Assembly (NCBI GenBank): GCA_030698805.1
Contig: JAUYMA010000003.1
Span: 12,167 to 76,166, forward strand
DNA length: 64,000 nucleotides
Origin: Nanobdellota archaeon
GTDB taxonomy: Archaea > Nanobdellota > Nanobdellia > Pacearchaeales > GW2011-AR1
Direction: 5' to 3'
Shown here in pieces: positions 1-64,000 of this stretch. A model generated the notes under the pieces. That model had not been told where the DNA came from and did no database searches. It saw nothing but the letters and a program-made list of their open reading frames with translations. Within the stretch, counting starts at the first letter, position 1, and each line of letters opens with the position of its first letter. Made by a program: the position numbers and the translations under genes.

Positions 1-58
1 TTTTATATGGGATAATGAAAGGCAAGACACATTCAACAGACTGGCATTTTTCATTAAT

Positions 59-586
59 GTGTTGTTCTTCCTAATAGTCTTGAGTTTTTTAACCTCTATC
101 TTTGGAATCTGGGATATAATTTCTAGCCAACTTGTAGGAGATTTGTACCAAACATATTTTGTAATTGGATTTGCAGCCCTACATGGCGACATATTATCGA
201 AGGCCTTACGTAAAGAAGATTATCTTGATATGATAGTTTACCTAAACTACTTATTCATGGCCATAGTAGTCTTGATGTTACTTCCTATAATTTATCTAAA
301 TAACGCCACCCAGATTTTAGGAGAATTTTACTTTAGAGTCTTGGCTGCAGCAGGAATAATTGATGGTACCTTAAGTATTTTAACAATTATATTCTATAAA
401 ATTTATGCTCATAAGCATCCTAAAGCAGAGAATCTTCTTCAAGGAGGCTGGACTCCCGGACAACCGGTTCAAAAATCTGAGAAAAAGAAAGGACTCAGCA
501 TATGGGTTTGGATTTTGATAATATATTTAGCTGCTCAGATAGCTTTGCCTATTATTTTCCTTATTTTCAGTAAGGCCTTTTATTAG
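59..586 (+). CDS. hypothetical multi-pass membrane protein
   Basis: 175-codon ORF (GTG start) with several hydrophobic helices (LFFLIVLSFLTSIFGIW, FMAIVVLMLLPIIYL, IWVWILIIYLAAQIALPIIFLIF). No family motif recognised. Confidence 0.45.
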   Translation: MLFFLIVLSFLTSIFGIWDIISSQLVGDLYQTYFVIGFAALHGDILSKALRKEDYLDMIVYLNYLFMAIVVLMLLPIIYLNNATQILGEFYFRVLAAAGIIDGTLSILTIIFYKIYAHKHPKAENLLQGGWTPGQPVQKSEKKKGLSIWVWILIIYLAAQIALPIIFLIFSKAFY

Positions 587-591
587 ACTTG

Positions 592-1221
592 CTAAATTAA
601 TTTTTTCTTAAGAATCATAAAGATTGTTCTCTTTCTGGGATTATCCCTATTCTCTATTATTAATTGAGATTCAAAACCTGCTTTATCAAATATTTTTCTA
701 ATTTCATTTAACTCTTCTTCACTCTTGGGGTAAAATTGTATTGCAGCTTTGCCTTTGGATTTTAGTATATAATAGATTCCTTCTGCAACTGTTTTAATGT
801 CTTCCTTTTCCTTTACCCACTGCAATGCTGAGGCAGATACTACTGCGTCGAACTTCTTTGCTTTAAATAATGTCTTTAAATCTTTCATATCTCCCTGCAC
901 AACTTTGAATCCTTTCTCTTTTGCGCGTTCCAGCATTTTAGGGAGAATATCTATACCCTCTACTTTCAGACCCTCTGCATCGTAAACCTCCAACGTATGG
1001 CCGGGTCCACAGCCTATATCCAAGATTTTATTCCCTTCTTCTAGGGGAAGATAACTAATGATTGAATAAGCGATTCTTTGCTGGGCCTTTTTCATTCCCC
1101 CTGATCTGCAATACATTGCTATCTCCTCATCAGTATAATATTCACTCGGATGCGTATAGATTTCCTCAGGCCTATCTGATTTTATCTCCCATCCTGATTT
1201 TTTATGGTTTTTCCATCTCAT
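592..1221 (-). CDS. class I SAM-dependent methyltransferase (possibly Bud23/WBSCR22-like)
   Basis: Motif I ILDIGCGPGHT, then EGIDI and FDAVVSASALQW. The N-terminal YY-x-EE and QQR region resembles Bud23-type rRNA methyltransferases; that subfamily call is a guess from memory. Confidence 0.7.
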   Translation of the reverse strand: MRWKNHKKSGWEIKSDRPEEIYTHPSEYYTDEEIAMYCRSGGMKKAQQRIAYSIISYLPLEEGNKILDIGCGPGHTLEVYDAEGLKVEGIDILPKMLERAKEKGFKVVQGDMKDLKTLFKAKKFDAVVSASALQWVKEKEDIKTVAEGIYYILKSKGKAAIQFYPKSEEELNEIRKIFDKAGFESQLIIENRDNPRKRTIFMILKKKLI

Positions 1222-1291
1222 CTCAATAATAAGAAAATAGGGATATTAAACCTTTCACAATATTTAATAAGAACAATGCTTTTGCTATATT

Positions 1292-2005
1292 ATGTCTGGA
1301 GATATAAAGCTTCAGAGGTTCAAATATAACTTTGGGCCTTTGGTAGAGGTGATTAAAGGAGGAGGAAGCGGCCTCTCAAATGTTCAATCCAGAGAAGTTA
1401 TTGATACTGTCCTTACTGGATTAAGAAGAAAAGGAATTGTTCCCGCCATCGGTGTTTTCCAACCATTCTATTATTCAAATGATGACGGAGAGTTGAGGGA
1501 AGCGATAGCTACGACATCGCAAAGAATAATCGAAAGAGCATATAGCTCTCAAGAGAGCATCTCTCCTTTTCTTACTGCGCTTATTTATGAGTCGACTGGA
1601 GACATAACTGAAATGAAACAGGCTTTGCCCCATAGTCCTATAGAAAGAATTACTTTTTACCCAGCTAATAGCATTCCTAAATTTGAGGCAAAGGCAAAAT
1701 TTAACTTAAATCAAGAATCCCTATCCAGAGCAATTTATGGATGTTCGATGGGAGAGCATACATCACATTTGCAACAGCAAGCCAATGTTATGCGGGCTTC
1801 TGGAACAATGTACGGGTTAACACTTCCGGAGTTTATTACTTTAGAAGTTATCGGGCCCAAATCTAGATTATTTGACTGTGGTGAAAATAGATTATTGGAA
1901 CAAAAAACTGATTTGGGATTACTTTTCTTGCTCTTATCAGGAGCTCAAACAAATCTTGAAGATTGTCAAGCCTCTCTTTCTAGGGAAACTGAAACCGCTG
2001 TTTAA
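1292..2005 (+). CDS. hypothetical protein
   Basis: 237-codon ORF with no competing ORF; no motif recognised. Confidence 0.4.
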   Translation: MSGDIKLQRFKYNFGPLVEVIKGGGSGLSNVQSREVIDTVLTGLRRKGIVPAIGVFQPFYYSNDDGELREAIATTSQRIIERAYSSQESISPFLTALIYESTGDITEMKQALPHSPIERITFYPANSIPKFEAKAKFNLNQESLSRAIYGCSMGEHTSHLQQQANVMRASGTMYGLTLPEFITLEVIGPKSRLFDCGENRLLEQKTDLGLLFLLLSGAQTNLEDCQASLSRETETAV

Positions 2006-2096
2006 TATACCCAATACTAATATTTCTCAAATCTTTTTGATACTGGGGGCTGGGAATACGTAAATTTAAAAGCTTCTAAAAGTAATTTTTATTAGG

Positions 2097-2957
2097 GTGA
2101 TTCGGCCCTCAGCGAATTCTGAGCAAAATAACATGGTCAAATATCATTTTGTTCAACAAGAATTAAAAGACGATCCTGAAAGACTGTTGCCGGAAGATAG
2201 AATTACTGTTGAATATGGCAAATTTGAATACGATCCTTTTTTTGGCATATTTGCAAAATCAGAACATTTCAGAGGCAATAAAAGAAATATGATTGTAGGA
2301 AATTGCGAGGGAAGCCTTATGGTTATTGATACGGGCAGAGATGTTTCAACTAATCCTATCAATAAGTTACATATCGGAGAGCTTGAGATTAGAAGGCCCC
2401 ATGCAGAATCATATGAAAATAAAGGGGCTGGCGGAGTTAGAATTGACCTAGCTTGGTTTGATACTCATTATGCCAAAAAAATGTTAGAAGAATTAAAATT
2501 ATGGAGAGAGGATAGTTACCGGCAAGGATTATTGGAAGTGTATAATGCGCGAAGAAAACCTGATGGGGAATTTAAGTGGTACTGCATACCTTTCAGAATT
2601 GAACAACTCAAAATATCTCCTGAAGGATTAGAAGAGAAGATAGATGAGTTAAAGTCCAGGATAGACTGGCTAAGACAACCTCAACAAAGAGAAACCCGAA
2701 GGCTGGTCTATGAAAATTGCCATGTTATTGAAGATAAATCTCGCCAAATGGTTATTCTAATGAATAGTACTGTTAAGGGATATACCCATTTAAAGAAAAG
2801 AAAATTGCCTAAAGTAATAGTGAGCCCTGATGTTTTTGGCATTGCAAGCGAAGTCCAAAGTCGTTTAGTGAAGGTATTGGATCATATTTGTCCCAATATT
2901 AATGTCGAAGAAGCCAGAAATTATTGGCAAGAAGTAGCTGCATGGGGAAAAATTTAA
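2097..2957 (+). CDS. hypothetical protein
   Basis: 286-codon ORF with a GTG start in the track; an ATG at 2133 (MVKYHF...) is a plausible alternative start. No motif recognised. Confidence 0.4.
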   Translation: MIRPSANSEQNNMVKYHFVQQELKDDPERLLPEDRITVEYGKFEYDPFFGIFAKSEHFRGNKRNMIVGNCEGSLMVIDTGRDVSTNPINKLHIGELEIRRPHAESYENKGAGGVRIDLAWFDTHYAKKMLEELKLWREDSYRQGLLEVYNARRKPDGEFKWYCIPFRIEQLKISPEGLEEKIDELKSRIDWLRQPQQRETRRLVYENCHVIEDKSRQMVILMNSTVKGYTHLKKRKLPKVIVSPDVFGIASEVQSRLVKVLDHICPNINVEEARNYWQEVAAWGKI

Positions 2958-2958
2958 A

Positions 2959-3450
2959 ATGAAATATAATTTTAATAAATATCATAGAGGTTTTATGGAA
3001 CATGTTAAAATACATCTGCCAGGCAGCCATACATCCGGATCTATCTTCACTCATCCTAAATTTAGGACTGCTAGGAATGTTGCCGACTATGCTTACGATC
3101 AAATAAGTGGCATTTACAAAGGCCAGAGATTAGTTTTAACTGTGGATTTTGGAGAGATGGTGGGATTAGAGGGAGTTATAGCTATAAAAGAGATCCCAAA
3201 ACACATCCCTGTAAAAAGAGTAGGCAGAGAGAGAAAATCTTATGGCAAACGGCCACATAGCTATACTGTTCCTGTTGCGTACGGAATCAAAAGAACCCCC
3301 ACTAATAAGATAACCATTATAGCTGAGCCTGTAGTGGATAATGGTAACCTACACGCCTTTTCCTCTATCTTCCCGGGAAATTATGCCCCTGACTTTAGCG
3401 ATGTAAAGTTTTGGAATCAGCATGCTTTGATATCTGAAAGAAGATCATAA
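2959..3450 (+). CDS. hypothetical protein
   Basis: 163-codon ORF starting 1 nt after the previous stop, so probably co-transcribed. No motif recognised. Confidence 0.4.
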   Translation: MKYNFNKYHRGFMEHVKIHLPGSHTSGSIFTHPKFRTARNVADYAYDQISGIYKGQRLVLTVDFGEMVGLEGVIAIKEIPKHIPVKRVGRERKSYGKRPHSYTVPVAYGIKRTPTNKITIIAEPVVDNGNLHAFSSIFPGNYAPDFSDVKFWNQHALISERRS

Positions 3451-4821
3451 TTTAACAAAAGTGTGTTGATGCAACATATTCCCAAAATCTTTTCCAGTCT
3501 TGTCGCATAATTGCTTAATAAAAGTTTTAGCCAGTTGATTTATGTTAGAAAAGACTTTCTCTCCTGCCAATTGGAGGCCATGGGCGATTATTGACATATC
3601 TCTTGCTCTGATAACGCCAAACATTTTTTTTAAGTCTCCTACTGAATAGCCTTCAATTAAATAATCCTGAAGCAGAAACAGCAAAATGTAGCCATCTTTC
3701 AATCCTATTTCCGCGGGCAATTCTTTTTCAAACCCATAAATTTCCTTGACCAGTGCTTTGTAAGCGAGCTCATATTTTTTTATCTCTGGACTTGAGGTAA
3801 CGATGCCATACGCTGCCAACCTATATTGGGAGATAAGCTCTAAAACCCTATAAAGTCTGCTGATAGAGTCTTCAAAAAGTCCGACTTCCGCTTTCCTTAG
3901 GGCATTCGAATAAAGATCGATGATGACATGCAAATTGAATTGTTCAGAATTCTTACTTTCTGTATCATTCTGAGAGATTAATATTTGCAAAGCTTGAATG
4001 TTTGCTATAAGATGAGGATTTACTTTCATCCGATATTGGCCTAGCTTATCTCTTGCCGATTCCAATTTTATCAGTGCAGCTTTAAAATTAAATGAATTCC
4101 AATGCAAATATGACTCTGCCAATAATTCCTCAATTTCTACATTTCTTGGATCATCAATTTTTTGATGTATTCTTTTGTAGAGAGAAAGCGCAGCCCCGTG
4201 ATTGTTATGATTGAAAAAATCTCTGGCTTCCTTTAGCTCCAAATCCCCAAAAACGTCAAATGGATTTTTTACCATGACTAATCTTTCTGTTCCAGGCATG
4301 CCTCTTTTGATATCATCTAACCATTCCTCATCAATATAAACTAGATCAAAACCGAAGAATGCGCCAACTATTCCTGCACCAACTGACATTATTCTCTTAC
4401 CTCTTGTAAGATCCATCAACACCTTCTTATCAATAAATGAGCTTAGATGGGATCTGATTTTCTGATAAACATCTGCTATTTCTAGCCCTTCATAACTTAC
4501 TGTATCGATGATATACTGGGAAGGTTTAAGTCCTGTTTTCTCGACTATGAAGTTAAGGAAATTCTCCTTAAATTCCTTGGTCCCTATAAAATAGACATTT
4601 TTCGGCTTAATTGCGTTTATTAAAAGAATGTAATAAGAAGATTCTAAACCACATGGCAAAACTAGCCATTCATATTGTTCTTTAGACTTACTAATTTTTA
4701 TAAAATTGTCCTCAACTAATGGAAAAATAGACTTCCAATACATTTCTTCTGCTTTCTCTATACTGGCTTTTTTAACCAAATCTAACCATTCTTCTCTTAA
4801 CTTTTCAAGGGGCTCAGCCAT
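3445..4821 (-). CDS. CARF-HEPN protein (Csx1/Csm6/Cas02710-like), orphan
   Basis: The N-terminal Rossmann-like part has a CARF-type motif DLTRGKRIMSVGAG (compare D-x-T-x-G-x-K/R). The C-terminal helical part has a HEPN R-x(4-6)-H motif in IRARDMSIIAHG (compare RN-x-S-x-x-AHG). Motifs are recalled from memory, not searched. Confidence 0.55.
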   Translation of the reverse strand: MAEPLEKLREEWLDLVKKASIEKAEEMYWKSIFPLVEDNFIKISKSKEQYEWLVLPCGLESSYYILLINAIKPKNVYFIGTKEFKENFLNFIVEKTGLKPSQYIIDTVSYEGLEIADVYQKIRSHLSSFIDKKVLMDLTRGKRIMSVGAGIVGAFFGFDLVYIDEEWLDDIKRGMPGTERLVMVKNPFDVFGDLELKEARDFFNHNNHGAALSLYKRIHQKIDDPRNVEIEELLAESYLHWNSFNFKAALIKLESARDKLGQYRMKVNPHLIANIQALQILISQNDTESKNSEQFNLHVIIDLYSNALRKAEVGLFEDSISRLYRVLELISQYRLAAYGIVTSSPEIKKYELAYKALVKEIYGFEKELPAEIGLKDGYILLFLLQDYLIEGYSVGDLKKMFGVIRARDMSIIAHGLQLAGEKVFSNINQLAKTFIKQLCDKTGKDFGNMLHQHTFVKL

Positions 4822-4927
4822 ACTTTTGTCAAAATTAGCTATCTTAAATAAATTTGCTTTTGGGCAAATCTTTAAAAAGCTATTTTTACATCAAAACTTA
4901 TTCTCACTTCGTGAGAAAAATAGACAA

Positions 4928-7117
4928 ATGGTAGAAAAAGAATCAAGCTTCGAAAAAATTAAGAGACTGATTACTAATCAGCAGAATATCAGAAACGTAG
5001 CTACATCTGCGCACATTCACCACGGAAAAACTGCCTTTACTGATAACTTGTTAGCTGCGGCTGGAATGATGGCTTCAAAGAATGCAGGTAGCCTTGAAGA
5101 AGGAATGACCACCTGGCAACATGCAGATGAACAAGAGAGATTAATGACTGTTGACGCTGCAAACGTGAGCATGGCCCATGAATATTTAGGGAAAGAATAT
5201 TTGATCAACCTTATTGATACTCCTGGACACGTTGACTTTGGAGGAAACGTCACCAGAGCAATGAGGGCCATTGACGGCACTTTCGTTCTTATTTGCGCAG
5301 TTGAAGGCATAATGCCTCAGACAGAAACTGTTCTAAAGCAGGCATTAAGGGAAAGAGTAAAGCCTGTTTTATTCATAAATAAAGTTGATAGGCTCATAAA
5401 GGAATTAAAAGTTACTCCAGAACAAATGCAAGAAAGGTTTATGAAACTTATAGCTGCTTTCAATAACCTTATCATGCAGATTGCTGAGCCTGAATATAAA
5501 GAGAAATGGAAAGTCAATGTTCAAGATGGAAGCGTTGCCTTTGGCTCTGCAAGAGAGAACTGGGCAGTATCTGTACCTTTCATGCAAAAGAGAGGAGTAA
5601 GCTTCAAAGATATTTACAAGATTTATGAGTTAGAAGGAGAGGAAAGAAAGAAATGGGTTTGGGAGAAAGCTCCCTTGCATGAAGTTATTCTAGATATGGC
5701 TGTAAAGCACCTTCCTAATCCGTTAGATGCTCAAAAATATAGAATCCCAAAAATCTGGAAAGGCGACATTGACAGCAAGTTTGGCCAAGATTTAATTAAT
5801 TGCAATAAAGATGGAGAAGTCGCTTTCGTAATCACTAATATTGTCATAGAACCGAGATCTGGGAAGGAGATTGCTGCGGGGAGACTTTATTCTGGAACAA
5901 TTGTTAATGGAATGGAAGCTTATGCCAATAACGCCAAGAAAAAAGCCAGAGTTCAACAAGTTCTTGTATATAATGGAATTAAGCCTGAACAGATGGAGTC
6001 GGTTCCTTCAGGAAATGTTCTGGCAATAACAGGATTAAACGCAGATGTGGGAGACACTATCACCTTTGCGCCTCAAACACCCTTTGAAGAAATAAAACAC
6101 ATATTCCAGCCAGTTATTACAAAGTCCATAGAAGTAACCAAGTCTGCTGACTTGCCTAAATTAATTGAAGTTCTAAGAAAAGTTGGAAAAGAAGATCCTA
6201 GCATTAAGATTGAGATTAATGAAGAGACTGGAGAGAACTTACTTTCTGGTATGGGGGAACTGCACTTAGAAATAATTGAAGGCAGAATCAAGAATGAGAA
6301 AGGCCTAGAAGTTAAGACTGGGGCCCCAATTGTAGTTTATAGAGAGGCATTAACTAAGGATTCTGGAAAGACTGAGGTACGAACTCCTAACGGCCACAAC
6401 ATCTTATGGGTAAGTGTAGAACCGTTAGAAGATGAGGTCTACAATGCAATAGAAAGGGGAGAAATACCTGAGATCAGATTAAAGAAAAAACCTGAAGAAG
6501 TTTGGAAGAGACTATCTGAACTTGGAATCTCAAATGAAGAATCCAGGCAATATCGAGAGATTTACAAAGGCAATGTTTTTGAGGACAGAACAAGAGGAGT
6601 TGTATTAATCGGGGAGATTATAGACTCAATTATGGATGGATGGAAACTTGTTGTGGATGGTGGGCCTTTAGCAAAAGAGCCTTTGATGAAGACTAAATTT
6701 GTATTGCACGATATTAAGATTCACGTAGATAATGTTCACAGAGGGCCTGCACAGATATATCCTGCTGTAAGACTGGGCATACATGAATGTCTAAAGAAAG
6801 GAGGGGCGGCTATATTGGAGCCAGTTCAGACTCATCTAATTGAAGCCCCTATAGATTTCATGGGTGCAGTGACTCAGTTAATTGGAAGCAAGAGGGGTGT
6901 ATTAATTGATGTACAACAAGAAGGCATAGATACTCACATTAAAGCGAAAATTCCGGTGGCTGAAATGATTGGATGGAGCAATGACTTGAGAAGTTCCACT
7001 GAAGGAAGAGGCATTAGCAGCCTTATGGACCAAAACTTCCAGAAACTTCCTGCAGAATTACAAAGTGAAGTAATTAGAAAGATTAGGCAAAGAAAGGGCT
7101 TAGCTGAGAACCAATAA
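4928..7117 (+). CDS. fusA: translation elongation factor 2 (aEF-2)
   Basis: GTPase motifs AHIHHGKT, DTPGH and NKVD, plus the diphthamide-site motif VHRGPAQ. Start moved to ATG 4928 (MVEKESSFEKIK...). The 74 upstream codons of the track ORF overlap the divergent CARF gene and have no EF-2 counterpart. 729 aa. Confidence 0.95.
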   Translation: MVEKESSFEKIKRLITNQQNIRNVATSAHIHHGKTAFTDNLLAAAGMMASKNAGSLEEGMTTWQHADEQERLMTVDAANVSMAHEYLGKEYLINLIDTPGHVDFGGNVTRAMRAIDGTFVLICAVEGIMPQTETVLKQALRERVKPVLFINKVDRLIKELKVTPEQMQERFMKLIAAFNNLIMQIAEPEYKEKWKVNVQDGSVAFGSARENWAVSVPFMQKRGVSFKDIYKIYELEGEERKKWVWEKAPLHEVILDMAVKHLPNPLDAQKYRIPKIWKGDIDSKFGQDLINCNKDGEVAFVITNIVIEPRSGKEIAAGRLYSGTIVNGMEAYANNAKKKARVQQVLVYNGIKPEQMESVPSGNVLAITGLNADVGDTITFAPQTPFEEIKHIFQPVITKSIEVTKSADLPKLIEVLRKVGKEDPSIKIEINEETGENLLSGMGELHLEIIEGRIKNEKGLEVKTGAPIVVYREALTKDSGKTEVRTPNGHNILWVSVEPLEDEVYNAIERGEIPEIRLKKKPEEVWKRLSELGISNEESRQYREIYKGNVFEDRTRGVVLIGEIIDSIMDGWKLVVDGGPLAKEPLMKTKFVLHDIKIHVDNVHRGPAQIYPAVRLGIHECLKKGGAAILEPVQTHLIEAPIDFMGAVTQLIGSKRGVLIDVQQEGIDTHIKAKIPVAEMIGWSNDLRSSTEGRGISSLMDQNFQKLPAELQSEVIRKIRQRKGLAENQ

Positions 7118-7145
7118 ATTCTTATTTTGTGAACATTCAAAGACC

Positions 7146-7760
7146 ATGTCTGATAAACCATTTAACCTTTTAATTGTATGTCGTGGAAACGTCAATCGCA
7201 GTCCTGCTTTGGAAGCTTTATTTGCGAGAGAAGCAAGGAAATATCTTGATTTAAAAGTCTCCTCTGCCGGATTAAATCCTTCGGATTATCCCAGGGGAAT
7301 GTCTGATGAGATGTATGACATTCTAGTGGGAAGAGGCTTCTATTATGAAGCTAGAAAAATATGGGAAAGGCCCGGCCCAACGATATTGCAGCCTGAAATG
7401 ATCGAACAAAACGATTTGATATTGTGCTCTGACCCCGATCATGTTTTGAGAATAAGACAATCATTCGTTGAAGAAGCCTTTAAAGGAAAAATTCATACTC
7501 TGCCTGAATATGCGGGATTTGCCGGAGAAACTATTCCAGATCCTTCAAAGAAGTTAAAGAATATTTCCTATGCTGCGCGCCTGGGCATCTGGGCCGTAAA
7601 TAAATTTGATCCTGAAAAAGCGCACCAGCTTAAGATAAAAAAGACTTCCAATTTCAAAAGGGTTAATAGAATCTATCAAGAAAATGTTGACCAGATGATG
7701 AGATATATTCCTGGCGCCTTGGAAAGACTGGAAAGAGAAGATAAAATACATCGATTTTAA
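7146..7760 (+). CDS. low-molecular-weight protein-tyrosine phosphatase / ArsC-like
   Basis: Active-site loop C-x5-R-S in LLIVCRGNVNRSPA, with a downstream DP (IPDPS) as general-acid candidate. About 50 aa of C-terminal extension. Confidence 0.8.
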   Translation: MSDKPFNLLIVCRGNVNRSPALEALFAREARKYLDLKVSSAGLNPSDYPRGMSDEMYDILVGRGFYYEARKIWERPGPTILQPEMIEQNDLILCSDPDHVLRIRQSFVEEAFKGKIHTLPEYAGFAGETIPDPSKKLKNISYAARLGIWAVNKFDPEKAHQLKIKKTSNFKRVNRIYQENVDQMMRYIPGALERLEREDKIHRF

Positions 7761-7761
7761 T

Positions 7762-8400
7762 TTACTTTTTGCCTTTTCTTTTATGCCTGATATATTCCCA
7801 GATTATTGGAATGAATGATAAGATGACTATAAGATAGATCGCCATTGTAAGATTCTCAGCTACCAACTTAATATTTCCAAAGAAATATCCTGCTAACAGG
7901 AAAAGCGCAATCCAAGATACGCCCCCGATAATATTGTAAGTTAAAAATCTAGGATAATTCATCTTGCCGATTCCGGCGACAAATGGGGCAAATGTCCTTA
8001 TTATGGGAACAAACCTTGCCAAGATAATGGTCTTGCCCCCATGCTTCTTATAAAACTCCTGAGTCCTTTCTAGATGCTCTTTCTTAAAGAATCGTGATTT
8101 TGCAAATACTTTCTCTCCAAAGTAACTGCCTATCCAATAATTTACGCTGTCTCCCAATATTGCTGCGATAGTGAGAAGAAAGAAAAGAAGAATGAGGTTG
8201 AATGTTCCCTGGGCTGAAAAAGCTCCCAGAACAAATAGCAATGAATCTCCTGGTAAGAAGGGAGTTATTACCAATCCAGTCTCTAAGAAGATGATGAAGA
8301 AAAGAACGACGTATGTAAAGGCACCATAATCTTGCGCAATCGATCCAATATACCTATCTATATGCAATACAAAGTCAATGAGAAAAGATATCACGCTCAT
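7762..8400 (-). CDS. DedA-family membrane protein
   Basis: Polytopic membrane protein with the DedA hallmark region LVITPFLPGDSLLF and ...ILARFVPIIRTFAPFVAG. Confidence 0.8.
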   Translation of the reverse strand: MSVISFLIDFVLHIDRYIGSIAQDYGAFTYVVLFFIIFLETGLVITPFLPGDSLLFVLGAFSAQGTFNLILLFFLLTIAAILGDSVNYWIGSYFGEKVFAKSRFFKKEHLERTQEFYKKHGGKTIILARFVPIIRTFAPFVAGIGKMNYPRFLTYNIIGGVSWIALFLLAGYFFGNIKLVAENLTMAIYLIVILSFIPIIWEYIRHKRKGKK

Positions 8401-8475
8401 TTTATTTTATATTCTAAGAGGTTTATAAATTTAGCCTGGGGAAAGGATTTTAACTTCCCAGATCTCATAAATTAC

Positions 8476-8973
8476 ATGAGCAAACCTTATTACATCATCA
8501 TGCGGGGGCCTTTGGGTTCTGGAAAATCCACTATTTCTGGACAGCTAGCTAGAGAAATAAATGCGACCCATATTTCTATAGATAGAATACTTGATGAATT
8601 TGGACTTACTAAAGACAAAGAGGCCGGATATATTTCTCAGAAGAGCTTTCTCAAAGCCAATCAAATTGCAGTTGAAAGAATCTTGCCCATGCTAAAAGAA
8701 GGCAAGATAATTATTTTTGATGGAAACTTTTACTGGAAATCTCAATTAGAGGATTTGTTGAATAAACTTAAGTTTAAACATTTTGTATTTACTTTAAAAA
8801 TTTCCTTAGAAGAATGCATTAAAAGAGATAGTGGGAGAAACCCTCCTCATGGAGAAGGTGCTGCGCGAGCAGTCTATAAAAAGACTACTGAATTTAGCCA
8901 TGGAATTGAGATCGATGCAACAAAACCTTTGAAGGAAATTGTCAAAGAAATTATTACTTATCTGCCGAAATGA
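8476..8973 (+). CDS. P-loop NTPase / small-molecule kinase-like protein
   Basis: Walker A GPLGSGKST right after ATG 8476 (MSKPYYIIMRGPLGSGKST). The upstream part of the track ORF overlaps the DedA gene and was trimmed. Confidence 0.6.
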   Translation: MSKPYYIIMRGPLGSGKSTISGQLAREINATHISIDRILDEFGLTKDKEAGYISQKSFLKANQIAVERILPMLKEGKIIIFDGNFYWKSQLEDLLNKLKFKHFVFTLKISLEECIKRDSGRNPPHGEGAARAVYKKTTEFSHGIEIDATKPLKEIVKEIITYLPK

Positions 8974-9503
8974 TATCCTATGAATCTAGACTAAATAGGC
9001 TCAGAGATAGACCTGAATTAGCGACTAGGTTATTTAGAGGGCAATATTGGGAGGAGAGGGCAAATTGTTTCGGCACAGTAGCTTGGTTATTAGATATAGA
9101 AAAACAGGTAGAAAAGTTTTGGAGACAAGCTTGTCAAGAAAAAAGAGCTATTGAAACTAATGGAGATGGAAATTATATCTCATTTCCTGAAGCATTTAGA
9201 CCAGGTTACATCGGCCATAGGCCTATGGAAATCTTTATTCAAACTAGCCCCATAATTAAGCCAATTGTTTCTCTTGAGGCAGGAAGTATTTTTACTTTAC
9301 AATATTCTCAAGAAAATAATGAACTTTGTGGATTTGTCTTAAGGCATGCAGGCTTAATTCTTCCGAGTGGGAGAGTATTTGAAAAAGAAGGAATAGATAA
9401 AGAAGATATAATTCGTGAGGATAGAACTGCTGAAGAGATAGTAAAAGGTTTATCTGATTCTGTAAAGGATGTAGAGGTAAAATATTACCAAGTCCAGAAA
9501 TAG
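8970..9503 (+). CDS. hypothetical protein (possible papain-like Cys/His hydrolase)
   Basis: ATGA overlap with the upstream P-loop gene. Candidate Cys (ANCFGTVAW) and His (LRHAGLIL) are arranged as in NlpC/P60-like folds; weak. Confidence 0.35.
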   Translation: MISYESRLNRLRDRPELATRLFRGQYWEERANCFGTVAWLLDIEKQVEKFWRQACQEKRAIETNGDGNYISFPEAFRPGYIGHRPMEIFIQTSPIIKPIVSLEAGSIFTLQYSQENNELCGFVLRHAGLILPSGRVFEKEGIDKEDIIREDRTAEEIVKGLSDSVKDVEVKYYQVQK

Positions 9504-9504
9504 A

Positions 9505-9750
9505 TTATTTGTATACCCTTCCCCTTTTATCAAATACCCTAACCCAAATTATCATCTGCTCGGAATCTATGTCTACCAATGCACGAAAATCTCCTATTCT
9601 AATTTTGTAATAATCTCCCTCGAAATGTTCTAGGAATCTGAAAGGGTCCAGGACTATTTCTTCAAATTTATCTTTTATTCTCTCTTTAATATCTCTTTGA
9701 AGCTTCCGAATAAACTTAGTCGCTTGAGGAGAGAAATGAACCTTGTACAT
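9505..9750 (-). CDS. RelE/ParE-family type II toxin
   Basis: 81 aa. The pattern ...FIRKL...IKERI...L...P...KIRIGDFRALVDID...IIWVRVFDKRGRVYK is typical of RelE/ParE mRNA interferases. Confidence 0.8.
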   Translation of the reverse strand: MYKVHFSPQATKFIRKLQRDIKERIKDKFEEIVLDPFRFLEHFEGDYYKIRIGDFRALVDIDSEQMIIWVRVFDKRGRVYK

Positions 9751-9752
9751 CT

Positions 9753-9929
9753 CTATAATTCTTCTAAGGATGTATAAAGGCTAGGATCTTCTTTCCTTGC
9801 TTTTGCTAACTGCTTTTTTGCCCAAGGAGTTAATTTGCCATCATTTAATAGGGCCCTTTTTATTATTTCCAAGTCCCTTTGTATTATCCGTATATCTTCT
9901 CTCAGAGTATTTTGATTAGTTTCTTCCAT
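9753..9929 (-). CDS. putative antitoxin partner of the RelE-like toxin
   Basis: Hand-translated 58-codon ORF, absent from the track (MEETNQNTLREDIRIIQRDLEIIKRALLNDGKLTPWAKKQLAKARKEDPSLYTSLEEL). Its stop lies 2 nt before the toxin ATG. Small helical protein in the classic upstream-antitoxin position. Confidence 0.5.
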   Translation of the reverse strand: MEETNQNTLREDIRIIQRDLEIIKRALLNDGKLTPWAKKQLAKARKEDPSLYTSLEEL

Positions 9930-9986
9930 GATATTATTATTGCTTGATAATTTAAATAATTATCGAAAGATGAATCTTAAGATGAA

Positions 9987-10114
9987 TGGGGCTGCCCGGA
10001 TTTGAACCGGGGACGCGAGTAATTCAGGAAGGCTCTCGAAATTCAAAATTATATTTTGTCTCAAGACTTCCTTCACCCTAAACTCGAAGGATAACCAGGC
10101 TTCCCCACAGCCCC
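9987..10114 (-). tRNA. tRNA-Pro with a 54-nt canonical (37/38) intron; apparent anticodon AGG
   Basis: Hand-folded cloverleaf. Acceptor GGGGCUG/CAGCCCC with A73, D arm GGGA-AGCCUGGUUA-UCCU, anticodon stem CGAGU/ACUCG, loop UUAGGG|intron|U, T arm CCCGG-UUCAAAU-CCGGG. Acceptor and D arm resemble archaeal tRNA-Pro. No encoded CCA. Confidence 0.85.
10022..10075 (-). other. tRNA intron with hBHBh' splicing motif
   Basis: Central 4-bp helix UUAG/CUGA flanked by 3-nt bulges GGU and AUU on opposite strands. The inner helix GAAGG/CCUUC and the anticodon stem act as flanking helices. Cleavage after the second bulge nucleotide gives a 37/38 junction. Confidence 0.75.
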
Positions 10115-10136
10115 TCCTTGATACAAACTAGATTTA

Positions 10137-10146
10137 ATTTTTAAAC
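10137..10146 (-). promoter_or_regulatory. TATA-like box for tRNA-Pro
   Basis: GTTTAAAAAT on the minus strand, 23-32 nt upstream of the tRNA 5' end. This is the usual archaeal TATA-to-start spacing. Confidence 0.5.
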
Positions 10147-10188
10147 TTTTTTACATAAGTTTATTTAATTGAAAATGTAGCTAGGATT

Positions 10189-10716
10189 ATGGCTGATGAT
10201 TATGATTTAATGAAAAAGATCCTGAGATTAAAAAGGAAAGGAAAGGCAATTGACCTTGGCTGTGGATATGGTGATGATGCTATATTTCTTGCAAAACACG
10301 GGCTAGAAGTAACCTGTGTGGACAACTCTGATTCGGCGATTTATGAAACAAAAAATTCAGCCGCCATTCATAACGTTTTTATCAGGATATTCAAGAAAGA
10401 TTTGAGAGATTTTTCTTTAGATGAAAAGTTTGATGTTGCATTATGCTCTGGAGTTATGCATTTTTTATCTAAAGATGAATGTTTTAGATTGATTGAATAT
10501 ATGAAAAAAATAGCAGGTTTAAATGGCCTAAATGTAATTGACGGTTTATTAATTAAAAATTATGTCAAGGAAAAAAATTTAGGTTACTTTAAGAAAAATG
10601 AACTACTAAAATCTTATAAGAACTGGGAAATTGTCGAATACAAAGAAATTTCTGATCCAAATTTAACGTCGAGACATACAAAATTTTTGTTAATTGCGAG
10701 AAAATCCGCTCGGTGA
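10189..10716 (+). CDS. class I SAM-dependent methyltransferase (TehB-like)
   Basis: Motif I AIDLGCGYGDDA, then VTCVDNS and FDVALCSGVMHFL. Confidence 0.7.
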   Translation: MADDYDLMKKILRLKRKGKAIDLGCGYGDDAIFLAKHGLEVTCVDNSDSAIYETKNSAAIHNVFIRIFKKDLRDFSLDEKFDVALCSGVMHFLSKDECFRLIEYMKKIAGLNGLNVIDGLLIKNYVKEKNLGYFKKNELLKSYKNWEIVEYKEISDPNLTSRHTKFLLIARKSAR

Positions 10717-10758
10717 AAAGATGAAAATACCCTCAATAATTAGGCAGGAAAAGAAAGA

Positions 10759-10766
10759 TTTAAATA
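10759..10766 (+). promoter_or_regulatory. TATA-like box upstream of the EF-1alpha gene
   Basis: TTTAAATA about 40 nt upstream of ATG 10802. The same TTTAAA(T/A)A element recurs upstream of many genes in this window. Confidence 0.45.
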
Positions 10767-10801
10767 CCCCTTAGTTTAGAAAATATTACATAATTATTAA
10801 A

Positions 10802-12082
10802 ATGGCTAAACAAAAAACAATATTGAATGCAGTTTTCGTTGGTCACGTTGACCATGGAAAATCGACAACTATCGGAAGATTGATGTTCGATGCTGGAAAA
10901 ATCTCTCCTGAAGAAATGGAGAAGTTAAAGGCAGAAGCCCAGAAGCACGGAAAAGCTGGATTTGAATTCGCATTCGTTATGGATAAATTCAAAGAAGAGA
11001 GAGAAAGAGGAGTTACAATTGACTTATCTTATCAAAAATTAATGACTAATAAATATGAAGTTACTATAATTGACGCCCCTGGTCACAAAGACTTCGTTAA
11101 AAATATGATCACTGGTGCTTCCCAAGCAGATGTAGCTTTCTTGACAATCTCTGCAAAAGACGGAGTTCAACCTCAAACTAAAGAACATGTATGGCTATTA
11201 AGAACAATGGGTGTAACTCAAATAGCAGTCAATATCAATAAAATGGACTCTGTTGATTACAAAGAAGATGTTTTCAATAAAACAAAGGAAGAAGTTTCTG
11301 CAGTTCTAAAGATGGCGGGATACAAGCCTGACACAATTACATTCCTAGCTATCTCTGGATTCAAGGGAGACAATGTTGCAAAGAAATCAACAAATATGCC
11401 TTGGTACAAAGGTCCAACTGTATTGGAGCAACTTGACTTATTCAATCCTCCTGAGAAACCTACTAATTTACCATTGAGAATGCCTTTGCAAGATGTTTAT
11501 GAAATTACTGGTATTGGAACAGTTCCAGTAGGAAAGATTGAAACAGGAGTTATGAAAGTAGCTCAGAAAATAGTAGTTCTTCCTGGAAGATCTGGAAAAG
11601 GAATTCAAGGAGAAGTTAGAAGCATTGAAATGCATCATGAACAATTACCTCAGGCTGAAGCAGGAGACAATGTAGGCATTAACTTGAGAGGTATTGGTAA
11701 AAAAGATGTTGCTCGTGGAGATGTAATCTGTGACGCAGCTAAACCAGCTACTATCGCTGAAGAATTCGTAGCCCAAGTAGCAGTCATTTCACACCCTACT
11801 GTTATTGCTAAAGGATATACTCCAGTATTTCACGTACACACTGCACAAGTTCCATGCCAATTCATTGAATTGATAGAAAAAACAAGTCCTGATGGGCAGA
11901 CTGCCAAGAATCCAGACTTCTTGAAGAATGGAGATGTTGCGAAAGTAAGAATCAAACCTATAGGAAATCTTGTATTAGAAACACAAGCAGCCAATCCTCA
12001 TATGGCTAGATTTGCTATCAGAGATGCTGGAGCAACAGTTGCAGCAGGCGTCTGCATTGAAATTAAGGCCAAGGTACTTTAA
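10802..12082 (+). CDS. tuf: translation elongation factor 1-alpha (aEF-1alpha)
   Basis: [14 protein letters not shown] and NKMD GTPase motifs. 426 aa, collinear with archaeal EF-1alpha. Confidence 0.97.
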
Positions 12083-12093
12083 TTTTATTTTTT
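12083..12093 (+). terminator. T-rich tract after the EF-1alpha gene
   Basis: TTTTATTTTTT immediately after the stop codon, between convergent genes. Archaeal terminators are oligo-T tracts. Confidence 0.4.
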
Positions 12094-12108
12094 AGATTAG
12101 TTTAGAGG

Positions 12109-12729
12109 TTATTTTCTCTTTATATCGTTTTTTATTATTTGTATAAGCTCGGGAAATTCCTGGACTTTAAAATGCCCATTTTTGCTTTCATAGATAATTA
12201 TTTTGGCATTTTTGAGCTTTCGTGCATATTTTTCTGCATGAGAAATAGGTACAACATTGTCATCTTCTGAAAATAATAAATATAGATTCTTAGAGCTTTC
12301 TTCCAGCATGCAAAGATCTGATTTAAGCTTAAATCCGCCTACCAAATCCTCCCCTGGAATAGTGTTATCAAAAGGCGCACAAATAATATAAATTGATAAA
12401 ATCTTCTTTGGGAATTTGTTCTCAGAAAGATATTTAGCGAGGAATATTCCACCTAGTGAAAAGCCTATTAAAATTGAATTGCTTTTAAAATAAGGAAAGT
12501 GCCTCTCAAAATGAATCTTCCACTCTTTGTACTTTGCATTCTCTTTCAAAGGCATAGCAAGTCTAATAATATCAATATCTCTACCTAGTTTATTATCTAA
12601 ATAGTCATCGGTCCATCTTATCTTTTTCTCAATAGAAATTCTTCTCTTTCTTAAAAATTTTAGATAATCTTTATTACTCTTGAAAGTTGTTCCACCGTGG
12701 ATTATAATAATTTGTAGTTTCTTATTCAT
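12109..12729 (-). CDS. alpha/beta-fold serine hydrolase (YdeN/RBBP9-like)
   Basis: IIIIHGG start, nucleophile elbow GFSLGG, late D (SEDDNVV) and H (KNGHF) candidates. Confidence 0.6.
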   Translation of the reverse strand: MNKKLQIIIIHGGTTFKSNKDYLKFLRKRRISIEKKIRWTDDYLDNKLGRDIDIIRLAMPLKENAKYKEWKIHFERHFPYFKSNSILIGFSLGGIFLAKYLSENKFPKKILSIYIICAPFDNTIPGEDLVGGFKLKSDLCMLEESSKNLYLLFSEDDNVVPISHAEKYARKLKNAKIIIYESKNGHFKVQEFPELIQIIKNDIKRK

Positions 12730-12744
12730 CTGAATATAAATTTT

Positions 12745-14550
12745 TTATTGTATCTTTACGTTGTCAACTCCAGGAGGAGTTACTGGTCCTAATTTGGCTG
12801 AAGGAGAGTTTGCAGGATCATATCCTTTTTTATTTGATTTTATTAGGTAAAGGATCAACATTGTTATTGCTACTAAGATTATCAGAATTACCAGTCCGAT
12901 AATAATATGGGGGAGGATGCTCTTACCAGATTTACTTGATTTGGAAGCACATACTTGAAGTTCGGAGGGTTTTCCATCTGGAATGCCGCAACTATTTGAA
13001 TCAGTGCATAACCTTGTTTGATTCCCATTCTTTCCACATGAAGACCAATTACCACAAATCCAATTAGGAGAACATGGGGCGACGCAGGCCTGCAACTCCA
13101 AAGGCTCAACAGTTAAATTGTTGCAATTGTTGGCATCTACGCAAGTTCTTATTTGATTCCCATTCATACACAGACTCCATTCAGTGCAATTCCAGCTTGC
13201 GATGCAAGATAATTCAGAGGCGCTTTGCGATGCCTCTTTGACAGCAGAATGGGCCAAACCTGAGATTGAGAATCTAGAACCTGATATTGCACAATTATAA
13301 GTTGAGTTGCTGCCGGGGCAAGGAACAATTAATTCAGAAGCAGCATCACACAATGGAGATATTTCTGAAATGGAAGAAATTGTGGCATCTTTTATGCAGA
13401 CTGCATTTGAAGCCGCATCAATTTTATCGAGGTAGGCTGTTTTAGAAACGTCTAATCCTGAGATGATGAGATAACTAAAGAGAGAGGTTGAATTCTGTTT
13501 CTCTATCTTTATTTCCGAGAAATTTAAGCCCAGGGAGAAATTATAAGTTAGGCTAATCAAGGTTGTGGAATTCTCCTTAAACTCTAAAGGCAAATTCTCT
13601 CTGTAAATTTGAGTATCATTTAATGGAATATTGTTTACGTAGATAGATAAATTGCCCAGGTTAACTTTGGTAACTGAATCCTGATTTCCATGTAGCAAAT
13701 CTGAAGAGGCAGCACAGGAAAGAGTGAGATTTTCAGGAGCCACATAATTATTTGCAGGGAAGAAAGCCTTGCAGTTGTTACTATCATTAAACCATGCTGT
13801 TAAGTTATTGGTGGTCTCGTTACAAGTCATATTTGTCTGTGTCCAAATCGGACTGCAGCTAGAAATAGTGGAATTCTGATAACCAAACATTACTAGCGAG
13901 TGATTTGCAGCAACACTTACCATGGATCCTTCTTGCAGATCAATAGTAGAAGACTTGTAGACAGTCATATTATCATAGAAGTTGTAATATGTCTGCCCAT
14001 CTTGCTGTTTAGCCTCATAAGAAGGGACGGTTATCTTGAATACTGATCTAAATTCAGTATCAGCTCCAAAGGAAGAAGTTATAGTAGTTATATTTTCATA
14101 AGGCGCTAATGCCACTGACAATAATATCCAAATACCTGGAATACTTTCATTTGACAGCATACTTGAGAAATTCGTAGCAAGGTCGCTAGAGATATTTCCC
14201 TTGAACGCATAAATCTGGGAAGAGTTGAAAGAAATATTTATTCCACTTATTGGCAACGAGTATCCGGCCAAAATAAAGAATTGATTACTTTTGTTCTTAA
14301 AAGCTCTGAATTCTGAACAGTTATTTGATTCATTAACAATTATCCTAAGATTTGTCGACGGCTCTTGGAAAAGCGCATTCCATTTAGCGATAATATTTTG
14401 ATTTGTGCAATTAAGAGAAGATGGATGGGAATAAATCGCATTTCCAGTAAGATTAATACCTCCTAGCTTAGAATCTCTAGTAAAGAAATAAATCAAAGAG
14501 GCACATATTAGAATAAGCAAAATTAATACTAACACCTTCCCTTTTTTCAT
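12745..14550 (-). CDS. membrane-anchored surface glycoprotein with Cys/Trp-rich repeats
   Basis: N-terminal signal or anchor (VLVLILLILICASLIYFF) and very many N-x-S/T sequons. Two tandem roughly 40-aa Cys/Trp repeats, then a C-terminal TM (IIIGLVILIILVAITMLILYLI) and a short cytoplasmic tail. Confidence 0.6.
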   Translation of the reverse strand: MKKGKVLVLILLILICASLIYFFTRDSKLGGINLTGNAIYSHPSSLNCTNQNIIAKWNALFQEPSTNLRIIVNESNNCSEFRAFKNKSNQFFILAGYSLPISGINISFNSSQIYAFKGNISSDLATNFSSMLSNESIPGIWILLSVALAPYENITTITSSFGADTEFRSVFKITVPSYEAKQQDGQTYYNFYDNMTVYKSSTIDLQEGSMVSVAANHSLVMFGYQNSTISSCSPIWTQTNMTCNETTNNLTAWFNDSNNCKAFFPANNYVAPENLTLSCAASSDLLHGNQDSVTKVNLGNLSIYVNNIPLNDTQIYRENLPLEFKENSTTLISLTYNFSLGLNFSEIKIEKQNSTSLFSYLIISGLDVSKTAYLDKIDAASNAVCIKDATISSISEISPLCDAASELIVPCPGSNSTYNCAISGSRFSISGLAHSAVKEASQSASELSCIASWNCTEWSLCMNGNQIRTCVDANNCNNLTVEPLELQACVAPCSPNWICGNWSSCGKNGNQTRLCTDSNSCGIPDGKPSELQVCASKSSKSGKSILPHIIIGLVILIILVAITMLILYLIKSNKKGYDPANSPSAKLGPVTPPGVDNVKIQ

Positions 14551-14651
14551 TTCAAAGTGAACTCGGAGACAAATATAAAGGTTTCTTTTTTATCTCTGAT
14601 ATCTTTTTGATCATAGTAATGCTTATAAATAAAGACAGATGATAAAATTAG

Positions 14652-15329
14652 ATGATAAATAGAGAGAGTGTGACAAGAAGAGAGATGGAAGCCAAATTAG
14701 CCAATTCTGGTGACTATGTCAAGATGGATTATCTTCAGAGATGCTTAAAAATGCAATTGGATTTTGATACAAAAAAATATGCACTTGTTAAACTAGCCGG
14801 AATATATGAAGGGAGGAAGATGTTTTTAGAAGCCGGGAGAATGATGAGAAATGCTGCTGACATAAATGCCACAGTTGATTCTAAATTCAATGATTTTGTT
14901 AGAGCTCTTGAATTTTTTGTTAAGGCTGGAAACTTTGAAGAAGCTGAGATTACCTATAAGAAAGCCTTGGCTATAGCAAATTCAAAGCAAAAGGTAGGGC
15001 TAAAGATCAAAACAAAAGATATGTACAAAACCCAGGCTCAAGGATTCCTTAACCGGGATAAAAGAAAGCATGCTTTGGAGATTTATGAGAAAATGCTGGA
15101 TCTTGACCTCGATTCTATGGAAAGAAAAGAAATTCAAAATGCTATGATGCCTTTGTATCAGAAATTGGGCAAGATAAGAGAATATGCTGATATGGAGAGA
15201 ACCCTGAAGAATCCTGCTCAGACCCTGCCTAAAAAAGAAAACAAAGCAGAGAGGCAAGAAGAAAGACCATTATCAAAGGGCTCTGGAAACGCTCGATTTG
15301 ATGAAGATCTTGGAATAGAATTCTATTAA
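14652..15329 (+). CDS. hypothetical helical (TPR-like?) protein
   Basis: 225-codon ORF with helix-repeat-like composition (ALVKLAGIYEGRKMFLEAGRMM..., ALEFFVKAGNFEEAEITYKKALAI). No firm motif. Confidence 0.4.
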   Translation: MINRESVTRREMEAKLANSGDYVKMDYLQRCLKMQLDFDTKKYALVKLAGIYEGRKMFLEAGRMMRNAADINATVDSKFNDFVRALEFFVKAGNFEEAEITYKKALAIANSKQKVGLKIKTKDMYKTQAQGFLNRDKRKHALEIYEKMLDLDLDSMERKEIQNAMMPLYQKLGKIREYADMERTLKNPAQTLPKKENKAERQEERPLSKGSGNARFDEDLGIEFY

Positions 15330-15382
15330 AATTTCCCAATCTTTCATTAAAGGATACTTCTGTCTGAACTTAAAAAAATAAA

Positions 15383-15397
15383 GCCTTTAGAAAAGGC
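15383..15397. terminator. short hairpin flanked by A/T runs
   Basis: GCCTTT-aga-AAAGGC (6-bp stem) with A-runs on both sides, downstream of the 14652-15329 gene. Confidence 0.3.
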
Positions 15398-15706
15398 AAA
15401 AAAATAAGATTGATTTATTCATTCATCGATTCTAGGCCATCCAGAATCGCATCGTCAAACTCTTCTACTTCTTCTATGACGTCTTCCTCTTTTATGTTTA
15501 CCCCTTTTGGCGCCATCTTTATTTCTGTATCATGAAGCTATATAAATCTTTTTGCAAAAAATCGTGCTGGAAAGGAGAGCCTGCATAAGAGAAATCTTTA
15601 AATAAAAAAGATAACTAGTTTTTTTCCGCCAGAAGTAAAGAATACGGCTAAAATTTATTCTATGGGCTAATGTAAAATTTAAAAAGGATATTTCTTATCA
15701 TTAAAC

Positions 15707-15868
15707 ATGGCAGTTCCAAGCCGAAGGCACAGATCAGGATTGGTAGACATTAAAAACAAAGCTATCGAACAGAAAAAAAATGCTTTCAAAGAAGAGAAGA
15801 GCGAAATAACTTCTGAGGAGCATGAGGCTAGATTGAAGGTTTTGAGGGATCTAGGATTAATTAAATGA
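15707..15868 (+). CDS. small basic hypothetical protein (53 aa)
   Basis: Hand-translated ORF absent from the track (MAVPSRRHRSGLVDIKNKAIEQKKNAFKEEKSEITSEEHEARLKVLRDLGLIK). TTTAAAAA lies about 30 nt upstream. No family recognised. Confidence 0.3.
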   Translation: MAVPSRRHRSGLVDIKNKAIEQKKNAFKEEKSEITSEEHEARLKVLRDLGLIK

Positions 15869-15953
15869 TATGCTTAAGCATCTTCTAAGAAACTTTTTGC
15901 AAGGCTAGAGACTTGCAAAGATTTAAATAGAGAAACCTGCTCTTTAGATAATA

Positions 15954-16020
15954 GAAAGAAGTATTTCGCAATACTATCATATTCACGTCCGTGTTGGACA
16001 TAATTTCGTTACTTTCTTTC
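15954..16020 (+). ncRNA. candidate structured RNA or 5' leader upstream of dnaG
   Basis: 10-bp terminal stem GAAAGAAGTA / TACTT(T)CTTTC with one bulged T, enclosing an inner hairpin GTCC-gtgtt-GGAC. ATTTAAATA at 15921-15929 sits about 25 nt before the stem base. No class assigned. Confidence 0.25.
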
Positions 16021-16107
16021 TAGACTGAGAAAATCTTTGGTTTTCAAGGTGCTCAAGAACTATGTTCTTGACAAGCCGAAAGGCAATTATTAGGAGTATA
16101 AAACAGA

Positions 16108-17280
16108 ATGGCAAAAGTAAGCCCAGTATCAATTAAGTATATGATCTATGCTTCATTCAAAGCAGAAGGTCCATTAGAAAAACCAGATGTAATCGGAGCC
16201 ATATTTGGGCAGACTGAGGGACTTCTTGGTGCTGAATTAGAGATGAGGGAATTGCAAAAAGAAGGTAAAATAGGCAGAATTGAAGTTAATTTAGAAATGA
16301 TTGATGGAAAGAGCATTGGAGAAATTCTAGTGCCTACTGCTTTAGATAAATCTGAGACCACTATAATTGCTGCCGCTCTTGAAACTATTGACCGAATTGG
16401 ACCAACTGAAGCTGGAATCCAAATAACCAAGATAGAAGATGTACGAGGTGGGAAGAGAGATTATATTATAGAAAGAGCAAAAAAGCTTTTAGCCGGCCTC
16501 GATAGCGAAGGTGGAGAGATTGAAGAGATGAGCCGAGTTCTAAAAGAAGAGTCTAGAGCAGCCAGGATACAGGAATATGGAGATGAAAAATTACCTGCTG
16601 GAGAAATCTCTGGAAGTGAAATTATAGTTGTTGAGGGAAGAGCAGATGTTGTCAATCTTTTGAAAAATAGAGTAAACAATGTTATAGGGATGAATGGAAC
16701 CAAACTGCCTTATACTATTGCCAAATTAGGAGAATCTAAGGAAATAACCTTGTTTGTTGATGGCGATAGAGGTGGAAAATTAATCGCCAAGAATGTTATC
16801 GATAATGCTAGAATCGGCTATGTTGCAGTTGCTCCTGATGGAAAAGAAGTGGAAGAATTACAAGGCAAGGAAATATTGATGGCTTTAAGAAAAAGAGTTC
16901 CTGTTGGAGAATTTATCAGAAGATTGAGATATGGGGGAGATTCTTTTGAAGAGCCTTCTGCTCCTTCTGTATCGTCTGCGCCTGTATCAAATGTGAATCC
17001 TGAAAAAGCTAAAGAAATGGTGAAATCTGCTTATGAAAAGATAAGAGGCACCAAGATGGCTGCCATCTTGGATGAAACTGGGGATGTGATAAGAAGAGTC
17101 TCTTCCAGGGAAGTTGTGAGAAGTGTTAAAGACGCGCGAAAGAGAGTATTTGCAATTGTGATTGACGGCACTGCCACTTCTACAATTATTGCTGTTTGTG
17201 ATGAATCTGGAATTCCTTACCTTGGAGCTACAAACTTCTCTGCAGTAGACAATGCTAGAGTAAAACTAATTAGTTTGTAA
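16108..17280 (+). CDS. dnaG: archaeal DnaG (Toprim-domain primase-like, exosome-associated)
   Basis: Archaeal DnaG N-terminus IKYMIYASFKAEGPLEKPDVIGAIFGQTEGLLG and Toprim core IIVVEGRADVVNLL ... TLFVDGDRGGKLIAK. Confidence 0.9.
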   Translation: MAKVSPVSIKYMIYASFKAEGPLEKPDVIGAIFGQTEGLLGAELEMRELQKEGKIGRIEVNLEMIDGKSIGEILVPTALDKSETTIIAAALETIDRIGPTEAGIQITKIEDVRGGKRDYIIERAKKLLAGLDSEGGEIEEMSRVLKEESRAARIQEYGDEKLPAGEISGSEIIVVEGRADVVNLLKNRVNNVIGMNGTKLPYTIAKLGESKEITLFVDGDRGGKLIAKNVIDNARIGYVAVAPDGKEVEELQGKEILMALRKRVPVGEFIRRLRYGGDSFEEPSAPSVSSAPVSNVNPEKAKEMVKSAYEKIRGTKMAAILDETGDVIRRVSSREVVRSVKDARKRVFAIVIDGTATSTIIAVCDESGIPYLGATNFSAVDNARVKLISL

Positions 17281-17341
17281 AGAAAATTCTAATATATTCT
17301 AAAACCAATAATTCTATTAATGCTTTTTTTATGCTAATTTT

Positions 17342-18025
17342 ATGAATTTAGACTTAGGATTGCTGACTAAAAAATCATTTCAGGCATTGAGCGCAAGAGT
17401 AAATTCTATACAACCTAACGCACGTTTAACAATTGATAAGCGTTTTGAATTTACCCCTGATAAAGGTTATTCTGCTAAAGCTTCAACAAATGTTGAAGAA
17501 TCTGGAGGCAGGCCTCTGGGATCTGGAACAGCAACACTAATTATGTTTAGACAAGGAGATGGCACGGGAAATGCCCAAGATTATCAAATTGAAGGCTTAG
17601 AAGCTAAACATACTCCAAGAAATAAAGAAGGTGCAGCAGAACTATACATTTCTATTGGCACTTTTTTTAATGGATCCTGGATTCCAGGAATTACCTGTCT
17701 TTCCTGTTATGGCCTAGACGCAAGAGGCCAGATATTAGGGTATAAAGGACTAGGAAGTTCTGCAACAGGTTTTGAAGCAAATCTTGCGGCGTTTAAAGAA
17801 AGAAAAAGTCCTTTCCCCATTTTTCATTACGACTTTACATTCGATAGAAATCCTACTTATCACGAGCCAAACCCCATTGTTCCTTATGGGAATCCTCATG
17901 CAATTTTATGGCCCCATTCCTTGCAAATAGAACATACTGGAGAATTCTTTCAAATAGGGGCATTTTTGCCTTTTCCCGAAGAGACAGAAAGCCTTGTCAG
18001 GATAAGAGAGCTAGTCAAGAGTTAA
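17342..18025 (+). CDS. hypothetical protein
   Basis: 227-codon ORF; no motif recognised. Confidence 0.4.
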   Translation: MNLDLGLLTKKSFQALSARVNSIQPNARLTIDKRFEFTPDKGYSAKASTNVEESGGRPLGSGTATLIMFRQGDGTGNAQDYQIEGLEAKHTPRNKEGAAELYISIGTFFNGSWIPGITCLSCYGLDARGQILGYKGLGSSATGFEANLAAFKERKSPFPIFHYDFTFDRNPTYHEPNPIVPYGNPHAILWPHSLQIEHTGEFFQIGAFLPFPEETESLVRIRELVKS

Positions 18026-18038
18026 CTGCAATATTAGT

Positions 18039-18079
18039 GTAACTATAAAGTAATTACAAATAGTAAGTTTTATATATGC
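18039..18079 (+). promoter_or_regulatory. conserved 41-nt promoter element (copy A) with TATA box
   Basis: gtaactataaagtaattacaaatagtaagttttatatatgc. It matches 36083-36123 at 38 of 41 positions (my count). TTTATATAT lies 21-29 nt upstream of ATG 18098. Confidence 0.6.
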
Positions 18080-18097
18080 AGAAAGTATGTATAAAAT

Positions 18098-18262
18098 ATG
18101 CAGAATTCAAGCATAAGAAGGCAAATTGTCATTACAAAGAAAATTGCCAAGCATGGCAAGCAATCAGTAGTTGTTATTCCCAGGGCTGTGGAAAGTCAAT
18201 TGAAACCTGGCACCTTAGCTAAATTTACCATTGATGTATTGGAGGAATCAAAAAATGATTAA
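18098..18262 (+). CDS. small AbrB/SpoVT/MazE-like protein (module copy 1)
   Basis: Hand-translated 54-aa ORF absent from the track (MQNSSIRRQIVITKKIAKHGKQSVVVIPRAVESQLKPGTLAKFTIDVLEESKND). It has a swapped-hairpin-like pattern (K..S..V.IP......L.PG). Paralogues lie at 35880-36047 and 36154-36312. Confidence 0.6.
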   Translation: MQNSSIRRQIVITKKIAKHGKQSVVVIPRAVESQLKPGTLAKFTIDVLEESKND

Positions 18263-19859
18263 TTCTTTACAAACTCAAAGAGCTACATTAGAAGGAGTAA
18301 TCAATTCTGAGAGATATACTGTTAAATCTTTGCTTGGCAAGGGCACATGGGGAAGAGTTTATCGAGCTGAGGATTCTCAATTGAGAATAGATGTAGCAGT
18401 CAAGGTATTGGACCCCTCTCCTTTGGCTGAAGATCAGATGAGGCATCGCCAACTTACTGAAGAACGCATCATAAAGAATGAAGCTCTTGAATTAACTGCT
18501 TGTTCTCATGTTGTGCCTAGAATGTTTGCAGTTGATAAAAATGGAAAGCCTTTCATTGTCATGCCATTATACAAAAATTTTCTCTCTGACAAGATTGAGC
18601 AAGATGGATCGCAATTATTCTTTAGGCAAGGTCTGCAGGAAAGCGATATTGTGCATTATATGAGAGATATCTCCTTAGGACTGGGAGAGTTGCACACCAA
18701 ATTAAGCAGGGTGCATGGAGATTTGAAACCAGATAATCTTGCTTTAGATTCTGAAGGCAATGTTCTTGTAAATGATCTCGGAACTTCCACTTGTGCGTCT
18801 TTAGGCTGGAGCTTGTCGCCAAGAGATAATATGGGGTTTATCTATACCCGCGCCCCAGAATGTTTTGCTAAAGATAATCAGAGGCTAAGCCATCCTACTA
18901 AAGAATCAGATGTGTGGGGATTTGGAGCATTAGCATACAGATTGTTTACTGGCAGTTATCCTTTAGAACCTGAATTTGATGGGAATAATCCAAACAAAGT
19001 CATAGAAGAGCTTGGTGTAGATGGAGGAAACAGGCTCATGAAAAATAAAGTCAGAAATGTGCCTGAAAAATTTAGAAAATACTTAAGAGAATGTTTGAAC
19101 TTTACTCCTTACTTAAGATTTCACGATGGAATACACGCTAACCAGTCCCTTCAAACACTTATTGAAAGCCGCACTCCTGCTGCAATTTTAAAGAAGAGCT
19201 TGCAAAGGGCGGCTTATATTACCGTGCCTTCTGCTCTTGTGGGATTGGGATTATATATGGGAATGGTCCATGAGCCTCAAGACTTAACCATGCCGCAAGT
19301 GAAGATGGAGGGTTACCTTTCAGTAGACAATGATATGCTTGCTGAGGGGGAGAGAATTGTTTTTGATAAAGAAAACATACCTCGTCTTCCTGTTCCTAAA
19401 CTATTTCAAGTGGGCCACCAAGCAGAAATGCGAAAAGCAACAAAAAATAGATACGCGGCATATTTGCTAAAGACTTATGTGCAGACATTTCAAGATATCC
19501 GGCAAGCTTTTGAAGTTCCATTCGTGATAACCGCTCAACATGATACCTGGAGCGGCTATACAACTGATGCAGAAAAACAAGTCCGAGGAATGTATAATGG
19601 TATTTTCTTTGTTATAGCTAGAAACATTGAAGTGGCATTAACTCAAAGCAAGACTCCTAAAGGTACAGTCGATTTGGAAGACGTATGCGCTATAAGCCGT
19701 GTTGGCATTGATAAAGTAAATGAAGCGAGAAGGGCAGCCAATAGTTTTGATTTTAATGACTATATTTATGCAAGGAACAAACATGGGGATAGAATTATAG
19801 GGGAAAGAGATGAAGAATTTGTAAAAACCTGGTTAAGTTATATTAATTTAAATCTTTAA
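18255..19859 (+). CDS. membrane-spanning Hanks-type Ser/Thr protein kinase (module copy 1)
   Basis: LLGKGTWGRVY (Gly loop), VAVKVL, HGDLKPDNLAL, VNDLGTS and TRAPE. One TM (ITVPSALVGLGLYMGMV) followed by a roughly 190-aa C-terminal domain. Start set to ATG 18255, in an 8-nt overlap (ATGATTAA) with the small ORF. Confidence 0.85.
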   Translation: MINSLQTQRATLEGVINSERYTVKSLLGKGTWGRVYRAEDSQLRIDVAVKVLDPSPLAEDQMRHRQLTEERIIKNEALELTACSHVVPRMFAVDKNGKPFIVMPLYKNFLSDKIEQDGSQLFFRQGLQESDIVHYMRDISLGLGELHTKLSRVHGDLKPDNLALDSEGNVLVNDLGTSTCASLGWSLSPRDNMGFIYTRAPECFAKDNQRLSHPTKESDVWGFGALAYRLFTGSYPLEPEFDGNNPNKVIEELGVDGGNRLMKNKVRNVPEKFRKYLRECLNFTPYLRFHDGIHANQSLQTLIESRTPAAILKKSLQRAAYITVPSALVGLGLYMGMVHEPQDLTMPQVKMEGYLSVDNDMLAEGERIVFDKENIPRLPVPKLFQVGHQAEMRKATKNRYAAYLLKTYVQTFQDIRQAFEVPFVITAQHDTWSGYTTDAEKQVRGMYNGIFFVIARNIEVALTQSKTPKGTVDLEDVCAISRVGIDKVNEARRAANSFDFNDYIYARNKHGDRIIGERDEEFVKTWLSYINLNL

Positions 19860-20772
19860 CTTCTTTCGCTATAAGCAGTTCGCTGAATAAGGGACTTGTT
19901 CCTATCTGAATTAAACGGTAAATCTCTCTAATGTAAGAAAGTAAAACTGCCTCTTCTCCCCTTGCAGATTTTATAGCTTCTAGACATTTACCAAAATGAT
20001 ATTTCTCTTTTCCTGAATTTATCTTATGAATTGCATTCTCATCTTTTCTTAAATAAGCCTCGTAATAAAGCGAGAAATAATTCTGCAATTCTTTTACGAG
20101 ATTTTTTGTTTCTTTTCCACATTTAACTTTTTTACTGGCAGCGTGAAGATAAGTATAAGATATTGCATGCCCTATATGAGTTAAAAAAGTTAGCAATTCC
20201 CAAGCTAATGCAGGATTTCTTTCCTCCTGCTCTTTCGTTAATATACGCCTACAGAAAAGAACAAATTTATCATGCTGGTCTCTCAACTCAGTTATATCTT
20301 GGAGATGTTTAAACTCTCCTTTTTCAGTGTCTCTATTTAAGATTTCAATAGTCTCCTGGATGATTATGAAAAGTCTTCTTAGGAGCACATCATATTTTTG
20401 GTCTGTTGGCTCAGAGAGATTTTCCAGAGTGCATTTATTCGCGGTTCTATCAGTCAGCTCAAATCCTAGTAAAAGGGGTAAAGTTGCTTTAATTTCTTTA
20501 AATGACTTTTCATCCAGATTTTCTATGGTAATTGCATCAAATCCTCTTCTGTAAAGATGAGTTAAGAGTGCCCTTACATCTGATCTTGCCTCATTATCTA
20601 AGACAACTAAGGTCATCTTCTTTTTTAGCACTGCTGATTGAATAATTAAAGAAGTATCTTTCTCCTGCAACCGAATTTTATCTCCTTCTTTAAGGCCTTT
20701 TTTATCCACCCATGATTTAGGAAGATAAATAGTGTAACCTCCTCCCCCTTGTTTGATGAGTGTTCTTTCCAT
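19843..20772 (-). CDS. AbrB/SpoVT-domain plus PhoU-like regulator (module copy 1)
   Basis: N-terminus MERTLIKQGGGGYTIYLPKSWVDKKGLKEGDKIRL is an AbrB/SpoVT fold pattern. It is followed by a helical, PhoU-like body with the ...FCRRIL... motif shared by all three copies. The 3' end overlaps the kinase 3' end by 17 nt. Confidence 0.75.
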   Translation of the reverse strand: MERTLIKQGGGGYTIYLPKSWVDKKGLKEGDKIRLQEKDTSLIIQSAVLKKKMTLVVLDNEARSDVRALLTHLYRRGFDAITIENLDEKSFKEIKATLPLLLGFELTDRTANKCTLENLSEPTDQKYDVLLRRLFIIIQETIEILNRDTEKGEFKHLQDITELRDQHDKFVLFCRRILTKEQEERNPALAWELLTFLTHIGHAISYTYLHAASKKVKCGKETKNLVKELQNYFSLYYEAYLRKDENAIHKINSGKEKYHFGKCLEAIKSARGEEAVLLSYIREIYRLIQIGTSPLFSELLIAKEVKDLN

Positions 20773-20806
20773 TTTATAGAGAATATTCTAGGCTATATAA
20801 GGCTTT

Positions 20807-20832
20807 TGATATCACTCATATCAATAATATCA
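20807..20832. promoter_or_regulatory. operator-like inverted/direct repeat in the divergent AbrB-PhoU / AAA intergenic region
   Basis: TGATAT-cactc-ATATCA-ata-ATATCA. Read on the minus strand, 20832-20818 is TGATATTATTGATAT, matching 32761-32775 (TGATATTATTAATAT) at 14 of 15 positions. It lies about 45 nt upstream of the AbrB-PhoU ATG. Confidence 0.45.
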
Positions 20833-20986
20833 GTTAAATATTAAAGACATTATTGTTGTTACTTTATTATGATAACAGAAAAAATGTACTGTCCTATCGG
20901 AGTTACAATGACTGTCAGAGCTTTCAGGGTGAAAAAATATCTGGCTATTCTGTTTTATGTAAATAAGAAATTCGGAGAAAGACACA

Positions 20987-22468
20987 ATGGCTAAAAATGA
21001 AGCAATGGAAGCCCTGCAGAGGGAGAATCTGCTCTTAAAATCAGAAGTAGAGAGATTATCATCTCCACCGTTTAGAGCAGGGACAGTGCTAGACACTGGA
21101 AAAAAGACAGTCAGGGTATTTGTTGATGGCTCTGGCACTTATGAAATCGGACATAATGAATCTCTCAATGGAAAAGTTAAGAGGGGTTGCAGAGTGACAT
21201 TGAATAAAGACCTCGCAATAGTGGACTCTTCGGAATTTAGCGACTTAGGAAGTCAGGTAGCGACAGTTGATGAAGTTGAGCCAAACAGAATAAGAGTTGA
21301 ACTAAAAGGCGAACATAAATATGTATTGAGTATATCTCCCGATGTCCGGGCCGGAGATGAGGTTGTTCTTGATTCTTCTGGACTGCTTGCTATAGAAAAA
21401 CTTTCTAGGAAGAAGACGAAATATAATCTTGAGAGAGTTCCTCAAATACCTTGGGACCGAATTGGAGGATTAGAAGAAACTATCAAGAGTATACGTTCTG
21501 AGATTGAGCATCCTTTTGTTCATCGAGAAGTATATGCAAGATATGGCAGTTCTCCTATCAAAGGAGCTTTGCTTTTTGGCCCTCCAGGATGTGGGAAGAC
21601 TCTTGTAGCCAAGGCTATTGCATACAATCTTGCAAAAACTACGGGACACGAAGATGGCCATTTCATTAGCATAAAGGGACCTGAAATCCTTAATATGTGG
21701 CTTGGTAATAGCGAGGCAAATGTGAGGAGAATTTATCAGTCTGCTCGTGAAGTTGCAAATGGGGCTCTAGTGGTTATCTTTATCGATGAAGCGGAATCTA
21801 TCTTTAGAGTAAGAGGAAGCAGCGTGTCTACTGATGCTTATGATTCTATTGTGCCTCAGCTCTTAACTGAAATGGATGGATTAGAGGAGAATCATAATAT
21901 TATCACTTTGCTTGCTACCAATAGAGAAGACTCTATTGATCCTGCAGTCTTAAGACCTGGCAGAATAGACCGAAAAATAAAGATACCTCGCCCTTCAAGG
22001 GAAGGTGCTTACGAGATTTTTGGAATCTATCTTAAGGATAAACCTGTCCAAGGATTGTTTAAAGGCAGCAAAAGAGAGAGCCTGACACATGAAGCTGTTG
22101 AGAGAATCTATTCTCCAGAGCCAGTTTGTACTGTTGTCAATCCTCATGGCGAGGCCTTAGGCTCATTCACATATAGAAATATGATTAGTGGAGCGATGAT
22201 CAAAGGAATCGTAGATCGCGCTTGCAGATATGCTATCGAAAGAGAAACTGTCGGCGGCACAATCGGGATTGGTAAAGAAGATATTTCGAGAGCATTAGAT
22301 ACTGAACTTAGAGAAAACTTAGAATTAGATCAATTTTTTGTCGAGAGCGATTGGAATGATGTTTTCGGAGATAAAGGGAAGCAGATGTATGAGGCTCACA
22401 AACGCGGCTATTTACAATTTAGAAAAGGACCCGGTCAAATTCAAACAGCTGAAAGGGGGCAACAGTAA
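20987..22468 (+). CDS. ARC/Mpa-type AAA+ ATPase (coiled coil, two OB-like segments, AAA module)
   Basis: N-terminal coiled coil (EALQRENLLLKSEVERL) and two beta-rich OB-like stretches. Walker A GPPGCGKT, Walker B VVIFIDEAE, then SIFRVRGSSVSTDAYDSIVPQLLTEMDG and NREDSIDPAVLRPGRIDRKIKIPRP. These closely resemble mycobacterial Mpa / Rhodococcus ARC as I recall them. The C-terminus ...AERGQQ has no HbYX-type tail. Confidence 0.85.
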   Translation: MAKNEAMEALQRENLLLKSEVERLSSPPFRAGTVLDTGKKTVRVFVDGSGTYEIGHNESLNGKVKRGCRVTLNKDLAIVDSSEFSDLGSQVATVDEVEPNRIRVELKGEHKYVLSISPDVRAGDEVVLDSSGLLAIEKLSRKKTKYNLERVPQIPWDRIGGLEETIKSIRSEIEHPFVHREVYARYGSSPIKGALLFGPPGCGKTLVAKAIAYNLAKTTGHEDGHFISIKGPEILNMWLGNSEANVRRIYQSAREVANGALVVIFIDEAESIFRVRGSSVSTDAYDSIVPQLLTEMDGLEENHNIITLLATNREDSIDPAVLRPGRIDRKIKIPRPSREGAYEIFGIYLKDKPVQGLFKGSKRESLTHEAVERIYSPEPVCTVVNPHGEALGSFTYRNMISGAMIKGIVDRACRYAIERETVGGTIGIGKEDISRALDTELRENLELDQFFVESDWNDVFGDKGKQMYEAHKRGYLQFRKGPGQIQTAERGQQ

Positions 22469-22469
22469 G

Positions 22470-22895
22470 ATGAGAACATTAGAACAAACCCCTGAAAATC
22501 AGAAGTCTGGAGATCAGAAAGAATCGGGATTATCATCTATGGATGTAATGCCAATTATAGTTACTGCCAGACCTAGCTTGTCTGAAGCAGAGAATGCATT
22601 AATGAGAAGACTTCCTGCTTCCTATACGGAAAGAACTGTAAGAGATGTCTTAAGTTATATCATGGGATCTGCTGTAGCTGATACAGAAGCTTCAACAATG
22701 AAGAGTTTAAGAAACGAACTTGGAGCGGCTGGTAGCTATATCCTTGTTAATGGGAAAGAAGCAAAGCTGACTGACAGAGTAGAAGGATATCTTGTTGATA
22801 GAACTGAAACTGTCGAAGGCAGACCAATAAAATATCGACAGCTTGAGATAGAAATTTCTGCGGTTCAACAGGGAGGTTATCAGAGAAGATTCTAG
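22470..22895 (+). CDS. ubiquitin-like (beta-grasp, ThiS/MoaD/SAMP-like) protein precursor with GG plus 5-aa tail
   Basis: 141 aa starting 1 nt after the AAA stop. The N-terminal roughly 40 aa are polar and disordered-looking. The C-terminal part reads ...SYILVNGKEAKLTDRVEGYL...QLEIEISAVQQGG-YQRRF. The diglycine is at codons 135-136 (22872-22877). Confidence 0.6.
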   Translation: MRTLEQTPENQKSGDQKESGLSSMDVMPIIVTARPSLSEAENALMRRLPASYTERTVRDVLSYIMGSAVADTEASTMKSLRNELGAAGSYILVNGKEAKLTDRVEGYLVDRTETVEGRPIKYRQLEIEISAVQQGGYQRRF

Positions 22896-22922
22896 GAAAG
22901 AATTCTTCAGTGATGCAAGAAA

Positions 22923-23900
22923 ATGAAAAATTTAAATTTACTTTTAATTGGAGAAGAACCTTCAGAGAGGCCAATAGTAGAAAAAGGCCTTGGCCTCGAT
23001 GAAGTGCATATCTCTAGCTATGCACATGATAAAGCATTCAAATATGCTGAATTAATAATACAAAGAAAGGGAAGAAGTCTTGAAGTTGGAGGCTTTTTAA
23101 CCACGCCTAAAGAAGCAAGAGACCGAGTTGCCAGAGATGCATTTCTTGCCCGAGATCAAGAAGTTACTTCTGTTTCTTATATATTGAGTCCTCAAGATGT
23201 TAAAAAAGCTAAACAAGAGCTTGACAAAATGGGACAGAGAATTGTGGGGTGGTGGCATAGTCACGGACGTATGAGAACTTTCCACTCTGATATTGATGAT
23301 AAAAATCAGATGGTCTTGCTTAATCAAATAGCGCCTTCTAATTATTCTGTAATAAGACAAGAAGAAACAAGAGGTTTACAAAGCAGGTTAGAAGGGAACT
23401 CTCTTATTTTCTGGGATCCTGCTAATCCAAGAAAAGTATACTCTCTAGATATCAAGAATGATAATCCTGAGCTTATAGCTAAGCGATTACGCATAACTAA
23501 AGAGGAGCAGATTGGATTCGCTTATAGCTTTGTTGTTAATCATCATAGATGGTTAAATTTTAGAGTACCTTATTGTGAAATAGCCACTAGGGAAGTGTGT
23601 TCTGGATGCTTAAATGATAATGCTAAAAGTAAGACAACTGGATACAAAATATTTGATGAAGGAGATTTTGAAATTGATGAAGAACAACTTATCGTAGAAA
23701 TAGATGAACGAGTACATTTAGCTGGGACAAGGAGGAAGTATTTCTTGCCTGAAGATTTTGAAAGGGAAAGGGCTGCAGGCACGCTGACGAAACCTGAATT
23801 TGCCTTAGGCACCTCTCCAATTTACCCTGCTCATGCAAGCAATCTTGATTTGACTCAGTCTCCACCTATAAATTATGCTAAGAGGTATTGGAAAAAATGA
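22923..23900 (+). CDS. JAMM/MPN+ metalloprotease (JAB domain)
   Basis: Complete JAMM signature: E in LEVGGFL, then H-x-H-x7-S-x2-D in WWHSHGRMRTFHSDID (23256-23297). The C-terminal extension has a Cys cluster, CEIATREVCSGC. Confidence 0.85.
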   Translation: MKNLNLLLIGEEPSERPIVEKGLGLDEVHISSYAHDKAFKYAELIIQRKGRSLEVGGFLTTPKEARDRVARDAFLARDQEVTSVSYILSPQDVKKAKQELDKMGQRIVGWWHSHGRMRTFHSDIDDKNQMVLLNQIAPSNYSVIRQEETRGLQSRLEGNSLIFWDPANPRKVYSLDIKNDNPELIAKRLRITKEEQIGFAYSFVVNHHRWLNFRVPYCEIATREVCSGCLNDNAKSKTTGYKIFDEGDFEIDEEQLIVEIDERVHLAGTRRKYFLPEDFERERAAGTLTKPEFALGTSPIYPAHASNLDLTQSPPINYAKRYWKK

Positions 23901-25306
23901 TAGAAAAAAATATTAGATATGATCGACAAGAAAGAATCCAAAATTGGGACCAAAGTAAATTAACCAAAGCGAGAGCAATACTTATTGGCGGAGCACAATT
24001 AACTCATTTTACTGCGGCATCGCTAGCGGCTCTTGGAATAGGAAATATAGAAGTGTATATTCCTCAAGGAGAAAAAACACAGGGATTCCTGACACCTTTA
24101 GGGGGAGAACCTAGAGATCTTGAAAGCAAATTAAGGCAAATGAATCCCTCCTCCTCTATAAAAGTAGGAACATTTGATACAGAGCTTAACTTGACTCAGA
24201 ACCGCCCAGATATATTGCTTGATCTTACTAACTCGCCAGAGATGAAAGATAAATCAATTGGAATTTCTTCTTTGTATGGTATTCCAATAATCTCTGCTTC
24301 GAATGGTAAAACTGGAGGAGCATTCTACTTAGGGACACTGGGAGAGATACCTGCTAGTGCACGACTAGAAGATTATGCAGGTTCTACCCAAGGGGGATTT
24401 TCAAGTGAGATTATGGCTGGAATGATAACTGAAGAAGTAAGAAAAAGTTTAATGCCTTTAAGAGAAGGAGAAAAACCAGTTAAAAGCTTGGCATATCAGG
24501 GCACTGCTGAAAGAAGATTTGCTAGAGAAGGAGATTTTGAAGCAGACCCTTATGAAAACATTTCAGAAAAAAGAATATTAATCGTTGGTGCAGGAGCATT
24601 AGGCAACTTTACAGCACTGGGGGCTGCTCTTGAAGGAATAGGAAATATAGATATATTAGACTTTGATGAGGTTGAGGCCCACAACCTTAATAGACAAATA
24701 CTATTTTACGATGCAGTTGGAAGAAAGAAAGCAGAGGCTTTGGCCGCAAAGGTAAGAGAAATTAATCCTCATGCAGAGGTAAGAAGTCTTGTAGGAAAGC
24801 TTGATGAGAATACTATTTATTTTGAGAAAAATAGACCTGACGTGATATTAGATTGTGTGGATAATTTTGCGACAAGAGCCCTAATTAATTACTTTGCCGT
24901 GAGATATGGCATACCTCTCGTTTCAGGAGGCACAAATTCTCAATCTGGACAAGTTGTAGTATACGAACCTGGAATGAGTTCGTGCCTTCAATGTAAATTA
25001 GATGTGGAGAAAACTCTTGCCCTCTCATTACAAGGAAGCAAATGTACAAACTCTCCTGATCCTAGCGTAATTATGACAAACGAAATCGTTGGGGGTATGA
25101 TGATTGGAGAGACACTCAAAGTCATGGACAAAGGATATGGCACGCCTGTCTCCAAGATTCTTAAATATGATTCGAATGTCCCTATCCGGGGCGGATTAAT
25201 TGGAGCAGGAGACCCCTGCGATTGTACGCGCGGAGATATGAAGAAGTGGTTGACAGGAGTCAAAGAGAGACTTGAAGATATTTCGGAGGCATCTCATGGC
25301 GTTTAG
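23897..25306 (+). CDS. E1-like activating enzyme with two fused ThiF/MoeB-type domains
   Basis: First half has RYDRQ plus a degenerate nucleotide loop (ILIGGAQLT). Second half is a canonical adenylation domain: ILIVGAGALGN, DFDEVEAHNLNRQILF and DCVDNFATR, with paired Cys motifs CLQC and CDC. ATG 23897 forms an ATGA overlap with the JAB stop; the track start at 23888 is TTG. Confidence 0.85.
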   Translation: MIEKNIRYDRQERIQNWDQSKLTKARAILIGGAQLTHFTAASLAALGIGNIEVYIPQGEKTQGFLTPLGGEPRDLESKLRQMNPSSSIKVGTFDTELNLTQNRPDILLDLTNSPEMKDKSIGISSLYGIPIISASNGKTGGAFYLGTLGEIPASARLEDYAGSTQGGFSSEIMAGMITEEVRKSLMPLREGEKPVKSLAYQGTAERRFAREGDFEADPYENISEKRILIVGAGALGNFTALGAALEGIGNIDILDFDEVEAHNLNRQILFYDAVGRKKAEALAAKVREINPHAEVRSLVGKLDENTIYFEKNRPDVILDCVDNFATRALINYFAVRYGIPLVSGGTNSQSGQVVVYEPGMSSCLQCKLDVEKTLALSLQGSKCTNSPDPSVIMTNEIVGGMMIGETLKVMDKGYGTPVSKILKYDSNVPIRGGLIGAGDPCDCTRGDMKKWLTGVKERLEDISEASHGV

Positions 25307-26114
25307 ATTAGGAGAAGAAGTTATTATCAGAAAAGCATCGGCAGGTCAAGGTAATTATTATCATGGTGGGACAGTAAAACAAGTTCCTCTCGGATCTCGC
25401 GGAAGAATAGTTGAGATGGATGCTCCTGAATCCATTAGGCTTTTTTTGGAAGCCAACCCTAAAGCCGAAGTAAATCCTAGAAAGAGAAATTTTTGGGATA
25501 AAGTAATAGAATATCTTGGCATAAAGGAAAAGTTCCTTGAAAAGTCTTCGTACTGGCTTGTTCATCCTGCGGAGATTTCTCCAAGATCCGATCCTTCTCC
25601 AAAACCCCAGATTTCAACATCAAATCTACAGCTACTCTTGAGCAATAATACTATTGAGGCAGTTAACGATGCAGACAAATCTGCTTTTCAACCTGGATTT
25701 AACGTTAGAGAAGAATTTGCAGTGTGGGTAAGAAAACAATTCCCTCAATTAGAAGATTATGTGAAAAGAAAGGAGAAATATAAAGAATTAGAAGAAAGAA
25801 GAGATGAAGTTATGTCCGGAGCTAGAAAAGCATATGATCATGCTATGCAAACTGCTGGAGGTTGTGCAAGAACTGGATTTCAAGTTTCTTTTGCAAGACT
25901 GATAGGCGATAAAAACACTCTCACAGGTCTTGAAGGATCTGCTTTAGATGCCCCTGATCGTTCAGTAAAATATTTTACTATGAAAGAGGAAGATACCGAA
26001 GGAAGCGAATCAGAGCTATTTCCCTCTAATTTGAATAAATTTGTAATAACTATAGAACGCTCTTCTCTCAGTCTCGGTAGTAAAGATAAACACTATGGGA
26101 CAAGGAGGAAATAA
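25296..26114 (+). CDS. unknown-family protein P1 (Ubl-operon paralogue family)
   Basis: 272 aa, with a GGAGG SD-like site 7 nt upstream and an 11-nt overlap with the E1 stop. Shares GNYYHGGTVKQVPLGS, FQPGFNVREEF-x-VWVR-x-QFP and EERRDEV-x9-H-x7-C with P2 (and P3). Confidence 0.6.
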   Translation: MAFRLGEEVIIRKASAGQGNYYHGGTVKQVPLGSRGRIVEMDAPESIRLFLEANPKAEVNPRKRNFWDKVIEYLGIKEKFLEKSSYWLVHPAEISPRSDPSPKPQISTSNLQLLLSNNTIEAVNDADKSAFQPGFNVREEFAVWVRKQFPQLEDYVKRKEKYKELEERRDEVMSGARKAYDHAMQTAGGCARTGFQVSFARLIGDKNTLTGLEGSALDAPDRSVKYFTMKEEDTEGSESELFPSNLNKFVITIERSSLSLGSKDKHYGTRRK

Positions 26115-26115
26115 A

Positions 26116-26910
26116 ATGAATGGAAATACTTTGGGTGAGATGTTATTGGCTGCAGAACCTTTTGATATAGGTCAAGAAGTCGCTATAAGGAGAGCCTTGA
26201 ATGGGAAAGGCAATTATTATCATGGTGGGACAGTAAAACAAGTTCCCTTAGGTTCAAAGGGCACTATCATTGAATTAGGAGGACAGAGCATAAAACTTCT
26301 TTTAGCGAGAAAGCCTAATATTGAAGCTATTCCTGAAAAGAAAACATTATGGAATACGATAAGAAGCTACTTCGGCCTGAAAGAGATAAGAGCTGAGCGT
26401 CCTGATAATGAAAATTATTGGACAGTACATCCTGACGAAATTGCTTCAAAAAATCCTTCTATTCCAAGACCCAAAGTTGAAGAAGCAAATCTTGAAAATC
26501 TCCTAAAAGGAAATGTTGTTGAAACAGTGAATGAATCTGGCAGCACTGCTTTTCAACCTGGATTTAACGTTAGAGAAGAATTCGTAGTGTGGGTAAGGGA
26601 ACAGTTTCCTGATTTAGAAAAATATGCAGGGGGAAGAAAGTCTTATTCAGAGCTCGATGAACGTAGAGAGGAAGTAAGACTCGCTGCGATAAAAGCCTGC
26701 CAACACGGAGTTAAGACCACTAATAGTTGTGTTAAAGGATATTTTGAAGATCATCTCTCTTATTTCAGAGGCTCTGACGGTGGGAGATTCTATAATAATT
26801 TGTGCGCATTAACCCAGCTTATTGAACAAGTTGCAGTCAATATAGGCCGGTCGTCTAATTGGCATTACGGAACTAATTTGAAAAGAGGGAGGAGAAAAAA
26901 CAATGAATAA
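26116..26910 (+). CDS. unknown-family protein P2 (paralogue of P1)
   Basis: 264 aa from ATG 26116, with AGGAGG upstream and 1 nt after the P1 stop. An alternative ATG is at 26095. Same motif set as P1. Confidence 0.6.
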   Translation: MNGNTLGEMLLAAEPFDIGQEVAIRRALNGKGNYYHGGTVKQVPLGSKGTIIELGGQSIKLLLARKPNIEAIPEKKTLWNTIRSYFGLKEIRAERPDNENYWTVHPDEIASKNPSIPRPKVEEANLENLLKGNVVETVNESGSTAFQPGFNVREEFVVWVREQFPDLEKYAGGRKSYSELDERREEVRLAAIKACQHGVKTTNSCVKGYFEDHLSYFRGSDGGRFYNNLCALTQLIEQVAVNIGRSSNWHYGTNLKRGRRKNNE

Positions 26911-27676
26911 AAAGATTTTAGATAAAATGCTGTTGGCTCCTGAGCCTGAAGTCGGACACTCTTCTGAAAAGGGATTTAATCCTATTTTTAATGTGAGGGA
27001 GGAGTTCCCCCTATGGGTGCAAGAACAATTTAAGCATTTAACCAAACATGCAAAGAGAAAAATGGCTTATGAGGAACTTGAAAAGCGTAGAGATGAGGTC
27101 TATCAGGCTGCGCTTGGGGTGGTTAAACATGGTTTGATGTCTACTGATGCCTGTGCAACAGCAAGGTTGCGAGAAGGATGGGAAGATTTTGAAAGAGGAT
27201 TTGGCGAACAAAGTAATCCCGCGGGAAGAGCTGGAAGTCTAGAGAAATTTGTAGAAGCAATAAAAGACTTGTCAGTAAGTCTTGGTGGGAATTCCCACTA
27301 TACTGAAGCAGGCATTTTCTTAGGAGGCAATAATTATAAAACTGGGAACCTTAAAGCATTTGTTTATAGAATAGGCGATAAAAACGGAGAGAACTCTGAA
27401 TATTTTATTCTTGAGGAACCTCAGACATTTGAGGGAGATATTCAGCCCGCCCTCATCGGAGAACTTACTCATTTAACAAATAAAGATGTAACTATTCTTA
27501 GAAGGCTTGCTGACTACTTCAAAGGTCCCGAAATTGATTTTATTGAGCGTGCTGATCGCATTGTACCTGAAGAAGGAAGCAGACCTTGGGCAAGCTCATT
27601 TTACGGAGTTGCTGAAAGATTAAAGGGCTATGGAAGGGGTTTATCTTCATGGCTGGGAGGGGAAGATGAACTTTGA
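26903..27676 (+). CDS. unknown-family protein P3 (paralogue lacking the N-terminal GNYYHGG domain)
   Basis: 257 aa with an 8-nt overlap (ATGAATAA) with P2. Keeps MLLAPEP, GFNPIFNVREEFPLWVQEQF and EKRRDEV-x9-H-x7-C. The RIGDKN motif sits in a different order than in P1. Confidence 0.6.
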   Translation: MNKKILDKMLLAPEPEVGHSSEKGFNPIFNVREEFPLWVQEQFKHLTKHAKRKMAYEELEKRRDEVYQAALGVVKHGLMSTDACATARLREGWEDFERGFGEQSNPAGRAGSLEKFVEAIKDLSVSLGGNSHYTEAGIFLGGNNYKTGNLKAFVYRIGDKNGENSEYFILEEPQTFEGDIQPALIGELTHLTNKDVTILRRLADYFKGPEIDFIERADRIVPEEGSRPWASSFYGVAERLKGYGRGLSSWLGGEDEL

Positions 27677-27998
27677 ATATCAATTTTTTCTGGGCAATGA
27701 TGAATATGGCCTGGATATTGCCCTAAAATATAATGCTTTTAGAGAAGAAAATTCTGCTAGAGAAGACATGAAATTATCAGATAGAATGAATTATATGGGA
27801 AGATTTTGTGCTGAAGCGGGATTAAGACACCCTGATGTTTTTTTGGAAATTGAGGATGCAAGAGAAAAGCAAAGATTGAAGGAAATGAGGAAGAGTGCTA
27901 TTGCTGGAATAATGGTAAGGGGAGGAAGCGTTGCTGCTGGAGATTCTCTTAGGAGGAGAGTTGAGCAGAAAATTAAAGAAAATGGCAAATTTGATTGA
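27666..27998 (+). CDS. hypothetical protein (110 aa), Ubl operon
   Basis: ATG 27666 overlaps the P3 stop by 11 nt. No family recognised. Confidence 0.45.
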   Translation: MNFEYQFFLGNDEYGLDIALKYNAFREENSAREDMKLSDRMNYMGRFCAEAGLRHPDVFLEIEDAREKQRLKEMRKSAIAGIMVRGGSVAAGDSLRRRVEQKIKENGKFD

Positions 27999-29103
27999 TA
28001 GAACCGTAGAAGGAAGAATGGCTTATATTCAGAGGTTAGAAGCTAAAGTTAAGAAAGCTGTTAGCGGGGATGTTGATGAGGATTATAGAAAGCTTATTGC
28101 TGAACCGTTAGAAAAAGCTAGAGGCATACCATATTTTGATGATAAACATGCAGCCGTATCTGGAAAACCATTCACATGGGGAAATTTATCAGTAATTCCT
28201 GAAATTGCTGGAATTAGGAATATACACCACCATACTCTTGCAGGGCAGATAGAGCAAGTTAAGGCTTGTGTTGATAATTATTTTAGAATGCTGTTAGAAC
28301 CAATCGCATCCATGCCTTTCTTTTATGCTGATCCTGCATACGATGTTGAGCCAAATTGTGTTGGAGCCAGCCAAATTGTTAGTCGTATTTATGGTTATGA
28401 GCACCCCATTGATGATTTAGAGATGCTTGTAGTTAATTCATCTAAAAGGCGAGATATCTTGCTTGATAAGTTGAGGAACTTTGATAAGCTACCTGGAGCA
28501 ATTGTAGCTGGAGAGAGATGGGTTAGCAGCAATTTTGATGCTTTTAGCAAGGATTTCAGAGAGGAAGAATTAAGAGATAAATTACTTGACCAGGTCTTAT
28601 TGATAGAAGAGAGCAATCATGTTGTTGTGAAAAAAAGAGGGGGAGAAGTATTTGACTTTCCTATTGAAAGGGATAATATAAAGAGGCATGAGGTATGCGG
28701 AATTAGGGAGGGCCTTTGGGTTGCCGGAGTATCTAGCCTTATTGCTCTATACCAATACTTGAATCAGGATGTGGAGAGCCAGTGGAAAGAAATTAGGAAT
28801 AGAGTTGGAGAGGTCAGCAAATCTGCACGAGTTACCGTAGATTATTCTTTAGGGAGAGAGTGCTTTGATGAATTAAGGGAAATTTTTGGAGAGGACTTGC
28901 CTGCAAGATATGTTATGGTTGAATTAAGCTCGAGAAGAAATGAAATGGATTTTGTCAGATATGCATTGGATAGAGTGAGAAGAGAATATCCTTATCCTAA
29001 GGCCCTGGAAGTTATTGGAAAAAGGTATCTTGGGGAAGAAGGATATGGTGAACTTGCTGCAGAAATTTTGAAAGCTGAAAAAGGAGGGGAAGATGAAAAA
29101 TAA
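27982..29103 (+). CDS. hypothetical protein (373 aa), Ubl operon
   Basis: ATG 27982 overlaps the previous stop by 17 nt. No family recognised; it contains a possible nucleophile context, EPNCVGASQ. Confidence 0.5.
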   Translation: MANLIDRTVEGRMAYIQRLEAKVKKAVSGDVDEDYRKLIAEPLEKARGIPYFDDKHAAVSGKPFTWGNLSVIPEIAGIRNIHHHTLAGQIEQVKACVDNYFRMLLEPIASMPFFYADPAYDVEPNCVGASQIVSRIYGYEHPIDDLEMLVVNSSKRRDILLDKLRNFDKLPGAIVAGERWVSSNFDAFSKDFREEELRDKLLDQVLLIEESNHVVVKKRGGEVFDFPIERDNIKRHEVCGIREGLWVAGVSSLIALYQYLNQDVESQWKEIRNRVGEVSKSARVTVDYSLGRECFDELREIFGEDLPARYVMVELSSRRNEMDFVRYALDRVRREYPYPKALEVIGKRYLGEEGYGELAAEILKAEKGGEDEK

Positions 29104-29419
29104 AATAGAAAGAAAACCTTTTGTAATCACTAACTGCCATAAACGCAACTTTAGGGATTGGGTGCAAGATCAGTTTCCTGAAATAAAAAAACATTCTTTT
29201 AGTGATAGTCCTCCTTATACTGCCTTAGAAGAACGCTTTGATGAAGTCCATGCCGCAGCACGACAAGTCTTCAATATTATTTTCTCACGTTCTGATCATG
29301 ATTTACAACGCTATTATTCCCAAGATCGAACTGCTTTAGGTCAAGCTCATCAAAGAAGAGACATCCGAGCGTATGCTTGTGCACTTGATGCTTTTCTTGG
29401 GGCGATTAAGGAGGAATAA
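29093..29419 (+). CDS. unknown-family protein P4 (short paralogue, no H/C pair)
   Basis: 108 aa with an 11-nt overlap. NFRDWVQDQFPEI ... ALEERFDEV aligns without gaps to the P1-P3 core, but the conserved His and Cys are absent. Confidence 0.5.
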   Translation: MKNKIERKPFVITNCHKRNFRDWVQDQFPEIKKHSFSDSPPYTALEERFDEVHAAARQVFNIIFSRSDHDLQRYYSQDRTALGQAHQRRDIRAYACALDAFLGAIKEE

Positions 29420-29420
29420 A

Positions 29421-30467
29421 ATGGACTTATATCAATTAATTACTCAGGCAGTTGGAGGATTCTCGGTTGGTTTAGGGGCCTCTTTGAATTACAAAAGATA
29501 TAATGAAGCAGTGAATAGCATGGAATATGCAAAATTAATTGATGAATCTAGATTGGGAAAAGAATTAGAAAGCAAGGGTTTGACTGAGGAAAAATTAAAA
29601 AATTGGCATGAAGCAAATCGCAGACTTAATATCTTATCTCCTTATCTTTATGGCTTTGGATTTTCAGTAGCCACTAGCATAGCCTCGTTTGCCCAATGGA
29701 ATTTTGGTGAAAATGTTTTGATTTCAGTACCATCTGCTTACCTCGGCTTTGCTGCTGGAGTCTTGACTCATAGAATTAAAAATATGAAATTTAGGGAGGA
29801 GATGCAAATAGCCCAAGAGATGAAGAGAAATCCAGATTCTATTGAAGCTCTTCTTACTGAAAATGAAAGATCAACTATCAGGACTTCCTTGGAACAAATT
29901 GAGCAAGGAATGTTTGAAGGAAGCTTTAACCCTCTTACTTCAAAGCCGCTTTTCCTAATCTACTCTACTGTAATCGAGAGAAATAAAGTTTACACGCCTT
30001 TAGTTACCCAATGGAGCTTAAAGGAAATTGAAAAAGCAATATCTTCCGGCAAATTACAAAAAGATCTTAAAGATTTCTATGAAACTCCTCTTCCCATTGG
30101 GGGGAGCATTGCTACTGCCTCCCTTAACTCTCTTGTAATAGAAAGGCCGACTCGTGTCTTTGTAAGGGAAGGGGATAAGTTTTATTCTCTAGATGTTTCC
30201 TGGAAGAATATTCGAATTATAGAACAAGATGAGACTAAAGAAGTAAGCATATGTGGCACTGCTCCGGATCTAAGAAAGATCCAAGAAGAATCTTGGAATC
30301 CTGATTACAAAACCCTGGCGCATATTGTTGAAGAGCATGGCAAAGATGCAAATAGAGTTATAATGCTCGCTCCTGAGAATACTTCTCTGGGACTTCAGGG
30401 AGCGATATTAACACAAAATTATGTGGAAGAACTAGTAAGAAGACTGAAGAATGAGAAAAAGAACTAA
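29421..30467 (+). CDS. membrane protein with C-terminal soluble domain, last gene of the Ubl operon
   Basis: ATG 29421 is 1 nt after the P4 stop, with AAGGAGG upstream. Hydrophobic segments are LITQAVGGFSVGLGASL, YLYGFGFSVATSIASFAQW and LISVPSAYLGFAAGVLT, followed by about 220 soluble residues. No family recognised. Confidence 0.5.
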   Translation: MDLYQLITQAVGGFSVGLGASLNYKRYNEAVNSMEYAKLIDESRLGKELESKGLTEEKLKNWHEANRRLNILSPYLYGFGFSVATSIASFAQWNFGENVLISVPSAYLGFAAGVLTHRIKNMKFREEMQIAQEMKRNPDSIEALLTENERSTIRTSLEQIEQGMFEGSFNPLTSKPLFLIYSTVIERNKVYTPLVTQWSLKEIEKAISSGKLQKDLKDFYETPLPIGGSIATASLNSLVIERPTRVFVREGDKFYSLDVSWKNIRIIEQDETKEVSICGTAPDLRKIQEESWNPDYKTLAHIVEEHGKDANRVIMLAPENTSLGLQGAILTQNYVEELVRRLKNEKKN

Positions 30468-31174
30468 TTATTCTTAGGGCCTAGCAAAACAAAAATATAA
30501 TCTCCATAAGTACCTTCTTCGCTATGCTCGGGCCAGGTTTTTGTAATTCCATGATGATCAAAGTGTCTTTTTACTTTAGGCAAGCGTTTTCCCAGAGAAG
30601 TCTTAAATTCATCCTTAAGAACATCATTAGCAATAATGTCTGTGCATGCTTCTATTACCTCATCTGGAGCGCCGTTTCTTATTGTGGCTGCTAAGTATTC
30701 ATATCCTAATTTGGCAGCACCCAGTTTTCTTTCAAGCTCATTAGAATAATCGTCAATATAACAATCAGAAAGAATAGCGGTTCCGGAAGGATTTAACCAG
30801 GAAGCCATGTTATGGATTAATTCTCCTTGTCTTTCATAAGGAAGATGATGTAAAGCTCCTGTACATGTTATAACATCAAATTTTCTTTGTGGTTTCCAAG
30901 TTAGAACATCTCCAACTTCAAAATGGGCTTGAGGATATTTTTTCATCCCGTGCTCGACATAACTTTGTTCAATATCCACACCATGCAAAGATAAGTCTGG
31001 TCTTTGCTGTAATAATTGGCCTTGCAAGTATCCTGGGCCGCACATTAAATCAAGAACCTTCGCACTTTTCTGGGCTACTGCACAAAGTATTTGAACAACT
31101 GTCTTGATTGATTCTCTATAAGGCCAATAAACTAATTCTTGTTCGTATGTTTCTGGAGGAGGTAAAGGTTTCAT
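30464..31174 (-). CDS. class I SAM-dependent methyltransferase (left arm, M2)
   Basis: Motif I VLDLMCGPGYL, then HGVDIE and FDVITCTGALHHLP. Confidence 0.7.
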   Translation of the reverse strand: MKPLPPPETYEQELVYWPYRESIKTVVQILCAVAQKSAKVLDLMCGPGYLQGQLLQQRPDLSLHGVDIEQSYVEHGMKKYPQAHFEVGDVLTWKPQRKFDVITCTGALHHLPYERQGELIHNMASWLNPSGTAILSDCYIDDYSNELERKLGAAKLGYEYLAATIRNGAPDEVIEACTDIIANDVLKDEFKTSLGKRLPKVKRHFDHHGITKTWPEHSEEGTYGDYIFVLLGPKNN

Positions 31175-31175
31175 T

Positions 31176-31904
31176 TTATTTTTTATAAGCTATAACCAGT
31201 GCATCTCTTTCGATGCGCTTGACAATTCTAGGCTTGGAAAATCCTGCATCTCTCAAATCTTGCAGAGCTTCGTTTTCTCTCATGACAAAGGGTTCCTGAT
31301 GATCTTGGACTTCATGCTCAATGATTGCTTCGGCCAATCCTGCAGGCCATTTATTTTTCTGACTTATTGATCTATATCTGTCAACTGCAACTTGCAATGA
31401 ACGTCTCTCTTTTCTTGGATCATCTGATACGAATTTGTCCATGCATAAATAAAGTGCCCCAGGAAACATGGCTTCATATCCTGTCTTTAGAATCTTCCTG
31501 CGCTCTTCTCTTGGAAAATTATGCAAAGCCCAGGCTGAAGCGAGCACATCCATTTGTCCAGCACATAGTTCTAGACAGTCCAGGACTTTAGTTCTTATAG
31601 GAAATAAACGGCCTTGAGAAATATAAGATTTAAAATTAGTAGCTAACTCCTCTTGCATTCTGTCGCTAGGATCTATGGCTATCACTTTGGATCTCTGCTC
31701 GTATTCTAAGATATACTTTGTGGCCTCTCCTCTACCGCTTCCTATTTCAACAACGTTTATTGCCTTACCCTTATGTTTTCTGAAGTGAGTAGCAATTGTC
31801 TTGCCCAATCTTCTATGCATCTCTCCACTATGCGGCCAAGCCTGAAGAAGAGTATCGTAATTATCTACTAAAATTCCCGAATATCGTGGTTCTCGAGTTG
31901 CCAT
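31176..31904 (-). CDS. class I SAM-dependent methyltransferase (left arm, M1)
   Basis: Motif I VVEIGSGRGEAT, then VIAIDPS and DVLASAWALHNF. Confidence 0.7.
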   Translation of the reverse strand: MATREPRYSGILVDNYDTLLQAWPHSGEMHRRLGKTIATHFRKHKGKAINVVEIGSGRGEATKYILEYEQRSKVIAIDPSDRMQEELATNFKSYISQGRLFPIRTKVLDCLELCAGQMDVLASAWALHNFPREERRKILKTGYEAMFPGALYLCMDKFVSDDPRKERRSLQVAVDRYRSISQKNKWPAGLAEAIIEHEVQDHQEPFVMRENEALQDLRDAGFSKPRIVKRIERDALVIAYKK

Positions 31905-31906
31905 AT

Positions 31907-32689
31907 TTACCAGCTCTTTCTAAGAGAAAGATCAAAGGTGGCAGCATGATCTTTGAAAACTCCATGCATATCATCAATTGCTTTTTGGGCTCTGACTCCT
32001 GCATTTAATGAATATCCCCTTCCTAGATCTGCCCCCACATTTAGTCCAATAGCGGCAACTGAAAATCCAGAATCAGGTACGAAGTATCTATTATTGTAGG
32101 AGAGTCTGCTTTCCACTCCAAGAGTTAATCTATCTGTTAATGGAAAATTCTTGCTTAGCTTTAATTGGAATAATTGACCTTCGTGGCTTATTTCTCCATA
32201 AGACTGAACAGCTGTAAAAGTGACATCTACTGGCAACTTCTTTGTTTGCACACTTACTCCCAGAGTATATGCATCTTCCAATTCAGTATTTGGAAATGTG
32301 AACCAGTAAAATTCAGGCCTTATCCTGAAGTTCTCTGTTTCAAGATTGAGAGTTAGAGAGTTGTCTAATTCGTTCAATCCATTCTTCATATCATAATTAC
32401 CCCAGAGATTGTAAGATAGTTTTCCTATATTAAATCCCATATCACTTTGAATGACTGGTCCTTCTGATAAGGTAAAACCATATGTTCCCATATATCTTGA
32501 ATGCCAACTTGTGCCTACAGAGAAATTGCTAGGTTTTAGAGAGAAGGTTTCTTTTTCTACTGACACATCTGCAGCTCCTGCTGAAGGACTTTCTCCATCA
32601 TCTGCCTTTGTGCTTACTGTAGTAGTTGCAAGAATACCTGCAAGTCCTAACGATGCTATCTTTCCTATTGTTCTTGTTGTGTTTTTCAT
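31907..32689 (-). CDS. secreted beta-rich protein, outer-membrane beta-barrel-like (left arm)
   Basis: Start trimmed to ATG 32689 (MKNTTRTIGKIASLGLAGILATTTVSTKADD is a signal peptide). Amphipathic alternating beta-strand patterns throughout. The C-terminus ...ATFDLSLRKSW ends in an aromatic residue. Confidence 0.5.
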   Translation of the reverse strand: MKNTTRTIGKIASLGLAGILATTTVSTKADDGESPSAGAADVSVEKETFSLKPSNFSVGTSWHSRYMGTYGFTLSEGPVIQSDMGFNIGKLSYNLWGNYDMKNGLNELDNSLTLNLETENFRIRPEFYWFTFPNTELEDAYTLGVSVQTKKLPVDVTFTAVQSYGEISHEGQLFQLKLSKNFPLTDRLTLGVESRLSYNNRYFVPDSGFSVAAIGLNVGADLGRGYSLNAGVRAQKAIDDMHGVFKDHAATFDLSLRKSW

Positions 32690-32760
32690 TTCGTGTTTTC
32701 CTTTTGTAACCACTTTATGATTACAATAATATAATGAAAAATTAGCTATTAATATTTTAT

Positions 32761-32777
32761 TGATATTATTAATATTA
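32761..32777. promoter_or_regulatory. operator-like TGATAT-N5-ATATTA upstream of AbrB-PhoU copy 2
   Basis: TGATATTATTAATATTA, followed by GTAAGATTTAAAAT (a TATA region resembling the 41-nt element), about 43 nt upstream of ATG 32819. Confidence 0.4.
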
Positions 32778-32818
32778 ATAATAGTAAGATTTAAAATGGG
32801 GGGAAACTTAGAAAAGAG

Positions 32819-33730
32819 ATGCAAAGAAAGCTTATTGGCCAGGGTTTAGGAGGAATTACTGTTCACTTACCTAAAAGATGGATCGATGCTCATCACTTGA
32901 AGAAAGGAAATGAGATAGACATAGAAGATTCTGAAGGAAAATTGATAATATCCCCTAAAAAGATAAATAAAGATAAAAAAGAAACTTCTATCAGGCTCTC
33001 AGGATTAGAAGAATCTCTTATTAGAACACTTATTGCAAATACTTACAGGTTAGGATACGACTCTATCAAGGTAGATTTTGAAAATGAAAAACAATTTCAA
33101 ATATTAAATGAGATAATTCAAAAAAGATTAATTGGTTTTGAGATAATCAAAAAAGATTCCGGAAGCTGCATTGTAGAAAATGTGACTGAACCCGAAGAAG
33201 ATCAGTTTGGTAATATTATGCAGAAGCTCTTTCTTAATATAGATACATTGCTGGAAAATATTAATCAACTATGCTCCTCGGATAAAGCTCAGATTAGCGA
33301 GAGTATTGATGAACTAGATGATAGGATACTGAAATATGACAATTTCTGCAGGAGGATATTATTAAGAAGGAGATTTGATGAAAAATCTGCTTTGCATTTA
33401 GCTTTCTTGACTATGATTATACATGGAGAAAGAGAATTATATTATCTTTCTAAGTCTATTGGCAAAGGTATGAAGTGCTCTTCAGAAACTCTTAAGATTA
33501 TAGGTGGTATTGCTCAAATTAACAAACTTATTCAAGAAGCCTATAATAAGAAAAAATTTGATAATCTAGCAGATATTAATGCTATTGGAAGGAGAATTAT
33601 CTATAAAGAAGGCTATAAATTAATGGAAAATAAAAAAGGAAAGGAGCTTATTGTGATACATCATCTCTTAGCATGCACCAGGGATTTTTACCAAGCAGTC
33701 AGCCCATTGAGCGGATTATTGTTCACGTGA
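32819..33730 (+). CDS. AbrB/SpoVT-domain plus PhoU-like regulator (module copy 2)
   Basis: MQRKLIGQGLGGITVHLPKRWIDAHHLKKGNEIDI N-terminus and a helical body with YDNFCRRILLR. The 3' end overlaps the kinase 3' end by 15 nt. Confidence 0.75.
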   Translation: MQRKLIGQGLGGITVHLPKRWIDAHHLKKGNEIDIEDSEGKLIISPKKINKDKKETSIRLSGLEESLIRTLIANTYRLGYDSIKVDFENEKQFQILNEIIQKRLIGFEIIKKDSGSCIVENVTEPEEDQFGNIMQKLFLNIDTLLENINQLCSSDKAQISESIDELDDRILKYDNFCRRILLRRRFDEKSALHLAFLTMIIHGERELYYLSKSIGKGMKCSSETLKIIGGIAQINKLIQEAYNKKKFDNLADINAIGRRIIYKEGYKLMENKKGKELIVIHHLLACTRDFYQAVSPLSGLLFT

Positions 33731-35887
33731 CCTATATTCTATGACCTTCTCTGCGAAATCCTGAGAAGGCACTGAAATATTCCAATCAAGCAGTTTATAT
33801 CCATTATTGTTTGTTCCGTGATATATTGGATAGGCGGTAGAGAAGTTAGTCTCCCCCGTCTTATTGTTTATCAAGTCGATAAGCAGAGTATATTCTCCAT
33901 GGGGTGTTTCATTGCCTGGAAGGGGAATGTAATGAATATACTTATTAGTTTCAGAGAATCCTAATTCAGGTATTGAATAAGTTGCAGATAAATCTCCTTT
34001 TTCATTTAAATGATATGTTCTTTCTTCTTCGAAAATTCCATTAGTATGAATATATGTACTTACCCCAACATCATTGTCCCCATATGAAAACCTAAGCCCT
34101 GTGATTCGTGCATGTCTGTTAGGTATATCTCCTACTACTATGGGAATTCTTTGTTGCGCTAAGATATTGTTTGTATTGCAATTTATTATAAATTCTCCCT
34201 CATCTTTAGGGTTTGCAGCTCTTGGTGGGAGAGAATCGACAAGGAGAGTATAATTTCCAGAAGGGAAATTAGTGGGGATTTTTATTGTGGTTGAAGAAGG
34301 ATACCCTGATCCAAAAGGCAAGTTTTTAGGAGGAACTAACTTAGGATCTCTAGAAGATGTATTGAATATCTCTGGAGAGATATTGGTATTGCCTTCTACT
34401 GCAACTTCGATAGGATAAATTAAATAAGGAACCCTAAATTGTTTTGATTGAAGAGGTTTCTGAATAATATTTGCGAATACTCTCACCTCATCTCCTTGTT
34501 GTAGATGCAATATTGATGTTTTTTCTGGATATCTTTGACCTGGAGCAACTGCCCAAGTACTCAATTCATAAAGAGCTGAGGGCTGGAGATTATTATTACC
34601 GTCCCAATCCGAATTAATCTCAATTGTTCTTTCTTTATCGTTCAATTGCTTTTCTGCATCTTTAAGTTTGGCATTATCTAAATGAGCATAGTAGCCAAGC
34701 GCAGAGATTGCTAAAGCACTTGCGGCTGCTGCAACAGTATTTCTTGGGGAAGAAGGTTTTTCCCAAAATGATGGACTAGAGGCTTCCTCAAATTTTTCTA
34801 GAAGTTTACCTAAATTATTTATGCGACTCGAACCTAAAGTCAATCCATGATAAAGGAGGTCTCTAAATTTTCTTGCATTTTTTGGTAGCTTACTCAATGC
34901 CTTATTTAGTTGTGATTCATATTGATTGACATCGAGGTGCTCTGGACTATAAGGGTCAACTATGAGGAAATCTTTTCCTAAAAGCATCATACCAAACATT
35001 TTCGTTAGAGAGTAAACTTCAGAAGCCTCATCATAATGTGAGGGCTTACCTGTTCTTGAACTCATTAGTCTAGGATCGCAAGTGGTTCTTCCTGGGCAGG
35101 AATGAGTATAGCTATCCACTACTTCTCCGTCGACTCCTGCTGCAGAAGTATCAGTTATCACTATCTCTCCTAATCTGTCTTCCAAAGAAACTAAAACATT
35201 AGAAGGTTTTAAGTCTCTGTGAAGATGGCCTGTCTTCTGCCTGAATCTCTGAGCCGAACTAAACATTTGCTCTGCAAATGAAGAAGCAATTGGCAAAGGA
35301 ACCTTCTCCTTTTGGTCTAATATGTCTTGAAGAGAAACTGATGGAATAAAAGTTTCAGCATAAGCATAGCTTCCTGCATATCCGACATCGGATAGTTCCT
35401 TGCAGGCTATCGGGGCTGAAAATCCTGGCATTCGCTGAAGATTTAGCGCCATATTTGCTTCTCTCCTAGCATTATAGCCCTTCCTAAAATGTTTAAGCAT
35501 AGCTGGAGAAGGATTATTCAGCATAATCTCTCCCTCGGGTTTATCCATCTTAACTGCAAGGCGAAGATTATTGCCTGAACCATCAAATACCGATTCTGCT
35601 ACAAATACTGTTTTAATGTTCCCCTCCGCACAATAGGCCCAATTAGTGTAATCTGGGAATTTTTTCTTTAGAGCATCTACCTTTGTCTTTAATTCTAAGG
35701 AAAGATCATTATAAGGAGTAATTCTAGGCCCTTGTATTTCTTGGAGAAATTCCTTGAGAGTCATGGTCCTTTGAGGCTTCTCAAATAAAGATTTTATGCC
35801 TCTCCATACATACCCAATATAATCTGGTCCTGGAAATTGACTTTGGCCCTTTCTTACCTTAACAAGTGCTACCTCTAATTCAGGCAT
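33716..35887 (-). CDS. membrane-spanning Hanks-type Ser/Thr protein kinase (module copy 2)
   Basis: LAVKM, HLHRDLKPSNVLV and ITDTSAAG. One TM (VAAAASALAISALGYYAHL) and a roughly 330-aa C-terminal ectodomain homologous to that of copy 3. Start set at ATG 35887 (8-nt overlap ATGCCTGA); the track start is 35911. Confidence 0.8.
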   Translation of the reverse strand: MPELEVALVKVRKGQSQFPGPDYIGYVWRGIKSLFEKPQRTMTLKEFLQEIQGPRITPYNDLSLELKTKVDALKKKFPDYTNWAYCAEGNIKTVFVAESVFDGSGNNLRLAVKMDKPEGEIMLNNPSPAMLKHFRKGYNARREANMALNLQRMPGFSAPIACKELSDVGYAGSYAYAETFIPSVSLQDILDQKEKVPLPIASSFAEQMFSSAQRFRQKTGHLHRDLKPSNVLVSLEDRLGEIVITDTSAAGVDGEVVDSYTHSCPGRTTCDPRLMSSRTGKPSHYDEASEVYSLTKMFGMMLLGKDFLIVDPYSPEHLDVNQYESQLNKALSKLPKNARKFRDLLYHGLTLGSSRINNLGKLLEKFEEASSPSFWEKPSSPRNTVAAAASALAISALGYYAHLDNAKLKDAEKQLNDKERTIEINSDWDGNNNLQPSALYELSTWAVAPGQRYPEKTSILHLQQGDEVRVFANIIQKPLQSKQFRVPYLIYPIEVAVEGNTNISPEIFNTSSRDPKLVPPKNLPFGSGYPSSTTIKIPTNFPSGNYTLLVDSLPPRAANPKDEGEFIINCNTNNILAQQRIPIVVGDIPNRHARITGLRFSYGDNDVGVSTYIHTNGIFEEERTYHLNEKGDLSATYSIPELGFSETNKYIHYIPLPGNETPHGEYTLLIDLINNKTGETNFSTAYPIYHGTNNNGYKLLDWNISVPSQDFAEKVIEYRSREQ

Positions 35888-36047
35888 TTTCTTTCTCCTC
35901 CAGATTTTCATGAATGAGATCTATCTTCAATTGAGTAAGCATGCCTGGCTTAATTATTCCTTCAAGATCTTTTGGAATTACAATTACTGATTGCCTGCCG
36001 TGTTTTGCAATTCTTTTAGTTATAATAATTGATTTTGGGCCTTTCAT
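35880..36047 (-). CDS. small AbrB/SpoVT/MazE-like protein (module copy 2)
   Basis: Hand-translated 55-aa ORF absent from the track (MKGPKSIIITKRIAKHGRQSVIVIPKDLEGIIKPGMLTQLKIDLIHENLEEKENA). Confidence 0.6.
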   Translation of the reverse strand: MKGPKSIIITKRIAKHGRQSVIVIPKDLEGIIKPGMLTQLKIDLIHENLEEKENA

Positions 36048-36049
36048 TT

Positions 36050-36068
36050 GATACATCAGAGATGTATC
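36050..36068. promoter_or_regulatory. perfect palindrome gATACATc-aga-gATGTATc (ATACAT-N5-ATGTAT), left operator
   Basis: 8-bp arms with a 3-nt spacer, 3 nt upstream of the minus-strand small-ORF ATG (36047). Confidence 0.55.
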
Positions 36069-36082
36069 AGGTATATTTAAAT

Positions 36083-36123
36083 GTAACTATAAAGTAATAA
36101 CAAATCGTAAGATTTATATATGC
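36083..36123 (+). promoter_or_regulatory. conserved 41-nt promoter element (copy B) with TATA box
   Basis: gtaactataaagtaataacaaatcgtaagatttatatatgc, matching 18039-18079 at 38 of 41 positions. TTTATATAT is at 36113-36121. Confidence 0.6.
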
Positions 36124-36125
36124 CT

Positions 36126-36144
36126 TATACATACTTTATGTATA
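36126..36144. promoter_or_regulatory. perfect palindrome tATACATa-ctt-tATGTATa (ATACAT-N5-ATGTAT), right operator
   Basis: 8-bp arms with a 3-nt spacer, between the TATA box and ATG 36154. Confidence 0.55.
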
Positions 36145-36153
36145 ATTAGAACT

Positions 36154-36312
36154 ATGGAAAGCAAAAAATTCGTTATAACGAAAAAAGTCGCCAAGCATGG
36201 AAGCCAGGCCATCATAGTTATCCCTAGAATTCTTGAATCTGAGCTTAAACCTGGCACTATTGCTCAAGTGACTATTGAAATTATAGAAAGCCAAGGAGGA
36301 CAAAATGAGTGA
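36154..36312 (+). CDS. small AbrB/SpoVT/MazE-like protein (module copy 3)
   Basis: Hand-translated 52-aa ORF absent from the track (MESKKFVITKKVAKHGSQAIIVIPRILESELKPGTIAQVTIEIIESQGGQNE). Confidence 0.6.
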   Translation: MESKKFVITKKVAKHGSQAIIVIPRILESELKPGTIAQVTIEIIESQGGQNE

Positions 36313-38434
36313 GACTGGGGTTTCTACAAGAGAGGAAATAATAAAAATAGCCAGAGGCGTTTTGCCCCGAGGTAAATATCATGATTTGAAGTCTTTTGAC
36401 GAAGAAGAAGGCGCCCAACGAATTTGTTTGACTGCAAATAGAGGTATACCTCCTCATACTCAAGAGGTTTTTATTAAAATTGATAAGGAGCCTGTCGGAG
36501 AAGCAGCCTCTAGATTAAAAGAAGGGGGATATACCACACATCAAGAAGTAAAAACTCTTCTAGAAATTCCAGTGGATGAGGCTATTCATAATCATTTGAG
36601 CCCGGTAGTAGATTTCTATATGAGTGCATCTACTGGCTCTACAATATCTGTAGAACCCAGATTTAAAGGTGCCAAGTCTTTGAAGAGAAGGGTGGCAGAG
36701 CAAGGCCCGTTAGACACTAAAGAATTTGAAGATTTTATGCGCCAATATGTTCAGGCCAATGTATATTTAATTAAAAATAGAAGAATGGTGCATCGAGACC
36801 AGCACCCTAAGAATATTTTGATAGGGCCTTCTATAAATGGAAAGGGATTGGAAGCAAGACTTACTGATATGACTACTGCGACAACTTTGGATTCTATTGA
36901 CCAAAGCAGTTCTACAACTTGGGGGGCCAGATCGATAAGGCACTTTGCATATGGCAATTCTTCATTTGAGAAGAGAATCGGAGCAGAACAAGCTGAGATA
37001 TATTCTATTGGTATGAATGCTATCTTCTCTTTGACCGGCATGTTCCCGGTTTATTATGATAATCTTAATGGAACTGGGATTAGCGCATTTACTGGTGAAA
37101 ATCTTCTAAATAAAGATGGAACAGTCAACATAGAGAAACATAATGAGGCTATAGAACAAGCCCTCTCTAAATTCCCGAAGAAAGCTAGAAAGCACACTGG
37201 ATGGATAAAGAAATGTGTAAATGGAGATGTGGATAAGCAGTACAGGTCTATTGATAGTCTTGTTAGAGATTTTGAAAGAACAGTTACCCCTACCCTAATT
37301 GATAGAATGAGAAGTATTCCTAAGAAAGTTAAAGCAGGATTAGCTGCAGGTCTTGCCGCTTTGACAATAGGGGGCGGTGCGCTTACCTATGAGATTATTG
37401 AAAAAAATAAGGAACATTCTGTCCAACTTGCAGAAGCAAGTAGATACAAAATTACTGCAGAATGGAATGGACTTAACCCTCAGATAAGAAATAATTTATT
37501 TGAAATGAAGGCAAGCTTATACGGCAAAGATTATAGTAAGGGATATCCTAGAAATAAATTCTTAAGAGTTGAAAGAGGACAAGAGCTTAGCGGACATATA
37601 GAATGCAAAGAATATCCTCGTCAGCAAAATTCTAGATTAGGAGATTTCTATTCCTATTCGGGCCAGGCTTATATAGAGGGTTATCCCCTTGAAGAAGGAA
37701 TCTCTGATACTTTTGGAGTGACCCCCATACCTTCAAATGAAGCTGGCGCTTACGCAGAAGGGGCTTACTTTGGAGGAGACTTTAGGATAAAGATACCTAA
37801 AGATCTAAGAGATGGTGTATATAGCTTGGCTATTGCCACTTATGCTCCCACTGAAGAAGTAATAGCTAAAAAAGAATCTGAAAATAGAAGGACTGCAACT
37901 TCTGTTAATATAAAATTTACCGCCCCTGGAAAGGCCTTAACATTAAAAACTATTCCACTCATAGTTGGAGATCCTAAACCTGCTTTAGCACAGCACGAAT
38001 TTAATATTAACAGCTTTGATGATAATATCTCCCTTGATGAAGTACAAGGAAGAGATGAATTCGGAGGAGGGCTCTCACCTCGAAGCAGTTATTTCGCTTC
38101 CACCTCTTTAGTTAATGATGAAAAGATTTCCATTTTAGGGAGAGGGATAAATAGAAGTACCTTAGGGATAAAATTACCTGAAGGAACAAATTATTTGGAG
38201 GGAGTTGCTGAAGTGGGAGTTTATTCCCTAGAGTCTAAGCAAATAATTTTCTACACCGCATTTCCAATTAGGAGAACTGAATATCCCTCACAATTGCAAT
38301 CCCCTCTTTATTTCTGGGGATTAGGCCTGCCTGGGAAAGATTTTCCTGAAAAGTTGATAGAACATAGACAGAATTTAGAGATAAAAGCTGCAGAAGCCTT
38401 TGCTAGAACTAATTATTCATTACCTAAAGAATAA
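36305..38434 (+). CDS. membrane-spanning kinase-like protein with divergent catalytic motifs (module copy 3)
   Basis: VFIKI, MVHRDQHPKNILI (HRD-x4-N kept, Lys replaced by His) and RLTDMTTA; no clear Gly-rich loop. One TM (AGLAAGLAALTIGGGALTY) and an ectodomain homologous to copy 2. 8-nt overlap ATGAGTGA with the small ORF. Confidence 0.75.
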   Translation: MSETGVSTREEIIKIARGVLPRGKYHDLKSFDEEEGAQRICLTANRGIPPHTQEVFIKIDKEPVGEAASRLKEGGYTTHQEVKTLLEIPVDEAIHNHLSPVVDFYMSASTGSTISVEPRFKGAKSLKRRVAEQGPLDTKEFEDFMRQYVQANVYLIKNRRMVHRDQHPKNILIGPSINGKGLEARLTDMTTATTLDSIDQSSSTTWGARSIRHFAYGNSSFEKRIGAEQAEIYSIGMNAIFSLTGMFPVYYDNLNGTGISAFTGENLLNKDGTVNIEKHNEAIEQALSKFPKKARKHTGWIKKCVNGDVDKQYRSIDSLVRDFERTVTPTLIDRMRSIPKKVKAGLAAGLAALTIGGGALTYEIIEKNKEHSVQLAEASRYKITAEWNGLNPQIRNNLFEMKASLYGKDYSKGYPRNKFLRVERGQELSGHIECKEYPRQQNSRLGDFYSYSGQAYIEGYPLEEGISDTFGVTPIPSNEAGAYAEGAYFGGDFRIKIPKDLRDGVYSLAIATYAPTEEVIAKKESENRRTATSVNIKFTAPGKALTLKTIPLIVGDPKPALAQHEFNINSFDDNISLDEVQGRDEFGGGLSPRSSYFASTSLVNDEKISILGRGINRSTLGIKLPEGTNYLEGVAEVGVYSLESKQIIFYTAFPIRRTEYPSQLQSPLYFWGLGLPGKDFPEKLIEHRQNLEIKAAEAFARTNYSLPKE

Positions 38435-39297
38435 ACTAGCAAATAATTATTGAGTATTATTATTTTGTTTAACAATTGCATTAAAAGAGCATCTGAAACG
38501 CTTTTTCCTTTTATTTCTTTCTTGAGTGTTTCATAAAGTCTTGCATTTTTTACTAATTTCTCCTTATCAAAAGAAAAAATAATCTCTCGGAAATTTGCCA
38601 GAAGCTCTCTACTTCCTCTTATTGTTTCTATTTGAGACTTTGAAGACTTTTCTTTTTCTGCTTCTCCTGCAATTGCCTTGTATGTGTCCCCTATCTGTTC
38701 AAGAGAATTAATAATTGCATATATCTGATTTGTTCTCGAGTAGATAGGATAACCTTTTTTATTTAGAACTCTTAGGCAGAAATGACTTAATCTATTTACA
38801 CTGGTATCTGCCTCTATTACCTGATCCATTTTTTGTTTTTTTTCACAGGCTTGCACAAGTTCCTCTGCAATGGAATCTAGAATAAGAAAGATTCTCTTGA
38901 TGAGCTCATCAATCTCTTGTTTTTCACATCCCGTGACATCTTTTAAGATAAAGCTTGAACTTGTTTGTTTTACAATCTCAAAGCCAAGAAGCTCTGGCAG
39001 AACGCGCTTATGGAAATCCTTAACTTCACTGTAATCTTTAAACTTTACCTCTATTTCGTCCAATCCTTTTTCATATAATGCCAATAATGATCTGTTAATT
39101 AATGGAGAAAGGTCAATTACATCTATAGAGGTCCTGCTTGCTTTTTCTTTGACAGATAATGGAGAAATTTTCAGCAAATCTTCCTCCTCGATCATATTTA
39201 CTTCGTCTCCTTTATCGAGCTTATATTTTTGCACCCATTTTGCAGGCAGACTTATCATTAAAGTTGCTGCGCCTTGCTTTACTAACTTCCTCTGCAT
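38413..39297 (-). CDS. AbrB/SpoVT-domain plus PhoU-like regulator (module copy 3)
   Basis: MQRKLVKQGAATLMISLPAKWVQKYKLDKGDEVNM N-terminus and a helical body with LSHFCLRVLNK. The 3' end overlaps the kinase 3' end by 22 nt. Confidence 0.75.
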   Translation of the reverse strand: MQRKLVKQGAATLMISLPAKWVQKYKLDKGDEVNMIEEEDLLKISPLSVKEKASRTSIDVIDLSPLINRSLLALYEKGLDEIEVKFKDYSEVKDFHKRVLPELLGFEIVKQTSSSFILKDVTGCEKQEIDELIKRIFLILDSIAEELVQACEKKQKMDQVIEADTSVNRLSHFCLRVLNKKGYPIYSRTNQIYAIINSLEQIGDTYKAIAGEAEKEKSSKSQIETIRGSRELLANFREIIFSFDKEKLVKNARLYETLKKEIKGKSVSDALLMQLLNKIIILNNYLLVYSLGNE

Positions 39298-39430
39298 CTC
39301 TTTTTCAGCCTTTCATAATATATAAGCTTTTTCTTTTTTATATATACTTTATACTAATATATATAGTTTAATAACAAGGTTTAAACCTATCTTTTCTTCA
39401 TATTATTAACTAAATAGTAGTTACAATAAA

Positions 39431-40693
39431 ATGAAAGAAAAAATAATAAAGGGTCTGACAGGATTGATCGCAGCTGCAGCTCTTACAAATAGTGTTGAAG
39501 CTCAGAATGGTTCAGTATGGAATAATATTCAAGAAGCGGGCCTGGATGGAAGAGCAAAAGTTGAATATAATGGTAATTTTGATACTTCTCACACTTTGAG
39601 AGAAACTATTGCTTTTGGAAGAGAAGGAGTTTACGATGGCAGAACCTCAGTAAAGGGGCAGTTTTTTGATATTGGACGTTTGACACTTGCCCAATATCCG
39701 GATCAGGCCAGATCTCAGGAAATGTTTGGCCTCAGACTAGAACCTCAGAAGACTTTTGGACTGACTAATAATTTAATTCCTGCAAGCACGATTGTGTTTG
39801 GAAGCGTTACTCATAATGAAAATGATAGTGTAGAGGCCATAGCTTCTGAAGCTAAATGGTCATTAGACAAAAAGACTTTTTATTTAAGGGGAGAATTGCA
39901 GAATGGAAATCAATCTCTTTCCCACTTAGGGGGAACTTTTAGATACGATGCTGGGAACTGGGCTTTCCAGTTAGGAGAAGAGTATGTTTCTCAAAATTCT
40001 GGAGATTTCAATCAGATATTAGTAAATGCCTCCATAATGCCGACTCAAAATGACTTTTATGCGCTGACCTTTGCACATCAGAATTTACCAGATAATACTG
40101 ATAACAACAGAGTGAGATTCACAACTGCCCATTTCGGGAAAGATGCTTCCTGGGGACATAGAAGTTTTTTTGAATATTCATTTAATCCAGAGAAAGATCA
40201 AGAAATTATTTCTGGTCAGCTTGCCATAGTTCCTTTTGGACCCTCAACTTATGGAAAAATAGCTGCAAGACTTTTTACTGAAGATGTTTGGGAAAATGAT
40301 AGCATATTCAAGGTTATGAGAACTCCTTTCGGACTTTTTACTGAAGGAGTACCTCACTTTGATAGAATTGTTGGCGGGCAAGGCATAGAAGGATTAGGTT
40401 TTGTTGTAAATGCCTCTTCTGCAAGAACGGGGGATCAAAATTCTAAGAATATCTCCGGGCAGGTTCACTATATTGGGCGACTGCCTGGAAGCCTTTTGGG
40501 TCAGAATGAATATGGAGTTTACGCCGGTTCCAGCTACATAGATAATAATGGAAACTCTGCAACTTACCTCGATACTGGAACTACTTTGAGATTCGGAAAA
40601 CATTTCTCATTAAGGGCCGGATTTGGCATACCTATTCAGACTGAAACTAAACAGAATCTTCAGGGAGTTTTAGAAGCTGAATTTAAATTTTAA
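39431..40693 (+). CDS. secreted beta-rich protein, outer-membrane beta-barrel-like (right arm)
   Basis: Signal peptide MKEKIIKGLTGLIAAAALTNSVEAQ. Long run of alternating-polarity strands rich in G, Y, F, N and T. C-terminus ...LQGVLEAEFKF, with terminal Phe and alternating hydrophobics. Confidence 0.5.
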   Translation: MKEKIIKGLTGLIAAAALTNSVEAQNGSVWNNIQEAGLDGRAKVEYNGNFDTSHTLRETIAFGREGVYDGRTSVKGQFFDIGRLTLAQYPDQARSQEMFGLRLEPQKTFGLTNNLIPASTIVFGSVTHNENDSVEAIASEAKWSLDKKTFYLRGELQNGNQSLSHLGGTFRYDAGNWAFQLGEEYVSQNSGDFNQILVNASIMPTQNDFYALTFAHQNLPDNTDNNRVRFTTAHFGKDASWGHRSFFEYSFNPEKDQEIISGQLAIVPFGPSTYGKIAARLFTEDVWENDSIFKVMRTPFGLFTEGVPHFDRIVGGQGIEGLGFVVNASSARTGDQNSKNISGQVHYIGRLPGSLLGQNEYGVYAGSSYIDNNGNSATYLDTGTTLRFGKHFSLRAGFGIPIQTETKQNLQGVLEAEFKF

Positions 40694-40694
40694 C

Positions 40695-41435
40695 ATGGAA
40701 GGATACGAGACACAAGCCGGATTCTGGGATAAAACTGCACCAAGGGTAATGGGGGATTTAATCGGAAGGCCAAGTGCTGTTGAGTTAATGGGGAAAGGAA
40801 GGGTTAGGAGAGAAAAAATACTTGAAGCTGGATGCGGTACTGGATATACTGCTAGAATGCTTGTAGGAGAAGAGGCGATAGTTAGTGGATGTGATTCCTC
40901 TCGTGAAATGCTTGAGAAAGCAATTAAAGAAGAAAAAGATGCTCCTGGAATAGAATACAAGCTTGCAAATATAATAAGCACTGGATATGAAGGCGATAGA
41001 TTTTATGGAGTAATGTCTATAGGCGTTTTGATACATAATAATCCAAGTTTTGTCAATTTAGCATATCGTGAAGCATTCAGAGTATTAAAGCCTCAAGGAA
41101 CAATGGTTGTTTCAGTTACACACCCTTACTTATTCACTTCAGGAAGTCCTTCTATGAAGAAAGGAAAGAATTGGGTTAAGCATAGATTCCTTGGTAAAGA
41201 GAATGCAGGAAGTCGCGTGTTTGAAGAAGAATACTATGATTTAAATGGAAATAAATTTGTTTCTGAAGTGTGGGATCATTCAATTGGATTTTATTTAAAC
41301 GGGGCTGTTCAAGCAGGATTTAAACTTGAGGAAATTAGAGAACCTAAAGTAGAAGAAAAACATCTACTTCATCCTTCTTGGGGAAAAGAATACGGGTATC
41401 CTGCTTTCTTACAATTTAGGATGGTGAAAAAATGA
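40695..41435 (+). CDS. class I SAM-dependent methyltransferase (right arm, M3)
   Basis: Motif I ILEAGCGTGYTA, then VSGCDSS and FYGVMSIGVLIH. Starts 1 nt after the beta-rich gene. Confidence 0.7.
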   Translation: MEGYETQAGFWDKTAPRVMGDLIGRPSAVELMGKGRVRREKILEAGCGTGYTARMLVGEEAIVSGCDSSREMLEKAIKEEKDAPGIEYKLANIISTGYEGDRFYGVMSIGVLIHNNPSFVNLAYREAFRVLKPQGTMVVSVTHPYLFTSGSPSMKKGKNWVKHRFLGKENAGSRVFEEEYYDLNGNKFVSEVWDHSIGFYLNGAVQAGFKLEEIREPKVEEKHLLHPSWGKEYGYPAFLQFRMVKK

Positions 41436-42193
41436 ACTCTCGTGAAGGACTAAACCTTGCAGTGAGAATACTCGAAGATGAAGAAATAATAACAGGCGAC
41501 GAAGCAAACAAATATGCGGACAGACGAGATAATAGGGCATTGACTACTCGCTTAGTTGCCTTAGACATTTTAGAAAAGATTCCTATTAAAAAAGTTACTG
41601 GCAGAGTTTTGGAGGTTTGCTGTGGAGCAGGAGATTTAGCGAATAAATTATACCGTTTAACTGATAACCCAAATATTCGTGCTACTGATGGGAGTCCTGG
41701 TCTTATTGAAACTGCAAAAGTAAAATATCCTCATATTAATTTCTCAGTTGCGAATGTGCACAACCATCTCGGAAGAGGAAAGAATGATCTTGTTATCTGC
41801 AAAGATGCTTTTCACCATTTTAGTGATCCTCAAAAGAGTCTTGGAGAATTGCTAGATTTAGTTTCTCCCGGCGGATATTTGTATATCTTTGACCTTAATA
41901 GAGACTGTTCTCCAAATCATTTCCAAAGAAGAGAACAAGTCATTGTAGATCCTAATGAGAAAAGAAGATTTATACGATCTTTAAACGCCTCTTTGACTGC
42001 TGTAGAGTTCGCTGAACTTCTAAGGAAGCCTGAGATTTATGAAATAATTTCTTCAGCATTTATACATTACCCTTTTAGTTTCTCTGATGAAGCTCTGGCA
42101 AAGAGTCAAGATTTAATTGCAAAAGATGAAACTAGTGAATACAAATTGAATACCCTATCTGCAGTTTATGTCTTGCAAAGGAGGAAAAGATGA
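41432..42193 (+). CDS. class I SAM-dependent methyltransferase (right arm, M4)
   Basis: Motif I VLEVCCGAGDLA, then IRATDGS and DLVICKDAFHHFS (compare GALHHLP in M2). ATGA overlap with M3. Confidence 0.7.
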   Translation: MNSREGLNLAVRILEDEEIITGDEANKYADRRDNRALTTRLVALDILEKIPIKKVTGRVLEVCCGAGDLANKLYRLTDNPNIRATDGSPGLIETAKVKYPHINFSVANVHNHLGRGKNDLVICKDAFHHFSDPQKSLGELLDLVSPGGYLYIFDLNRDCSPNHFQRREQVIVDPNEKRRFIRSLNASLTAVEFAELLRKPEIYEIISSAFIHYPFSFSDEALAKSQDLIAKDETSEYKLNTLSAVYVLQRRKR

Positions 42194-42275
42194 AACCTGA
42201 ATTAAAATGCTTAAATTTGATTATAATGATTCCATCAATCAAATGCTTAAATATGGAATTTAGGATATATTAGAT

Positions 42276-43232
42276 ATGGATTCTCACATTGATTTACAAA
42301 TGAAACCGAGAGAAAGTATAGGTTGGGATAAATTCCTGGCTGAAACTCCCAAGGCATCTATAGCCTTGGATGGTTATGTTCTTGGAGGCCCGAACTGGGA
42401 CGAGAGAACTCTGCACGTTAACTTTGACCATCATGATAACGTGATAAGGGAAGCTACAATGTCGACTTGCATGCAAGTTTATTATGCCATTAAGGGAGGA
42501 TTTATGAAAAGATTTCTTGCAGGAAGCGAAGATGGAAAAGTCCATGTCTTCATGAACGATACTGATCAAGATAGTACTCTAGCTTACCTTCTTCTAAATA
42601 ATCACAAATTATTTGAGGGTACTGCAAGCAATCCTGCCGTGAATAGAATGCTTGAATTAATTAACAGGGCAGATATTACTGGCGGAGGATTCCCTATGAA
42701 TATCCGGGCGAAAGTTGTAAGACAGAGAAATTGGTTATTTCAACCCTACACTTCCTTGAGAAAATCGGGAAAATTGGCAGTTGCCGATGCTGGAATGCTT
42801 AGAGATAATATTGGGTCTATGGAAGAAAGATTTGCAAAGTTCTTAATGGGAGAAGCAGGAGAAGTCGAACCTGATTTAAGACATGAAATACTTTACCAAT
42901 CTCCCCATGGATGGTGGCTTGTTAATGAAATAGGGGGTACTGACGCCCGAGAATATTTATTTAGCACAGGTATGGATGCCTTTATTGCTATAGTTGCTAC
43001 TCGTCCAGATGGAAGAAGAGTTTCAACTGTGGGAAGAAGAACACGATATGTTGATTATCCTGTTCCTGAATTATATCCAGTTTATAATAAATTAGAAGGG
43101 TTGACTTTAGAGACTGGTTGGAATGGGAGCGATATTGTTGGAGGGTCTTCACGTTCATTGGGAACTGCACTTACGAACGAGCAGCTAATTTCTTCAACCG
43201 ATAGTCATTTAGCACAAAGAAAGTCTGCATGA
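42276..43232 (+). CDS. hypothetical protein
   Basis: 318-codon ORF. His/Asp-rich patches (HVNFDHHDNV, NDTDQDST) hint at a metal-dependent hydrolase, but no family is assigned. Confidence 0.4.
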   Translation: MDSHIDLQMKPRESIGWDKFLAETPKASIALDGYVLGGPNWDERTLHVNFDHHDNVIREATMSTCMQVYYAIKGGFMKRFLAGSEDGKVHVFMNDTDQDSTLAYLLLNNHKLFEGTASNPAVNRMLELINRADITGGGFPMNIRAKVVRQRNWLFQPYTSLRKSGKLAVADAGMLRDNIGSMEERFAKFLMGEAGEVEPDLRHEILYQSPHGWWLVNEIGGTDAREYLFSTGMDAFIAIVATRPDGRRVSTVGRRTRYVDYPVPELYPVYNKLEGLTLETGWNGSDIVGGSSRSLGTALTNEQLISSTDSHLAQRKSA

Positions 43233-43285
43233 AGATTGCTTTCTCATAAATAAATCTTTAAAAAAGAAGATATCTTGCTTGCAAG

Positions 43286-44017
43286 GTGGAAATACAAAGA
43301 GAGTTAGAGGAGATGGCGTATCAAACTGTTACCTGCTATCCTGGAAGCTCACTTCCAAGAAGAGTTATTCTAAATGTGACCTATGATGGATTTGAAAAGG
43401 ACATTGAAGCTACAAGGCGAGAATTTCAACATTCAAGAAAAGGAAAAAAGGTGCAACCCTTGCCAACGAACAGGTTTTTACCTGTTACAAAAGAAACCAC
43501 CATCTACTCTATAAGAAGAAATCGGCCCAATATAGACGTCCCCCATCCTTTGCAAGAACTGGATTTTACATTATTAATGGAAAATGGAGAATTATCTGGA
43601 TTTACCACCTTTAATGTTCACCCCTTAGGAGATGTGCGGGAAGAACTTTCTGCAAATTTAGAGAGAGAAGCGCAAAAAAGAAATTTTATTTGGGCCTCTG
43701 GAGGATCAGAAGAGGGAAAAGGTTACCTAGTATCTCAATTTCAGCTTGAACAGGGCCTTGCCTCGGAGAGCCTTGCAGTTCTAGGAACTTATACGACAGC
43801 TGATAACCTCCTAGGATATTCTGTTGCGGTTGGCCTAGAAAATGCTTGTAGAAAACTCTCTCCTTTGAGAAATATGGGCGATGTGATAACTCATGTTTCT
43901 CCATTAGAATGGATTACTGAAGTTGTCATTAATACTTATATGAAAATTGCGGAAAGGCAAGGCGTCCCAACTTTAGATGCCAGAGTACCATCAATAAAGT
44001 TAAATATCTCCCTTTAG
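43286..44017 (+). CDS. hypothetical protein
   Basis: 243-codon ORF (GTG start); no motif recognised. Confidence 0.4.
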   Translation: MEIQRELEEMAYQTVTCYPGSSLPRRVILNVTYDGFEKDIEATRREFQHSRKGKKVQPLPTNRFLPVTKETTIYSIRRNRPNIDVPHPLQELDFTLLMENGELSGFTTFNVHPLGDVREELSANLEREAQKRNFIWASGGSEEGKGYLVSQFQLEQGLASESLAVLGTYTTADNLLGYSVAVGLENACRKLSPLRNMGDVITHVSPLEWITEVVINTYMKIAERQGVPTLDARVPSIKLNISL

Positions 44018-44037
44018 TCCTCATTTCATTATTAAAA

Positions 44038-44805
44038 ATGGAAGTGTGCGCTTTAACATCTGGATCATCGGGAAATTGCTTTTACATTGAAAATCAAGGC
44101 CAGGCAATTTTGGTAGATGTAGGCATCAGCACAAAGAAAGTTTGTGAAAGGCTGGAAATGATTGGAAAAAAACCTGAAAATATCAAAGGAATATTTGTAA
44201 GCCATGAACACTCGGACCATATTAGGGGTGTAGATGTGCTTGCCAGAAAGTTTAATATTCCTATTTTTGCTACAGAAAAAACTGTAAAGAGTCGTTTCCT
44301 CTGCTCAAATGAAAAATTAATTAACTACATCAATAAAAAGGATGACATAAAAATTGCTGGGATGGAAATTGAAGTCTTTTCTAAATTTCATAGCGCAATT
44401 GATCCTGTCTCCTTCACCATAGTAAATGGAAAAAGAGTCTCAGTCATCACTGATGTAGGACATGCGTGCAAAAATGTATGCTCAAATGTAAGCGATGCGG
44501 ACTTCTTATTCTTGGAATCTAATCATGATATTGAAATGCTTGAAAAAGGGCCTTACCCTTATCATCTAAAGAGATGGATCAAGAGTGATGAGGGCCACCT
44601 CTCAAATGTACAAGCGGCTTTATGCGTCTTAGAATATGCGAATCCCAGACTGCAACATGTTATTTTGTCTCACTTGAGCGATGTCAATAATGAACCTGCC
44701 CAAGCTTTGAGAACTTTCAATTCTTTAGTAAAAGAAAGAAAGGATCTAAAATTGAAAAGTCAAGTATCTGGAAGACATAAACCAACAGAAGTGTTTAGGG
44801 TTTGA
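44038..44805 (+). CDS. MBL-fold metallo-hydrolase
   Basis: H-x-H-x-D-H motif in FVSHEHSDHIRG, with later His and Asp ligand candidates (FSKFH, ITDVGH, SHLS). Confidence 0.8.
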   Translation: MEVCALTSGSSGNCFYIENQGQAILVDVGISTKKVCERLEMIGKKPENIKGIFVSHEHSDHIRGVDVLARKFNIPIFATEKTVKSRFLCSNEKLINYINKKDDIKIAGMEIEVFSKFHSAIDPVSFTIVNGKRVSVITDVGHACKNVCSNVSDADFLFLESNHDIEMLEKGPYPYHLKRWIKSDEGHLSNVQAALCVLEYANPRLQHVILSHLSDVNNEPAQALRTFNSLVKERKDLKLKSQVSGRHKPTEVFRV

Positions 44806-44832
44806 TTTCAATCATAATAAATAAGAAATTAA

Positions 44833-45732
44833 TTAATATCGTTTAAACTGACCATGAAGTCTTTCTGCTTCTCTATCAAAAGGACTTTTGGCTGCTTCTG
44901 CGGCTTGTCTTTGCCTTAATATATCCTGTTTTTGCCTTTCTTGTTCTTGGCCATATGCATTTACTCTTTCACCATACATTCTTAAGCCCTGTGCAGCCAG
45001 GTGCTCTGGTGCCGGATGAGATGAAGGATTGCCAACAACATATGCGTTGACTCCTGGGACTAAAGATTTAGCTCTAAATGCCTCTAGCCAATCCGAACTC
45101 CTAAAAGACGATGCCTTCAGATAAGGAACTTCAGCAACATTTCTCATTATTTCTCCAGTCCTAGCAACATATCCATTTCCTGAAGATCCTAATTGCAAGT
45201 GAGCACTGAAAACTTTTTCTCCTCGCGTAATATAAAGTTGTAGTTGCTGATTATTATAATCTGCAGGGGATAATTCGTCTAAAGTGGTCAATCTCATAAC
45301 TGCTGAGAAAAAGTCTTGTTCAGCTCGAGTTAGTTCTCTCGCCTTGTCTTGATAAATTCTTACCTCATCCCCCATTTTTCTTGCAAAATCCGTTTGGGCA
45401 TCTTCATATGCTCTTTCAGTTGTAACATCTCCTCTTCTTATTAATACTGCTAAGCCTGATACCTTGGATCTTCCTACTGTAACACCTTCAAGTTCAATAG
45501 GGCGTGTGAAATCAGGTAAGCGTTCAAAGCTTGTTATGCCTCTTGTCTTTAGGGCTTCTTCCATTTTGGATCCTGCAGTAGAGGCCCATGTTTGAAATTC
45601 ATTGCCTAGTGTCGTAAATAATCCATGAATATCTGCCAACCCTCCTTCAAGCTTTGCAACATAATCAGCAGAACCGGGGGTAAGATTATTTATTTGAGGA
45701 ATAGACGAGCTTAAACTTGATTTTTTACTCAT
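44833..45732 (-). CDS. hypothetical protein
   Basis: 299-codon ORF; no motif recognised. Confidence 0.4.
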   Translation of the reverse strand: MSKKSSLSSSIPQINNLTPGSADYVAKLEGGLADIHGLFTTLGNEFQTWASTAGSKMEEALKTRGITSFERLPDFTRPIELEGVTVGRSKVSGLAVLIRRGDVTTERAYEDAQTDFARKMGDEVRIYQDKARELTRAEQDFFSAVMRLTTLDELSPADYNNQQLQLYITRGEKVFSAHLQLGSSGNGYVARTGEIMRNVAEVPYLKASSFRSSDWLEAFRAKSLVPGVNAYVVGNPSSHPAPEHLAAQGLRMYGERVNAYGQEQERQKQDILRQRQAAEAAKSPFDREAERLHGQFKRY

Positions 45733-45809
45733 GCTATTTAGTGCCGGTCCAGATTTAAAAGGTTTGTGGCCATTTTTTATTTCTATCTAAGTGGTGAAAA
45801 ATAGAAAGA

Positions 45810-46265
45810 TTAGATCTTAAGAATCATATTGGCAGTTCTTTCTTTAAAACCGAATTGATGGTAATATTCTATAAGCTCAAGAAGATTTTTACTTACTGCC
45901 CTAAGGCGGATTATCTTTACTTTTTCTTTTTTCATATCATCAAGACATTTTTTTATTAATAAGGAACCGATGCCTTTATTCCTGTATTTTTTTATTACAT
46001 AAACTGATTTTAGATCTCCGAAACACTGGCCTTTTTTAACATCTAAGGAAGTCATGTATCGCGTTGAAAGAATTATCTCCGCGTTTGCATAAGCAATAAT
46101 TTTTGTATCCTGTTCTGCAACATACCAAATTTCTTTGCTTAGAGATTTCTCCAAATCTTTTTCTGGAGTTAGCTTCAATCCCCAGCTTATCTTCTCTTTT
46201 ATCCAGAGTTTCTCTAATTTTACTATTGATCTCAGATCGTTGAGATTCGCCTTTCTTATTTTCAT
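45810..46265 (-). CDS. GNAT-family N-acetyltransferase
   Basis: Acetyl-CoA motif A in VYVIKKYRNKGIGSLLIKKCL; about 150 aa. Confidence 0.8.
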   Translation of the reverse strand: MKIRKANLNDLRSIVKLEKLWIKEKISWGLKLTPEKDLEKSLSKEIWYVAEQDTKIIAYANAEIILSTRYMTSLDVKKGQCFGDLKSVYVIKKYRNKGIGSLLIKKCLDDMKKEKVKIIRLRAVSKNLLELIEYYHQFGFKERTANMILKI

Positions 46266-46296
46266 GTTTGTAATAGTGGATTATAGCTTATAAACC

Positions 46297-46770
46297 TTAG
46301 ATAGAAAGAAAATTAAGCACTGCTGCGAAGCACACCCAAATCAGGTAAGGGAGAATTAGCCAGAAGGAAACTCTAGACATATTCCAGTTTACTTTCATTA
46401 TTGCAACTATAGAAATTATTAAGGCTAATATATCAATAAATGCTAGGAGGGGATTGTGCAGGCCGAAATAGAAAAAACTCCAAAGTAAATTTAACAATAA
46501 ATTTATCCCATATACCCAAATAACTTTCTGCTTCTGATTTTTAGTATGGGCAAATATCCAGGAGAAAGTCATGGACAAAGCGAGAAGGAAAAAAAGAATA
46601 TTCCAAACTGCTGGGAAGACAAAGTCTGGAGGCGTGATGCCTGGTTTTATCGATTTATACCAATCGCTTTCTACTTGCTCCTGAGTGATAAGACTTCCTA
46701 TAAAAGCGACTCCAAATGAAATGGCTAAAGCAATAATAAAGACAAAGAACCTGTCTCCTCTAGATTTCAT
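46297..46770 (-). CDS. TspO/MBR-family tryptophan-rich membrane protein
   Basis: WYKSIKPGITPPDFVFPAVWNILFFLLALS plus 5 TM helices and many Trp. Start trimmed to ATG 46770 (MKSRGDRFFVF...) to avoid overlapping the upstream gene. Confidence 0.75.
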   Translation of the reverse strand: MKSRGDRFFVFIIALAISFGVAFIGSLITQEQVESDWYKSIKPGITPPDFVFPAVWNILFFLLALSMTFSWIFAHTKNQKQKVIWVYGINLLLNLLWSFFYFGLHNPLLAFIDILALIISIVAIMKVNWNMSRVSFWLILPYLIWVCFAAVLNFLSI

Positions 46771-46792
46771 GTTTATATGATGTCTAGAGTAT

Positions 46793-48142
46793 TTAAAATT
46801 CTTTCTTAGTTTCTGCAGGATCAATGCCTATTGGCGGGAAACCTTTTTTAGCCAACTCTCCGAAAAGAATTCCGACAGGCTGAATTTTTCCACGATAAAA
46901 GAGCCCCACATGATTTTCTTCTCTGCTCCTTGGGCCTACAAGAGCGTGATGCCAACCAACTTGGTATTCGTCACCATACCAACCCATGCCTAATATTTGG
47001 TATCCCTCTGTTCTAAGCTGTGCAATAACATCGTACGTCTTTTGACATATAGATAGCGCATGGTCTGGCCATCCATTTGTTTCTGTGTGGAGCAAGGGCA
47101 ATTTATACCTTTGAGAGTATTCGACCACCAAAGTATAAAGCTGGTAAGGGTGTAAAGGATCACAATTAATAGTATTTTTTTCTTCGAGAATATGAACACA
47201 CGTGGGATAATGATCTATTCCTAGGATAGTATTTCCTTTATACCCATTCACCATAAACCATGAATATTCTTCTTCAGTCATTCCTTGAGATATAAGATAA
47301 TTTCTCATCCTTTCATCTTCTTTGCCCAATATTAAATCCAATGCTGCAAAACGCCTTAAATTAAATCTTAATGCTTCTTCCTGCCGGGAAGGGTGCTCTG
47401 CCAATGAAACTTCGAAGCTTTCATTTTGTACAAACACTGGCATTCCGGGCCTTTGCTCTTCCTTCCAAATTCGTTCTATTTCTTTTCTTCCCAATATCGC
47501 TGCTTTTGCAATATTTTTAACTGCTTTAATAAAATCTCGGTCATCTGCCCACAAACTTCTCTTATGCTCGTTCCATATCCCTATTTTTGCTGAGAAAAAA
47601 GCCGCGATATAAGGCTCATTAATCAGAGTAAAAAAAATTATTTTAGGATAACGGAGGCTGAATTCTCTAACATACCTTGCAAACTCTTCTGGAAATTTAG
47701 GATTCTGGAAAAATGGTGCTGATTCATTATCTCCATGCAACCACCTAGGCAATCCGAAATGCAACATGTCTGCTAGGATATTTATCTCCAACTCATTACA
47801 TTTTGCAATCACTTTGTCACAAAAGCTGAAATCATAATTATCTGGGCCCTTATGAGTTTGAGAATAGGCTGGTCCAAACCTAAGCCATTTTATTCCTAAA
47901 AAAGATATATTTTTCAGACGCAACTCATAATGAGTATAAAAATCAAAAGCTTCTTTTAACTGATCCCTTCTTTCGCCGTCAACCCAGGGATCTGAGTTTT
48001 CTATTCCTGTGAGAAATATACCTTTAGCTGGTACCCTGAGGGACTTTAAATCTAGAGGATCATAAACAAGGTCTCCGACATTCGATTCCATTTGAAGAGG
48101 AATATTTACTTCGGTAGGTGTTAGATCAGAATCATCTTCCAT
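46793..48142 (-). CDS. glycoside hydrolase, GH1-like TIM barrel
   Basis: Acid/base motif TLINEP and nucleophile-like HTETNG (compare NEP and ITENG in GH1). 449 aa. Confidence 0.55.
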   Translation of the reverse strand: MEDDSDLTPTEVNIPLQMESNVGDLVYDPLDLKSLRVPAKGIFLTGIENSDPWVDGERRDQLKEAFDFYTHYELRLKNISFLGIKWLRFGPAYSQTHKGPDNYDFSFCDKVIAKCNELEINILADMLHFGLPRWLHGDNESAPFFQNPKFPEEFARYVREFSLRYPKIIFFTLINEPYIAAFFSAKIGIWNEHKRSLWADDRDFIKAVKNIAKAAILGRKEIERIWKEEQRPGMPVFVQNESFEVSLAEHPSRQEEALRFNLRRFAALDLILGKEDERMRNYLISQGMTEEEYSWFMVNGYKGNTILGIDHYPTCVHILEEKNTINCDPLHPYQLYTLVVEYSQRYKLPLLHTETNGWPDHALSICQKTYDVIAQLRTEGYQILGMGWYGDEYQVGWHHALVGPRSREENHVGLFYRGKIQPVGILFGELAKKGFPPIGIDPAETKKEF

Positions 48143-48203
48143 AAGAATTTAGAATAGGTTTAAACTTATATTGATTGTGAACTTCAACTAGTATTTATTA
48201 GGT

Positions 48204-48485
48204 TTAGGATAAAAAAGATCTCTCTTCCGCATGTATCTCTGCTAAAGTAGGAGTTATTAACTGCAAGAAGCCTCTGACTAAAGGAGAATAGACTCCATCT
48301 TCTAAGAATGATGTACAACTTTCTCTGCCATACCTATAAGCCGACTTCAATTCTTCATGAAATAAAGCTATATCTCCTAAGGGAATAAGTCTTGAACTCC
48401 CCTCAAGAATTGAGGCTGCCCTTTGAGCCTCAGCTAGATAATTTGACACTTGCATATGCCTGTGATCTGAATTGTAATCTGCCAT
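48204..48485 (-). CDS. hypothetical protein
   Basis: 93-codon ORF; no motif. Confidence 0.35.
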   Translation of the reverse strand: MADYNSDHRHMQVSNYLAEAQRAASILEGSSRLIPLGDIALFHEELKSAYRYGRESCTSFLEDGVYSPLVRGFLQLITPTLAEIHAEERSFLS

Positions 48486-48560
48486 TGTAGGAAAATAAGT
48501 GCACTAAGAAGCGCTGAATTGAACCGCGCTGACCCTATTTAAAGCTACCTAATTTTATTT

Positions 48561-48995
48561 TCAGCGAATAATTTCTTTCCTTGAACTCAAAATTGAAAGA
48601 GCAAAAGCACCCATTGCCATTACTATATCTCTTACTGCGATATCATTATATGTTGGTAGATTGGGATAGAAATTAAGACTTAGCAGATTTATAGCTATAA
48701 ACAAAAGCCATACTCCTACAGCTGCCCCGCCGATTCTAGGATTAGTAAACACTAAAATTCCGGCGAGAATTTCTATTGCTCCCACAATCATCATAAATCC
48801 CTCTGGACTTATCGGGACTATCGCTGTTGCTAAAGGACTTAGATATTTTTCCCAATAAGTAAGAATGCCTAAGAATTTATCTGCACCTGCTAGAATACCA
48901 AGCAATCCAAAAGTTATGAGTAATATGAGCCAAGTCCTATGAACCTCCGGCCTAATTATTATACTCTCTTCAGTAACGATCCTAGACCTTACCAT
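48561..48995 (-). CDS. DoxX-like 4-TM membrane protein
   Basis: Four hydrophobic helices, with LLGILAGADKFLG resembling the DoxX G-x-x-K-F region. Confidence 0.5.
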   Translation of the reverse strand: MVRSRIVTEESIIIRPEVHRTWLILLITFGLLGILAGADKFLGILTYWEKYLSPLATAIVPISPEGFMMIVGAIEILAGILVFTNPRIGGAAVGVWLLFIAINLLSLNFYPNLPTYNDIAVRDIVMAMGAFALSILSSRKEIIR

Positions 48996-49066
48996 ATGAA
49001 TGTTAATAAAAAATAATATTTATACAAATGGTGTACCTTTTTATACTACTTTTTCTAATTAATAAT

Positions 49067-49843
49067 ATGGGGGATGTAAGATTCGGCCCTGCTGGATTGG
49101 GGCCTGTTAAAACTGCTTTAGAAACTCTTAAAGAATATCATAAGTTGGGATTGCGAGCATGTGAAATTGCATTTACTTACAGTTGCTATATTAAACCAGG
49201 AGAATGCCCTGCAATTCGAGAAAAAGCGAGAGAACTTGGAATTGACTTAAGCATTCATGCCCAGTATTGGGTAAACCTTAACTCTAAAGAAAAAGAAAAA
49301 AGAGAGTCTACGAAAAAGAGAATATTAGATTGCTGTGAAATTGGAGAATTACTGGGGGCCAAATTAGTAGTTTTTCATCCTGGCTATTATACAAATGATA
49401 AGGAAGAAAGCTATCAGACAATAAAAAAGGGAGTTATAGAGATTATGGCTGAGATAAAGAAGAAAGGGTGGAAGATCAGGATTTCTCCTGAAACTATGGG
49501 GAAAGTAAACGTCTTTGGGAGTATTGAAGAGATTTCAAGGCTAGCAAAAGAAACTGGCTCTGCATTCTGCATTGATTTTGCCCATATTCTTGCGAGAGAT
49601 AAGGAAGTGGATTATCAAAAAGTAGAGAAGTTATTTCCTCAAAAAGAATGGCATGTTCACTTTTCAGGCATCGTATATGGGGATAAAGGAGAGAAACATC
49701 ATATCAGTACAGAAAAAAATGAATGGAAAAAGCTGCTAAAAAATTTGCCTAAAGATAAAGACATCCGAATAATCAATGAAAGCCCCACTTTAGTTAAAGA
49801 TAGTGTTGAAGGACTGCAGATCTGGCAGAAATTAATAAGTTAA
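49067..49843 (+). CDS. AP-endonuclease-2 / xylose-isomerase-like TIM-barrel protein (endonuclease IV-like)
   Basis: From ATG 49067: MGDVRFGPAG..., LSIHAQYWVNL, LVVFHPGYY, ISPETMG, IDFAHILA and VHFSG. This metal-ligand pattern is typical of the family. Confidence 0.65.
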   Translation: MGDVRFGPAGLGPVKTALETLKEYHKLGLRACEIAFTYSCYIKPGECPAIREKARELGIDLSIHAQYWVNLNSKEKEKRESTKKRILDCCEIGELLGAKLVVFHPGYYTNDKEESYQTIKKGVIEIMAEIKKKGWKIRISPETMGKVNVFGSIEEISRLAKETGSAFCIDFAHILARDKEVDYQKVEKLFPQKEWHVHFSGIVYGDKGEKHHISTEKNEWKKLLKNLPKDKDIRIINESPTLVKDSVEGLQIWQKLIS

Positions 49844-50275
49844 TCCTTCCAGTATCCTTACACTAAGTTTTCTATTTTTAAGGTTACGGATCGTGAAACC
49901 CAAGCACCCTAAATCTTTATTCACCCCATCAAGATAGCCTCCGGCCACATTTACTTCTTGGGAATTGAAAGGCTGCAAGGCATTGTATAGCTCTTGCCAT
50001 CCTTTCAGAGGTAGAGGCCCCCAACGATGTGTAGGGATAAAAGTAGTATTTTTGTGAGATCTGCCATATACTTGAAATACTGCTTGAGTTCTTTCAAGAA
50101 TTAAAGAGCTTTCTAAAGTAATAATGGGGCCCTCAAAAGTTGATAGAAAAACTTTCATATTTTCCGCATATGTTCTCAAGTGTTCTCCAATGTTGGGCCA
50201 CATTCCCAACATATAGGGGATAACTCTTTTTGGAAAAAAAGGATGCATTATAACTGTAGGAGTTCTTTCGATCAT
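49832..50275 (-). CDS. hypothetical protein
   Basis: 147-codon ORF; no motif. Confidence 0.4.
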   Translation of the reverse strand: MIERTPTVIMHPFFPKRVIPYMLGMWPNIGEHLRTYAENMKVFLSTFEGPIITLESSLILERTQAVFQVYGRSHKNTTFIPTHRWGPLPLKGWQELYNALQPFNSQEVNVAGGYLDGVNKDLGCLGFTIRNLKNRKLSVRILEGLTY

Positions 50276-50277
50276 CT

Positions 50278-50646
50278 TTACTTTTTCTGGATTAAGTATC
50301 TTAATTCCGCTTGCTTTAAATTCTCATTATCTTCTACAAAAAAGTAGAATGAATTTCTTTCCTGAGAGACCATCACTTGAGAGGACCCTCCCGCAACGTG
50401 CCTATAAGTTCTAAGGATAAATCTTGGAAGCCTGGCCGAAGATAGAGGCGCCACATTAAAACCATTTTCTGAATAAAATTTATCGAGTAATTCGGATAAA
50501 GAACTTAGGGAAGCATTTCCCAAGGTAACCTTAAGAGCGGAATAGTTGAGCCTTCTGTCTTCTTTCTCCACAATTACTTTTGCCCCTGCAGATTGTGATA
50601 AAAATTTCACTAAGCCATTAGAAGGCTGACCTATTTCTTCTTTCAT
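50278..50646 (-). CDS. hypothetical protein
   Basis: 122-codon ORF, 2 nt from the next gene. Confidence 0.4.
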   Translation of the reverse strand: MKEEIGQPSNGLVKFLSQSAGAKVIVEKEDRRLNYSALKVTLGNASLSSLSELLDKFYSENGFNVAPLSSARLPRFILRTYRHVAGGSSQVMVSQERNSFYFFVEDNENLKQAELRYLIQKK

Positions 50647-50843
50647 TTTATTTCTTCCTTTCTTAGATTATCTATTTTGATTAATTGCATCTTTGCACGA
50701 AGTGGATTGATGATGCATAAATTAAGTATCTCCAACATCCTTTGCAACACCTCTTCATAGGTTTCTCTGGGATGAATCTTCAGATTGTCCAATCTATTTT
50801 TTGTTCCTTTTGACAATTTTATAGTCGTTATTTTCTTTTCCAT
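50643..50843 (-). CDS. small ribbon-helix-helix-like protein
   Basis: 66 aa. TIKLSKGTKNRLDNLKIHPRETYEEVLQRMLEIL follows a beta-strand-helix-helix pattern seen in CopG/antitoxin-like proteins. ATGA overlap with the downstream gene. Confidence 0.45.
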   Translation of the reverse strand: MEKKITTIKLSKGTKNRLDNLKIHPRETYEEVLQRMLEILNLCIINPLRAKMQLIKIDNLRKEEIK

Positions 50844-50967
50844 TAGAGTATATCCTGGTATACCAGTTTAAATATTTTATTACTTTAGAATGGTGTCTTA
50901 TAAGTTGTCACCATAAAGTTTATAAACTACTGAAAATTAAGATGTTTAACTAAATTTATTTAACACC

Positions 50968-52212
50968 ATGAAAACCGAAAAATTTGTGGTTTTGCTTGTT
51001 GCAATTTTTGCATTGGCAATAGCCTCTTTGGGTAATGTAAGCGCTTATGCAGACATTCGCAGCGTTGAAATCAACGATGTTAGCGTCTCGCAGAATTCTG
51101 TCAATAATTTTGTTGGTATGGCTGGAGATACTCTTAATGTAAGAGTAACTTTTGCTGCTACTGACAATGTTGCTGATGTCAGAATCAGAGCTGAAATTTC
51201 TGGTGCTAGGGATTATTCTGCTGTAACCGAAAGATTTGATGTGGTTTCTGGCGGCATATATACAAAACATATGACTGTTAGAGTTCCTTCAAATATAGAT
51301 CCAGATGAAGCTTTGGATCTAGACATATCTGTTACTAGTAGAAATAATGGCGAAGGAGATAGCGAAACTATCTCCCTATTGGCACAAAGAGAATCCTACC
51401 TTGTAGAAATTCTCGATGTTGATGCCGATAGTAGAGTCGTCAGTGGAGAAACCCTCTCTTTAGACGTTGTTCTAAAGAACAGAGGAAGACACTTTGCTGA
51501 AGATACTTTTGTCAGAGCAAGAATACCTGCCCTTGGCATTGAAGAAAGAGCTTACTTCGGAGATTTATCTGCTGTTGACCAACCTATCATTGATGGACAT
51601 GAAGATAGATTGGATAAAGAAGACTCTGCTGCAAGAAGAATTCTCTTGAGAATTCCTTCTAACGCAAAGCCTGGCGTCTACACTATTGAAGTAGAAGCTT
51701 ACAACGCAGACTCAACTACAACTGTAACCAAAAAAGTTGCAGTAGTTGGATCCGGAGATGAAAGTATGGTTGTTTCACCAGCTAAGAGCAAGACGTTCAG
51801 AGCAGGTGGATCAGCTGAATACAGTCTTACATTGGTTAACTCAGGGAATAAGGTAAAGGTATACACTGTTACTATAGACGCTCCTAGCGGATTAGTAGCT
51901 AATACCAACTCACCTATCCTTGCAATTCCTGCCGGTTCAACTGACACTGTTAAAGTCGATGTTTCTGCTGCTAAAGCAGGCGTCTATGATTTTACAGTTA
52001 CAGTTCAATCTGACGGAGAACTAGTTAGCAAAGAGAGCTTTATTGCGAATGTAGAGAAGAGCGGCGTAGGCGGTACAACAATTGGAGGGAATACAACTGT
52101 TTTATTGACAGTTATCCTTGCAATTATATTTATTGTATTGCTCGTAGTTCTTATCGTTTTGTTAACAAGAAAACCTGAAAGACAGAGAGAAGTAGGCGAA
52201 AGTTACTACTAA
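50968..52212 (+). CDS. surface (S-layer-like / CARDB-like repeat) protein with C-terminal membrane anchor
   Basis: Signal peptide VVLLVAIFALAIASLGNVSAYA and repeated beta-sandwich-like units (LSLDVVLKNRG..., PGVYTIEVEAYN..., AGVYDFTVTVQS...). C-terminal TM TVLLTVILAIIFIVLLVVLIVLL plus a basic tail. Confidence 0.65.
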   Translation: MKTEKFVVLLVAIFALAIASLGNVSAYADIRSVEINDVSVSQNSVNNFVGMAGDTLNVRVTFAATDNVADVRIRAEISGARDYSAVTERFDVVSGGIYTKHMTVRVPSNIDPDEALDLDISVTSRNNGEGDSETISLLAQRESYLVEILDVDADSRVVSGETLSLDVVLKNRGRHFAEDTFVRARIPALGIEERAYFGDLSAVDQPIIDGHEDRLDKEDSAARRILLRIPSNAKPGVYTIEVEAYNADSTTTVTKKVAVVGSGDESMVVSPAKSKTFRAGGSAEYSLTLVNSGNKVKVYTVTIDAPSGLVANTNSPILAIPAGSTDTVKVDVSAAKAGVYDFTVTVQSDGELVSKESFIANVEKSGVGGTTIGGNTTVLLTVILAIIFIVLLVVLIVLLTRKPERQREVGESYY

Positions 52213-52217
52213 AAATA

Positions 52218-52231
52218 TTTTTTTATTTTTT
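52218..52231 (+). terminator. T-rich tract after the surface-protein gene
   Basis: TTTTTTTATTTTTT starting 6 nt after the stop codon. Confidence 0.4.
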
Positions 52232-52358
52232 AATTAAGTAGTAAAAATTGAAGGGTTGATGAAAAAAACGGCCTTAAATGGCCAAGAGGGGGATAGATAG
52301 AAAAAGGCAATGTGGCCAATAATGATTTAAAGGAATTAAAAGTCATATTTGCAACAAA

Positions 52359-52760
52359 ATGAAAAGAGAAAATTTGTTTTACCTCCTGATACTTCTAACC
52401 ATCCTTATATCCAGATTTGCTATAATGATCTGGCCAGAAATCGATATAAAAGTCTTTGGCATGATAATTCATCATTTTTGGTTCGGAATTGTTCTTGTAA
52501 TAGGGGGATTTATAATCCCAAAATCTGCACATTATCCAAAACTTTTACTATATGGAATTGGAGCAGGACTCATAATTGACCAATTAATATTCATAATGTT
52601 AGGGGCAGGAAAAGATAAAGAATATTGGTCAATTTATTCTTTATTAGGCACTCTTATCATTGTATCCATAATTTATCCATTTAGAATGAAACTAATAAAT
52701 TTCCTCGCACTTAATCGAAAAGATAGAACTAAATTTTCCTTTCAACATAACTTCACTTAG
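52359..52760 (+). CDS. hypothetical 4-TM membrane protein
   Basis: 133 aa with four hydrophobic helices. Preferred over the overlapping frame at 52349-52579. Confidence 0.45.
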   Translation: MKRENLFYLLILLTILISRFAIMIWPEIDIKVFGMIIHHFWFGIVLVIGGFIIPKSAHYPKLLLYGIGAGLIIDQLIFIMLGAGKDKEYWSIYSLLGTLIIVSIIYPFRMKLINFLALNRKDRTKFSFQHNFT

Positions 52761-52804
52761 TGCGAGAGGGCCCTCGAGTTTTAGTCTTATAACTCTCCGA
52801 CAAC

Positions 52805-52814
52805 TTTTAAATAT
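52805..52814 (+). promoter_or_regulatory. TATA-like box upstream of the SMC-like gene
   Basis: TTTTAAATAT about 25 nt upstream of ATG 52835, consistent with a leaderless or very short-leader mRNA. Confidence 0.45.
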
Positions 52815-52834
52815 CTGAAAAATCTCGATATTAT

Positions 52835-55834
52835 ATGGTTTTTATAAAAAAACTGGTGATGCACGGTTTCAAATCTTTTGCCAGAAAGACAGAAATTATC
52901 TTTGACAGGGGCATAAATGTAATTATAGGCCCTAATGGATCGGGTAAAAGTAATGTTTCTGATGCACTTTGCTTTGTTTTAGGAAGGCTATCTATCAAAT
53001 CTATCAGGGCTGCTAAATCCAAGAATCTTCTCTTTATGGGCTCTAAATATATTAAACCTGCCCGAGAGGCTTCAGTAGAGCTCGTATTTGATAATACTGA
53101 CCGGGCTTTCTCTATAGACCAAGATGAAGTTACAATAAAAAGGGCTGTAAAATATAACGGCCAGAGTGTATACAAGATCAATGATGAATTAAAGACAAGG
53201 ATTGAGATCATTGAGATGCTCGCCCAGGCAGGCATTGATCCTCATGGCTTCAACCTTATTCTACAAGGCCAGATTCAAGCAGTAGTTAAAATGCACCCTG
53301 AGGAAAGGAGAAAGATTATAGAAGAAGTGGCTGGAATCTCCATATACGAGTTAAGAAAAGAGAAATCTCTGCACGAACTCGAAAAAACAGAAGAAAAACT
53401 TAAGGAAGTTTCTGCAATACTAAGAGAAAGGACAGTTTATATGAGAAATCTTGACAAGGAAAGATCCCAAGCTTTAAGATTTAAGGAGCTTGAATCTAGT
53501 GTTAAGAGAATTAAGGGTTCAATTGTACATAAAAAACTTGAAGATAAGCAAAGAGAGCTTGAATCTATAGAGAAGTCTATTGCCACTAAAACAGAGCAAA
53601 AAGATAAAATTAAGGCTGGATGGGAAAAAGCAAAGCAGATGATTGAAGAAATATCTGAGAAAATAAATCAGATTAACAAAGACATTCAACAATCAACTGG
53701 GATAGAACAAGAAACGCTGCACAATCAGATTGCCAACTTAAAGGCTGAGATAGAAGGGCTCAAGGTAAGAAAGGAGAACTATGAGCATAGAAAAGCGGAG
53801 ATAGAAAGAAGAATAGAAGAGATGAGCAGATCTATTCCAGATATAGAGTCTGAAGTAAAAGGATTGAAAGAGAAGTCTCCTTTAATGGCCAAGAAAGCCC
53901 AAGAATTAAAGAAGAAGAAAGATGAGCTCGCCCAAATAGAAGAAGAGAGAAAAAGAGTTCTGACCTTCAAGTCGGAATTGTCCTCTTTACATGAAAGGAT
54001 TAAGGATAGAGAAAGACAGATAACCCACAATTCGGTTGAATCTGAATCTGTTCTAAAACAATTAGAAGAATATTCAAGAAATTTGGTTTACCACAATGAG
54101 GAAGAATGTAACAATAAGCTCAAAGAACTAAAGGACCATCTTGCTCGAAAAAGGGATGAAATAGATTCTTTACATCAGAGTGAATTAGAAAATGAAAGGG
54201 CCATCTCAGTTTCTGAATCTGAAATAGACCGTCACGGGAAAACTGTTAGTGATGTACAAAAGATTGATATTTGCCCCCTCTGCCAGAGCAAAATAACCCA
54301 AGAACACATTAGCCATGTATTAAAAGATGCAAGTGAGAAAACGAAAATTTCTAGGACAAAGCTATTTGAAGCCCAGCAGCAACTAGAAGAAATAAAGTCC
54401 AATAGGGAAAAAATCTGGAAAGAGATACAGGAAATTGGTGATAAAATATCTAAGGGAGATATTGAGCTTATCAAGCACAGAAATATAAAAGAGAAGAAAG
54501 AGCATTTGAAAAGGATTGTGGAAAGAGAGCAAGCCCTTAAAGATGAAATTAAAAACCTGCAGGAAAAAACTAAGAACCTTGAAAATAAGACTTTTGATTT
54601 CTCAAAGATCGATGAGAATTATAATTCTAAGATACTTGAAATAGAGGAGATATCTTCCAGAACAGAAGAAGATGTTGATACCACACTTCTCTATAAAGAG
54701 CGGGAGCTTGAGAAGATAAGGAACATTATTACAAGAAGCAGCCTAGATATAAAGGATCTTGAATCTTATATTAAAGATCTTTCTGGAAACCTTCACAGAA
54801 AAATAGGAGAGCTTGAGAATAAGGAAGATCTTGAGAGAAAGCTTAATGAGAAATTCAAGAAGATGTTTGAAAGAAGAGATGGATTACAAAAAGAAATACA
54901 AGAAAAAAGCGTCGAGTCCTCAGACATACAGAATAATGTTAGGCAGATTGAGGATCAAATAAATTACCTTAAGATAGGCAAGGCTAAAATTGATGCGGAG
55001 AGAGAATCATTAGACATGGAAATGAGCGATTATTCTGGAGTAGAATATATCCAAGCGAGTATTAACGCCTTAGAAGAGAGATTGGTAAAAACTCAGGAGG
55101 CGCTGAGAGAGATAGGTTCAATTAATATGCGGGCTCTGGAAATTTACGATGAAATAAAGAAAGAATATGATGAAGTACAAGAAAAAGTCAACACTATTGA
55201 AAAAGAAAGGCAAGAGATCCTAAAGATTATTGATGAAATTGACGCAAAAAAGAGGAGATCGTTCATGAAAGCCTTCAAGGGAATAAATGAACTCTTTACC
55301 CGTAACTTTGCCCAACTCTATAATAAAGGAATTGCTTTCCTGGAGCTTGAGAATAAGGAAGACATTTTTGCAGGAGGGGTGAATATTGTCGTGAGACTTG
55401 CTAAGGGCAAATACTTTGATGTTACCTCTTTATCTGGAGGCGAGCAAACTCTTGTTGCCTTGTCCCTGCTTTTTGCAATACAGGAATACAAACCTTATCA
55501 CTTCTACATTTTTGATGAAATTGACGCGGCATTAGACAAAAGAAATTCTGAAAGGCTTGCGGCTCTGCTGGGGCAATATATGAAATCAGGCCAATATATA
55601 GTTATCACCCACAATGATGCGATCATTATGAATTCTAATATCCTTTATGGGGTAAGCATGCATGAAGGAGTATCTAAAGTGTTGAGTCTCAAGATGGATG
55701 AGCCTCTTCCTCCTGAAATTATTGCAAGAGAAGAGAATTCCTCTCCGCTTGAAGAAAATAACGCTAAAGAAGAAATCTTAGATGAAGCTCCTTTGGCTGC
55801 TGAGACTTTGGAGGAACCGAAAGAGAATGAGTAA
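52835..55834 (+). CDS. smc: SMC-family chromosome ATPase with central CxxC (hook-like) instead of an obvious hinge
   Basis: SMC head motifs: HGFKSFA, Walker A GPNGSGKSN, signature LSGGEQTLVALSLLFAIQ, Walker B FYIFDEIDAALD. Long charged coiled-coil arms. CPLC at codons 480-483 of 999. Confidence 0.8.
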   Translation: MVFIKKLVMHGFKSFARKTEIIFDRGINVIIGPNGSGKSNVSDALCFVLGRLSIKSIRAAKSKNLLFMGSKYIKPAREASVELVFDNTDRAFSIDQDEVTIKRAVKYNGQSVYKINDELKTRIEIIEMLAQAGIDPHGFNLILQGQIQAVVKMHPEERRKIIEEVAGISIYELRKEKSLHELEKTEEKLKEVSAILRERTVYMRNLDKERSQALRFKELESSVKRIKGSIVHKKLEDKQRELESIEKSIATKTEQKDKIKAGWEKAKQMIEEISEKINQINKDIQQSTGIEQETLHNQIANLKAEIEGLKVRKENYEHRKAEIERRIEEMSRSIPDIESEVKGLKEKSPLMAKKAQELKKKKDELAQIEEERKRVLTFKSELSSLHERIKDRERQITHNSVESESVLKQLEEYSRNLVYHNEEECNNKLKELKDHLARKRDEIDSLHQSELENERAISVSESEIDRHGKTVSDVQKIDICPLCQSKITQEHISHVLKDASEKTKISRTKLFEAQQQLEEIKSNREKIWKEIQEIGDKISKGDIELIKHRNIKEKKEHLKRIVEREQALKDEIKNLQEKTKNLENKTFDFSKIDENYNSKILEIEEISSRTEEDVDTTLLYKERELEKIRNIITRSSLDIKDLESYIKDLSGNLHRKIGELENKEDLERKLNEKFKKMFERRDGLQKEIQEKSVESSDIQNNVRQIEDQINYLKIGKAKIDAERESLDMEMSDYSGVEYIQASINALEERLVKTQEALREIGSINMRALEIYDEIKKEYDEVQEKVNTIEKERQEILKIIDEIDAKKRRSFMKAFKGINELFTRNFAQLYNKGIAFLELENKEDIFAGGVNIVVRLAKGKYFDVTSLSGGEQTLVALSLLFAIQEYKPYHFYIFDEIDAALDKRNSERLAALLGQYMKSGQYIVITHNDAIIMNSNILYGVSMHEGVSKVLSLKMDEPLPPEIIAREENSSPLEENNAKEEILDEAPLAAETLEEPKENE

Positions 55835-56321
55835 TTATCCTTCTCAGAAATTTAGTTTAAAAAACGAAACTTACATGATAAGCGTTGCTGACTTATTTAA
55901 TAGCCGTCTATTGGATGCGTTCGCAAAGGGAGATTTCCCCATAAATCCTTTAGAAAGCACTATGAAGATTAGATATTTCCCTCGGGAGAGCACTAAAGAC
56001 CGCATTAGAGAAACTATTGTCCCTGTATCCACTGTTTTCCCAGAGGGCATCGAGACTCTCGCTATGAGCTATGAAATTAGGGTTCCTTTGATACAAATGT
56101 CTATGAAGAATAATTTTCTACCGGATGAAAGATTTAAAACAGGTAGAGATGGACCTCTTTTTTTGCTCCATCCTGATTATAGCATATCCTGCGAAATCAT
56201 TGGGAGCCATGAGGAAGAAAGAGAAAGAGTAAATTCTGTAGATTCTATTAAACGAATTATAACAAGATTATATGATGAAGTTGCCCTTTTAGGTTCAGCA
56301 GTCAGAATTCCCCAAGCGTAG
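55827..56321 (+). CDS. hypothetical protein translationally coupled to the SMC-like gene
   Basis: ATG 55827 lies in an 8-nt overlap (ATGAGTAA) with the SMC stop. 164 aa; no motif recognised. Confidence 0.4.
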   Translation: MSNYPSQKFSLKNETYMISVADLFNSRLLDAFAKGDFPINPLESTMKIRYFPRESTKDRIRETIVPVSTVFPEGIETLAMSYEIRVPLIQMSMKNNFLPDERFKTGRDGPLFLLHPDYSISCEIIGSHEEERERVNSVDSIKRIITRLYDEVALLGSAVRIPQA

Positions 56322-56991
56322 ATTGTTTTTTAATTTTCTCCTCAAATAATTCTTTCCAAGTCATCCAACTTTTTCTAAATATTCCTGAATTTTCAAGTGC
56401 CTGACCATTCTTTTTAAGAAATAGCTTTGTGGCAGGATCTGAAGGATAACCTGAGCCAATATTACCATATTTTTCATATTCATCTCTTATTTTTTCTACA
56501 CTTTCTTCTCGAGCTACTTTTGCCAAGATCGAGGCTGCTGAAACAGAAGGGTGATTTACATCAGCTTTATGCTCACATATTATCTCTAAATTGTCTTTGT
56601 TCTTGATATAATTAAGAAGTGTCAGTCTCCAGGCTTTAGTGTTTACAGAGGGACAATCAACAATCACCTGAATCTTGTCCTTTATTCCCAGGCAAATTTC
56701 ATTTATTATCTCTGCTGTTTTAATGGCTTCTAGAGTGTTAAGATTGATCCCTGAAGCAATGGACTTGTCTATTTGGGAAGGTGTTGATTGGACTACTTTA
56801 TACTTTATCGCAGTATCTTTGATTAGTCCTGCTAATTTTATTCTTGCTGGATGAAGTAATTTTTTTGAGTCTTTAACACCCTCACTTTTCAACATAATTT
56901 CATTTTCTTTTTTTAATAAAACTCCTCCAAGAAACATACTCCCTATGATCGGGCCCCTGCCTGCATCGTCTATGCCTAATATGAGTGCCAT
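56302..56991 (-). CDS. rnhB: ribonuclease HII
   Basis: N-terminal ILGIDDAGRGPIIGSM (the DEDD-type first Asp motif of RNase HII), DSKKL and later SAASILAKV. Confidence 0.9.
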   Translation of the reverse strand: MALILGIDDAGRGPIIGSMFLGGVLLKKENEIMLKSEGVKDSKKLLHPARIKLAGLIKDTAIKYKVVQSTPSQIDKSIASGINLNTLEAIKTAEIINEICLGIKDKIQVIVDCPSVNTKAWRLTLLNYIKNKDNLEIICEHKADVNHPSVSAASILAKVAREESVEKIRDEYEKYGNIGSGYPSDPATKLFLKKNGQALENSGIFRKSWMTWKELFEEKIKKQSTLGEF

Positions 56992-57031
56992 CTATTCATA
57001 AAAAAAGAGGATTATAAAAATGTGATGATTG

Positions 57032-58267
57032 CTAAGCAGGAAAATCTCCTGGGCTAATTGTTACAATAGTGGGTTCCCGTATATTGGCTACATATCTGAT
57101 CTGATCTAAACTAATTCTTTCATAATCTTCATTTATCCTGAAAAAAGATTCTGCTCCGCGCCCGTCATCCTCCCTTCTAAGCAGATGAGTCATTAGATCT
57201 TCTTTATCAAACTCAGTGTTATCTTCCCGGCCCCTTGCCATTATCTTTAATCTGTCTAGTTCTCGTTCTTCCATGTGTATAGCAGAGTTAAATCCCTCCC
57301 TTATGAGATCGTATATTTCTTTTACTTTATGAGGAGAGATTCCCGCCTTAACAACGTACAACCCATATCCTCTTCCACAATCCAACTCTCCTTCGACCCC
57401 GTATGCTTCTCCCCTTCTTTCCCTTATTGTGTAATTTAACTCTGAAAAAGTTCCCTCTGTTAGATAAGTATCTAATAAGATAAATGCATTGAATAAGTGG
57501 TCTGAAGGGAAAGGTGTATGCGTAGCAAATCCAAAATGGCATTGTTCTAAACCTTCTTTTATCACTGTCCTACAACCTTTTTCCTGCGGCTGAATGATTA
57601 TTCCTTCTGAATCTCCTTGACCGTTTCCATTCAGAGAGCTTTTTTCTAACCTTGATTCAAACTCTCCAGCCAGGTCATTAAAATTTACTTTCCCTACCGC
57701 AACAATAGTGAAGTGGGAAGGCGAATAACCTTTCTGCCACAGATGTAGCATATCAGTGGTAGTCATTCTTTCTACCGATTCTTTTGTTCCTAAGATTGGG
57801 CCTGCGAATGGTGGCAGGTATAATTCGTTATGGGCCAAAGAGGATACTAGCTCTGCAGGATCATCATTGGCCCTTTCTATCTCTCTGTAGATTACCTTCC
57901 TTTCTATACCTAGATTTTGGGGCGAGAACTCTGGAGACCTATTGGCAAGTTCAGTTAAAAAAGAAACTCCTATGTCTGCCTGGTCTTGAGCAAGAGTGCA
58001 ATGCACAACAGTATGCAGATAATCTGTCCAGGCATTCCAGTTTCCACCGTGGTCTTCTATCATTCTTGCAAGCTCATTCCTTAGGCTGTTTTGTTTGCTC
58101 TTGAATAATAAGTGCTCTAAGAAATGATGTGATCCTTCTAGCTCTGCAGGATCATGCGCTGAACCTCGAGGCACTAAAAGGCCCAAGGCTAGATTTGGTT
58201 TTGTTCCTGCAAAATCACACCCTATAAATTTTGCCCCGCAAGATAAAGTCTTCCGATACAGTTCCAT
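57032..58267 (-). CDS. M16-family (pitrilysin/insulinase-like) zinc peptidase
   Basis: Inverted zincin motif H-x-x-E-H in GSHHFLEHLLF, with downstream E candidates. 411 aa. Confidence 0.8.
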   Translation of the reverse strand: MELYRKTLSCGAKFIGCDFAGTKPNLALGLLVPRGSAHDPAELEGSHHFLEHLLFKSKQNSLRNELARMIEDHGGNWNAWTDYLHTVVHCTLAQDQADIGVSFLTELANRSPEFSPQNLGIERKVIYREIERANDDPAELVSSLAHNELYLPPFAGPILGTKESVERMTTTDMLHLWQKGYSPSHFTIVAVGKVNFNDLAGEFESRLEKSSLNGNGQGDSEGIIIQPQEKGCRTVIKEGLEQCHFGFATHTPFPSDHLFNAFILLDTYLTEGTFSELNYTIRERRGEAYGVEGELDCGRGYGLYVVKAGISPHKVKEIYDLIREGFNSAIHMEERELDRLKIMARGREDNTEFDKEDLMTHLLRREDDGRGAESFFRINEDYERISLDQIRYVANIREPTIVTISPGDFPA

Positions 58268-58320
58268 GGGAAAAAGTCATCTATTGAACTTTAATAAACT
58301 TTATGTATATTTATTTTTAC

Positions 58321-58629
58321 TCAAAGTTTAGAGATAATTTGGGAAAAATCTTCTATTTTTCCCTCTTTAACCTTTATTCCTTCTCTTTTCAACATTTTAA
58401 TTTTCCTTTTCACTCCAAAAGCGAATCCTCCTATTCTTCCATCGGAACAAACCACTCTATGGCAGGGCACTATCGGTGCATAGGGATTGCAGTGCATTGC
58501 CTGCCCAACTGCTCGATATGCTTTTGTGCCCAAGGCTTCAGCTAAGGCCTTATAGGTAGTTACCTTTCCTTTTGGGACTTGCCTGAGAAAAGAATAACAT
58601 CTTTCTGCAAAAGAATCTTTTTTTGTCAT
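58321..58629 (-). CDS. ogt: methylated-DNA-protein-cysteine methyltransferase (MGMT/Ogt C-terminal domain only)
   Basis: Active-site PCHRV in IVPCHRVVCSDGRIGGF, preceded by the helix-turn-helix TTYKALAEALG. Confidence 0.85.
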   Translation of the reverse strand: MTKKDSFAERCYSFLRQVPKGKVTTYKALAEALGTKAYRAVGQAMHCNPYAPIVPCHRVVCSDGRIGGFAFGVKRKIKMLKREGIKVKEGKIEDFSQIISKL

Positions 58630-58724
58630 GCTATATCTAATTTGGAGAGATTTTAATATTTAATGCATGCTCCCTTCTTTCATAAAGTTTTTATACCCCT
58701 AATCTAAATAAATAGGGTGGCAAA

Positions 58725-59150
58725 ATGAAAGAAGGAAAATTAGATTGGGGTTTTTTTGCAGTTAGAATTATTCTAGGAGCAATGTTCTTTTTAGCTGGCT
58801 TGGGTAAATTCTTAATGGTTCAAAAAGTTGGAAATGCCGGAATTGCCACTATGATTGGGAACATAGGTTTTCCTGTTCCTGGAATTTTCGCTTGGATTCT
58901 TATATTCTCTGAACTTATCTTTGGCCTATTATTAATAATTGGTTGGAAGACTAAGTATATAGTCTGGCCTTTGATAATCATTTTAGCAGTTGCAACATTA
59001 GGAGTGCTTATTCCGGGGGCAGTGAAATCTGGAGGAGACATATTTAGAATATTAAGCTCTAACTTATTCTTCCATATATTGGGGATTGCAGTATTAGTCT
59101 TGCTTTTCCTACGAGGCCCTGGAAAGATTGCCCTGGATAAAAAAGAATAA
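58725..59150 (+). CDS. DoxX-family membrane protein
   Basis: FAVRIILGAMFFLAGLGKFL is typical of DoxX; four TM helices. Confidence 0.7.
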   Translation: MKEGKLDWGFFAVRIILGAMFFLAGLGKFLMVQKVGNAGIATMIGNIGFPVPGIFAWILIFSELIFGLLLIIGWKTKYIVWPLIIILAVATLGVLIPGAVKSGGDIFRILSSNLFFHILGIAVLVLLFLRGPGKIALDKKE

Positions 59151-59154
59151 TTCT

Positions 59155-60204
59155 ATGATTAGAATCGTTATTATTGGAGGAGGTTTTGCTGGAGCTATCG
59201 CGGCCAAGTATCTTGAGAAAGATAAAAGATTACAGATAACTTTAATTGATACCAAATCTTATTTTGAATTTACTCCCGGAATATTAAGAACTATTGTCCA
59301 TCCTGAACATTTTGAAAAAATGAGGGTTTTGCATTCACATTATCTTAAAAGGTCAAAAATTATTTGCGGAGAAGTGATTGAATTAAAAAATAACTCTCTC
59401 TTTGTTAAATCAAAGAACAAGAAAGAAATGATTGATTTTGACTATTGCTTGATCGCTTCTGGATCAAAATATGAAACTCCTATTAAAGACTACAAATTGG
59501 TTATTGCGTCTAGATCTGAAGAACTGATATCTTATCACAAAAAATTAGAATCTGCGCAAGAAGTGTTAATTATTGGAGGAGGGCTAGTAGGGGTAGAGCT
59601 TGCTGCAGAGATATTGGATGAATATAAGGATAAGAAAATAACTATGATTGACCCGAATAATTGTTTGATGGCAAGACAAGGCCATAAAGCTCAGAGGCAT
59701 GTTAAAGAATTTTTGGAGAGATATGTAAAAATAGTTCTCGAAGATAAAGTAACCCATGTTAAAGATGGAACATATTTCACCCAAAAAGGATCTCGCTTGA
59801 GGCCGGATATTGCTTTCTTCTGCACTGGGATTAAACCTAATTTTTCATTCCTCAGCAAGAATTTTAACAATCAATTGGATAAAAACGGCCGGATTAAAGT
59901 TAATTCTTCCTTGCAGGTAGAGAATTGTAAAAGAATTTTTGCAGCAGGAGATATATGCAATATAAACCAAGAGGCCCTAGCTCAAAATGCTGAGATAATG
60001 GGAAGACTTGCTGCAAAAAATATTATAAGGCAAATAGATAAAATTCCCCTTTTAGAGTATAAGCCTAAACCCCGAGTGATGGTTATAAGTCTGGGAAAAT
60101 TTAATGGATTAATTACTTATAAAAAAATAGTTATTACTGGAATCCCGGCTGCTTTTATGAAATGGGCTGTTGAAAAATGGGCAATGTTCGGAATTAGAAA
60201 CTAA
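59155..60204 (+). CDS. FAD-dependent pyridine nucleotide-disulfide oxidoreductase (NDH-2 / AIF-like)
   Basis: From ATG 59155: IVIIGGGFAGAIAA (FAD), VLIIGGGLVGVELAAE (NAD(P)H) and IFAAGDIC. Confidence 0.8.
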   Translation: MIRIVIIGGGFAGAIAAKYLEKDKRLQITLIDTKSYFEFTPGILRTIVHPEHFEKMRVLHSHYLKRSKIICGEVIELKNNSLFVKSKNKKEMIDFDYCLIASGSKYETPIKDYKLVIASRSEELISYHKKLESAQEVLIIGGGLVGVELAAEILDEYKDKKITMIDPNNCLMARQGHKAQRHVKEFLERYVKIVLEDKVTHVKDGTYFTQKGSRLRPDIAFFCTGIKPNFSFLSKNFNNQLDKNGRIKVNSSLQVENCKRIFAAGDICNINQEALAQNAEIMGRLAAKNIIRQIDKIPLLEYKPKPRVMVISLGKFNGLITYKKIVITGIPAAFMKWAVEKWAMFGIRN

Positions 60205-61077
60205 TTAAGTTAGAAATGTAGAGAGCAGGATGGCTGAGATTATAGCCAAAACTATTCCAATCTTCTGATGGTACTTGAGCCTTTCTTTATTTACATATAT
60301 CCCCAATAGGACTGCGATTATTATATAGCTCTCAGATATGGCTACTGCTATTGCGATAGGGGTCAGAACCATTGCAAAACCAAAAGCCAGCCAAGCTGAA
60401 TTATCGAGCAGGGACATTATTAAAGCAAACTTTTTATTTGTCATTACATCTTTTCTTAATTTTCTAAATTTACCTTGACAAAATAATACAATAGAAGCAA
60501 CTATGACAAATACTAAATCAAAGAAGAATTTTGCCAGTAATGGATTAGTCTCCCTGGATCCTATGCCTATAAAGAAATTGGCAAATCCCATAGTGACTGC
60601 CGCTAGTATTGCTATGAAGACAGATCTTTCCAACCAGATGTGTTTCTTAAATTTTATAGACTTTAAAGAAACTAAGACTAAGCCTATAATAAGGCCAGAT
60701 ATGAGGCCTATTTCATAAGAGCTTATTGTCTCCGATATTATAAAGAAAGCTGCGAGGGCTGAGACTGGAATCTCTAAAGACCATAAAGGCTCAACAACTG
60801 CGAGCTTGCCTCTTTTGAGAGCCTCTAAATCTAAAATTCCCGCCGCGAGATAGATTAGGGATGCTGCCAATAACAGAACTGTGTGGTCAAAAGAGGAAAA
60901 TAAGTCAATAAAGTCTTTGTAAACAAACGGCAATAATACCAAGGCCCCAAAAAGAGTAATGATAAATAAAGTTTCCCAATTTCCAAACTTCCTAGTAGAC
61001 TTCTGTATCAGAAAATCACCAAAACCCCAACATAACATTGCAATAAAAGCAAAAATTATTCCTAATTCCAAACCCAT
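60205..61077 (-). CDS. EamA/DMT-superfamily transporter
   Basis: About 10 TM helices in a duplicated 5+5 arrangement; 290 aa. Assignment by architecture only. Confidence 0.55.
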   Translation of the reverse strand: MGLELGIIFAFIAMLCWGFGDFLIQKSTRKFGNWETLFIITLFGALVLLPFVYKDFIDLFSSFDHTVLLLAASLIYLAAGILDLEALKRGKLAVVEPLWSLEIPVSALAAFFIISETISSYEIGLISGLIIGLVLVSLKSIKFKKHIWLERSVFIAILAAVTMGFANFFIGIGSRETNPLLAKFFFDLVFVIVASIVLFCQGKFRKLRKDVMTNKKFALIMSLLDNSAWLAFGFAMVLTPIAIAVAISESYIIIAVLLGIYVNKERLKYHQKIGIVLAIISAILLSTFLT

Positions 61078-61124
61078 TTAACTTTTAAGAAAATTAATCA
61101 TTTAAAGCTTACTTAAAATAAAAA

Positions 61125-61200
61125 TAGCGCGGGTGGGATTTGAACCGCACGACCTCGAGGTTATGGGCCTCGCGAGCACTCCAGGCTGCTCTACCGCGCT
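61125..61200 (-). tRNA. tRNA-Met (CAU), initiator-like (A1:U72), with C33 and a bulged T stem
   Basis: Hand-folded. AGCGCGG-UA-GAGC-AGCCUGGAGU-GCUC-G-CGAGG-CCCAUAA-CCUCG-AGGUC-GUG(C)GG-UUCAAAU-CCCAC-CCGCGCU-A. No encoded CCA. Confidence 0.75.
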
Positions 61201-61224
61201 ATACTTATAGGGGTATGGGAGGAC

Positions 61225-61232
61225 TTTTAAAG
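61225..61232 (-). promoter_or_regulatory. TATA-like box for tRNA-Met
   Basis: TTTAAAAG on the minus strand, 25-32 nt upstream of the tRNA 5' end. Confidence 0.5.
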
Positions 61233-61252
61233 TTTGCCATCGTATAATTGAC

Positions 61253-61873
61253 ATGGTAAAAACGCAAACTCATCAGAATACGAGACTGCTTATTCTTTCA
61301 AACATCCCAAATTTCTTGAGTATTAGCAGGATTATACTTACATTTATTATAATTTATATGATATTCACTAATTTTAAGATTAGCACGATTATTGTTGTTT
61401 TTGTAGTTGCGGCACTAACTGACTGGTTTGATGGGCAACTAGCAAGAAAATTCAAGTGGGTTAGCGAATTCGGGAGAAAAGCAGATATGATCGCCGATAG
61501 ATTCTTATGGATGGGGACGGCAACTGCTTTTGTTGTAGTCTTTGGAATCAAGGGTTATTTGACAGGTTTCCATGGAATTATGCTGCTCTTAACAATGACT
61601 CGAGAAGTTATTACCGCACCTTTTGCTTTGATTGCTTTTGTTTCAGGAAAGGAGATCCCTCAGGCAAGATATGTTGCTAAAGTTACTACCTTCGTCCAAG
61701 GCTTTGCTTTGCCTGCTATTATGATAGCTGTACTTTACCCAATATGGAATTACTTAGCTTTGCCTTTGTCTATTGCCTGCTGTGGCCTGGGATTTCTGTC
61801 TGCAATGCATTATATTAATGATATAAGAATTCAGGAGCAGAAAAATGTCCGGACCAAGCGAAGGAAAAATTAA
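61253..61873 (+). CDS. CDP-alcohol phosphatidyltransferase (archaeal polar-lipid head-group synthase)
   Basis: Signature D-x2-D-G-x2-A-R-x8-G-x3-D-x3-D in LTDWFDGQLARKFKWVSEFGRKADMIADR; multiple TM helices. Confidence 0.85.
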   Translation: MVKTQTHQNTRLLILSNIPNFLSISRIILTFIIIYMIFTNFKISTIIVVFVVAALTDWFDGQLARKFKWVSEFGRKADMIADRFLWMGTATAFVVVFGIKGYLTGFHGIMLLLTMTREVITAPFALIAFVSGKEIPQARYVAKVTTFVQGFALPAIMIAVLYPIWNYLALPLSIACCGLGFLSAMHYINDIRIQEQKNVRTKRRKN

Positions 61874-62081
61874 TCTGGGAAAGGCAGATGTCTACATTCA
61901 TTTGAAAGGCAAGTCCGGAGCGAGTGTCACTCATATTGATATAGAATTAGAAAGTTTAAATAAGATAATAAAGCCTGGTGAAAGCAGTTATGTCGGTGGC
62001 AAAGAAGGGGGAGTTTTTCTTGGGTTGAAGAAAGAGATGATTGAAAAAGCTGAGAAGATTGCTAAAAATTCTAATAAGTAG
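61845..62081 (+). CDS. hypothetical small protein
   Basis: 78-codon ORF overlapping the upstream gene end by 29 nt; no motif. Confidence 0.3.
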   Translation: MSGPSEGKINLGKADVYIHLKGKSGASVTHIDIELESLNKIIKPGESSYVGGKEGGVFLGLKKEMIEKAEKIAKNSNK

Positions 62082-62249
62082 ACTCGAGTGTAGAAAGGAA
62101 TAAATACTATTAACACCTCTATAAATTATCTGACGGATTTAGTGATATTAATAGGTTCTTCCTATGTAATTGTCACCTTATCCAGTAACAAAAAAATCAC
62201 GGCAAAGTTTATATAGGATTTTGCTTTGTATTAACTATACAATTACAAA

Positions 62250-63236
62250 ATGATGAGCGGTTATAAAAATTCTACTATTGATCTGGCGTCCGATGGTTCA
62301 AGGGTAGTTAGCAAACAGAATAGAAGCTTTGGAGCGAGGGCCGCTGCTTTGGCTACTGGCGCATTTCTAGCTTTTGGAGCATATAATTCATATGGTCAAG
62401 ATGCAAGTTCTAATAATTCTCAAGCCAATAGCACAACTAATACTCAAATAACCACTACAATTACTATTCAAAACGCGGATACAAATACCGTCTCTCTACA
62501 AAAATATAACCTTCTAAAAAGCGAAAGAGATTCTTTAGAAGACCAACTAGAATGTATGAATATTAGTTACTCAAGTTTGGAAGACAGATTTACTGCTACT
62601 CAGACTTCTAATAATGTCTTAAGTTCTGATGTAAAACGAAGTGCGCAAGAGATCTCAATTCTTCAAAAACAAATTAAAGATCTAGATAATGAGATCAATA
62701 GTTATCGGGCTGAATTAAGTGAATTAAATGCGAGAGATCTTGCCGGAAGAGTTGCTGAAGAAAGAGCCATGAAGGAAGGAGCATTAGTCTATCAATTAAT
62801 AACGAGTTCTGCATTTACCGCACCGGCATATCCCTGGGCAACAACTGAATTTGACGATTCTACAAGAACATTTGGAAATATCGGAGAAGTGCCATTTTTA
62901 TCAAGTCCGGAAGGCAGATTCATCGATAATATTGCTGAACTTAAAGCCCTAGGCAAGGGTATTGCCGCAGTTTACCAGCCTACTTTTCCAAATAGCAAGG
63001 CTTTTGAACAGTTATGCGCAAGCGCAGGATTAGAAGCTTCATTTGCTTATAGTGTTGAAGGCTATATGCCTGGCTTCACTTATATGGATGCGCTTGCTCA
63101 ATTTGTAGGTGATTTTGGCAAGGCGCAGAAATCTAATCCAAAAAATCCAGTGGTTTTATCTATAAATACTGCAGATAAGGCACTTTTACTCGGCAATTAC
63201 GAGACTCTTAAAAGAATCAAAGGAGGATCATTATGA
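62250..63236 (+). CDS. hypothetical membrane-anchored coiled-coil protein
   Basis: N-terminal hydrophobic anchor (AAALATGAFLAFGAY), a Ser/Thr/Asn-rich linker, then a coiled coil (LEDQLECMN...ISILQKQIKDLDNEINSYRAELSELN). Confidence 0.45.
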   Translation: MMSGYKNSTIDLASDGSRVVSKQNRSFGARAAALATGAFLAFGAYNSYGQDASSNNSQANSTTNTQITTTITIQNADTNTVSLQKYNLLKSERDSLEDQLECMNISYSSLEDRFTATQTSNNVLSSDVKRSAQEISILQKQIKDLDNEINSYRAELSELNARDLAGRVAEERAMKEGALVYQLITSSAFTAPAYPWATTEFDDSTRTFGNIGEVPFLSSPEGRFIDNIAELKALGKGIAAVYQPTFPNSKAFEQLCASAGLEASFAYSVEGYMPGFTYMDALAQFVGDFGKAQKSNPKNPVVLSINTADKALLLGNYETLKRIKGGSL

Positions 63237-64000
63237 AATTTGGTAAAATAGCCGCACTTGGAGGACTTGCAGCAATACTCTCAGGTTGCATGACTACACA
63301 AAATCATGATCTTAAAGATATTTCCAGAGTTAATAGAAGCAGTGCAAGAGTCTTAACAGAAGGAATAAATGCAGTTAAAGCGACTAACGAGGTGATCCGA
63401 GCAAGCGGGATGACTAATAATTATAATATTACTTATCCTACAGGCACTCAAAATCCTTTAAGTTATTCCGAGAGCAAGCGGCTCTCTGAGACATATAGTG
63501 GAATTTTGCCAAAACTAAATGCGAATTTCTATTTCCCGACCAACGATACTGTAATAACTGAGAATAGTACTAATCGAGTCTATGGATTTGATATGCAAGA
63601 AGTTAACACAACTGGCCCCCTAAATTCTTACCTCGATGAAATTAAGCGCGTCGAGGATAAAGTAAGGCAAGATCGCCCCGGATATGTTTTCCTAGATGTT
63701 GGTAATGCCGATCGCAACTTTGCAAGCGACAGATCTGCAGATAATCAATTTTCAAGACAGAAAGGAATATTGGGAGTAGAATTTCATTCGCAGGATTTAA
63801 CAAACAAATTCGCAAGTTATGTGGCTCATGAATCTGCCAACGGCGATCTAAGCATAACTCTTGATTTTGCTTCTCCAGAATTTAACGGCAAATTTAGAAG
63901 AAATGTTGTTCCAGCCATTGGAGTAATGGCAGGGCAAGCAGGTACTGCCTATGTAATATTAAGAGAGACTATTAATAGCAATGCAGGGCTTGCTGGAGCA
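63233..64000 (+). CDS. putative lipoprotein (partial, runs off the window end)
   Basis: Hand-translated open frame of 256 codons with no stop. ATGA overlap with the previous gene. N-terminus MKFGKIAALGGLAAILSGCMTTQ, i.e. a signal peptide plus lipobox-like LSGC. Confidence 0.5.
   Translation, partial: MKFGKIAALGGLAAILSGCMTTQNHDLKDISRVNRSSARVLTEGINAVKATNEVIRASGMTNNYNITYPTGTQNPLSYSESKRLSETYSGILPKLNANFYFPTNDTVITENSTNRVYGFDMQEVNTTGPLNSYLDEIKRVEDKVRQDRPGYVFLDVGNADRNFASDRSADNQFSRQKGILGVEFHSQDLTNKFASYVAHESANGDLSITLDFASPEFNGKFRRNVVPAIGVMAGQAGTAYVILRETINSNAGLAGA

Follow-up and report, generated by a model that had tools for sequence, protein, structure and literature searches.

A rare family of helical-core proteins encoded beside E1 in a nanoarchaeal ubiquitin-like operon: candidate Cys-dependent transfer factors

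How might a ubiquitin-like protein (Ubl) be handed to its targets in an operon that encodes an activating enzyme and no recognisable E2? The question is raised by a 64,000-nucleotide stretch of chromosomal DNA (hereafter, the window) from a Nanoarchaeota (DPANN) MAG, in which an initial annotation had picked out four paralogous genes of an unrecognised family, P1 to P4, inside a Ubl operon (Table 1). Three of the products share a His and a Cys at a fixed spacing, and it was suggested that they might be non-canonical carriers or ligases, or alternatively adaptors or targets. The coordinates and open reading frames of the four genes agree with that annotation, and we have compared them with their relatives in other genomes and with predicted and solved structures.

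Table 1. Positions of the operon genes and their neighbours in the window.
Feature	Coordinates	Strand	Description
Ser/Thr protein kinase	18231-19859	+	Pfam; syntenic upstream neighbour of operon
MazE/AbrB-domain protein	19843-20772	-	309 aa; Pfam; syntenic upstream neighbour of operon
Mpa/ARC-like AAA+ ATPase	20987..22468	+	First gene of operon; N-terminal coiled coil and two OB domains
Candidate Ubl	22470..22895	+	141 aa; 5-aa tail YQRRF
JAB/MPN+ metalloprotease	22923..23900	+	Pfam Prok-JAB E = 7e-08; NCBIfam desampylase E = 4e-06
E1-like enzyme	23888..25306	+	Degenerate N-terminal ThiF-like half and active adenylation domain in one chain
P1	25296..26114	+	SH3-like domain residues 1-98, helical core 128-267; N136, H182, C190, H266-Y267
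P2	26116..26910	+	SH3-like domain and helical core; H197, C205
P3	26903..27676	+	Helical core 22-133; H76, C84, H132-Y133
Two overlapping ORFs	27630..29103	+	122 aa and 390 aa; between P3 and P4
P4	29093..29419	+	Core-only class, 108 aa; lacks Asn, His, Cys and HY tail
Hydrophobic protein Z364	29421..30467	+	Paired with P4; no family match

The genes around the P family make up a Ubl tagging operon. The AAA+ ATPase aligns over its full length with TIGR03689 (pup_AAA) at 378 bits, short of the cutoff of 504.75, and carries the Pfam domains AAA and Prot_ATP_ID_OB_N/C; it is present in all five Ubl-type loci whose contig reaches that position (the window, L002, L006, L007 and L009), and its BLAST cluster has a sixth member, the AAA of a Pup-type locus, L008, at 39% identity. 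In the candidate Ubl, an N-terminal extension (PII(A/V)TARPSL..ALMRRLP) precedes ..ILVNGK..LEIEISAVQQGG and the tail; AVQQGG is invariant in seven orthologues, the tail after it being 3-10 aa long. A sequence search against solved Ubls gave no match, so its presumed beta-grasp fold is proposed from position, size and the GG-plus-tail ending. The JAB protein, whose H-S-H…D motif (WWHSHGRMRTFHSDIDD) is seen in the translation and whose Prok-JAB score is 32.7 bits against a cutoff of 25, would process the Ubl tail and act in deconjugation; locus L001 has two copies. The E1-like enzyme matches Pfam ThiF at E = 2e-52 over residues 216-429, and its orthologues give two ThiF matches. GAGALG, NLNRQ, CxxC…LQGxKCT…CxC and a crossover-loop Cys are invariant in seven E1 orthologues; retention of this Cys suggests that the enzyme is thioester-capable, and it has no UFD-type E2-recruiting domain. 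Trios of E1, Ubl and JAB are also found in sulfur transfer, as in CysO/Mec+ (PMC1779556).

Conservation beyond the window narrows the list of components. The only genes common to seven or more independent loci are those for the AAA, Ubl, JAB, E1 and P family; there is no other conserved gene in Ubl-type loci and therefore no canonical E2, in agreement with what had been read from the window. The two ORFs between P3 and P4 have no family match and no conservation in related loci, and homologues of Z364 occur in L002 (two copies), L008, L010 and L025. Upstream, the kinase and MazE/AbrB genes of the window each fall into one cluster with those of L002 and L006 at E 1e-5; at E 1e-6 the MazE-like gene clusters in the same three loci, the window kinase clusters with that of L002 only, and the L006 kinase groups with another kinase in the window (36305-38434).

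The P proteins are related above chance (BLASTP E = 1e-19 for P1 and P3, 9e-07 for P3 and P4) and all four are matched by a family HMM at 1e-36 to 1e-94, as expected of true paralogues of one family. Searches of Pfam (E <= 0.1), NCBIfam, PADLOC and PHROG with the family gave no match, nor did a fold search with the core against PDB and BFVD, so that the description of the family as unrecognised stands. It is rare, unnamed and DPANN-specific: a search of 1.84 billion proteins yields 183 clusters at 50% identity, and 2 of 185,579 species genomes contain it. Three modules make up its members: an SH3-like N-domain, a helical-bundle core of ~110 aa that is predicted with confidence, and a C-domain restricted to the P3 class. 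Among the four paralogues, only P1 and P2 have the N-terminal domain marked by GNYYHGGTVKQVPLGS(R/K)G, as had been noted from their sequences; P3 leads from MLLAPEP directly into the core, which is followed by a beta/alpha, class-specific C-domain (residues 136-231) and a low-complexity tail ending SWLGGEDEL.

The gapless RRDEV-x9-H-x7-C motif attributed to P1-P3, and said to be missing from P4, proved exact: the Val of R(R/F)(D/E)EV is followed by His at +10 and Cys at +18 in P1 (V172; H182 at nt 25839-41, C190 at nt 25863-65), P2 (from V187) and P3 (from V66), and P4 has I62 and D70 at the motif positions. Other sequence features described earlier fared unevenly. P1-P3 carry the core motif F-N-V-R-E-E-F..W-V..Q-F-P…Y.ELE.R.DEV, which is degenerate in P4 (NCHKRNF), where it had also been reported; the later motif FV..IE..S.SLG..HY is indeed common to P1-P3 and to homologues; and the RIGDKN segment, thought to stand in a different place in P1 and P3, corresponds to a match of 16 residues (pairwise E = 0.007) to which profile-profile comparison lends no support and which is probably due to chance.

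The His and Cys are not peculiar to the window, a point on which the initial annotation had let its proposal depend. Across 91 core domains of the family, the Cys is kept in 66, all of which have the Asn and 56 of which have the His, the exceptions including one subclass in which the upstream His is absent and Cys and His are adjacent instead. Of the 91 domains, 56 combine NxRE, His and Cys, whether or not the HY tail is there too, and 23 have none of NxRE, His, Cys and HY tail; these 23 constitute the P4 class. This pattern suggests that His and Cys behave as one functional site. P4 itself belongs to a separate, widespread and presumably non-catalytic class and is more than a paralogue that lost the motif; the hallmark of the class is a conserved C-terminal Glu (…AIKEE-COOH in P4).

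AlphaFold2 models of the P1 and P3 cores are purely helical, with pLDDT 90-97 for the P1 core and a mean of 83 for P3, whose core helices (H31-42, 46-52, 57-61, 63-80, 83-100 and 106-122) exceed 90. The best Foldseek matches to the core are PsbQ, FAT and FliS-like bundles at E >= 0.8, and we regard the predicted core as a new helical fold of generic up-down bundle type. An identity as UBC, RWD or UEV domain, and with it the kinship to E2 first entertained, is rejected on this all-helical prediction, on the Foldseek PDB matches for the P1 and P3 models, which include no E2, RWD or UEV, and on profile alignment of the 91-sequence family with UBE2D2 (hhalign probability 0.95%); nor did UQ_con or any other Pfam family match the P proteins at E <= 0.1. 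The likeness of H…C to HPN…Cys is structurally coincidental, because the His closes one helix and the Cys opens the next. In the models the Cys lies in the first helix turn after an S/T-T cap, a position that favours thiolates, and the His, 8 residues upstream, ends the preceding helix. Helix A starts at FNVREEF with its invariant Asn, helix B ends with the His, and helix C has the Cys in its first turn; together with the HY tail these residues are predicted to form a nucleophile-type site, and the topology of the bundle would gather Asn, His, Cys and HY at one of its ends. As a set, His/Cys/His/Glu could just as well bind a metal, whether for structure or for catalysis.

The SH3-like domain of P1 is modelled as a small beta domain, for which the best Foldseek match is the MZM-REP region of Mib1 (Mind bomb REP; probability 0.95, E = 0.39). 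PF18346 (SH3_15) is found at or near threshold in 3 of 68 SH3-containing relatives (best E = 1.3e-05), P1 not among them, and a profile search against PDB sequences finds MIB1 at E = 0.99. The domain is strongly conserved in sequence, which fits binding of a common partner better than binding of diverse substrates.

Gene linkage ties the His/Cys members to E1. They stand in tandem beside the two-domain E1 in 7/7 Ubl-type loci of sufficient context, as well as in 15 further metagenome loci, often with overlapping stop and start codons (by 11 nt between E1 and P1). Wherever the context suffices a locus has one or more SH3-core members, and core-Cterm members (P3 class) never exceed one per locus. 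The Pup-type locus L008 provides the counterpart: it shows 89-92% identity to the window in its Toprim, P4 and Z364 genes, while Pup (…SGGQ), two Pup-ligase homologues and an AAA replace the Ubl, JAB, E1 and P1-P3. The P4 class thus also adjoins Pup-ligase genes. The window itself is rejected as a pupylation system, since a search of it found neither a Pup-ligase homologue nor a GGQ/GGE-ended ORF. L008 has an AAA and keeps P4 and Z364, E1 and His/Cys members are both lacking, and the His/Cys classes therefore go with E1 chemistry and not with the AAA.

Comparative genomics tilts towards an E1-coupled enzymatic role for the P proteins over one as adaptor or target, and P1-P3 may stand in for the E2/E3 missing from the operon. 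We tentatively advance, as our best reading though one that still falls short of probable, that P1-P3 are a non-UBC, Cys-dependent Ubl-transfer (E2/E3-like) factor. JAB would trim the Ubl to …QQGG; the two-domain E1 would adenylate it and bind it as a thioester on the crossover-loop Cys; the Ubl would move to the Cys of an E1-bound P protein and from there to target lysines, the targets being chosen by the SH3-like domains, in variable copy number, and the single-copy P3 subunit; and the Mpa-like AAA would unfold the tagged proteins. We know of no precedent for a generic up-down helical bundle as a thioester carrier. Also weighing against a transfer factor are the subclass without the upstream His, the suitability of the residue set for a metal and the strong sequence conservation of the SH3-like domain. 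A further argument against it, drawn by analogy, is that the system might do without any E2: archaeal SAMP conjugation, to our knowledge, needs none and the E1 here has no UFD.

That analogy underlies the rival that survives best, which we consider unlikely, though a serious contender: the P proteins would be non-catalytic adaptors, receptors or regulators that use the SH3-like and core domains to bind the Ubl, E1 or Mpa-like AAA, with Asn/His/Cys/His as a structural metal or hydrogen-bond site and conjugation proceeding without E2, as in SAMPylation. The E1 belongs to the MoeB/UbaA type, carrying CxxC…CxC plus the crossover Cys and having no UFD; a plain helical bundle is a typical binding module and SH3-like domains, here nearest to the Mind bomb REP, are a classic peptide-binding fold; and the P4 class shows that the core can be retained without the site. 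However, adaptor function leaves the 100% conservation of Asn, the near-invariant Cys and His and their loss as a block unexplained. It is E1, and not the AAA gene, with which the His/Cys genes are linked, and the Pup-type loci, whose AAA is of the same kind, have no His/Cys classes.

It is quite improbable that the P proteins are dedicated targets, a diversified panel of substrates encoded in the operon and tagged for remodelling or unfolding by the AAA. Paralogues are several per locus, up to six in L001, the loop that joins helices A and B in the P3 class is rich in Lys (AKRKM, AKKKK), and there is precedent in the CD-NTase of type II CBASS, an operon-encoded conjugation partner (PMC10097602). 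Yet a search across the core domains found no invariant Lys, the best Lys column reaching at most 58%, which argues against a fixed acceptor site; an enzyme-like polar cluster would be purposeless in a passive target, and the fixed composition of the loci resembles that of machine subunits.

There is likewise little chance that the core is some other thiol enzyme, either a redox or persulfide carrier tied to E1 sulfur chemistry or a Cys/His/Asn hydrolase or transpeptidase (for deconjugation, Ubl-tail processing or chain editing). In its favour, papain-type enzymes classically have a Cys/His/Asn triad, the Cys of the core is placed at the N-terminus of a helix, and E1/Ubl/JAB trios also serve sulfur transfer. 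Against it, JAB already supplies the protease function (twice in L001), no rhodanese or biosynthetic enzyme genes were found in the loci, the Mpa-like unfoldase suggests protein tagging over cofactor synthesis, and the core has no fold similarity to a known thiol hydrolase.

Among known systems, UBC-fold E2s (including bacterial Bil/Cap2 E2s and UEV pseudo-E2s) resemble the P proteins in their place beside E1, Ubl and JAB, and the conserved P residues, a Cys with a His ~8 residues ahead of it and an invariant Asn, recall the residue set HPN…C; the UEVs are also loosely like P4 as a Cys-less paralogue class. The E2s differ in being alpha/beta proteins, built of an N-terminal helix, a four-stranded antiparallel sheet and C-terminal helices, whereas the P core is all-alpha, in sharing no sequence or profile similarity with the P family, in the tripeptide HPN where the P Asn lies ~50 residues before the His, and in lacking the N-terminal SH3-like domains and several paralogues per operon. 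The all-helical bacterial Cys-dependent E3s NEL/IpaH and SidC offer the concept of a non-UBC, non-HECT helical domain with a catalytic Cys, for which the P core is a candidate, and Mind bomb places an SH3-like module ahead of a ligase module as P1 and P2 may do; but the P core, only ~110 aa, matched neither NEL nor SidC in fold or sequence when the PDB was searched, and the SH3_15 likeness is weak, whether by fold or by Pfam.

SAMP/UbaA/HvJAMM1 is the nearest archaeal parallel, with a MoeB/ThiF-type E1 bearing Zn motifs and a crossover Cys, a JAB deconjugase (the desampylase match) and a beta-grasp-like tag ending in GG, as predicted here. Unlike that system, this E1 is a fused pseudo-dimer of a degenerate N-terminal half and an active domain, the Ubl is extended at its N-terminus by ~70 conserved residues and must have its C-terminal tail processed, and one operon carries all components together with an Mpa-like AAA and the P family; we know of no P-like component in SAMP systems. 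With Pup-Mpa-PafA/Dop the operon shares an AAA closest to Mpa/ARC and the general scheme of a tag served by an activating and a detagging enzyme and by an unfoldase, and in L008 a bona fide Pup cassette fills the equivalent place beside P4 and Z364. The tag here is a GG-ended, E1-activated Ubl, whereas Pup is disordered and activated by a glutamine-synthetase-like ligase, and it is with the E1 version only that the His/Cys P classes occur.

The family under study lies within eleven ORFs on the forward strand (20987-30467), tightly packed or overlapping, as defined by ORF calling in the window (see table). The operon was annotated with Pfam, NCBIfam and PADLOC; these databases and PHROGs returned nothing meaningful for P1–P4 or for the 122-, 390- and 364-aa ORFs, which bears out the initial annotation in describing the four paralogues as an unrecognised family. 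NCBI lists proteins identical to P1, P2 and P3 as hypothetical (Q8Q31_00445, Q8Q31_00450 and Q8Q31_00455, respectively), from a MAG labelled 'Nanoarchaeota archaeon'. PADLOC matches were generic (AAA, E1 and JAB only), and a known defence system was rejected. The remainder of the window encodes aEF-2, aEF-1alpha, SMC, Csm6, peptidase M16 and several Ser/Thr kinases; because of the housekeeping-type genes we regard the sequence as chromosomal DPANN DNA, and a viral or mobile origin was rejected on these grounds and because no family members were found on IMG/VR viral contigs. Rfam and tRNA scans of the region found no RNA elements. The Csm6-type HEPN protein gene, belonging to a family of CRISPR type III ancillary nucleases, lies ~16 kb upstream of the operon. 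A kinase gene and a gene for a 309-aa MazE/AbrB-domain protein stand just 5' of the operon and have homologues upstream of it in two related loci (L002 and L006), although at a stricter BLAST cutoff the L006 kinase clusters with another window kinase. The 309-aa protein occurs as three paralogues in the window, alongside at least three kinase-domain genes.

Coordinates of the operon genes and neighbouring features in the window
Feature	Position	Strand	Remarks
Csm6-type HEPN protein	3445-4821	-	
Ser/Thr kinase	18231-19859	+	
309-aa MazE/AbrB-domain protein	19843-20772	-	
AAA+ ATPase	20987-22468	+	Mpa/ARC-like: TIGR03689 378 bits, full length; both proteasomal OB domains
141-aa protein (Ubl candidate)	22470-22895	+	C-terminus …AVQQGG-YQRRF
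JAB protease	22923-23900	+	Prok-JAB match
E1	23888-25306	+	ThiF match
P1	25296-26114	+	start overlaps the end of E1
P2	26116-26910	+	
P3	26903-27676	+	
Two ORFs (122 and 390 aa)	27630-29103	+	poorly conserved
P4	29093-29419	+	
Z364, hydrophobic protein	29421-30467	+	about 348-364 aa (348 aa in the window)
309-aa protein paralogue	32819-33730		
Kinase-domain gene	33716-35911	-	
Kinase-domain gene	36305-38434	+	
309-aa protein paralogue	38413-39297		

P1–P4 are true paralogues, as first proposed (P1 against P3, E = 1e-19; P3 against P4, E = 9e-07). The motif RRDEV-x9-H-x7-C, noticed in the sequence, is exact in its spacing and places the pair at H182/C190 in P1, H197/C205 in P2 and H76/C84 in P3, with Ile and Asp in those positions of P4; likewise, the N-terminal GNYYHGG…VPLGS domain is found in P1 and P2 and not in P3. 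A supposed relocation of 'RIGDKN' between P1 and P3 had no profile-level support in hhalign and is probably a coincidence. P2 begins (26116-26160) with MNGNTLGEMLLAAEP ahead of its SH3 domain, a stretch that is a near copy of the P3 N-terminus MNKKILDKMLLAPEP (26903-26950) and of the LxxLLxGEEP linker helix whose normal place is before the core; on sequence comparison this suggests recombination or domain insertion in the history of P2.

We divided the family into three HMMs, representing an SH3-like N-module, the ~110-aa core and a C-module, and used a trimmed alignment of the core to search for related loci. In a word-indexed search, 34 clusters among 5.8 billion proteins matched, and exhaustive HMMER of 1.84 billion 50%-identity representatives gave 183 matches at E <= 1e-3, many of which align to the N-terminal module alone. 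Members with the His/Cys pair occur in 2 of 185,579 species-representative genomes, both Nanoarchaeota/Nanoarchaeia MAGs. The architectures comprise SH3-core, as in P1 and P2 (38 proteins), two or three SH3 domains followed by the core (4), core-Cterm, as in P3 (16), the core only, including the ~105-aa P4 type (41), and the SH3 module alone or within other proteins (60). Outside the window (P0101, P0102, P0106, P0087 and P0096), this module is found in tandem repeats within proteins of 577-1069 aa, and at the head of an unrelated, Pfam-negative family of ~430-550-aa proteins with conserved HPLFELAEQ…, FGF..H.G.YY.Y..VP.FAI and GEVIAKRL motifs.

Usable flanks exist for seven loci of the Ubl type (the window, L001, L002, L006, L007, L009 and L010), and the only gene families common to all, wherever a contig extends to the position in question, are the Ubl, JAB, E1, Mpa-like AAA and P family. 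No further conserved ORF able to act as an E2 was found in these loci, in agreement with the original reading of the operon as lacking a recognisable E2. A hidden E2 among the 122- and 390-aa ORFs was rejected; neither is conserved in any related locus, and hence they are not core machinery. The His/Cys members flank E1, often with overlapping stop and start codons; SH3-core genes number one or more in every locus of sufficient context, and core-Cterm genes one at most in any locus, while L001 carries six family genes in tandem, one with three SH3 domains. The pattern of one or more SH3-core genes followed by core-Cterm recurs in 15 further metagenome loci, where E1, JAB, Ubl and AAA are present whenever the contig is long enough, and the operon type was found in DPANN archaea only. 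Among the E1 orthologues GAGALG and CxxC…CxC are retained and the crossover-loop Cys (LQGxKCT) is invariant; the N-terminal half of these proteins is a second, degenerate ThiF domain, orthologues having two ThiF matches. Ubl orthologues conserve …AVQQGG with a short tail, together with an N-terminal extension. This extension (~70 aa, 22470-22680) has a conserved P-I-I-A-T-A-R-P-x-L…S-A-L-M-R-R-L-P-S-x-Y before the presumed beta-grasp domain and, by analogy with Pup, might be what the Mpa-like AAA recognises or threads.

AF2 models were obtained for P1 (35-sequence alignment; mean pLDDT 79, core 90-97) and P3 (91 sequences; mean pLDDT 83). The core is predicted to be an up-down helical bundle, with P3 helices at 31-61 (broken), 63-80, 83-100 and 106-122, and the P3 C-module to consist of three strands and two helices. 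Foldseek searches of the P1 model against PDB and of the P3 model against PDB and BFVD returned nothing below E = 0.06; the N-module is closest to SH3 barrels (best match, Mind bomb REP, probability 0.95, E = 0.39) and the core resembles only generic four-helix bundles (such as PsbQ, FAT and FliS). Profile searches of the family, the SH3 module and the Ubl against PDB sequences gave noise only. The His/Cys pair had been likened to the HPN...Cys arrangement of E2 enzymes, a kinship that does not survive: since the core is helical, without a Foldseek match, and hhalign against UBE2D2 gives 0.95% probability, the family is not UBC, RWD or UEV.

The site itself, whose conservation the initial annotation had proposed to check across homologues, was examined by hmmalign of 104 core domains, 91 of which extend over the FNVREEF motif as well as the Cys column. 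NxRE, His and Cys occur together in 56 of the 91, most with the HY tail too; all four elements are missing in 23 (the P4 class), and six have the Cys without the upstream His and with a His immediately after it (C-H-R). Among Cys-bearing domains Asn is invariant (66/66) and His nearly so (56/66). In the models His ends helix B and Cys occupies the first turn of helix C, behind an S/T-T cap. The bundle topology would bring together, at one end, the beginning of helix A (FNVREEF), the turn between B and C and the tail that follows helix D (SLGG..HY).

The P4 class (including window P4, P0004, P0022, P0032 and P0076-P0172) ends in exactly [ILV]-x-[W/V/C]-Glu in 23 of 29 proteins, and in Gln in two more. 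P0004, which is 92% identical to window P4, belongs to locus L008 (ENA ERZ28563660 scaffold_16006, 2407-8967; compare window 16108-17280 and 29093-30467), arranged as Toprim – AAA – Pup_ligase (650 aa) – 61-aa ORF – second Pup_ligase – P0004 – Z364 homologue. The 61-aa ORF ends in …NYQQSGGQ and is called a bona fide Pup; together with an Mpa-like AAA and the two Pup_ligase homologues it forms a complete pupylation-type cassette, a Pup system here carried by a DPANN archaeon. Ubl, JAB, E1 and any His/Cys member are absent from L008, where the pupylation-type cassette occupies the place of Ubl/JAB/E1/P1–P3 in the window. The Toprim, P4 and Z364 proteins of the two loci are 89-92% identical, but the AAA proteins only 39%. 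At the sequence level this looks like a swap of two protein-tagging systems. In a second Pup-ligase locus (L011) the P4-class gene overlaps the ligase stop codon, and in L012 and L013 it directly follows a short ThiF. Because P4-class genes adjoin Pup ligases as well as ThiF/E1, the class goes with whichever enzyme activates a protein C-terminus, and these proteins could be ligatable tags or pseudo-substrates; the His/Cys classes keep the company of E1 only. Z364 homologues are accessory genes in four loci (the window, L002, L008 and L010, with two copies in L002). Z364 itself matched no family. It pairs with P4 in the window and L008, and in L010 and L025 a core-only gene is found along with a Z364 homologue, next to it in L025; the role of Z364 in the system may be that of a membrane partner or a target.

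The likeliest reading of P1–P3, which we favour tentatively, is a Cys-dependent, E1-coupled transfer role, E2/E3-like and yet non-UBC. We reach it because the Asn/His/Cys site is conserved as a block, because the genes are obligatory, E1-adjacent and subunit-like in the absence of another E2 candidate, and because, on comparing the loci subtractively, one ligase of the Pup cassette stands in for E1 and P1–P3. Its main rival, somewhat less likely, takes the same cluster as a metal or structural site and the P proteins as non-catalytic adaptors in an E2-independent, SAMP-like pathway. That they are dedicated substrates is improbable; conservation of every Lys column is at most 58%. About as improbable is that the His/Cys core belongs to another thiol enzyme. 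A wider proposal, quite unlikely to hold in full, joins the transfer role to P4: the helical Asn/His/Cys domain would be a new archaeal, non-UBC means of Ubl transfer, accepting Ubl from the fused-dimer E1 and ligating it to targets with the SH3-like modules, after which the Mpa-type unfoldase would process them. In this scheme the Cys-less sister class (P4), which has an almost invariant terminal Glu and whose genes immediately follow those for Pup ligase or E1, would serve as a pseudo-substrate or as a folded tag that can itself be ligated. DPANN archaea would then interchange Ubl/E1 and Pup/PafA cassettes around a common helical-domain partner.

The P family and operon type were absent from the literature searched, which likewise held nothing relevant on a DPANN Ubl or Pup system, a helical non-canonical E2 or such a swap of tagging systems. 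Prokaryotic ubiquitin-like systems are being mined with two aims, to trace how eukaryotic ubiquitination arose and to discover new enzyme chemistry (such as Bil, CBASS Cap2 and Bub). Should the P family transfer Ubl, E2/E3 function would have been invented independently, within a directly testable, wholly operon-encoded pathway of tagging and unfolding; even if non-catalytic, the family is a new obligatory system component, and the apparent exchange of Ubl/E1 and Pup/PafA between flanking genes 89-92% identical informs the evolution of protein-tagging systems. Taken as a whole, the system is a variant on Ubl-conjugation and unfoldase systems already known; its new components are the P4 class with its terminal Glu and the helical family with the Cys/His site. 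To our knowledge, all characterised systems with an E2 step use a UBC-fold protein, whereas the operon described here has no UBC protein alongside its fused-dimer E1, GG-tailed Ubl, JAB and Mpa-like unfoldase; that place is taken by a family, obligatory and expanded, whose conserved Cys/His/Asn site is borne by an unrelated, helical fold.

Follow-up and report, generated by a model that had tools for sequence, protein, structure and literature searches.

Two mirror-image gene arms meet at positions 36048-36153 of the window (the whole 64,000-nt stretch of archaeal DNA analysed here), and the reading that, on balance, probably explains them best as a whole is that two anciently diverged signalling modules lie head to head under putative shared-element control, rather than that one arm arose from the other by inverted duplication. 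Each module combines a gene for a ~50-aa AbrB-like protein, a kinase gene that overlaps it by 8 nt and encodes one transmembrane (TM) segment, a convergent gene for an AbrB-PhoU-type regulator, and a divergent output operon in which a predicted barrel with a signal peptide comes first, followed by class I SAM methyltransferases. The genes of the two arms, and of a third triad elsewhere in the window, are as follows.

18098-20772: third triad, with small AbrB 18098-18262 (plus), kinase 18255-19859 (plus) and AbrB-PhoU 19843-20772 (minus)
30464-31174, minus: left outer class I SAM methyltransferase (Methyltransf_25, 5.9e-16)
31176-31904, minus: left inner class I SAM methyltransferase (Methyltransf_25, 9e-9)
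31907-32689, minus: left secreted porin-like beta-barrel (predicted), barL family, signal peptide, C-terminal ...RKSW
32819-33730, plus: left AbrB-PhoU-type regulator (MazE/AbrB 32.1 bits, cut-off 24.7)
33716-35887, minus: left receptor Ser/Thr kinase, 731-aa ORF (Pkinase 1.2e-6)
35880-36047, minus: left small AbrB-like protein, 55 aa, sharing 51 % identity with its right-arm counterpart
36154-36312, plus: right small AbrB-like protein, 52 aa (ORF check)
36305-38434, plus: right receptor Ser/Thr kinase (Pkinase 3.8e-7)
38413-39297, minus: right AbrB-PhoU-type regulator (MazE/AbrB 29.6 bits, cut-off 24.7)
39431-40693, plus: right secreted porin-like beta-barrel (predicted), barR family, signal peptide, C-terminal ...EFKF
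40695-41435, plus: right inner class I SAM methyltransferase (Methyltransf_25, 3.8e-14)
41432-42193, plus: right outer class I SAM methyltransferase (Methyltransf_25, 1e-12)

An ORF check of the window recovered all 12 arm genes at the coordinates and strands given by the first-pass annotation, with gene order and orientation mirrored about the 106-bp centre. Its figure of about 5.6 kb per arm holds for the left (5.58 kb, 30464-36047) but not for the right (6.04 kb, 36154-42193). It was also correct that the arms are not a recent inverted DNA repeat, as no arm-to-arm inverted repeat was found at the DNA level, where the longest match is 34 nt at 71 %.

Both arm kinases score below the Pkinase cut-off of 31.7 bits (left 28.6 bits, right 30.2 bits). 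In the left protein the kinase domain is followed by one TM segment (~393-411) and a ~320-aa C-terminal domain, and in the right protein by one TM segment (~342-360) and a ~350-aa C-terminal domain; this fast-evolving domain is presumably extracellular. The HRDLKPSN and TD(T) motifs of the left kinase align to MEK1, and the HRDQHPKN and TD(M) motifs of the right kinase to StkP. The catalytic loop and the Mg-binding Asp are thus kept in both while the Gly of DFG is absent, and this, together with the sub-threshold scores, makes reduced or altered activity possible. The HRDxxxxN loop and Mg-binding Asp are shared with Hanks-type receptor kinases, as is the combination of a membrane-anchored kinase bearing a sensor domain with a DNA-binding regulator. 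An AbrB-family protein is a substrate in B. subtilis, where AbrB is phosphorylated by the Hanks kinases PrkC, YabT and PrkD (PMC6213207), and in S. tokodaii the kinase ST1565 acts on ST0829 and blocks its promoter binding (PMC7226565). The arm kinases, themselves of Hanks type, differ from these precedents in that they fall just below the Pfam threshold and carry TDM/TDT in place of DFG, that each kinase gene is physically tied to an output operon and a pair of AbrB-type genes, and that the module is repeated several times per genome.

The AbrB-PhoU label of the first-pass annotation stands for its first half, as the AbrB domain of both regulators passes the Pfam cut-off, but less well for its second, PhoU being matched in the right copy only and under the cut-off (18.6 versus 23.5 bits). 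An N-terminal AbrB/MazE-type domain is present in 36/36 family members, with a helical C-terminal part in which PhoU is recognised at E <= 0.01 in seven of the 36. The family thereby resembles the T. kodakarensis protein TK2245, a SpoVT/AbrB-family regulator with a PhoU domain that is listed as chromosome-associated (PMC7325993), from which the window copies differ in their sub-threshold PhoU. The 3' end of the regulator gene overlaps the kinase gene by 15 nt on the left and 22 nt on the right; a fixed convergent pairing of AbrB-PhoU and receptor-kinase genes was not found in the accessible literature.

The secreted proteins that head the output operons are predicted to be porin-like beta-barrels with moderate model confidence (pLDDT 64-68). 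The AlphaFold2 model of barL (pLDDT 64, pTM 0.58) has ~12 antiparallel strands, and its top Foldseek matches in the PDB are all bacterial outer-membrane barrels (Omp38, PcoB, NanC, OmpG; probability 1.0, TM 0.4-0.57). That of barR (pLDDT 68, pTM 0.66) has ~20 strands and best matches the OccK/OpdK porins, Cir and PapC (probability 1.0, TM 0.4-0.5). The strands of both show alternating (dyad) hydrophobicity and both chains end in F or W. They share with bacterial outer-membrane barrels (OccK/OpdK, OmpG, NanC, PcoB, MipA) the signal peptide, the lack of cysteines, the dyad-repeat strands, the C-terminal aromatic residue and PDB matches exclusively to such barrels, and differ in their archaeal host. 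Neither resembles any solved barrel in sequence, and a MipA match reaches 18.1 bits against a cut-off of 24.2. We know of no outer or second membrane, BAM or other barrel-insertion machinery in these archaea. In a set of 1.84 billion proteins the barR family accounts for only 57 representatives; the organism-named barR clusters (2 of the 10 looked up) and the window's barL protein are all from Nanoarchaeota or Pacearchaeota. For the methyltransferases, orthologues of the left outer protein (43-55 %) lie in the output operons of the single-arm modules L006, L038 and L056 and in L002, and its NCBIfam matches were all far under cut-off. The left inner protein has an L002 orthologue only 27 % identical, the right inner one is absent from the L002 right arm, and the right outer one has orthologues in L003 (92 %) and L002 (51 %).

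The module is multi-copy and recurrent in Nanoarchaeota, and is known here from DPANN archaea only. Species-representative genomes hold 297 small-AbrB loci, nearly all of whose listed titles are Nanoarchaeota, Woesearchaeota or Pacearchaeota. Across 80 species-representative Nanoarchaeota loci, 27 of the 65 small-AbrB genes with enough downstream sequence begin the triad. Of ~38 AbrB-PhoU genes examined, nearly all converge on a kinase gene that is itself preceded by a small AbrB gene, usually with overlapping 3' ends. The outputs of the ~38 triads vary between two beta-barrel families, lipoprotein pairs and others, most commonly starting with a secreted protein that AlphaFold models, at moderate confidence, as a porin-like barrel. 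These counts bear out the earlier suggestion of a portable regulatory cassette beside a divergent cargo, as does a 19-nt element found both in small-AbrB promoters and 5' of barrel genes. Its copies in the window, with the neighbouring sites, are listed here.

18039-18057, plus: 19-nt element, exact consensus, upstream of the third-module small AbrB gene
32690-32818: divergent AbrB-PhoU/barL intergenic region, containing TAATATTA/AATATCA repeats
32706-32724, minus: 19-nt element GTAATCATAAAGTGGTTAC, 2 mismatches, with its end 17 nt before the start codon of barL
36049-36069: palindrome TGATACATC-AGA-GATGTATCA, read from the sequence, adjoining the left small-AbrB start
36072-36082, minus: leftward TATA-like box, ATTTAAATATA on the minus strand, putative promoter
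36083-36101, plus: 19-nt element GTAACTATAAAGTAATAAC, exact consensus, single and common to both arms
36102-36120, plus: rightward BRE-like AAATCGTAAG and TATA-like ATTTATATA, putative promoter
36125-36145: palindrome TTATACATA-CTT-TATGTATAA, lying after the rightward TATA-like box and before the right small-AbrB start
39298-39430: divergent AbrB-PhoU/barR intergenic region, with the block ATATATAC-TTTATAC-TAATATATATAGTTTAATAA
39406-39424, plus: 19-nt element TTAACTAAATAGTAGTTAC, 1 mismatch, with its end 6 nt before the start codon of barR

The occurrence of the element at the centre, in the third module and before each barrel gene supports a putative regulatory cassette that includes the output operon. 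Its four matches in the window compare with 0.35 expected, a number reached in 0/100 shuffles, and its 35 matches in 1.08 Mb of loci with 0-3 in shuffles. All 35 lie upstream of genes, ~20 in small-AbrB promoters and 10 directly before barrel genes, where the place is the same in L002, L003, L009, L030, L056, L077 and L082; the central single copy has an equal position in L002 and L015. We infer that the TATA- and BRE-like boxes act as promoters, and the 106-bp centre, judged by its motifs, is a compact bidirectional promoter region with one element between two TATA-like boxes, each followed by its own palindrome. The leftward box is conserved in L002, L015, L003 and L086, and the rightward pair fits the family-wide small-AbrB promoter pattern AAATAGAAAG-TTTATAWA. 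In L002, L015 and L086 the place of the left palindrome is taken by an equivalent one of different sequence. Paired half-sites like those on the right number 40 in the 1.08 Mb of loci against 0-2 in shuffles, and 23 of the 40 lie at small-AbrB starts. The repeat type of the barL intergenic region is that of the third module and of the L002, L015 and L086 left arms. The barR block is near-invariant in L002, L003, L007, L013, L036, L049, L068 and L082, loci whose proteins are only 35-52 % identical, so that these intergenic blocks are better conserved than the flanking proteins.

From this architecture we infer a signalling mechanism in which an outside cue would act on the kinase ectodomain and the kinase would phosphorylate AbrB-type proteins, either small or PhoU-fused or of both kinds. 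By binding to the shared element, palindromes and intergenic repeats, the AbrB-type proteins would govern the sensor operons as well as the barrel/methyltransferase operons, with the one common element coupling the two arms. As the element is placed upstream of BRE/TATA in sensor promoters and near the transcription start at barrel genes, binding may have opposite effects at the two. The arrangement is reminiscent of bacterial two-component systems in its membrane sensor kinase and DNA-binding regulator beside a divergent target operon and in its predicted autoregulatory sites, but differs in using Ser/Thr rather than His-Asp chemistry, in lacking a receiver domain, and in its two AbrB-type proteins and convergent, overlapping gene layout. 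It is unlikely that the genes are simply close through genome compaction, with kinase and AbrB-PhoU not specific to the barrel operon and with element and palindromes as generic promoter features of a small-AbrB-centred regulon or global factor. The output slot is indeed variable, and the element and promoter layout also precede small-AbrB genes heading very diverse kinase-free operons, hence the element may belong to a regulon wider than this cassette. Yet the order of kinase, convergent AbrB-PhoU and divergent secreted protein is kept over three deep clades and dozens of genomes, the AbrB-PhoU/output intergenic blocks outlast the proteins in conservation, and 10/10 start-codon-adjacent elements outside small-AbrB promoters precede barrel-family genes adjoining AbrB-PhoU.

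The exact mirror order had led the first-pass annotation to propose an inverted duplication of the whole super-module, by which one ancestral arm was copied inverted in this lineage and then diverged past DNA similarity; we consider this improbable. Its claim of paralogous pairs holds for four of the six in BLASTP within the window, namely the small AbrB proteins (over 41 aa, E 1e-12), the kinases (22 % over 552 aa, E 1e-10), the AbrB-PhoU regulators (31 %, N-terminal 186 aa only, E 3e-29) and the outer methyltransferases (26 % over 120 aa, E 3e-10), but the inner methyltransferases and the barrels gave no match. The inner methyltransferases appear to have nothing in common beyond the general methyltransferase fold. 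The barrels, with ~12 versus 20 strands, are two unrelated sequence families; profile-profile comparison found nothing credible between them (27 columns, probability 52 %), and in L009 and L046 a single arm contains both. In three of the pairs (small AbrB, kinase, outer methyltransferase) the two proteins are each other's best match in the window, but the left AbrB-PhoU is nearer the third-module copy (full length, E 8e-41) than its right-arm counterpart. A neighbour-joining tree places the three AbrB-PhoU copies in three deep clades (left B, right C, third module A), each including single-arm modules from other genomes. Single-arm versions exist of both the left type (L086) and the right type (L003/L004), and in BLASTP rankings the kinase of either arm is matched better by those of single-arm modules elsewhere than by its counterpart across the centre; family-wide the same holds for kinase and regulator. 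Tree and rankings thus both point to the left and right kinases and regulators as non-sisters. As the two copies are old and diverged, a recent mirror-image duplication does not account for them, and any two fixed-order modules placed divergently will appear mirror-imaged. By sequence comparison, the arms are anciently diverged paralogues from different deep subfamilies, set head to head.

The small AbrB/MazE-like protein might also be viewed as an antitoxin whose toxin is the kinase, on the model of HipB and HipA, in a toxin-antitoxin-like or defence pair. A small upstream gene does overlap a larger one, by 8 nt on the left (ATGCCTGA, stop over start), on the right (ATGAGTGA) and identically in the third module (ATGATTAA), and 3/63 small proteins weakly match MazE_antitoxin. 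We think this very improbable, given that the kinases are membrane receptors whose C-terminal domains are large, that the module always includes a second regulator and an output operon, and that the small gene is found in front of unrelated partners as well (genes for binding proteins, membrane proteins, methyltransferases and a receiver-like protein). The AbrB fold of the small protein is itself plausible but unproven, the window copies having no Pfam match and hhalign giving a probability of 3 %.

The full two-arm arrangement is present in the window and in L002 only, L086 and L003/L004 being without it. L002 is a 406-kb contig from another genome, a distant relative, with both arms in the same order and orthologues 42-76 % identical (kinases 42-47 %; the right kinase 42 %, against 69 % in L003), while L015 has half of the arrangement. 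A chimeric join near 36.1 kb, hinted at by the L003 and L004 contigs (the closest right-arm relative), which both stop 206 nt upstream of the small AbrB gene as if at an assembly-difficult spot, is extremely improbable because a contig from a separate Logan assembly spans the centre, the distant L002 shows this junction too, again with that one element, and L015 retains the shared centre.

The third module was correctly described as carrying the AAA-Ubl operon, here AAA-JAB-E1, in the output position. The proposed functional link between them is weak and not conserved elsewhere. In its favour, the intergenic region of the third module retains repeats resembling operators, and a degenerate 19-nt element precedes the AAA gene, but no E1 or JAB homologue was found beside any other triad, and the clade A modules orthologous to the third have barrels and methyltransferases as output instead. 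The start of the third kinase is given as 18231 or 18255.

All 12 open reading frames that the first-pass annotation placed in the two arms (left, 30464-36047; right, 36154-42193) are present with position and strand as claimed, and the same genes follow one another in the same relative orientation outward from a centre at 36048-36153. The arms measure 5.58 kb and 6.04 kb, and each is built as follows:

Small AbrB-like gene: ~50 aa, first gene outward in each arm
Kinase gene: ~710-730 aa, start overlapping the stop of the small gene by 8 nt in both arms
AbrB-PhoU regulator gene: ~300 aa, convergent with the kinase gene, 3' overlap 15 nt (left) and 22 nt (right)
Signal-peptide protein gene: divergent from the regulator gene
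Two methyltransferase genes: following the signal-peptide protein gene in each arm, inner then outer

The 8-nt overlap of small gene and kinase reads ATGnnTGA in both arms and ATGATTAA in a third module of the window (18098-20772). Gene content is archaeal (aEF-2, aEF-1alpha, a DnaG-type Toprim protein, SMC) and G+C is ~37 %. A misassembly at the junction, under which the arrangement would be unique to this assembly, is ruled out by a Logan assembly contig that reaches from within the left kinase across the centre and over the entire right arm, and by a 406-kb contig of another genome (L002) that carries both arms in identical order. The observation is real and its earlier interpretation right in part: a cassette with an adjoining output operon is supported, an origin by inverted duplication is not, and a link to the Ubl operon is weak.

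Mirror symmetry is no evidence of inverted duplication; it follows from the fixed internal order of every module and the divergent placement of two modules around one shared element. A recent inverted repeat is ruled out, the longest inverted DNA match joining the arms being 34 nt at 71 %. An inverted segmental duplication would leave the arms mutually closest or with residual inverted DNA similarity, and neither was found. By BLASTP within the window, the proposed pairing of paralogues holds for the small proteins (51 % over 41 aa), the kinases (22 % over 552 aa, E 1e-10), the outer methyltransferases (26 % over 120 aa) and the regulators, whose left-right match is confined to the N-terminal 186 aa (E 3e-29) while the left regulator matches that of the third module over its full length (E 8e-41). 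It does not extend to the inner methyltransferases or the beta-rich signal-peptide proteins, neither of which gave a match, leaving homology undetected in two of the six pairs. Alignment of the families of the left and right beta-rich proteins (barL and barR) with hhalign covered 27 columns at a probability of 52 %, with no credible match, and shared ancestry of the two was not adopted; they are treated as unrelated in sequence.

The arms were further compared with 80 loci fetched with the small protein as probe and with loci reached via the kinases. Single-arm versions of each arm exist in other genomes, and in cross-genome BLAST the kinase and regulator of each arm have many such relatives closer than the opposite arm. 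A neighbour-joining tree of 40 AbrB-PhoU proteins places the three window copies in three separate deep clades. The paired regulators and barrels are therefore not each other's closest paralogues, and for the kinases the same applies family-wide. With the arms in different deep clades, two pairs lacking detectable homology and no DNA repeat, the inverted-duplication origin is not supported.

The full head-to-head form was found in the window and in L002. In a third locus, L015, left arm and shared centre are retained, but no kinase is present on the right side, which consists of a small ORF, a small AbrB gene and a small beta-rich protein. A metagenome scan with the left kinase for further head-to-head cases returned one locus, L086, a single left-type arm whose upstream neighbours run in its own direction, with a second module arranged tail to tail. 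The closest right-arm relatives, L003 and L004, are independently assembled metagenome contigs of different sources (ENA and JGI). In both, the left small gene is absent within 130 nt of the central element, where the contigs end. The end falls on an identical base in the two, 206 nt before the small AbrB gene (L003:1-206 and L004:1-206), a coincidence that points to a repeat, or to differences between strains, at the site where the window has its left arm attached. As the head-to-head form occurs in few loci and the module in many, the junction is a narrow-lineage feature of an old and widespread module. The left-type arms of L002 and L015 also contain an extra 147-163-aa gene, without known domains, between small AbrB gene and kinase (L002:9063-9554, L015:6990-7433), which is absent in the window and L086.

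The small-protein motif [IL]TK[KR][VI]AKHG identifies 297 loci in species-representative genomes, almost all titled Nanoarchaeota, Woesearchaeota or Pacearchaeota, with several loci per genome possible. Downstream sequence was long enough for 65 small genes; 27 of these begin a triad of small gene, kinase and convergent AbrB-PhoU regulator, and 35 lead other operons, whose first genes are very diverse. In the fetched loci nearly all AbrB-PhoU genes are convergent with the kinase that follows the small gene. The gene divergent from AbrB-PhoU most commonly encodes a signal-peptide protein ending in F or W, from one of two sequence families, barL (236-363 aa) and barR (371-467 aa). Both families occur within one arm in L009 and L046, and L077 has two tandem modules, one with each. 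This recurrence, together with a shared promoter element, supports the proposal that the triad is a cassette beside an output operon. Alternative outputs include miscellaneous genes and lipoprotein-like tandem pairs of ~370-400 aa in place of barrels (L026:10804-13167, L063:3046-5415, L072:3079-5300 and 11929-13107, L080:11358-13643); these have a signal peptide with Cys and a conserved C-terminal DG[KH], and look like substrate-binding proteins.

The ~50-aa family itself (core ITKK[IV]AKHGxQxxIVIP...LKPGT) reaches six or more loci per genome. Examples among L006-L085 are L027:8001, L035:3642, L044:6957 and L075:8001, and the window has three (18098-18262, 35880-36047, 36154-36312). The operons that these genes head differ widely in content, but a stereotyped promoter of 19-nt element, BRE/TATA and paired TATACATA half-sites lies in front, and gene and promoter together look like a cassette, 'leader regulator plus promoter', used across the lineage.

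The small-AbrB promoter layout is common across genomes: a 19-nt element GTAACTAWAWAGTRRTWAC, a BRE-like AAATAGAAAG, a TATA-like TTTATAWA and a half-site pair TATACATA/TATGTATA precede the ATG. The elements in the window are:

18039-18057: 19-nt element, upstream of the third small gene
32706-32724, minus strand: 19-nt element, 17 nt before barL
36049-36069: left palindrome of the 106-bp centre
36072-36082: left TATA-like box of the centre
36083-36101: 19-nt element, single copy in the centre, common to both arms
36102-36120: right BRE/TATA of the centre
36125-36145: right palindrome of the centre
39406-39424: 19-nt element, 6 nt before barR

The four copies of the 19-nt element compare with 0.35 expected, and none of 100 shuffles reaches four. 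Across 1.08 Mb of loci there are 35 copies against 0-3 in shuffles, all 35 upstream of a gene; small-AbrB promoters account for ~20, and 10 stand immediately ahead of barrel-family genes. The plan of the centre is repeated in L002 and L015, and a AAGGTTTAAAC box precedes barR. Repeat blocks between AbrB-PhoU and output genes are better conserved than the flanking proteins; one type is present in the third module as well as the left arm, and the right arm has another. A sigma-70 promoter and terminator scan gave 28 matches against 37 expected, and these bacterial signals are not informative for an archaeon.

The third-module kinase is a clear Pkinase (PF00069; 88.2 bits, gathering threshold 31.7), whereas the left (28.6 bits) and right (30.2 bits) kinases score below the threshold. 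Both arm kinases nevertheless possess a catalytic loop and Mg-binding Asp (HRDLKPSN and ITDTS, left; HRDQHPKN and LTDMT, right) and align to MEK1 and StkP over these motifs, with the Gly of DFG absent. Each kinase has one hydrophobic helix behind the kinase domain, followed by a presumably extracellular C-terminal domain whose divergence outpaces that of the kinase domain. The right kinase (36305-38434) is 54-72 % identical per 50-aa block to its counterpart at L002:10001-12157 over most of the kinase domain, falling to 8-42 % in the C-terminal domain. The right-arm AbrB-PhoU is 76 % identical in L002; in L003 it reaches 98 %, against 69 % for the kinase. These identities indicate a far higher rate of change in the putative sensor part than in the regulator.

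An N-terminal MazE_antitoxin domain (PF04014, cut-off 24.7 bits) is found in the three window regulators (32.1, 29.6 and 27.0 bits), and all 36 members of the large-regulator family match AbrB/MazE. For PhoU (PF01895, cut-off 23.5 bits) the sole window match is the right copy at a sub-threshold 18.6 bits; a match at E <= 0.01 is seen in 7 of the 36 relatives, the best at 1.4e-5, and no PDB sequence matched. For the small protein an AbrB fold is plausible but unproven. The window copies have no Pfam match, 3 of 63 family members match MazE (best E 0.008), hhalign to the AbrB domain of the regulators gives a sensible register at E 0.015 and a probability of 3 %, and the family profile has no match in the PDB. 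On these comparisons the fold is not taken as established. A toxin-antitoxin pair, with an AbrB/MazE-fold antitoxin and a toxin, was rejected on account of the diverse downstream partners; the genes after the small protein are mostly singletons, and none was assigned to a toxin family in an assessment made without a Pfam scan.

We infer a mechanism in which the kinase ectodomain would sense a cue and the kinase would phosphorylate the AbrB-type proteins, which would bind the 19-nt element, palindromes and repeats to control sensor and output operons. There is precedent for Hanks kinases acting on AbrB (PMC6213207) and for a Hanks-type kinase acting on archaeal transcription factors (PMC7226565). 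The module is a variation on kinase-regulator signalling of a known kind; what is unusual is its predicted output. In the literature that could be searched we found neither a kinase/AbrB-PhoU module nor porin-like barrels of DPANN archaea described. The genomes of DPANN archaea are small and, to our knowledge, the ways in which these organisms perceive their environment or hosts and react to them are poorly understood. A signalling module of receptor Ser/Thr kinase, two AbrB-type proteins and output operon, spread across the lineage and present several times per genome, offers concrete, testable regulons through its definable promoter and operator grammar. Its commonest output, a secreted predicted outer-membrane-type barrel, is unexpected in archaea and could bear on host contact.

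AlphaFold models show an antiparallel barrel of ~20 strands for the right protein (pLDDT 68, pTM 0.66) and of ~12 strands for the left (pLDDT 64, pTM 0.58). The best 50 Foldseek matches listed per model are all membrane beta-barrels, almost all of bacterial outer membranes. Both proteins have a signal peptide, dyad hydrophobicity, no cysteine and a terminal aromatic residue, and by prediction they resemble bacterial-type transmembrane beta-barrels in all of antiparallel barrel, dyad, signal peptide and aromatic end. At the sequence level no link from either family to solved structures was found. The barR family comprises 57 representative clusters among 1.84 billion proteins, and the small number with a name are annotated as hypothetical proteins from Nanoarchaeota or Pacearchaeota. 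Other beta-rich proteins that are small or unclassified and end in F (168-413 aa; L015:8183-8689, L046:13631-14257, L077:13031-13651, L068:10044-10613, L049:5784-7025) lie in or adjoining these modules, and there may be more than two barrel-like families.

A more far-reaching reading, which we hold to be rather unlikely, is that Nanoarchaeota (Woese-/Pacearchaeota-type DPANN) make genuine porin-like barrels, of at least two families (~12 and ~20 strands) restricted to the group and set by receptor-kinase/AbrB modules via the shared 19-nt operator, that these reside in an unrecognised outer envelope layer or in the host-cell membrane, and that the co-encoded methyltransferases modify the barrel or its lipid surroundings. 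Barrels in the host-cell membrane, if true, would be candidate channels for material exchange by reduced-genome symbionts.

The arm methyltransferases are predicted to be generic class I enzymes, to which no specific family was assigned. Against NCBIfam equivalogs (PmtA, phosphoethanolamine N-MT, UbiE, BioC, Tam) they score at best 35-45 bits, with cut-offs of 100-460, and their PDB matches cover the Rossmann core only; phosphoethanolamine or phospholipid N-methyltransferase and Rickettsia lysine methyltransferase were weak leads and were not retained. The left outer methyltransferase has 43-55 % orthologues within single-arm modules. Methyltransferases recur either as part of the output operon or in transcriptional fusion downstream of AbrB-PhoU, where a ~227-aa enzyme follows directly on the same strand with a 4-nt overlap (L008:11953-12639, L046:10855-11538, L077:11038-11718). 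Its presence there in three modules makes the methyltransferase a recurrent partner even outside the output operon.

In the third module the output slot is taken by the AAA-JAB-E1 operon, from which the first-pass annotation drew a possible functional link between this ubiquitin-like modifier (Ubl) operon and the head-to-head block. Operator-like repeats persist in the intergenic region, as does a degenerate element lying ~105 nt upstream of the AAA start, so read-through control of the operon is possible, though unsupported by conservation: no Ubl/E1/JAB operon adjoins another triad in 80 loci, the only AAA homologue lies near L049, and modules orthologous to the third have barrels in the output slot instead. 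The operon (20987-29419) comprises a proteasomal-type AAA ATPase (20987-22468), a 185-aa ORF, a JAB peptidase (22923-23900) and a ThiF/E1 protein (23888-25306); behind these come three mutually paralogous proteins (25272-27676, 34-41 % identical) that gave no match to Pfam, and further uncharacterised ORFs. Elsewhere in the window, a Csm6-type CARF/6H/HEPN protein (3445-4821, minus strand; Csm6 HEPN 5.7e-24) adjoins the translation-factor genes.

The right arm is followed by genes for uncharacterised 318-aa and 243-aa proteins and a metallo-beta-lactamase-fold protein (42276-44805), the last also matching the Anti-Pycsar Apyc1 family; a direct repeat that includes AAATGCTTAAAT occupies 42190-42255. 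All three genes are syntenic in L003:6331-8872, and all but the 318-aa gene in L002:15240-16719; from this synteny, the right-arm operon may extend beyond 42193.

Follow-up and report, generated by a model that had tools for sequence, protein, structure and literature searches.

Outer-membrane (OM) β-barrels, and the C-terminal signal by which they are inserted, count as hallmarks of bacteria with two membranes and of the organelles that descend from such bacteria. Archaea are generally devoid of outer membranes, and the outer-membrane pore protein of Ignicoccus is small and helical, not a barrel of the bacterial type. Archaea having a second outer layer do exist, namely Ignicoccus, Altiarchaeum and ARMAN (cited in PMC8871954), and an archaeal outer compartment therefore has precedent; none of these is the lineage studied here. 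In the full-text literature searched, OMP-type barrels are not described for Woesearchaeota or for DPANN archaea, and no report of an outer membrane in Woesearchaeota was found in the literature searched. A pair of barrels is unexpected in such archaea because they are not known to have either an outer membrane or a barrel-inserting machinery. The present analysis concerns two proteins of this predicted type, ProtA and ProtB, encoded in a stretch of 64,000 nucleotides (the window) from a small groundwater DPANN archaeon of the Woesearchaeota/Nanoarchaeota type.

The described proteins closest to ProtA belong to the small bacterial porin families TorF/Gcw_chp (TIGR02001, PF09694) and MipA/OmpV (PF06629). 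Like ProtA, these are about 230–260 aa long, carry a signal peptide, are predicted to form a 12-strand barrel and end in a motif of the form hydrophobic-x-hydrophobic-x-x-x-F, and the family collected with ProtA by phmmer runs into their models. Unlike TorF/Gcw_chp and MipA proteins, ProtA and its close archaeal relatives score below the family thresholds and have a near-invariant lysine at the third position from the end, and the ProtA genes are archaeal and stand beside AbrB-PhoU and kinase regulators and methyltransferases. The nearest structural neighbours of ProtA are the KdgM/NanC, Tsx, PcoB and COG4313 channels and the FapF barrel (E 8.5e-7 to 6e-5), the ProtA model aligning with KdgM 4pr7 at a TMt of 0.77 and an rmsd of 3.8 Å. 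Sequence identity to these 12-strand OM channels is only 7–13%, and sequence searches bring up no PDB chain; the likeness is one of fold class only, and a substrate is therefore not inferable from it. For ProtB, the top neighbours are large monomeric OM barrels, i.e. OccK/OpdK (18 strands), TonB-dependent receptors (22), the PapC/FimD ushers (24), AlgE and PelB (E 5e-6 to 2e-4), with TM-scores of 0.3–0.46 and a predicted number of strands, 20, that equals none of them exactly. Unlike these large barrels, ProtB has no plug, POTRA or usher domain, and its loop at residues 268–321 may constrict the pore, as porin loops do. A further likeness, functional only, is to PopA of Bdellovibrio, an OM-type barrel that a small predatory or symbiotic cell may employ on another cell's membrane. 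PopA is an oligomeric lipid-trapping assembly, and no homology to ProtA or ProtB was seen; a possible distant relative in Altiarchaeales is mentioned in the paper on PopA (PMC12228718).

The small predicted barrel protein

The ProtA gene (31,907–32,689, minus strand) encodes an exported protein of 260 aa, which its open reading frame, AlphaFold2 (AF2) model, Foldseek matches, family and C-terminal motif together predict to be a 12-strand OM-type barrel. The start codon is taken to be the ATG (MKNTTRTIGK...) and not the upstream TTG at 32,824, because the homologues begin there too. The signal peptide occupies residues 1 to about 29, a disordered linker extends to about residue 50, and the protein ends in ...FDLSLRKSW. 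The AF2 model, built like that of ProtB on an alignment of seven sequences, has 12 long strands, with a pLDDT of 77 overall and of about 90 within the barrel. All 50 of the 50 PDB matches listed by Foldseek are bacterial outer-membrane-type barrels, the best being the 12-strand OM barrels 4rl8, 7pge, 2wjq, 1tlw and 4pr7, and a viral structure library again returned barrels of the outer-membrane type.

Homologues of ProtA are few: a word-indexed search found two proteins at E<=1e-3, and a full search 36 clusters at E<=1e-10. The wider family, gathered by phmmer, comprises 146 representatives. A signal-peptide-like region is present in 132/147 family representatives, and a terminal aromatic residue in 101/147, against a background of 11.7% (binomial p ~7e-59); hydrophobic residues also occur at positions 5 and 7 from the end. 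Among 90 relatives, 20 match TIGR02001 ('TorF family putative porin'), 10 the Pfam family Gcw_chp and four MipA, the bacterial origin of these distant relatives being read from the family models and not from taxon labels. ProtA itself reaches 18.1 bits (E=0.003) over part of the MipA/OmpV profile (PF06629), below the gathering threshold of 24.2; it has no NCBIfam match at E<=0.001 and no Gcw_chp match, and lies under every curated family threshold. No match was found by tblastn against 72,556 plasmids, and sequence searches of solved structures returned none for ProtA together with P0002 nor for the 90-member ProtA family. On sequence grounds, ProtA is best described as a distant archaeal branch, or a related outgroup, of the TorF/Gcw_chp/MipA-like porins, and not as a member of TorF/Gcw_chp or MipA.

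The large predicted barrel protein

The ProtB gene (39,431–40,693, plus strand) encodes an exported protein of 420 aa, for which the open reading frame, AF2 model, Foldseek matches and family alignment predict a barrel of about 20 strands. The model has 20 strands at a pLDDT of 68 and a pTM of 0.66, with 83 residues below a pLDDT of 50, and once more 50 of the 50 PDB matches listed are bacterial outer-membrane-type barrels. Between the signal peptide and the first strand, one short helix (residues 28–35) and nothing else is predicted. The long internal loop at residues 268–321 is conserved, the terminal phenylalanine is invariant in the family alignment, and a terminal aromatic residue is found in all 10 of the 10 ProtB-type proteins collected.

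Only six homologous proteins were found at E<=1e-3 in a word-indexed search. ProtB has no match in Pfam or NCBIfam, its family has no sequence match among PDB structures, and no bacterial relative was detectable. As judged by such searches it is an orphan family, seen solely in these archaea. A search of genome contigs with the ProtB alignment led to one locus, on a contig of a Candidatus Woesearchaeota metagenome-assembled genome, and a metagenome search led to four loci, two of them new. A 540-aa protein encoded upstream of P0020 was considered as a ProtB counterpart and rejected, as it is not ProtB-like. The horizontal acquisition put forward for both proteins in the initial annotation has to be divided: a bacterial connection is plausible for ProtA, given its overlap with TorF/Gcw_chp and MipA, and acquisition is not supported for ProtB, which has no detectable bacterial relative.

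Features common to the two proteins

Both genes were found where the initial annotation had placed them. The signal-peptide-like N-termini that it reported are correct, with Sec-type cleavage regions MKNTTRTIGKIASLGLAGILATTTVSTKA/DD in ProtA and MKEKIIKGLTGLIAAAALTNSVEA/QN in ProtB, both picked by a heuristic scan. The quoted C-termini are right in their letters and reversed in their order relative to the signal peptides, for ProtA ends in ...SLRKSW and ProtB in ...EAEFKF. Counted from the end, positions 1, 3, 5 and 7 of ProtB (...LEAEFKF) are F, F, A and L, so that the proposed hydrophobic residues at −3, −5 and −7 are all present; in ProtA, position 1 is W and both 5 and 7 are L, but position 3 is K. 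This lysine is a family-wide deviation from the β-signal, near-invariant in ProtA and its close archaeal relatives. The alternation of hydrophobic and polar residues along the predicted strands, also noticed earlier, is borne out against within-strand shuffles (z of 4.4 in ProtA and 2.6 in ProtB). The mature proteins are cysteine-free and acidic.

In prediction, both proteins thus combine a signal peptide, a closed antiparallel barrel of up-down topology with an even number of strands (12 and 20), strand alternation and a C-terminal β-signal, the features by which outer-membrane β-barrels are recognised. Of the two outcomes that had been held to speak against barrels, neither was encountered: the predicted fold is a barrel and not some other fold, and the homologues are few and not widespread archaeal S-layer proteins. 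The AF2 predictions and the Foldseek matches listed agree in pointing to bacterial OM-type barrels for both, as had been proposed from the sequence.

Other classes of protein were considered and rejected. Pore-forming toxins of the β-barrel type, soluble monomers that each give one or two hairpins to an oligomeric barrel, do not fit, each chain of the present proteins being predicted to close a full barrel alone. ProtB is not an Omp85/BamA/TamA protein: it has no POTRA domain and no Pfam match, and about 20 strands compared with the 16 of the Bac_surface_Ag barrel, and the barrels of TamA and BamA turn up only among many matches of equal score. Nor do the two proteins belong with archaeal S-layer or surface-anchored proteins, since there are no domain matches (neither has a Pfam S-layer, Ig-like or β-sandwich match), both are without a C-terminal transmembrane segment that could serve as an anchor, and homologues are few. 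Elsewhere in the window, at 50,968–52,212, a typical archaeal surface protein is encoded.

A conserved pair and its neighbourhood

ProtB had been taken for a paired copy of ProtA, which did not hold. Homology between the two was rejected (BLASTP E=0.056; hhalign probability 9%), and the predicted strand counts differ, 12 versus about 20. The duplication concerns the cassette around the barrel genes, with identities of 31% between the regulators Reg_A and Reg_B, 22% between the kinases Kin_A and Kin_B, and 26% between the methyltransferases MT_A2 and MT_B2. Genes of the ProtA and ProtB types are adjacent in four other archaeal lineages (loci L001/L002, L017/L018, L019/L020 and L021), and in the window and in L008 mirrored ProtA and ProtB cassettes lie less than 10 kb apart. 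ProtA and ProtB are a conserved two-barrel functional pair, not copies, and the pair is usually accompanied by class I SAM methyltransferases, a divergent AbrB-PhoU regulator and a membrane-spanning Ser/Thr kinase.

As the initial annotation had stated, each barrel gene is followed by two genes for class I SAM methyltransferases, recognised by Pfam, with gaps of −4 to +2 nt. On the minus strand, MT_A1 (31,176–31,904; 242 aa; Pfam Methyltransf_25/12/11) lies 2 nt downstream of ProtA and is 26% identical to L008_MT248, and MT_A2 (30,464–31,174; 236 aa) ends the ProtA operon and has orthologues adjoining barrel genes in L008 (61% identity) and L021 (54%). On the plus strand, ProtB is followed by MT_B1 (40,695–41,435; 246 aa), which is 36% identical to L021_MT268, a protein encoded within a combined ProtA-ProtB operon, and by MT_B2 (41,432–42,193; 253 aa). 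The linkage is seen in the window, L004–L007, L008 and L021, and in L021 the MT_A2 and MT_B1 orthologues (54% and 36%) are joined in one operon. The module carries two to four methyltransferases, which are cytoplasmic; their NCBIfam matches are just generic and sub-threshold (BioC, Tam, UbiE, CpaM, PmtA), and no substrate is therefore assignable to them. Proteins of 139–153 aa encoded downstream of ProtA homologues in L001, L008 and L013 were considered as a part of the module and rejected, there being no conservation between loci.

The regulatory genes lie between the two barrel genes. Reg_A (32,819–33,730, plus strand), an AbrB/SpoVT-type regulator with a PhoU-like part (Pfam MazE_antitoxin/AbrB fold, E=1e-7), is divergent from ProtA and keeps this position in L003, L008 and L018. 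Reg_B (38,413–39,297, minus strand), an AbrB plus PhoU regulator (Pfam MazE_antitoxin E=7e-7, PhoU E=0.002), is divergent from ProtB, a position conserved among loci. The Ser/Thr kinase Kin_A (33,716–35,911, minus strand) matches Pfam Pkinase below the cutoff and is a paralogue of Kin_B; it crosses the membrane once (residues 393–411), and its C-terminal part, about 320 aa, is a domain on the outside. Kin_B (36,305–38,434, plus strand), likewise a Ser/Thr kinase, has one membrane-spanning segment at residues 342–360, and its position is kept in L004–L007, L012 and L023. Each kinase gene is preceded by a small AbrB-like open reading frame, of 58 aa for Kin_A (35,880–36,056, minus strand) and of 52 aa for Kin_B (36,154–36,312, plus strand), and the former is conserved with small open reading frames 5' of kinases in L004, L008 and L012. 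The kinase/AbrB-PhoU neighbourhood of the barrel genes is conserved across loci.

A 21-bp palindrome recurs at these genes. It is found as TGTAATCATAAAGTGGTTACA at 32,705–32,725, a candidate operator 15 bp upstream of the ProtA start codon, and, by pattern search, as TGTAACTATAAAGTAATAACA at 36,082–36,102, between the divergent Kin_A and Kin_B modules. A degenerate copy, ATTAACTAAATAGTAGTTACA, was read from the sequence at 39,405–39,425, 5 bp upstream of the ProtB start codon; it matches the copy at 18,038 in 16 of 21 positions and is weaker evidence than the other sites. The pattern search counted four sites in the window where 0.11 would be expected, and the palindrome also stands 5' of barrel genes in L001, L008, L012 and L018. 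It may thus represent an operator common to the regulon.

Possible membrane location and proposed mechanism

ProtA and ProtB are probably membrane-inserted channels of the outer-membrane barrel type that form a co-regulated pair. As for the membrane that they occupy, an outer lipid layer within the envelope of the archaeon itself is preferred, if only tentatively, and the membrane of a partner or host is nearly as likely. Both proteins would be exported by the Sec pathway and their signal peptides cleaved, after which the barrels would take up their fold in a lipid layer lying beyond the cytoplasmic membrane; their C-terminal strand, with its conserved aromatic residue, might close the barrel or be recognised at insertion. 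Once in place, they would act as passive channels, ProtA narrow and ProtB wider and gated by its loop. Their transcription would be set, via the common 21-bp palindrome, by the kinase/AbrB-PhoU module, whose kinase crosses the membrane once and exposes a domain outside. The search for Omp85/BamA-like genes suggested in the initial annotation was carried out on the 64-kb window, and among the proteins scanned there were no Omp85/BamA, POTRA, Lpt, Lol or periplasmic chaperone genes.

If a partner's membrane is the target, for instance either the outer or the inner one of a Gram-negative bacterial host, the barrels would be weapons or feeding devices put into it, metabolites would be obtained through the channels, and expression would be induced upon contact via the receptor kinases. 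Taken as a whole this is possible, on the unlikely side. Small-genome Woesearchaeota and Pacearchaeota encode large lytic murein transglycosylase proteins, and a life as episymbionts of bacteria or as their predators has been proposed for them (PMC8204110, PMC9723730); PopA, an OM protein, has been reported to enter prey membranes (PMC12228718). The barrel genes are under a receptor kinase having an outside domain, and identities of 24–54% between lineages indicate fairly fast divergence, both of which would suit such a use. On the other hand, the kinase/AbrB-PhoU module is not restricted to barrels, for in the same window it also controls an unrelated AAA/JAB/ThiF operon, so that being under such regulation is no specific sign of contact with a host. 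To insert from outside, a barrel would have to enter an LPS leaflet, which is unfavourable, and BAM acts from the periplasmic side. Moreover, no host is known, and a conserved C-terminal signal combined with an ordinary Sec signal peptide is more like what is found in resident envelope proteins.

It is improbable that the two proteins are exported yet not inserted into any membrane, being instead soluble or S-layer-associated β-rich proteins, such as binders of lipids or other hydrophobic ligands, in which the likeness to OM barrels would be a matter of retained or convergent fold features. The general absence of outer membranes in archaea, the failure to find an insertase among the window proteins scanned and the moderate confidence of the ProtB model are in keeping with this, but a single-chain barrel of 12 or 20 strands with its hydrophobic face outward is not expected to be soluble. 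In addition, the listed structural neighbours are all integral outer-membrane proteins, S-layer and Ig-like families give no match, and the terminal aromatic residue is kept across lineages.

Archaeal ownership of the barrel genes

That the genome is archaeal, as first supposed, is supported by the contig itself, which as judged by its marker genes is clearly archaeal: aEF-2 reaches 905 bits with TIGR00490, whose cutoff is 738, and EF-1α is above its model cutoff too. Relatives of the barrel proteins are named 'Nanoarchaeota archaeon' (P0154) and 'archaeon' (P0019) at NCBI. An Rfam search of the whole window gave no match. OMP-like genes in archaeal metagenome bins are, in general experience, often suspected of being contaminants, but a bacterial contamination or chimeric assembly, with barrel genes that are not the archaeon's own, is barely conceivable here and is already contradicted, as the genes lie mid-contig at 25 kb from aEF-2 and EF-1α, their GC content of 0.34–0.39 is uniform with the window mean of about 0.37 and marks no island, their order recurs in independent assemblies (ENA, JGI, Logan, NCBI), AbrB-PhoU proteins and kinases like those flanking them have further copies on the contig, and homologous contigs carry ribosomal protein S6e.

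Implications

Whether the membrane is the archaeon's own outer layer, as preferred here, or belongs to the envelope of a bacterial partner, the chances are about even that a Woesearchaeota-type DPANN clade uses genuine bacterial-type β-barrel channels in a bilayer. If true, functional OMP-type barrels would be seen in Archaea for the first time; their presence would imply either an undiscovered archaeal route of barrel insertion or a hijacked host BAM, and such a system would have new components in the methyltransferases and in the kinase/AbrB-PhoU switch. ProtB defines an orphan family of large barrels, and the receptor kinase, the AbrB-PhoU regulators and the 21-bp palindrome define a compact regulon that is open to biochemical study. 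More broadly, a conserved and regulated pair of barrels in archaea raises the questions of whether a second lipid layer exists in some DPANN archaea, how barrels would be inserted without known BAM components, and whether these cells are in physical contact with Gram-negative bacteria, as has been proposed from their murein-degrading enzymes (PMC8204110).

Two predicted outer-membrane-type barrels

Two putative exported barrel proteins are encoded in the window, ProtA (31907–32689, minus strand, 260 aa) and ProtB (39431–40693, plus strand, 420 aa). Both open reading frames lie where the initial annotation had placed them, the ATG start of ProtA being backed by its homologues, and both N-termini consist of a basic stretch, a hydrophobic stretch and then an Ala-X-Ala-like cleavage site. 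The C-terminal sequences that had been quoted are correct but were swapped: ProtA ends in ...FDLSLRKSW and ProtB in ...LEAEFKF. Two class I SAM methyltransferase genes (MT_A1 and MT_A2; MT_B1 and MT_B2) follow directly 3' of each barrel gene, as had been described, with gaps of -4 to +2 nt.

The proposed barrel fold was borne out by AlphaFold2, which predicts a 12-strand barrel for ProtA and a 20-strand barrel for ProtB, each from a shallow alignment of seven sequences. The strands of the ProtA model (mean pLDDT 77, about 90 from residue 50 to the C-terminal end) are long and antiparallel. In Foldseek comparison with the PDB, 50 of the 50 matches listed were outer-membrane-type barrels, and the best superpositions were with 12-strand channels, namely the COG4313 channel 4rl8 (E 8.5e-7), PcoB, NanC, Tsx, FapF and KdgM 4pr7 (TMt 0.77, rmsd 3.8 A); matches in a viral structure library were mostly annotated as outer-membrane proteins. 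The ProtB model (mean pLDDT 68, pTM 0.66) is built of consecutive hairpins and includes a long loop, residues 268–321, of low model confidence and conserved sequence. All 50 PDB matches listed for it are bacterial outer-membrane-type barrels of 16–26 strands, including Cir, PirA, PapC, the OccK/OpdK family, TamA, OprB and AlgE, at modest TM-scores (0.3–0.46). Hydrophobic/polar alternation inside the predicted strands exceeds that of within-strand shuffles (z=4.4 for ProtA, z=2.6 for ProtB) and both mature proteins are acidic and devoid of cysteine; these alternation and composition tests agree with a membrane barrel in each case.

In double-membraned bacteria, a C-terminal aromatic motif of this kind is the beta-signal recognised by BAM. 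The ProtA family, as recovered with phmmer by searching all of 1.84 billion representatives exhaustively, comprises 147 sequences, 101 of which end in F, W or Y against a background of 11.7% (p ~7e-59), with L, V, I or F nearly always at positions 5 and 7 from the end. At position 3 from the end the bacterial signal usually has an aromatic or hydrophobic residue, whereas the archaeal ProtA subgroup has a near-invariant Lys. Terminal Phe is invariant in the 7-sequence ProtB alignment, and three more distant members of that family end in W, F and F. That the motif is conserved speaks for selection on insertion or on closure of the barrel, by machinery that the motif does not specify; no Omp85-type insertase was seen within the 64-kb window.

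Archaeal host and family relations

The window is archaeal DNA. The product of ORF 4706–7117 matches the aEF-2 equivalog TIGR00490 at 905 bits (cutoff 738), and EF-1alpha is encoded at 10802–12082. As listed, the aEF-2 ORF has a TTG start and matches its family from residue 82 only, and its true start is probably further downstream. GC content is even over the window (0.34–0.40), and the ProtA/ProtB locus is not a GC island. Where the source is named, the close relatives are archaeal: protein P0154 is from a 'Nanoarchaeota archaeon', P0019 from an 'archaeon' and locus L011 from a 'Candidatus Woesearchaeota archaeon'; contigs L004 and L024 encode ribosomal protein S6e. The gene order of the barrel locus is found again in independent ENA, JGI, Logan and NCBI assemblies, which rules out contamination or a chimeric assembly. 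The window also encodes a Csm6-type protein with HEPN and 6H domains, of CRISPR type III signalling (3445–4821, minus strand); no other cas gene or CRISPR array turned up in the scans run, which included no array-finding tool.

Both families are small. A word-indexed search returned two homologues of ProtA and six of ProtB, and the exhaustive search for ProtA gave 36 clusters at E<=1e-10 and 146 at E<=1e-3. ProtA has no NCBIfam match and scores 18.1 bits against Pfam MipA, below the cutoff of 24.2. Among 90 wider family members, hits to TIGR02001 ('TorF family putative porin') number 20, with a best E of 5.6e-11; Gcw_chp, which Pfam describes as a 'Bacterial protein of unknown function', is hit by ten and MipA by four. 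Taken together, these scores place ProtA as a distant archaeal branch of the bacterial TorF/Gcw_chp/MipA small-porin group and a non-member by curated thresholds, the distant relatives being taken as bacterial from the family models. Horizontal acquisition of ProtA from bacteria is plausible, and the uniform GC suggests that any transfer was ancient. For ProtB and its relatives there was no significant Pfam, NCBIfam or PDB sequence match, and by its model ProtB represents an orphan family of predicted outer-membrane barrel fold.

Paired cassettes and their proposed regulation

The two genes had been described as a paired copy, a view that does not hold, ProtA and ProtB having no detectable similarity. 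Genes of the two types nevertheless stay associated in genomes across deep divergence. A ProtB-like gene (394 aa, 24% identity) overlaps the start of a ProtA-like gene (249 aa, 54%) in L001/L002; kinase, AbrB-PhoU, ProtB-like (400 aa) and ProtA-like (244 aa, 42%) genes occur in that order in L017/L018; and in L019/L020 ProtB-like P0007 (36%) is directly followed by a ProtA-like protein (260 aa, 24%). Two mirrored cassettes, as in the window, are present in L008 ('Nanoarchaeota archaeon' contig, 108 kb; ProtA-like 38%, ProtB-like 27%). The window cassettes, mirrored about an axis at ~36.1 kb, are old paralogues (regulator 31%, kinase 22%, one methyltransferase 26%). In L021 (3360–6319), genes for a ProtA-like protein (278 aa, 43%), ProtB-like P0008 (35%) and a 106-aa ORF precede a run of four class I SAM methyltransferase genes, one of them coding for a PrmA-like enzyme (protein-lysine methyltransferase type). 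MT250 of this run shares 54% identity with MT_A2, and MT268 shares 36% with MT_B1; a single operon here joins what lies in two in the window.

The product of 50968–52212 in the window, a 414-aa secreted protein that carries Ig-like domains (FixG_C/DUF7490) and a hydrophobic anchor at its C-terminus, shares 55–57% identity with proteins encoded a few kb from the barrel genes of L001 and L012; it is probably an archaeal surface protein of the ordinary kind. In L008 (13317–17280), the region downstream of the ProtB-like gene contains genes for several small proteins with weak matches to FG-GAP repeats and for an ACP_syn_III (FabH-like) protein; the latter recalls the fatty-acid genes of bacterial type that have been reported from Woesearchaeota (PMC8204110).

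Divergent from each barrel operon is an AbrB (plus PhoU-like) regulator, adjoined by a Ser/Thr kinase that has a single transmembrane segment in its middle and, C-terminal to this, an outside domain of 320–350 aa; a small AbrB-like ORF of 52–58 aa stands ahead of each kinase gene. This order, from small ORF to barrel, is kept in L004–L007, L008, L012 and L023, and kinase, regulator and barrels are present in L018. A third module (18098–20772) comprises a small AbrB-like ORF, a membrane-spanning kinase (18231–19859) and a divergent AbrB regulator (19843–20772). It lies ahead of genes for an AAA ATPase (20987–22468), a JAB-domain protein (22923–23900) and a ThiF/E1-like protein (23888–25306), the whole stretch being 18098–25306. 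These genes resemble an operon for ubiquitin-like modification controlled by a switch of the same type; the kinase/AbrB module thus serves this genome as a general switch and is not barrel-specific.

Four copies of a 21-bp palindrome, TGTAAY-NN-TAWAG-NN-RTTACA, are present in the window, where 0.11 would be expected: upstream of the third (Kin_C) module (18038–18058), 15 bp upstream of ProtA (32705–32725), between the kinase modules of the two barrel operons (36082–36102) and upstream of ORF 62250 (62227–62247). A degenerate copy (39405–39425) lies 5 bp upstream of ProtB, and the palindrome also precedes barrel genes in L001, L008, L012 and L018. It is likely the operator of AbrB-type regulators controlling a small regulon, and the two barrel operons may be co-regulated. 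The ORF at 62250–63236 encodes a 328-aa coiled-coil protein; directly after it, ORF 63233–64000 runs past the window end, and its N-terminus, MKFGKIAALGGLAAILSGC..., resembles a lipoprotein signal with a lipobox cysteine.

Proposed function and membrane location

ProtA and ProtB would be exported by Sec and inserted into a lipid layer outside the cytoplasmic membrane, there to act as channels, ProtA narrow and ProtB wider and loop-constricted, with their genes controlled by the kinase/AbrB-PhoU module. The barrel-linked methyltransferases have no signal peptides and so act in the cytoplasm, where they might methylate the barrel precursors, a lipid or some small molecule that is transported.

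As to which membrane is involved, we lean slightly towards an outer lipid layer in the envelope of the archaeon itself, because the genes look resident and vertically conserved, with ordinary Sec signals, and because a lipobox-like gene lies just downstream of the palindrome-bearing ORF 62250. Action in the membrane of a partner cell is almost as probable: it has been argued in print that Woesearchaeota with small genomes may live attached to bacteria or prey on them (PMC8204110, PMC9723730), and Bdellovibrio PopA offers a precedent (PMC12228718). A non-membrane role is improbable, since the outer face of the barrels is hydrophobic.

A full-text literature search turned up no account of OMP-type barrels from Woesearchaeota or DPANN, and both 'outer membrane' and 'porin' are absent from the text of a DPANN protein-family survey (PMC8204110). 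The fold class is already known; the novelty lies in the archaeal host of such barrels, in the orphan family of large barrels, and in two barrels being linked to methyltransferases, a kinase and AbrB-PhoU regulators.
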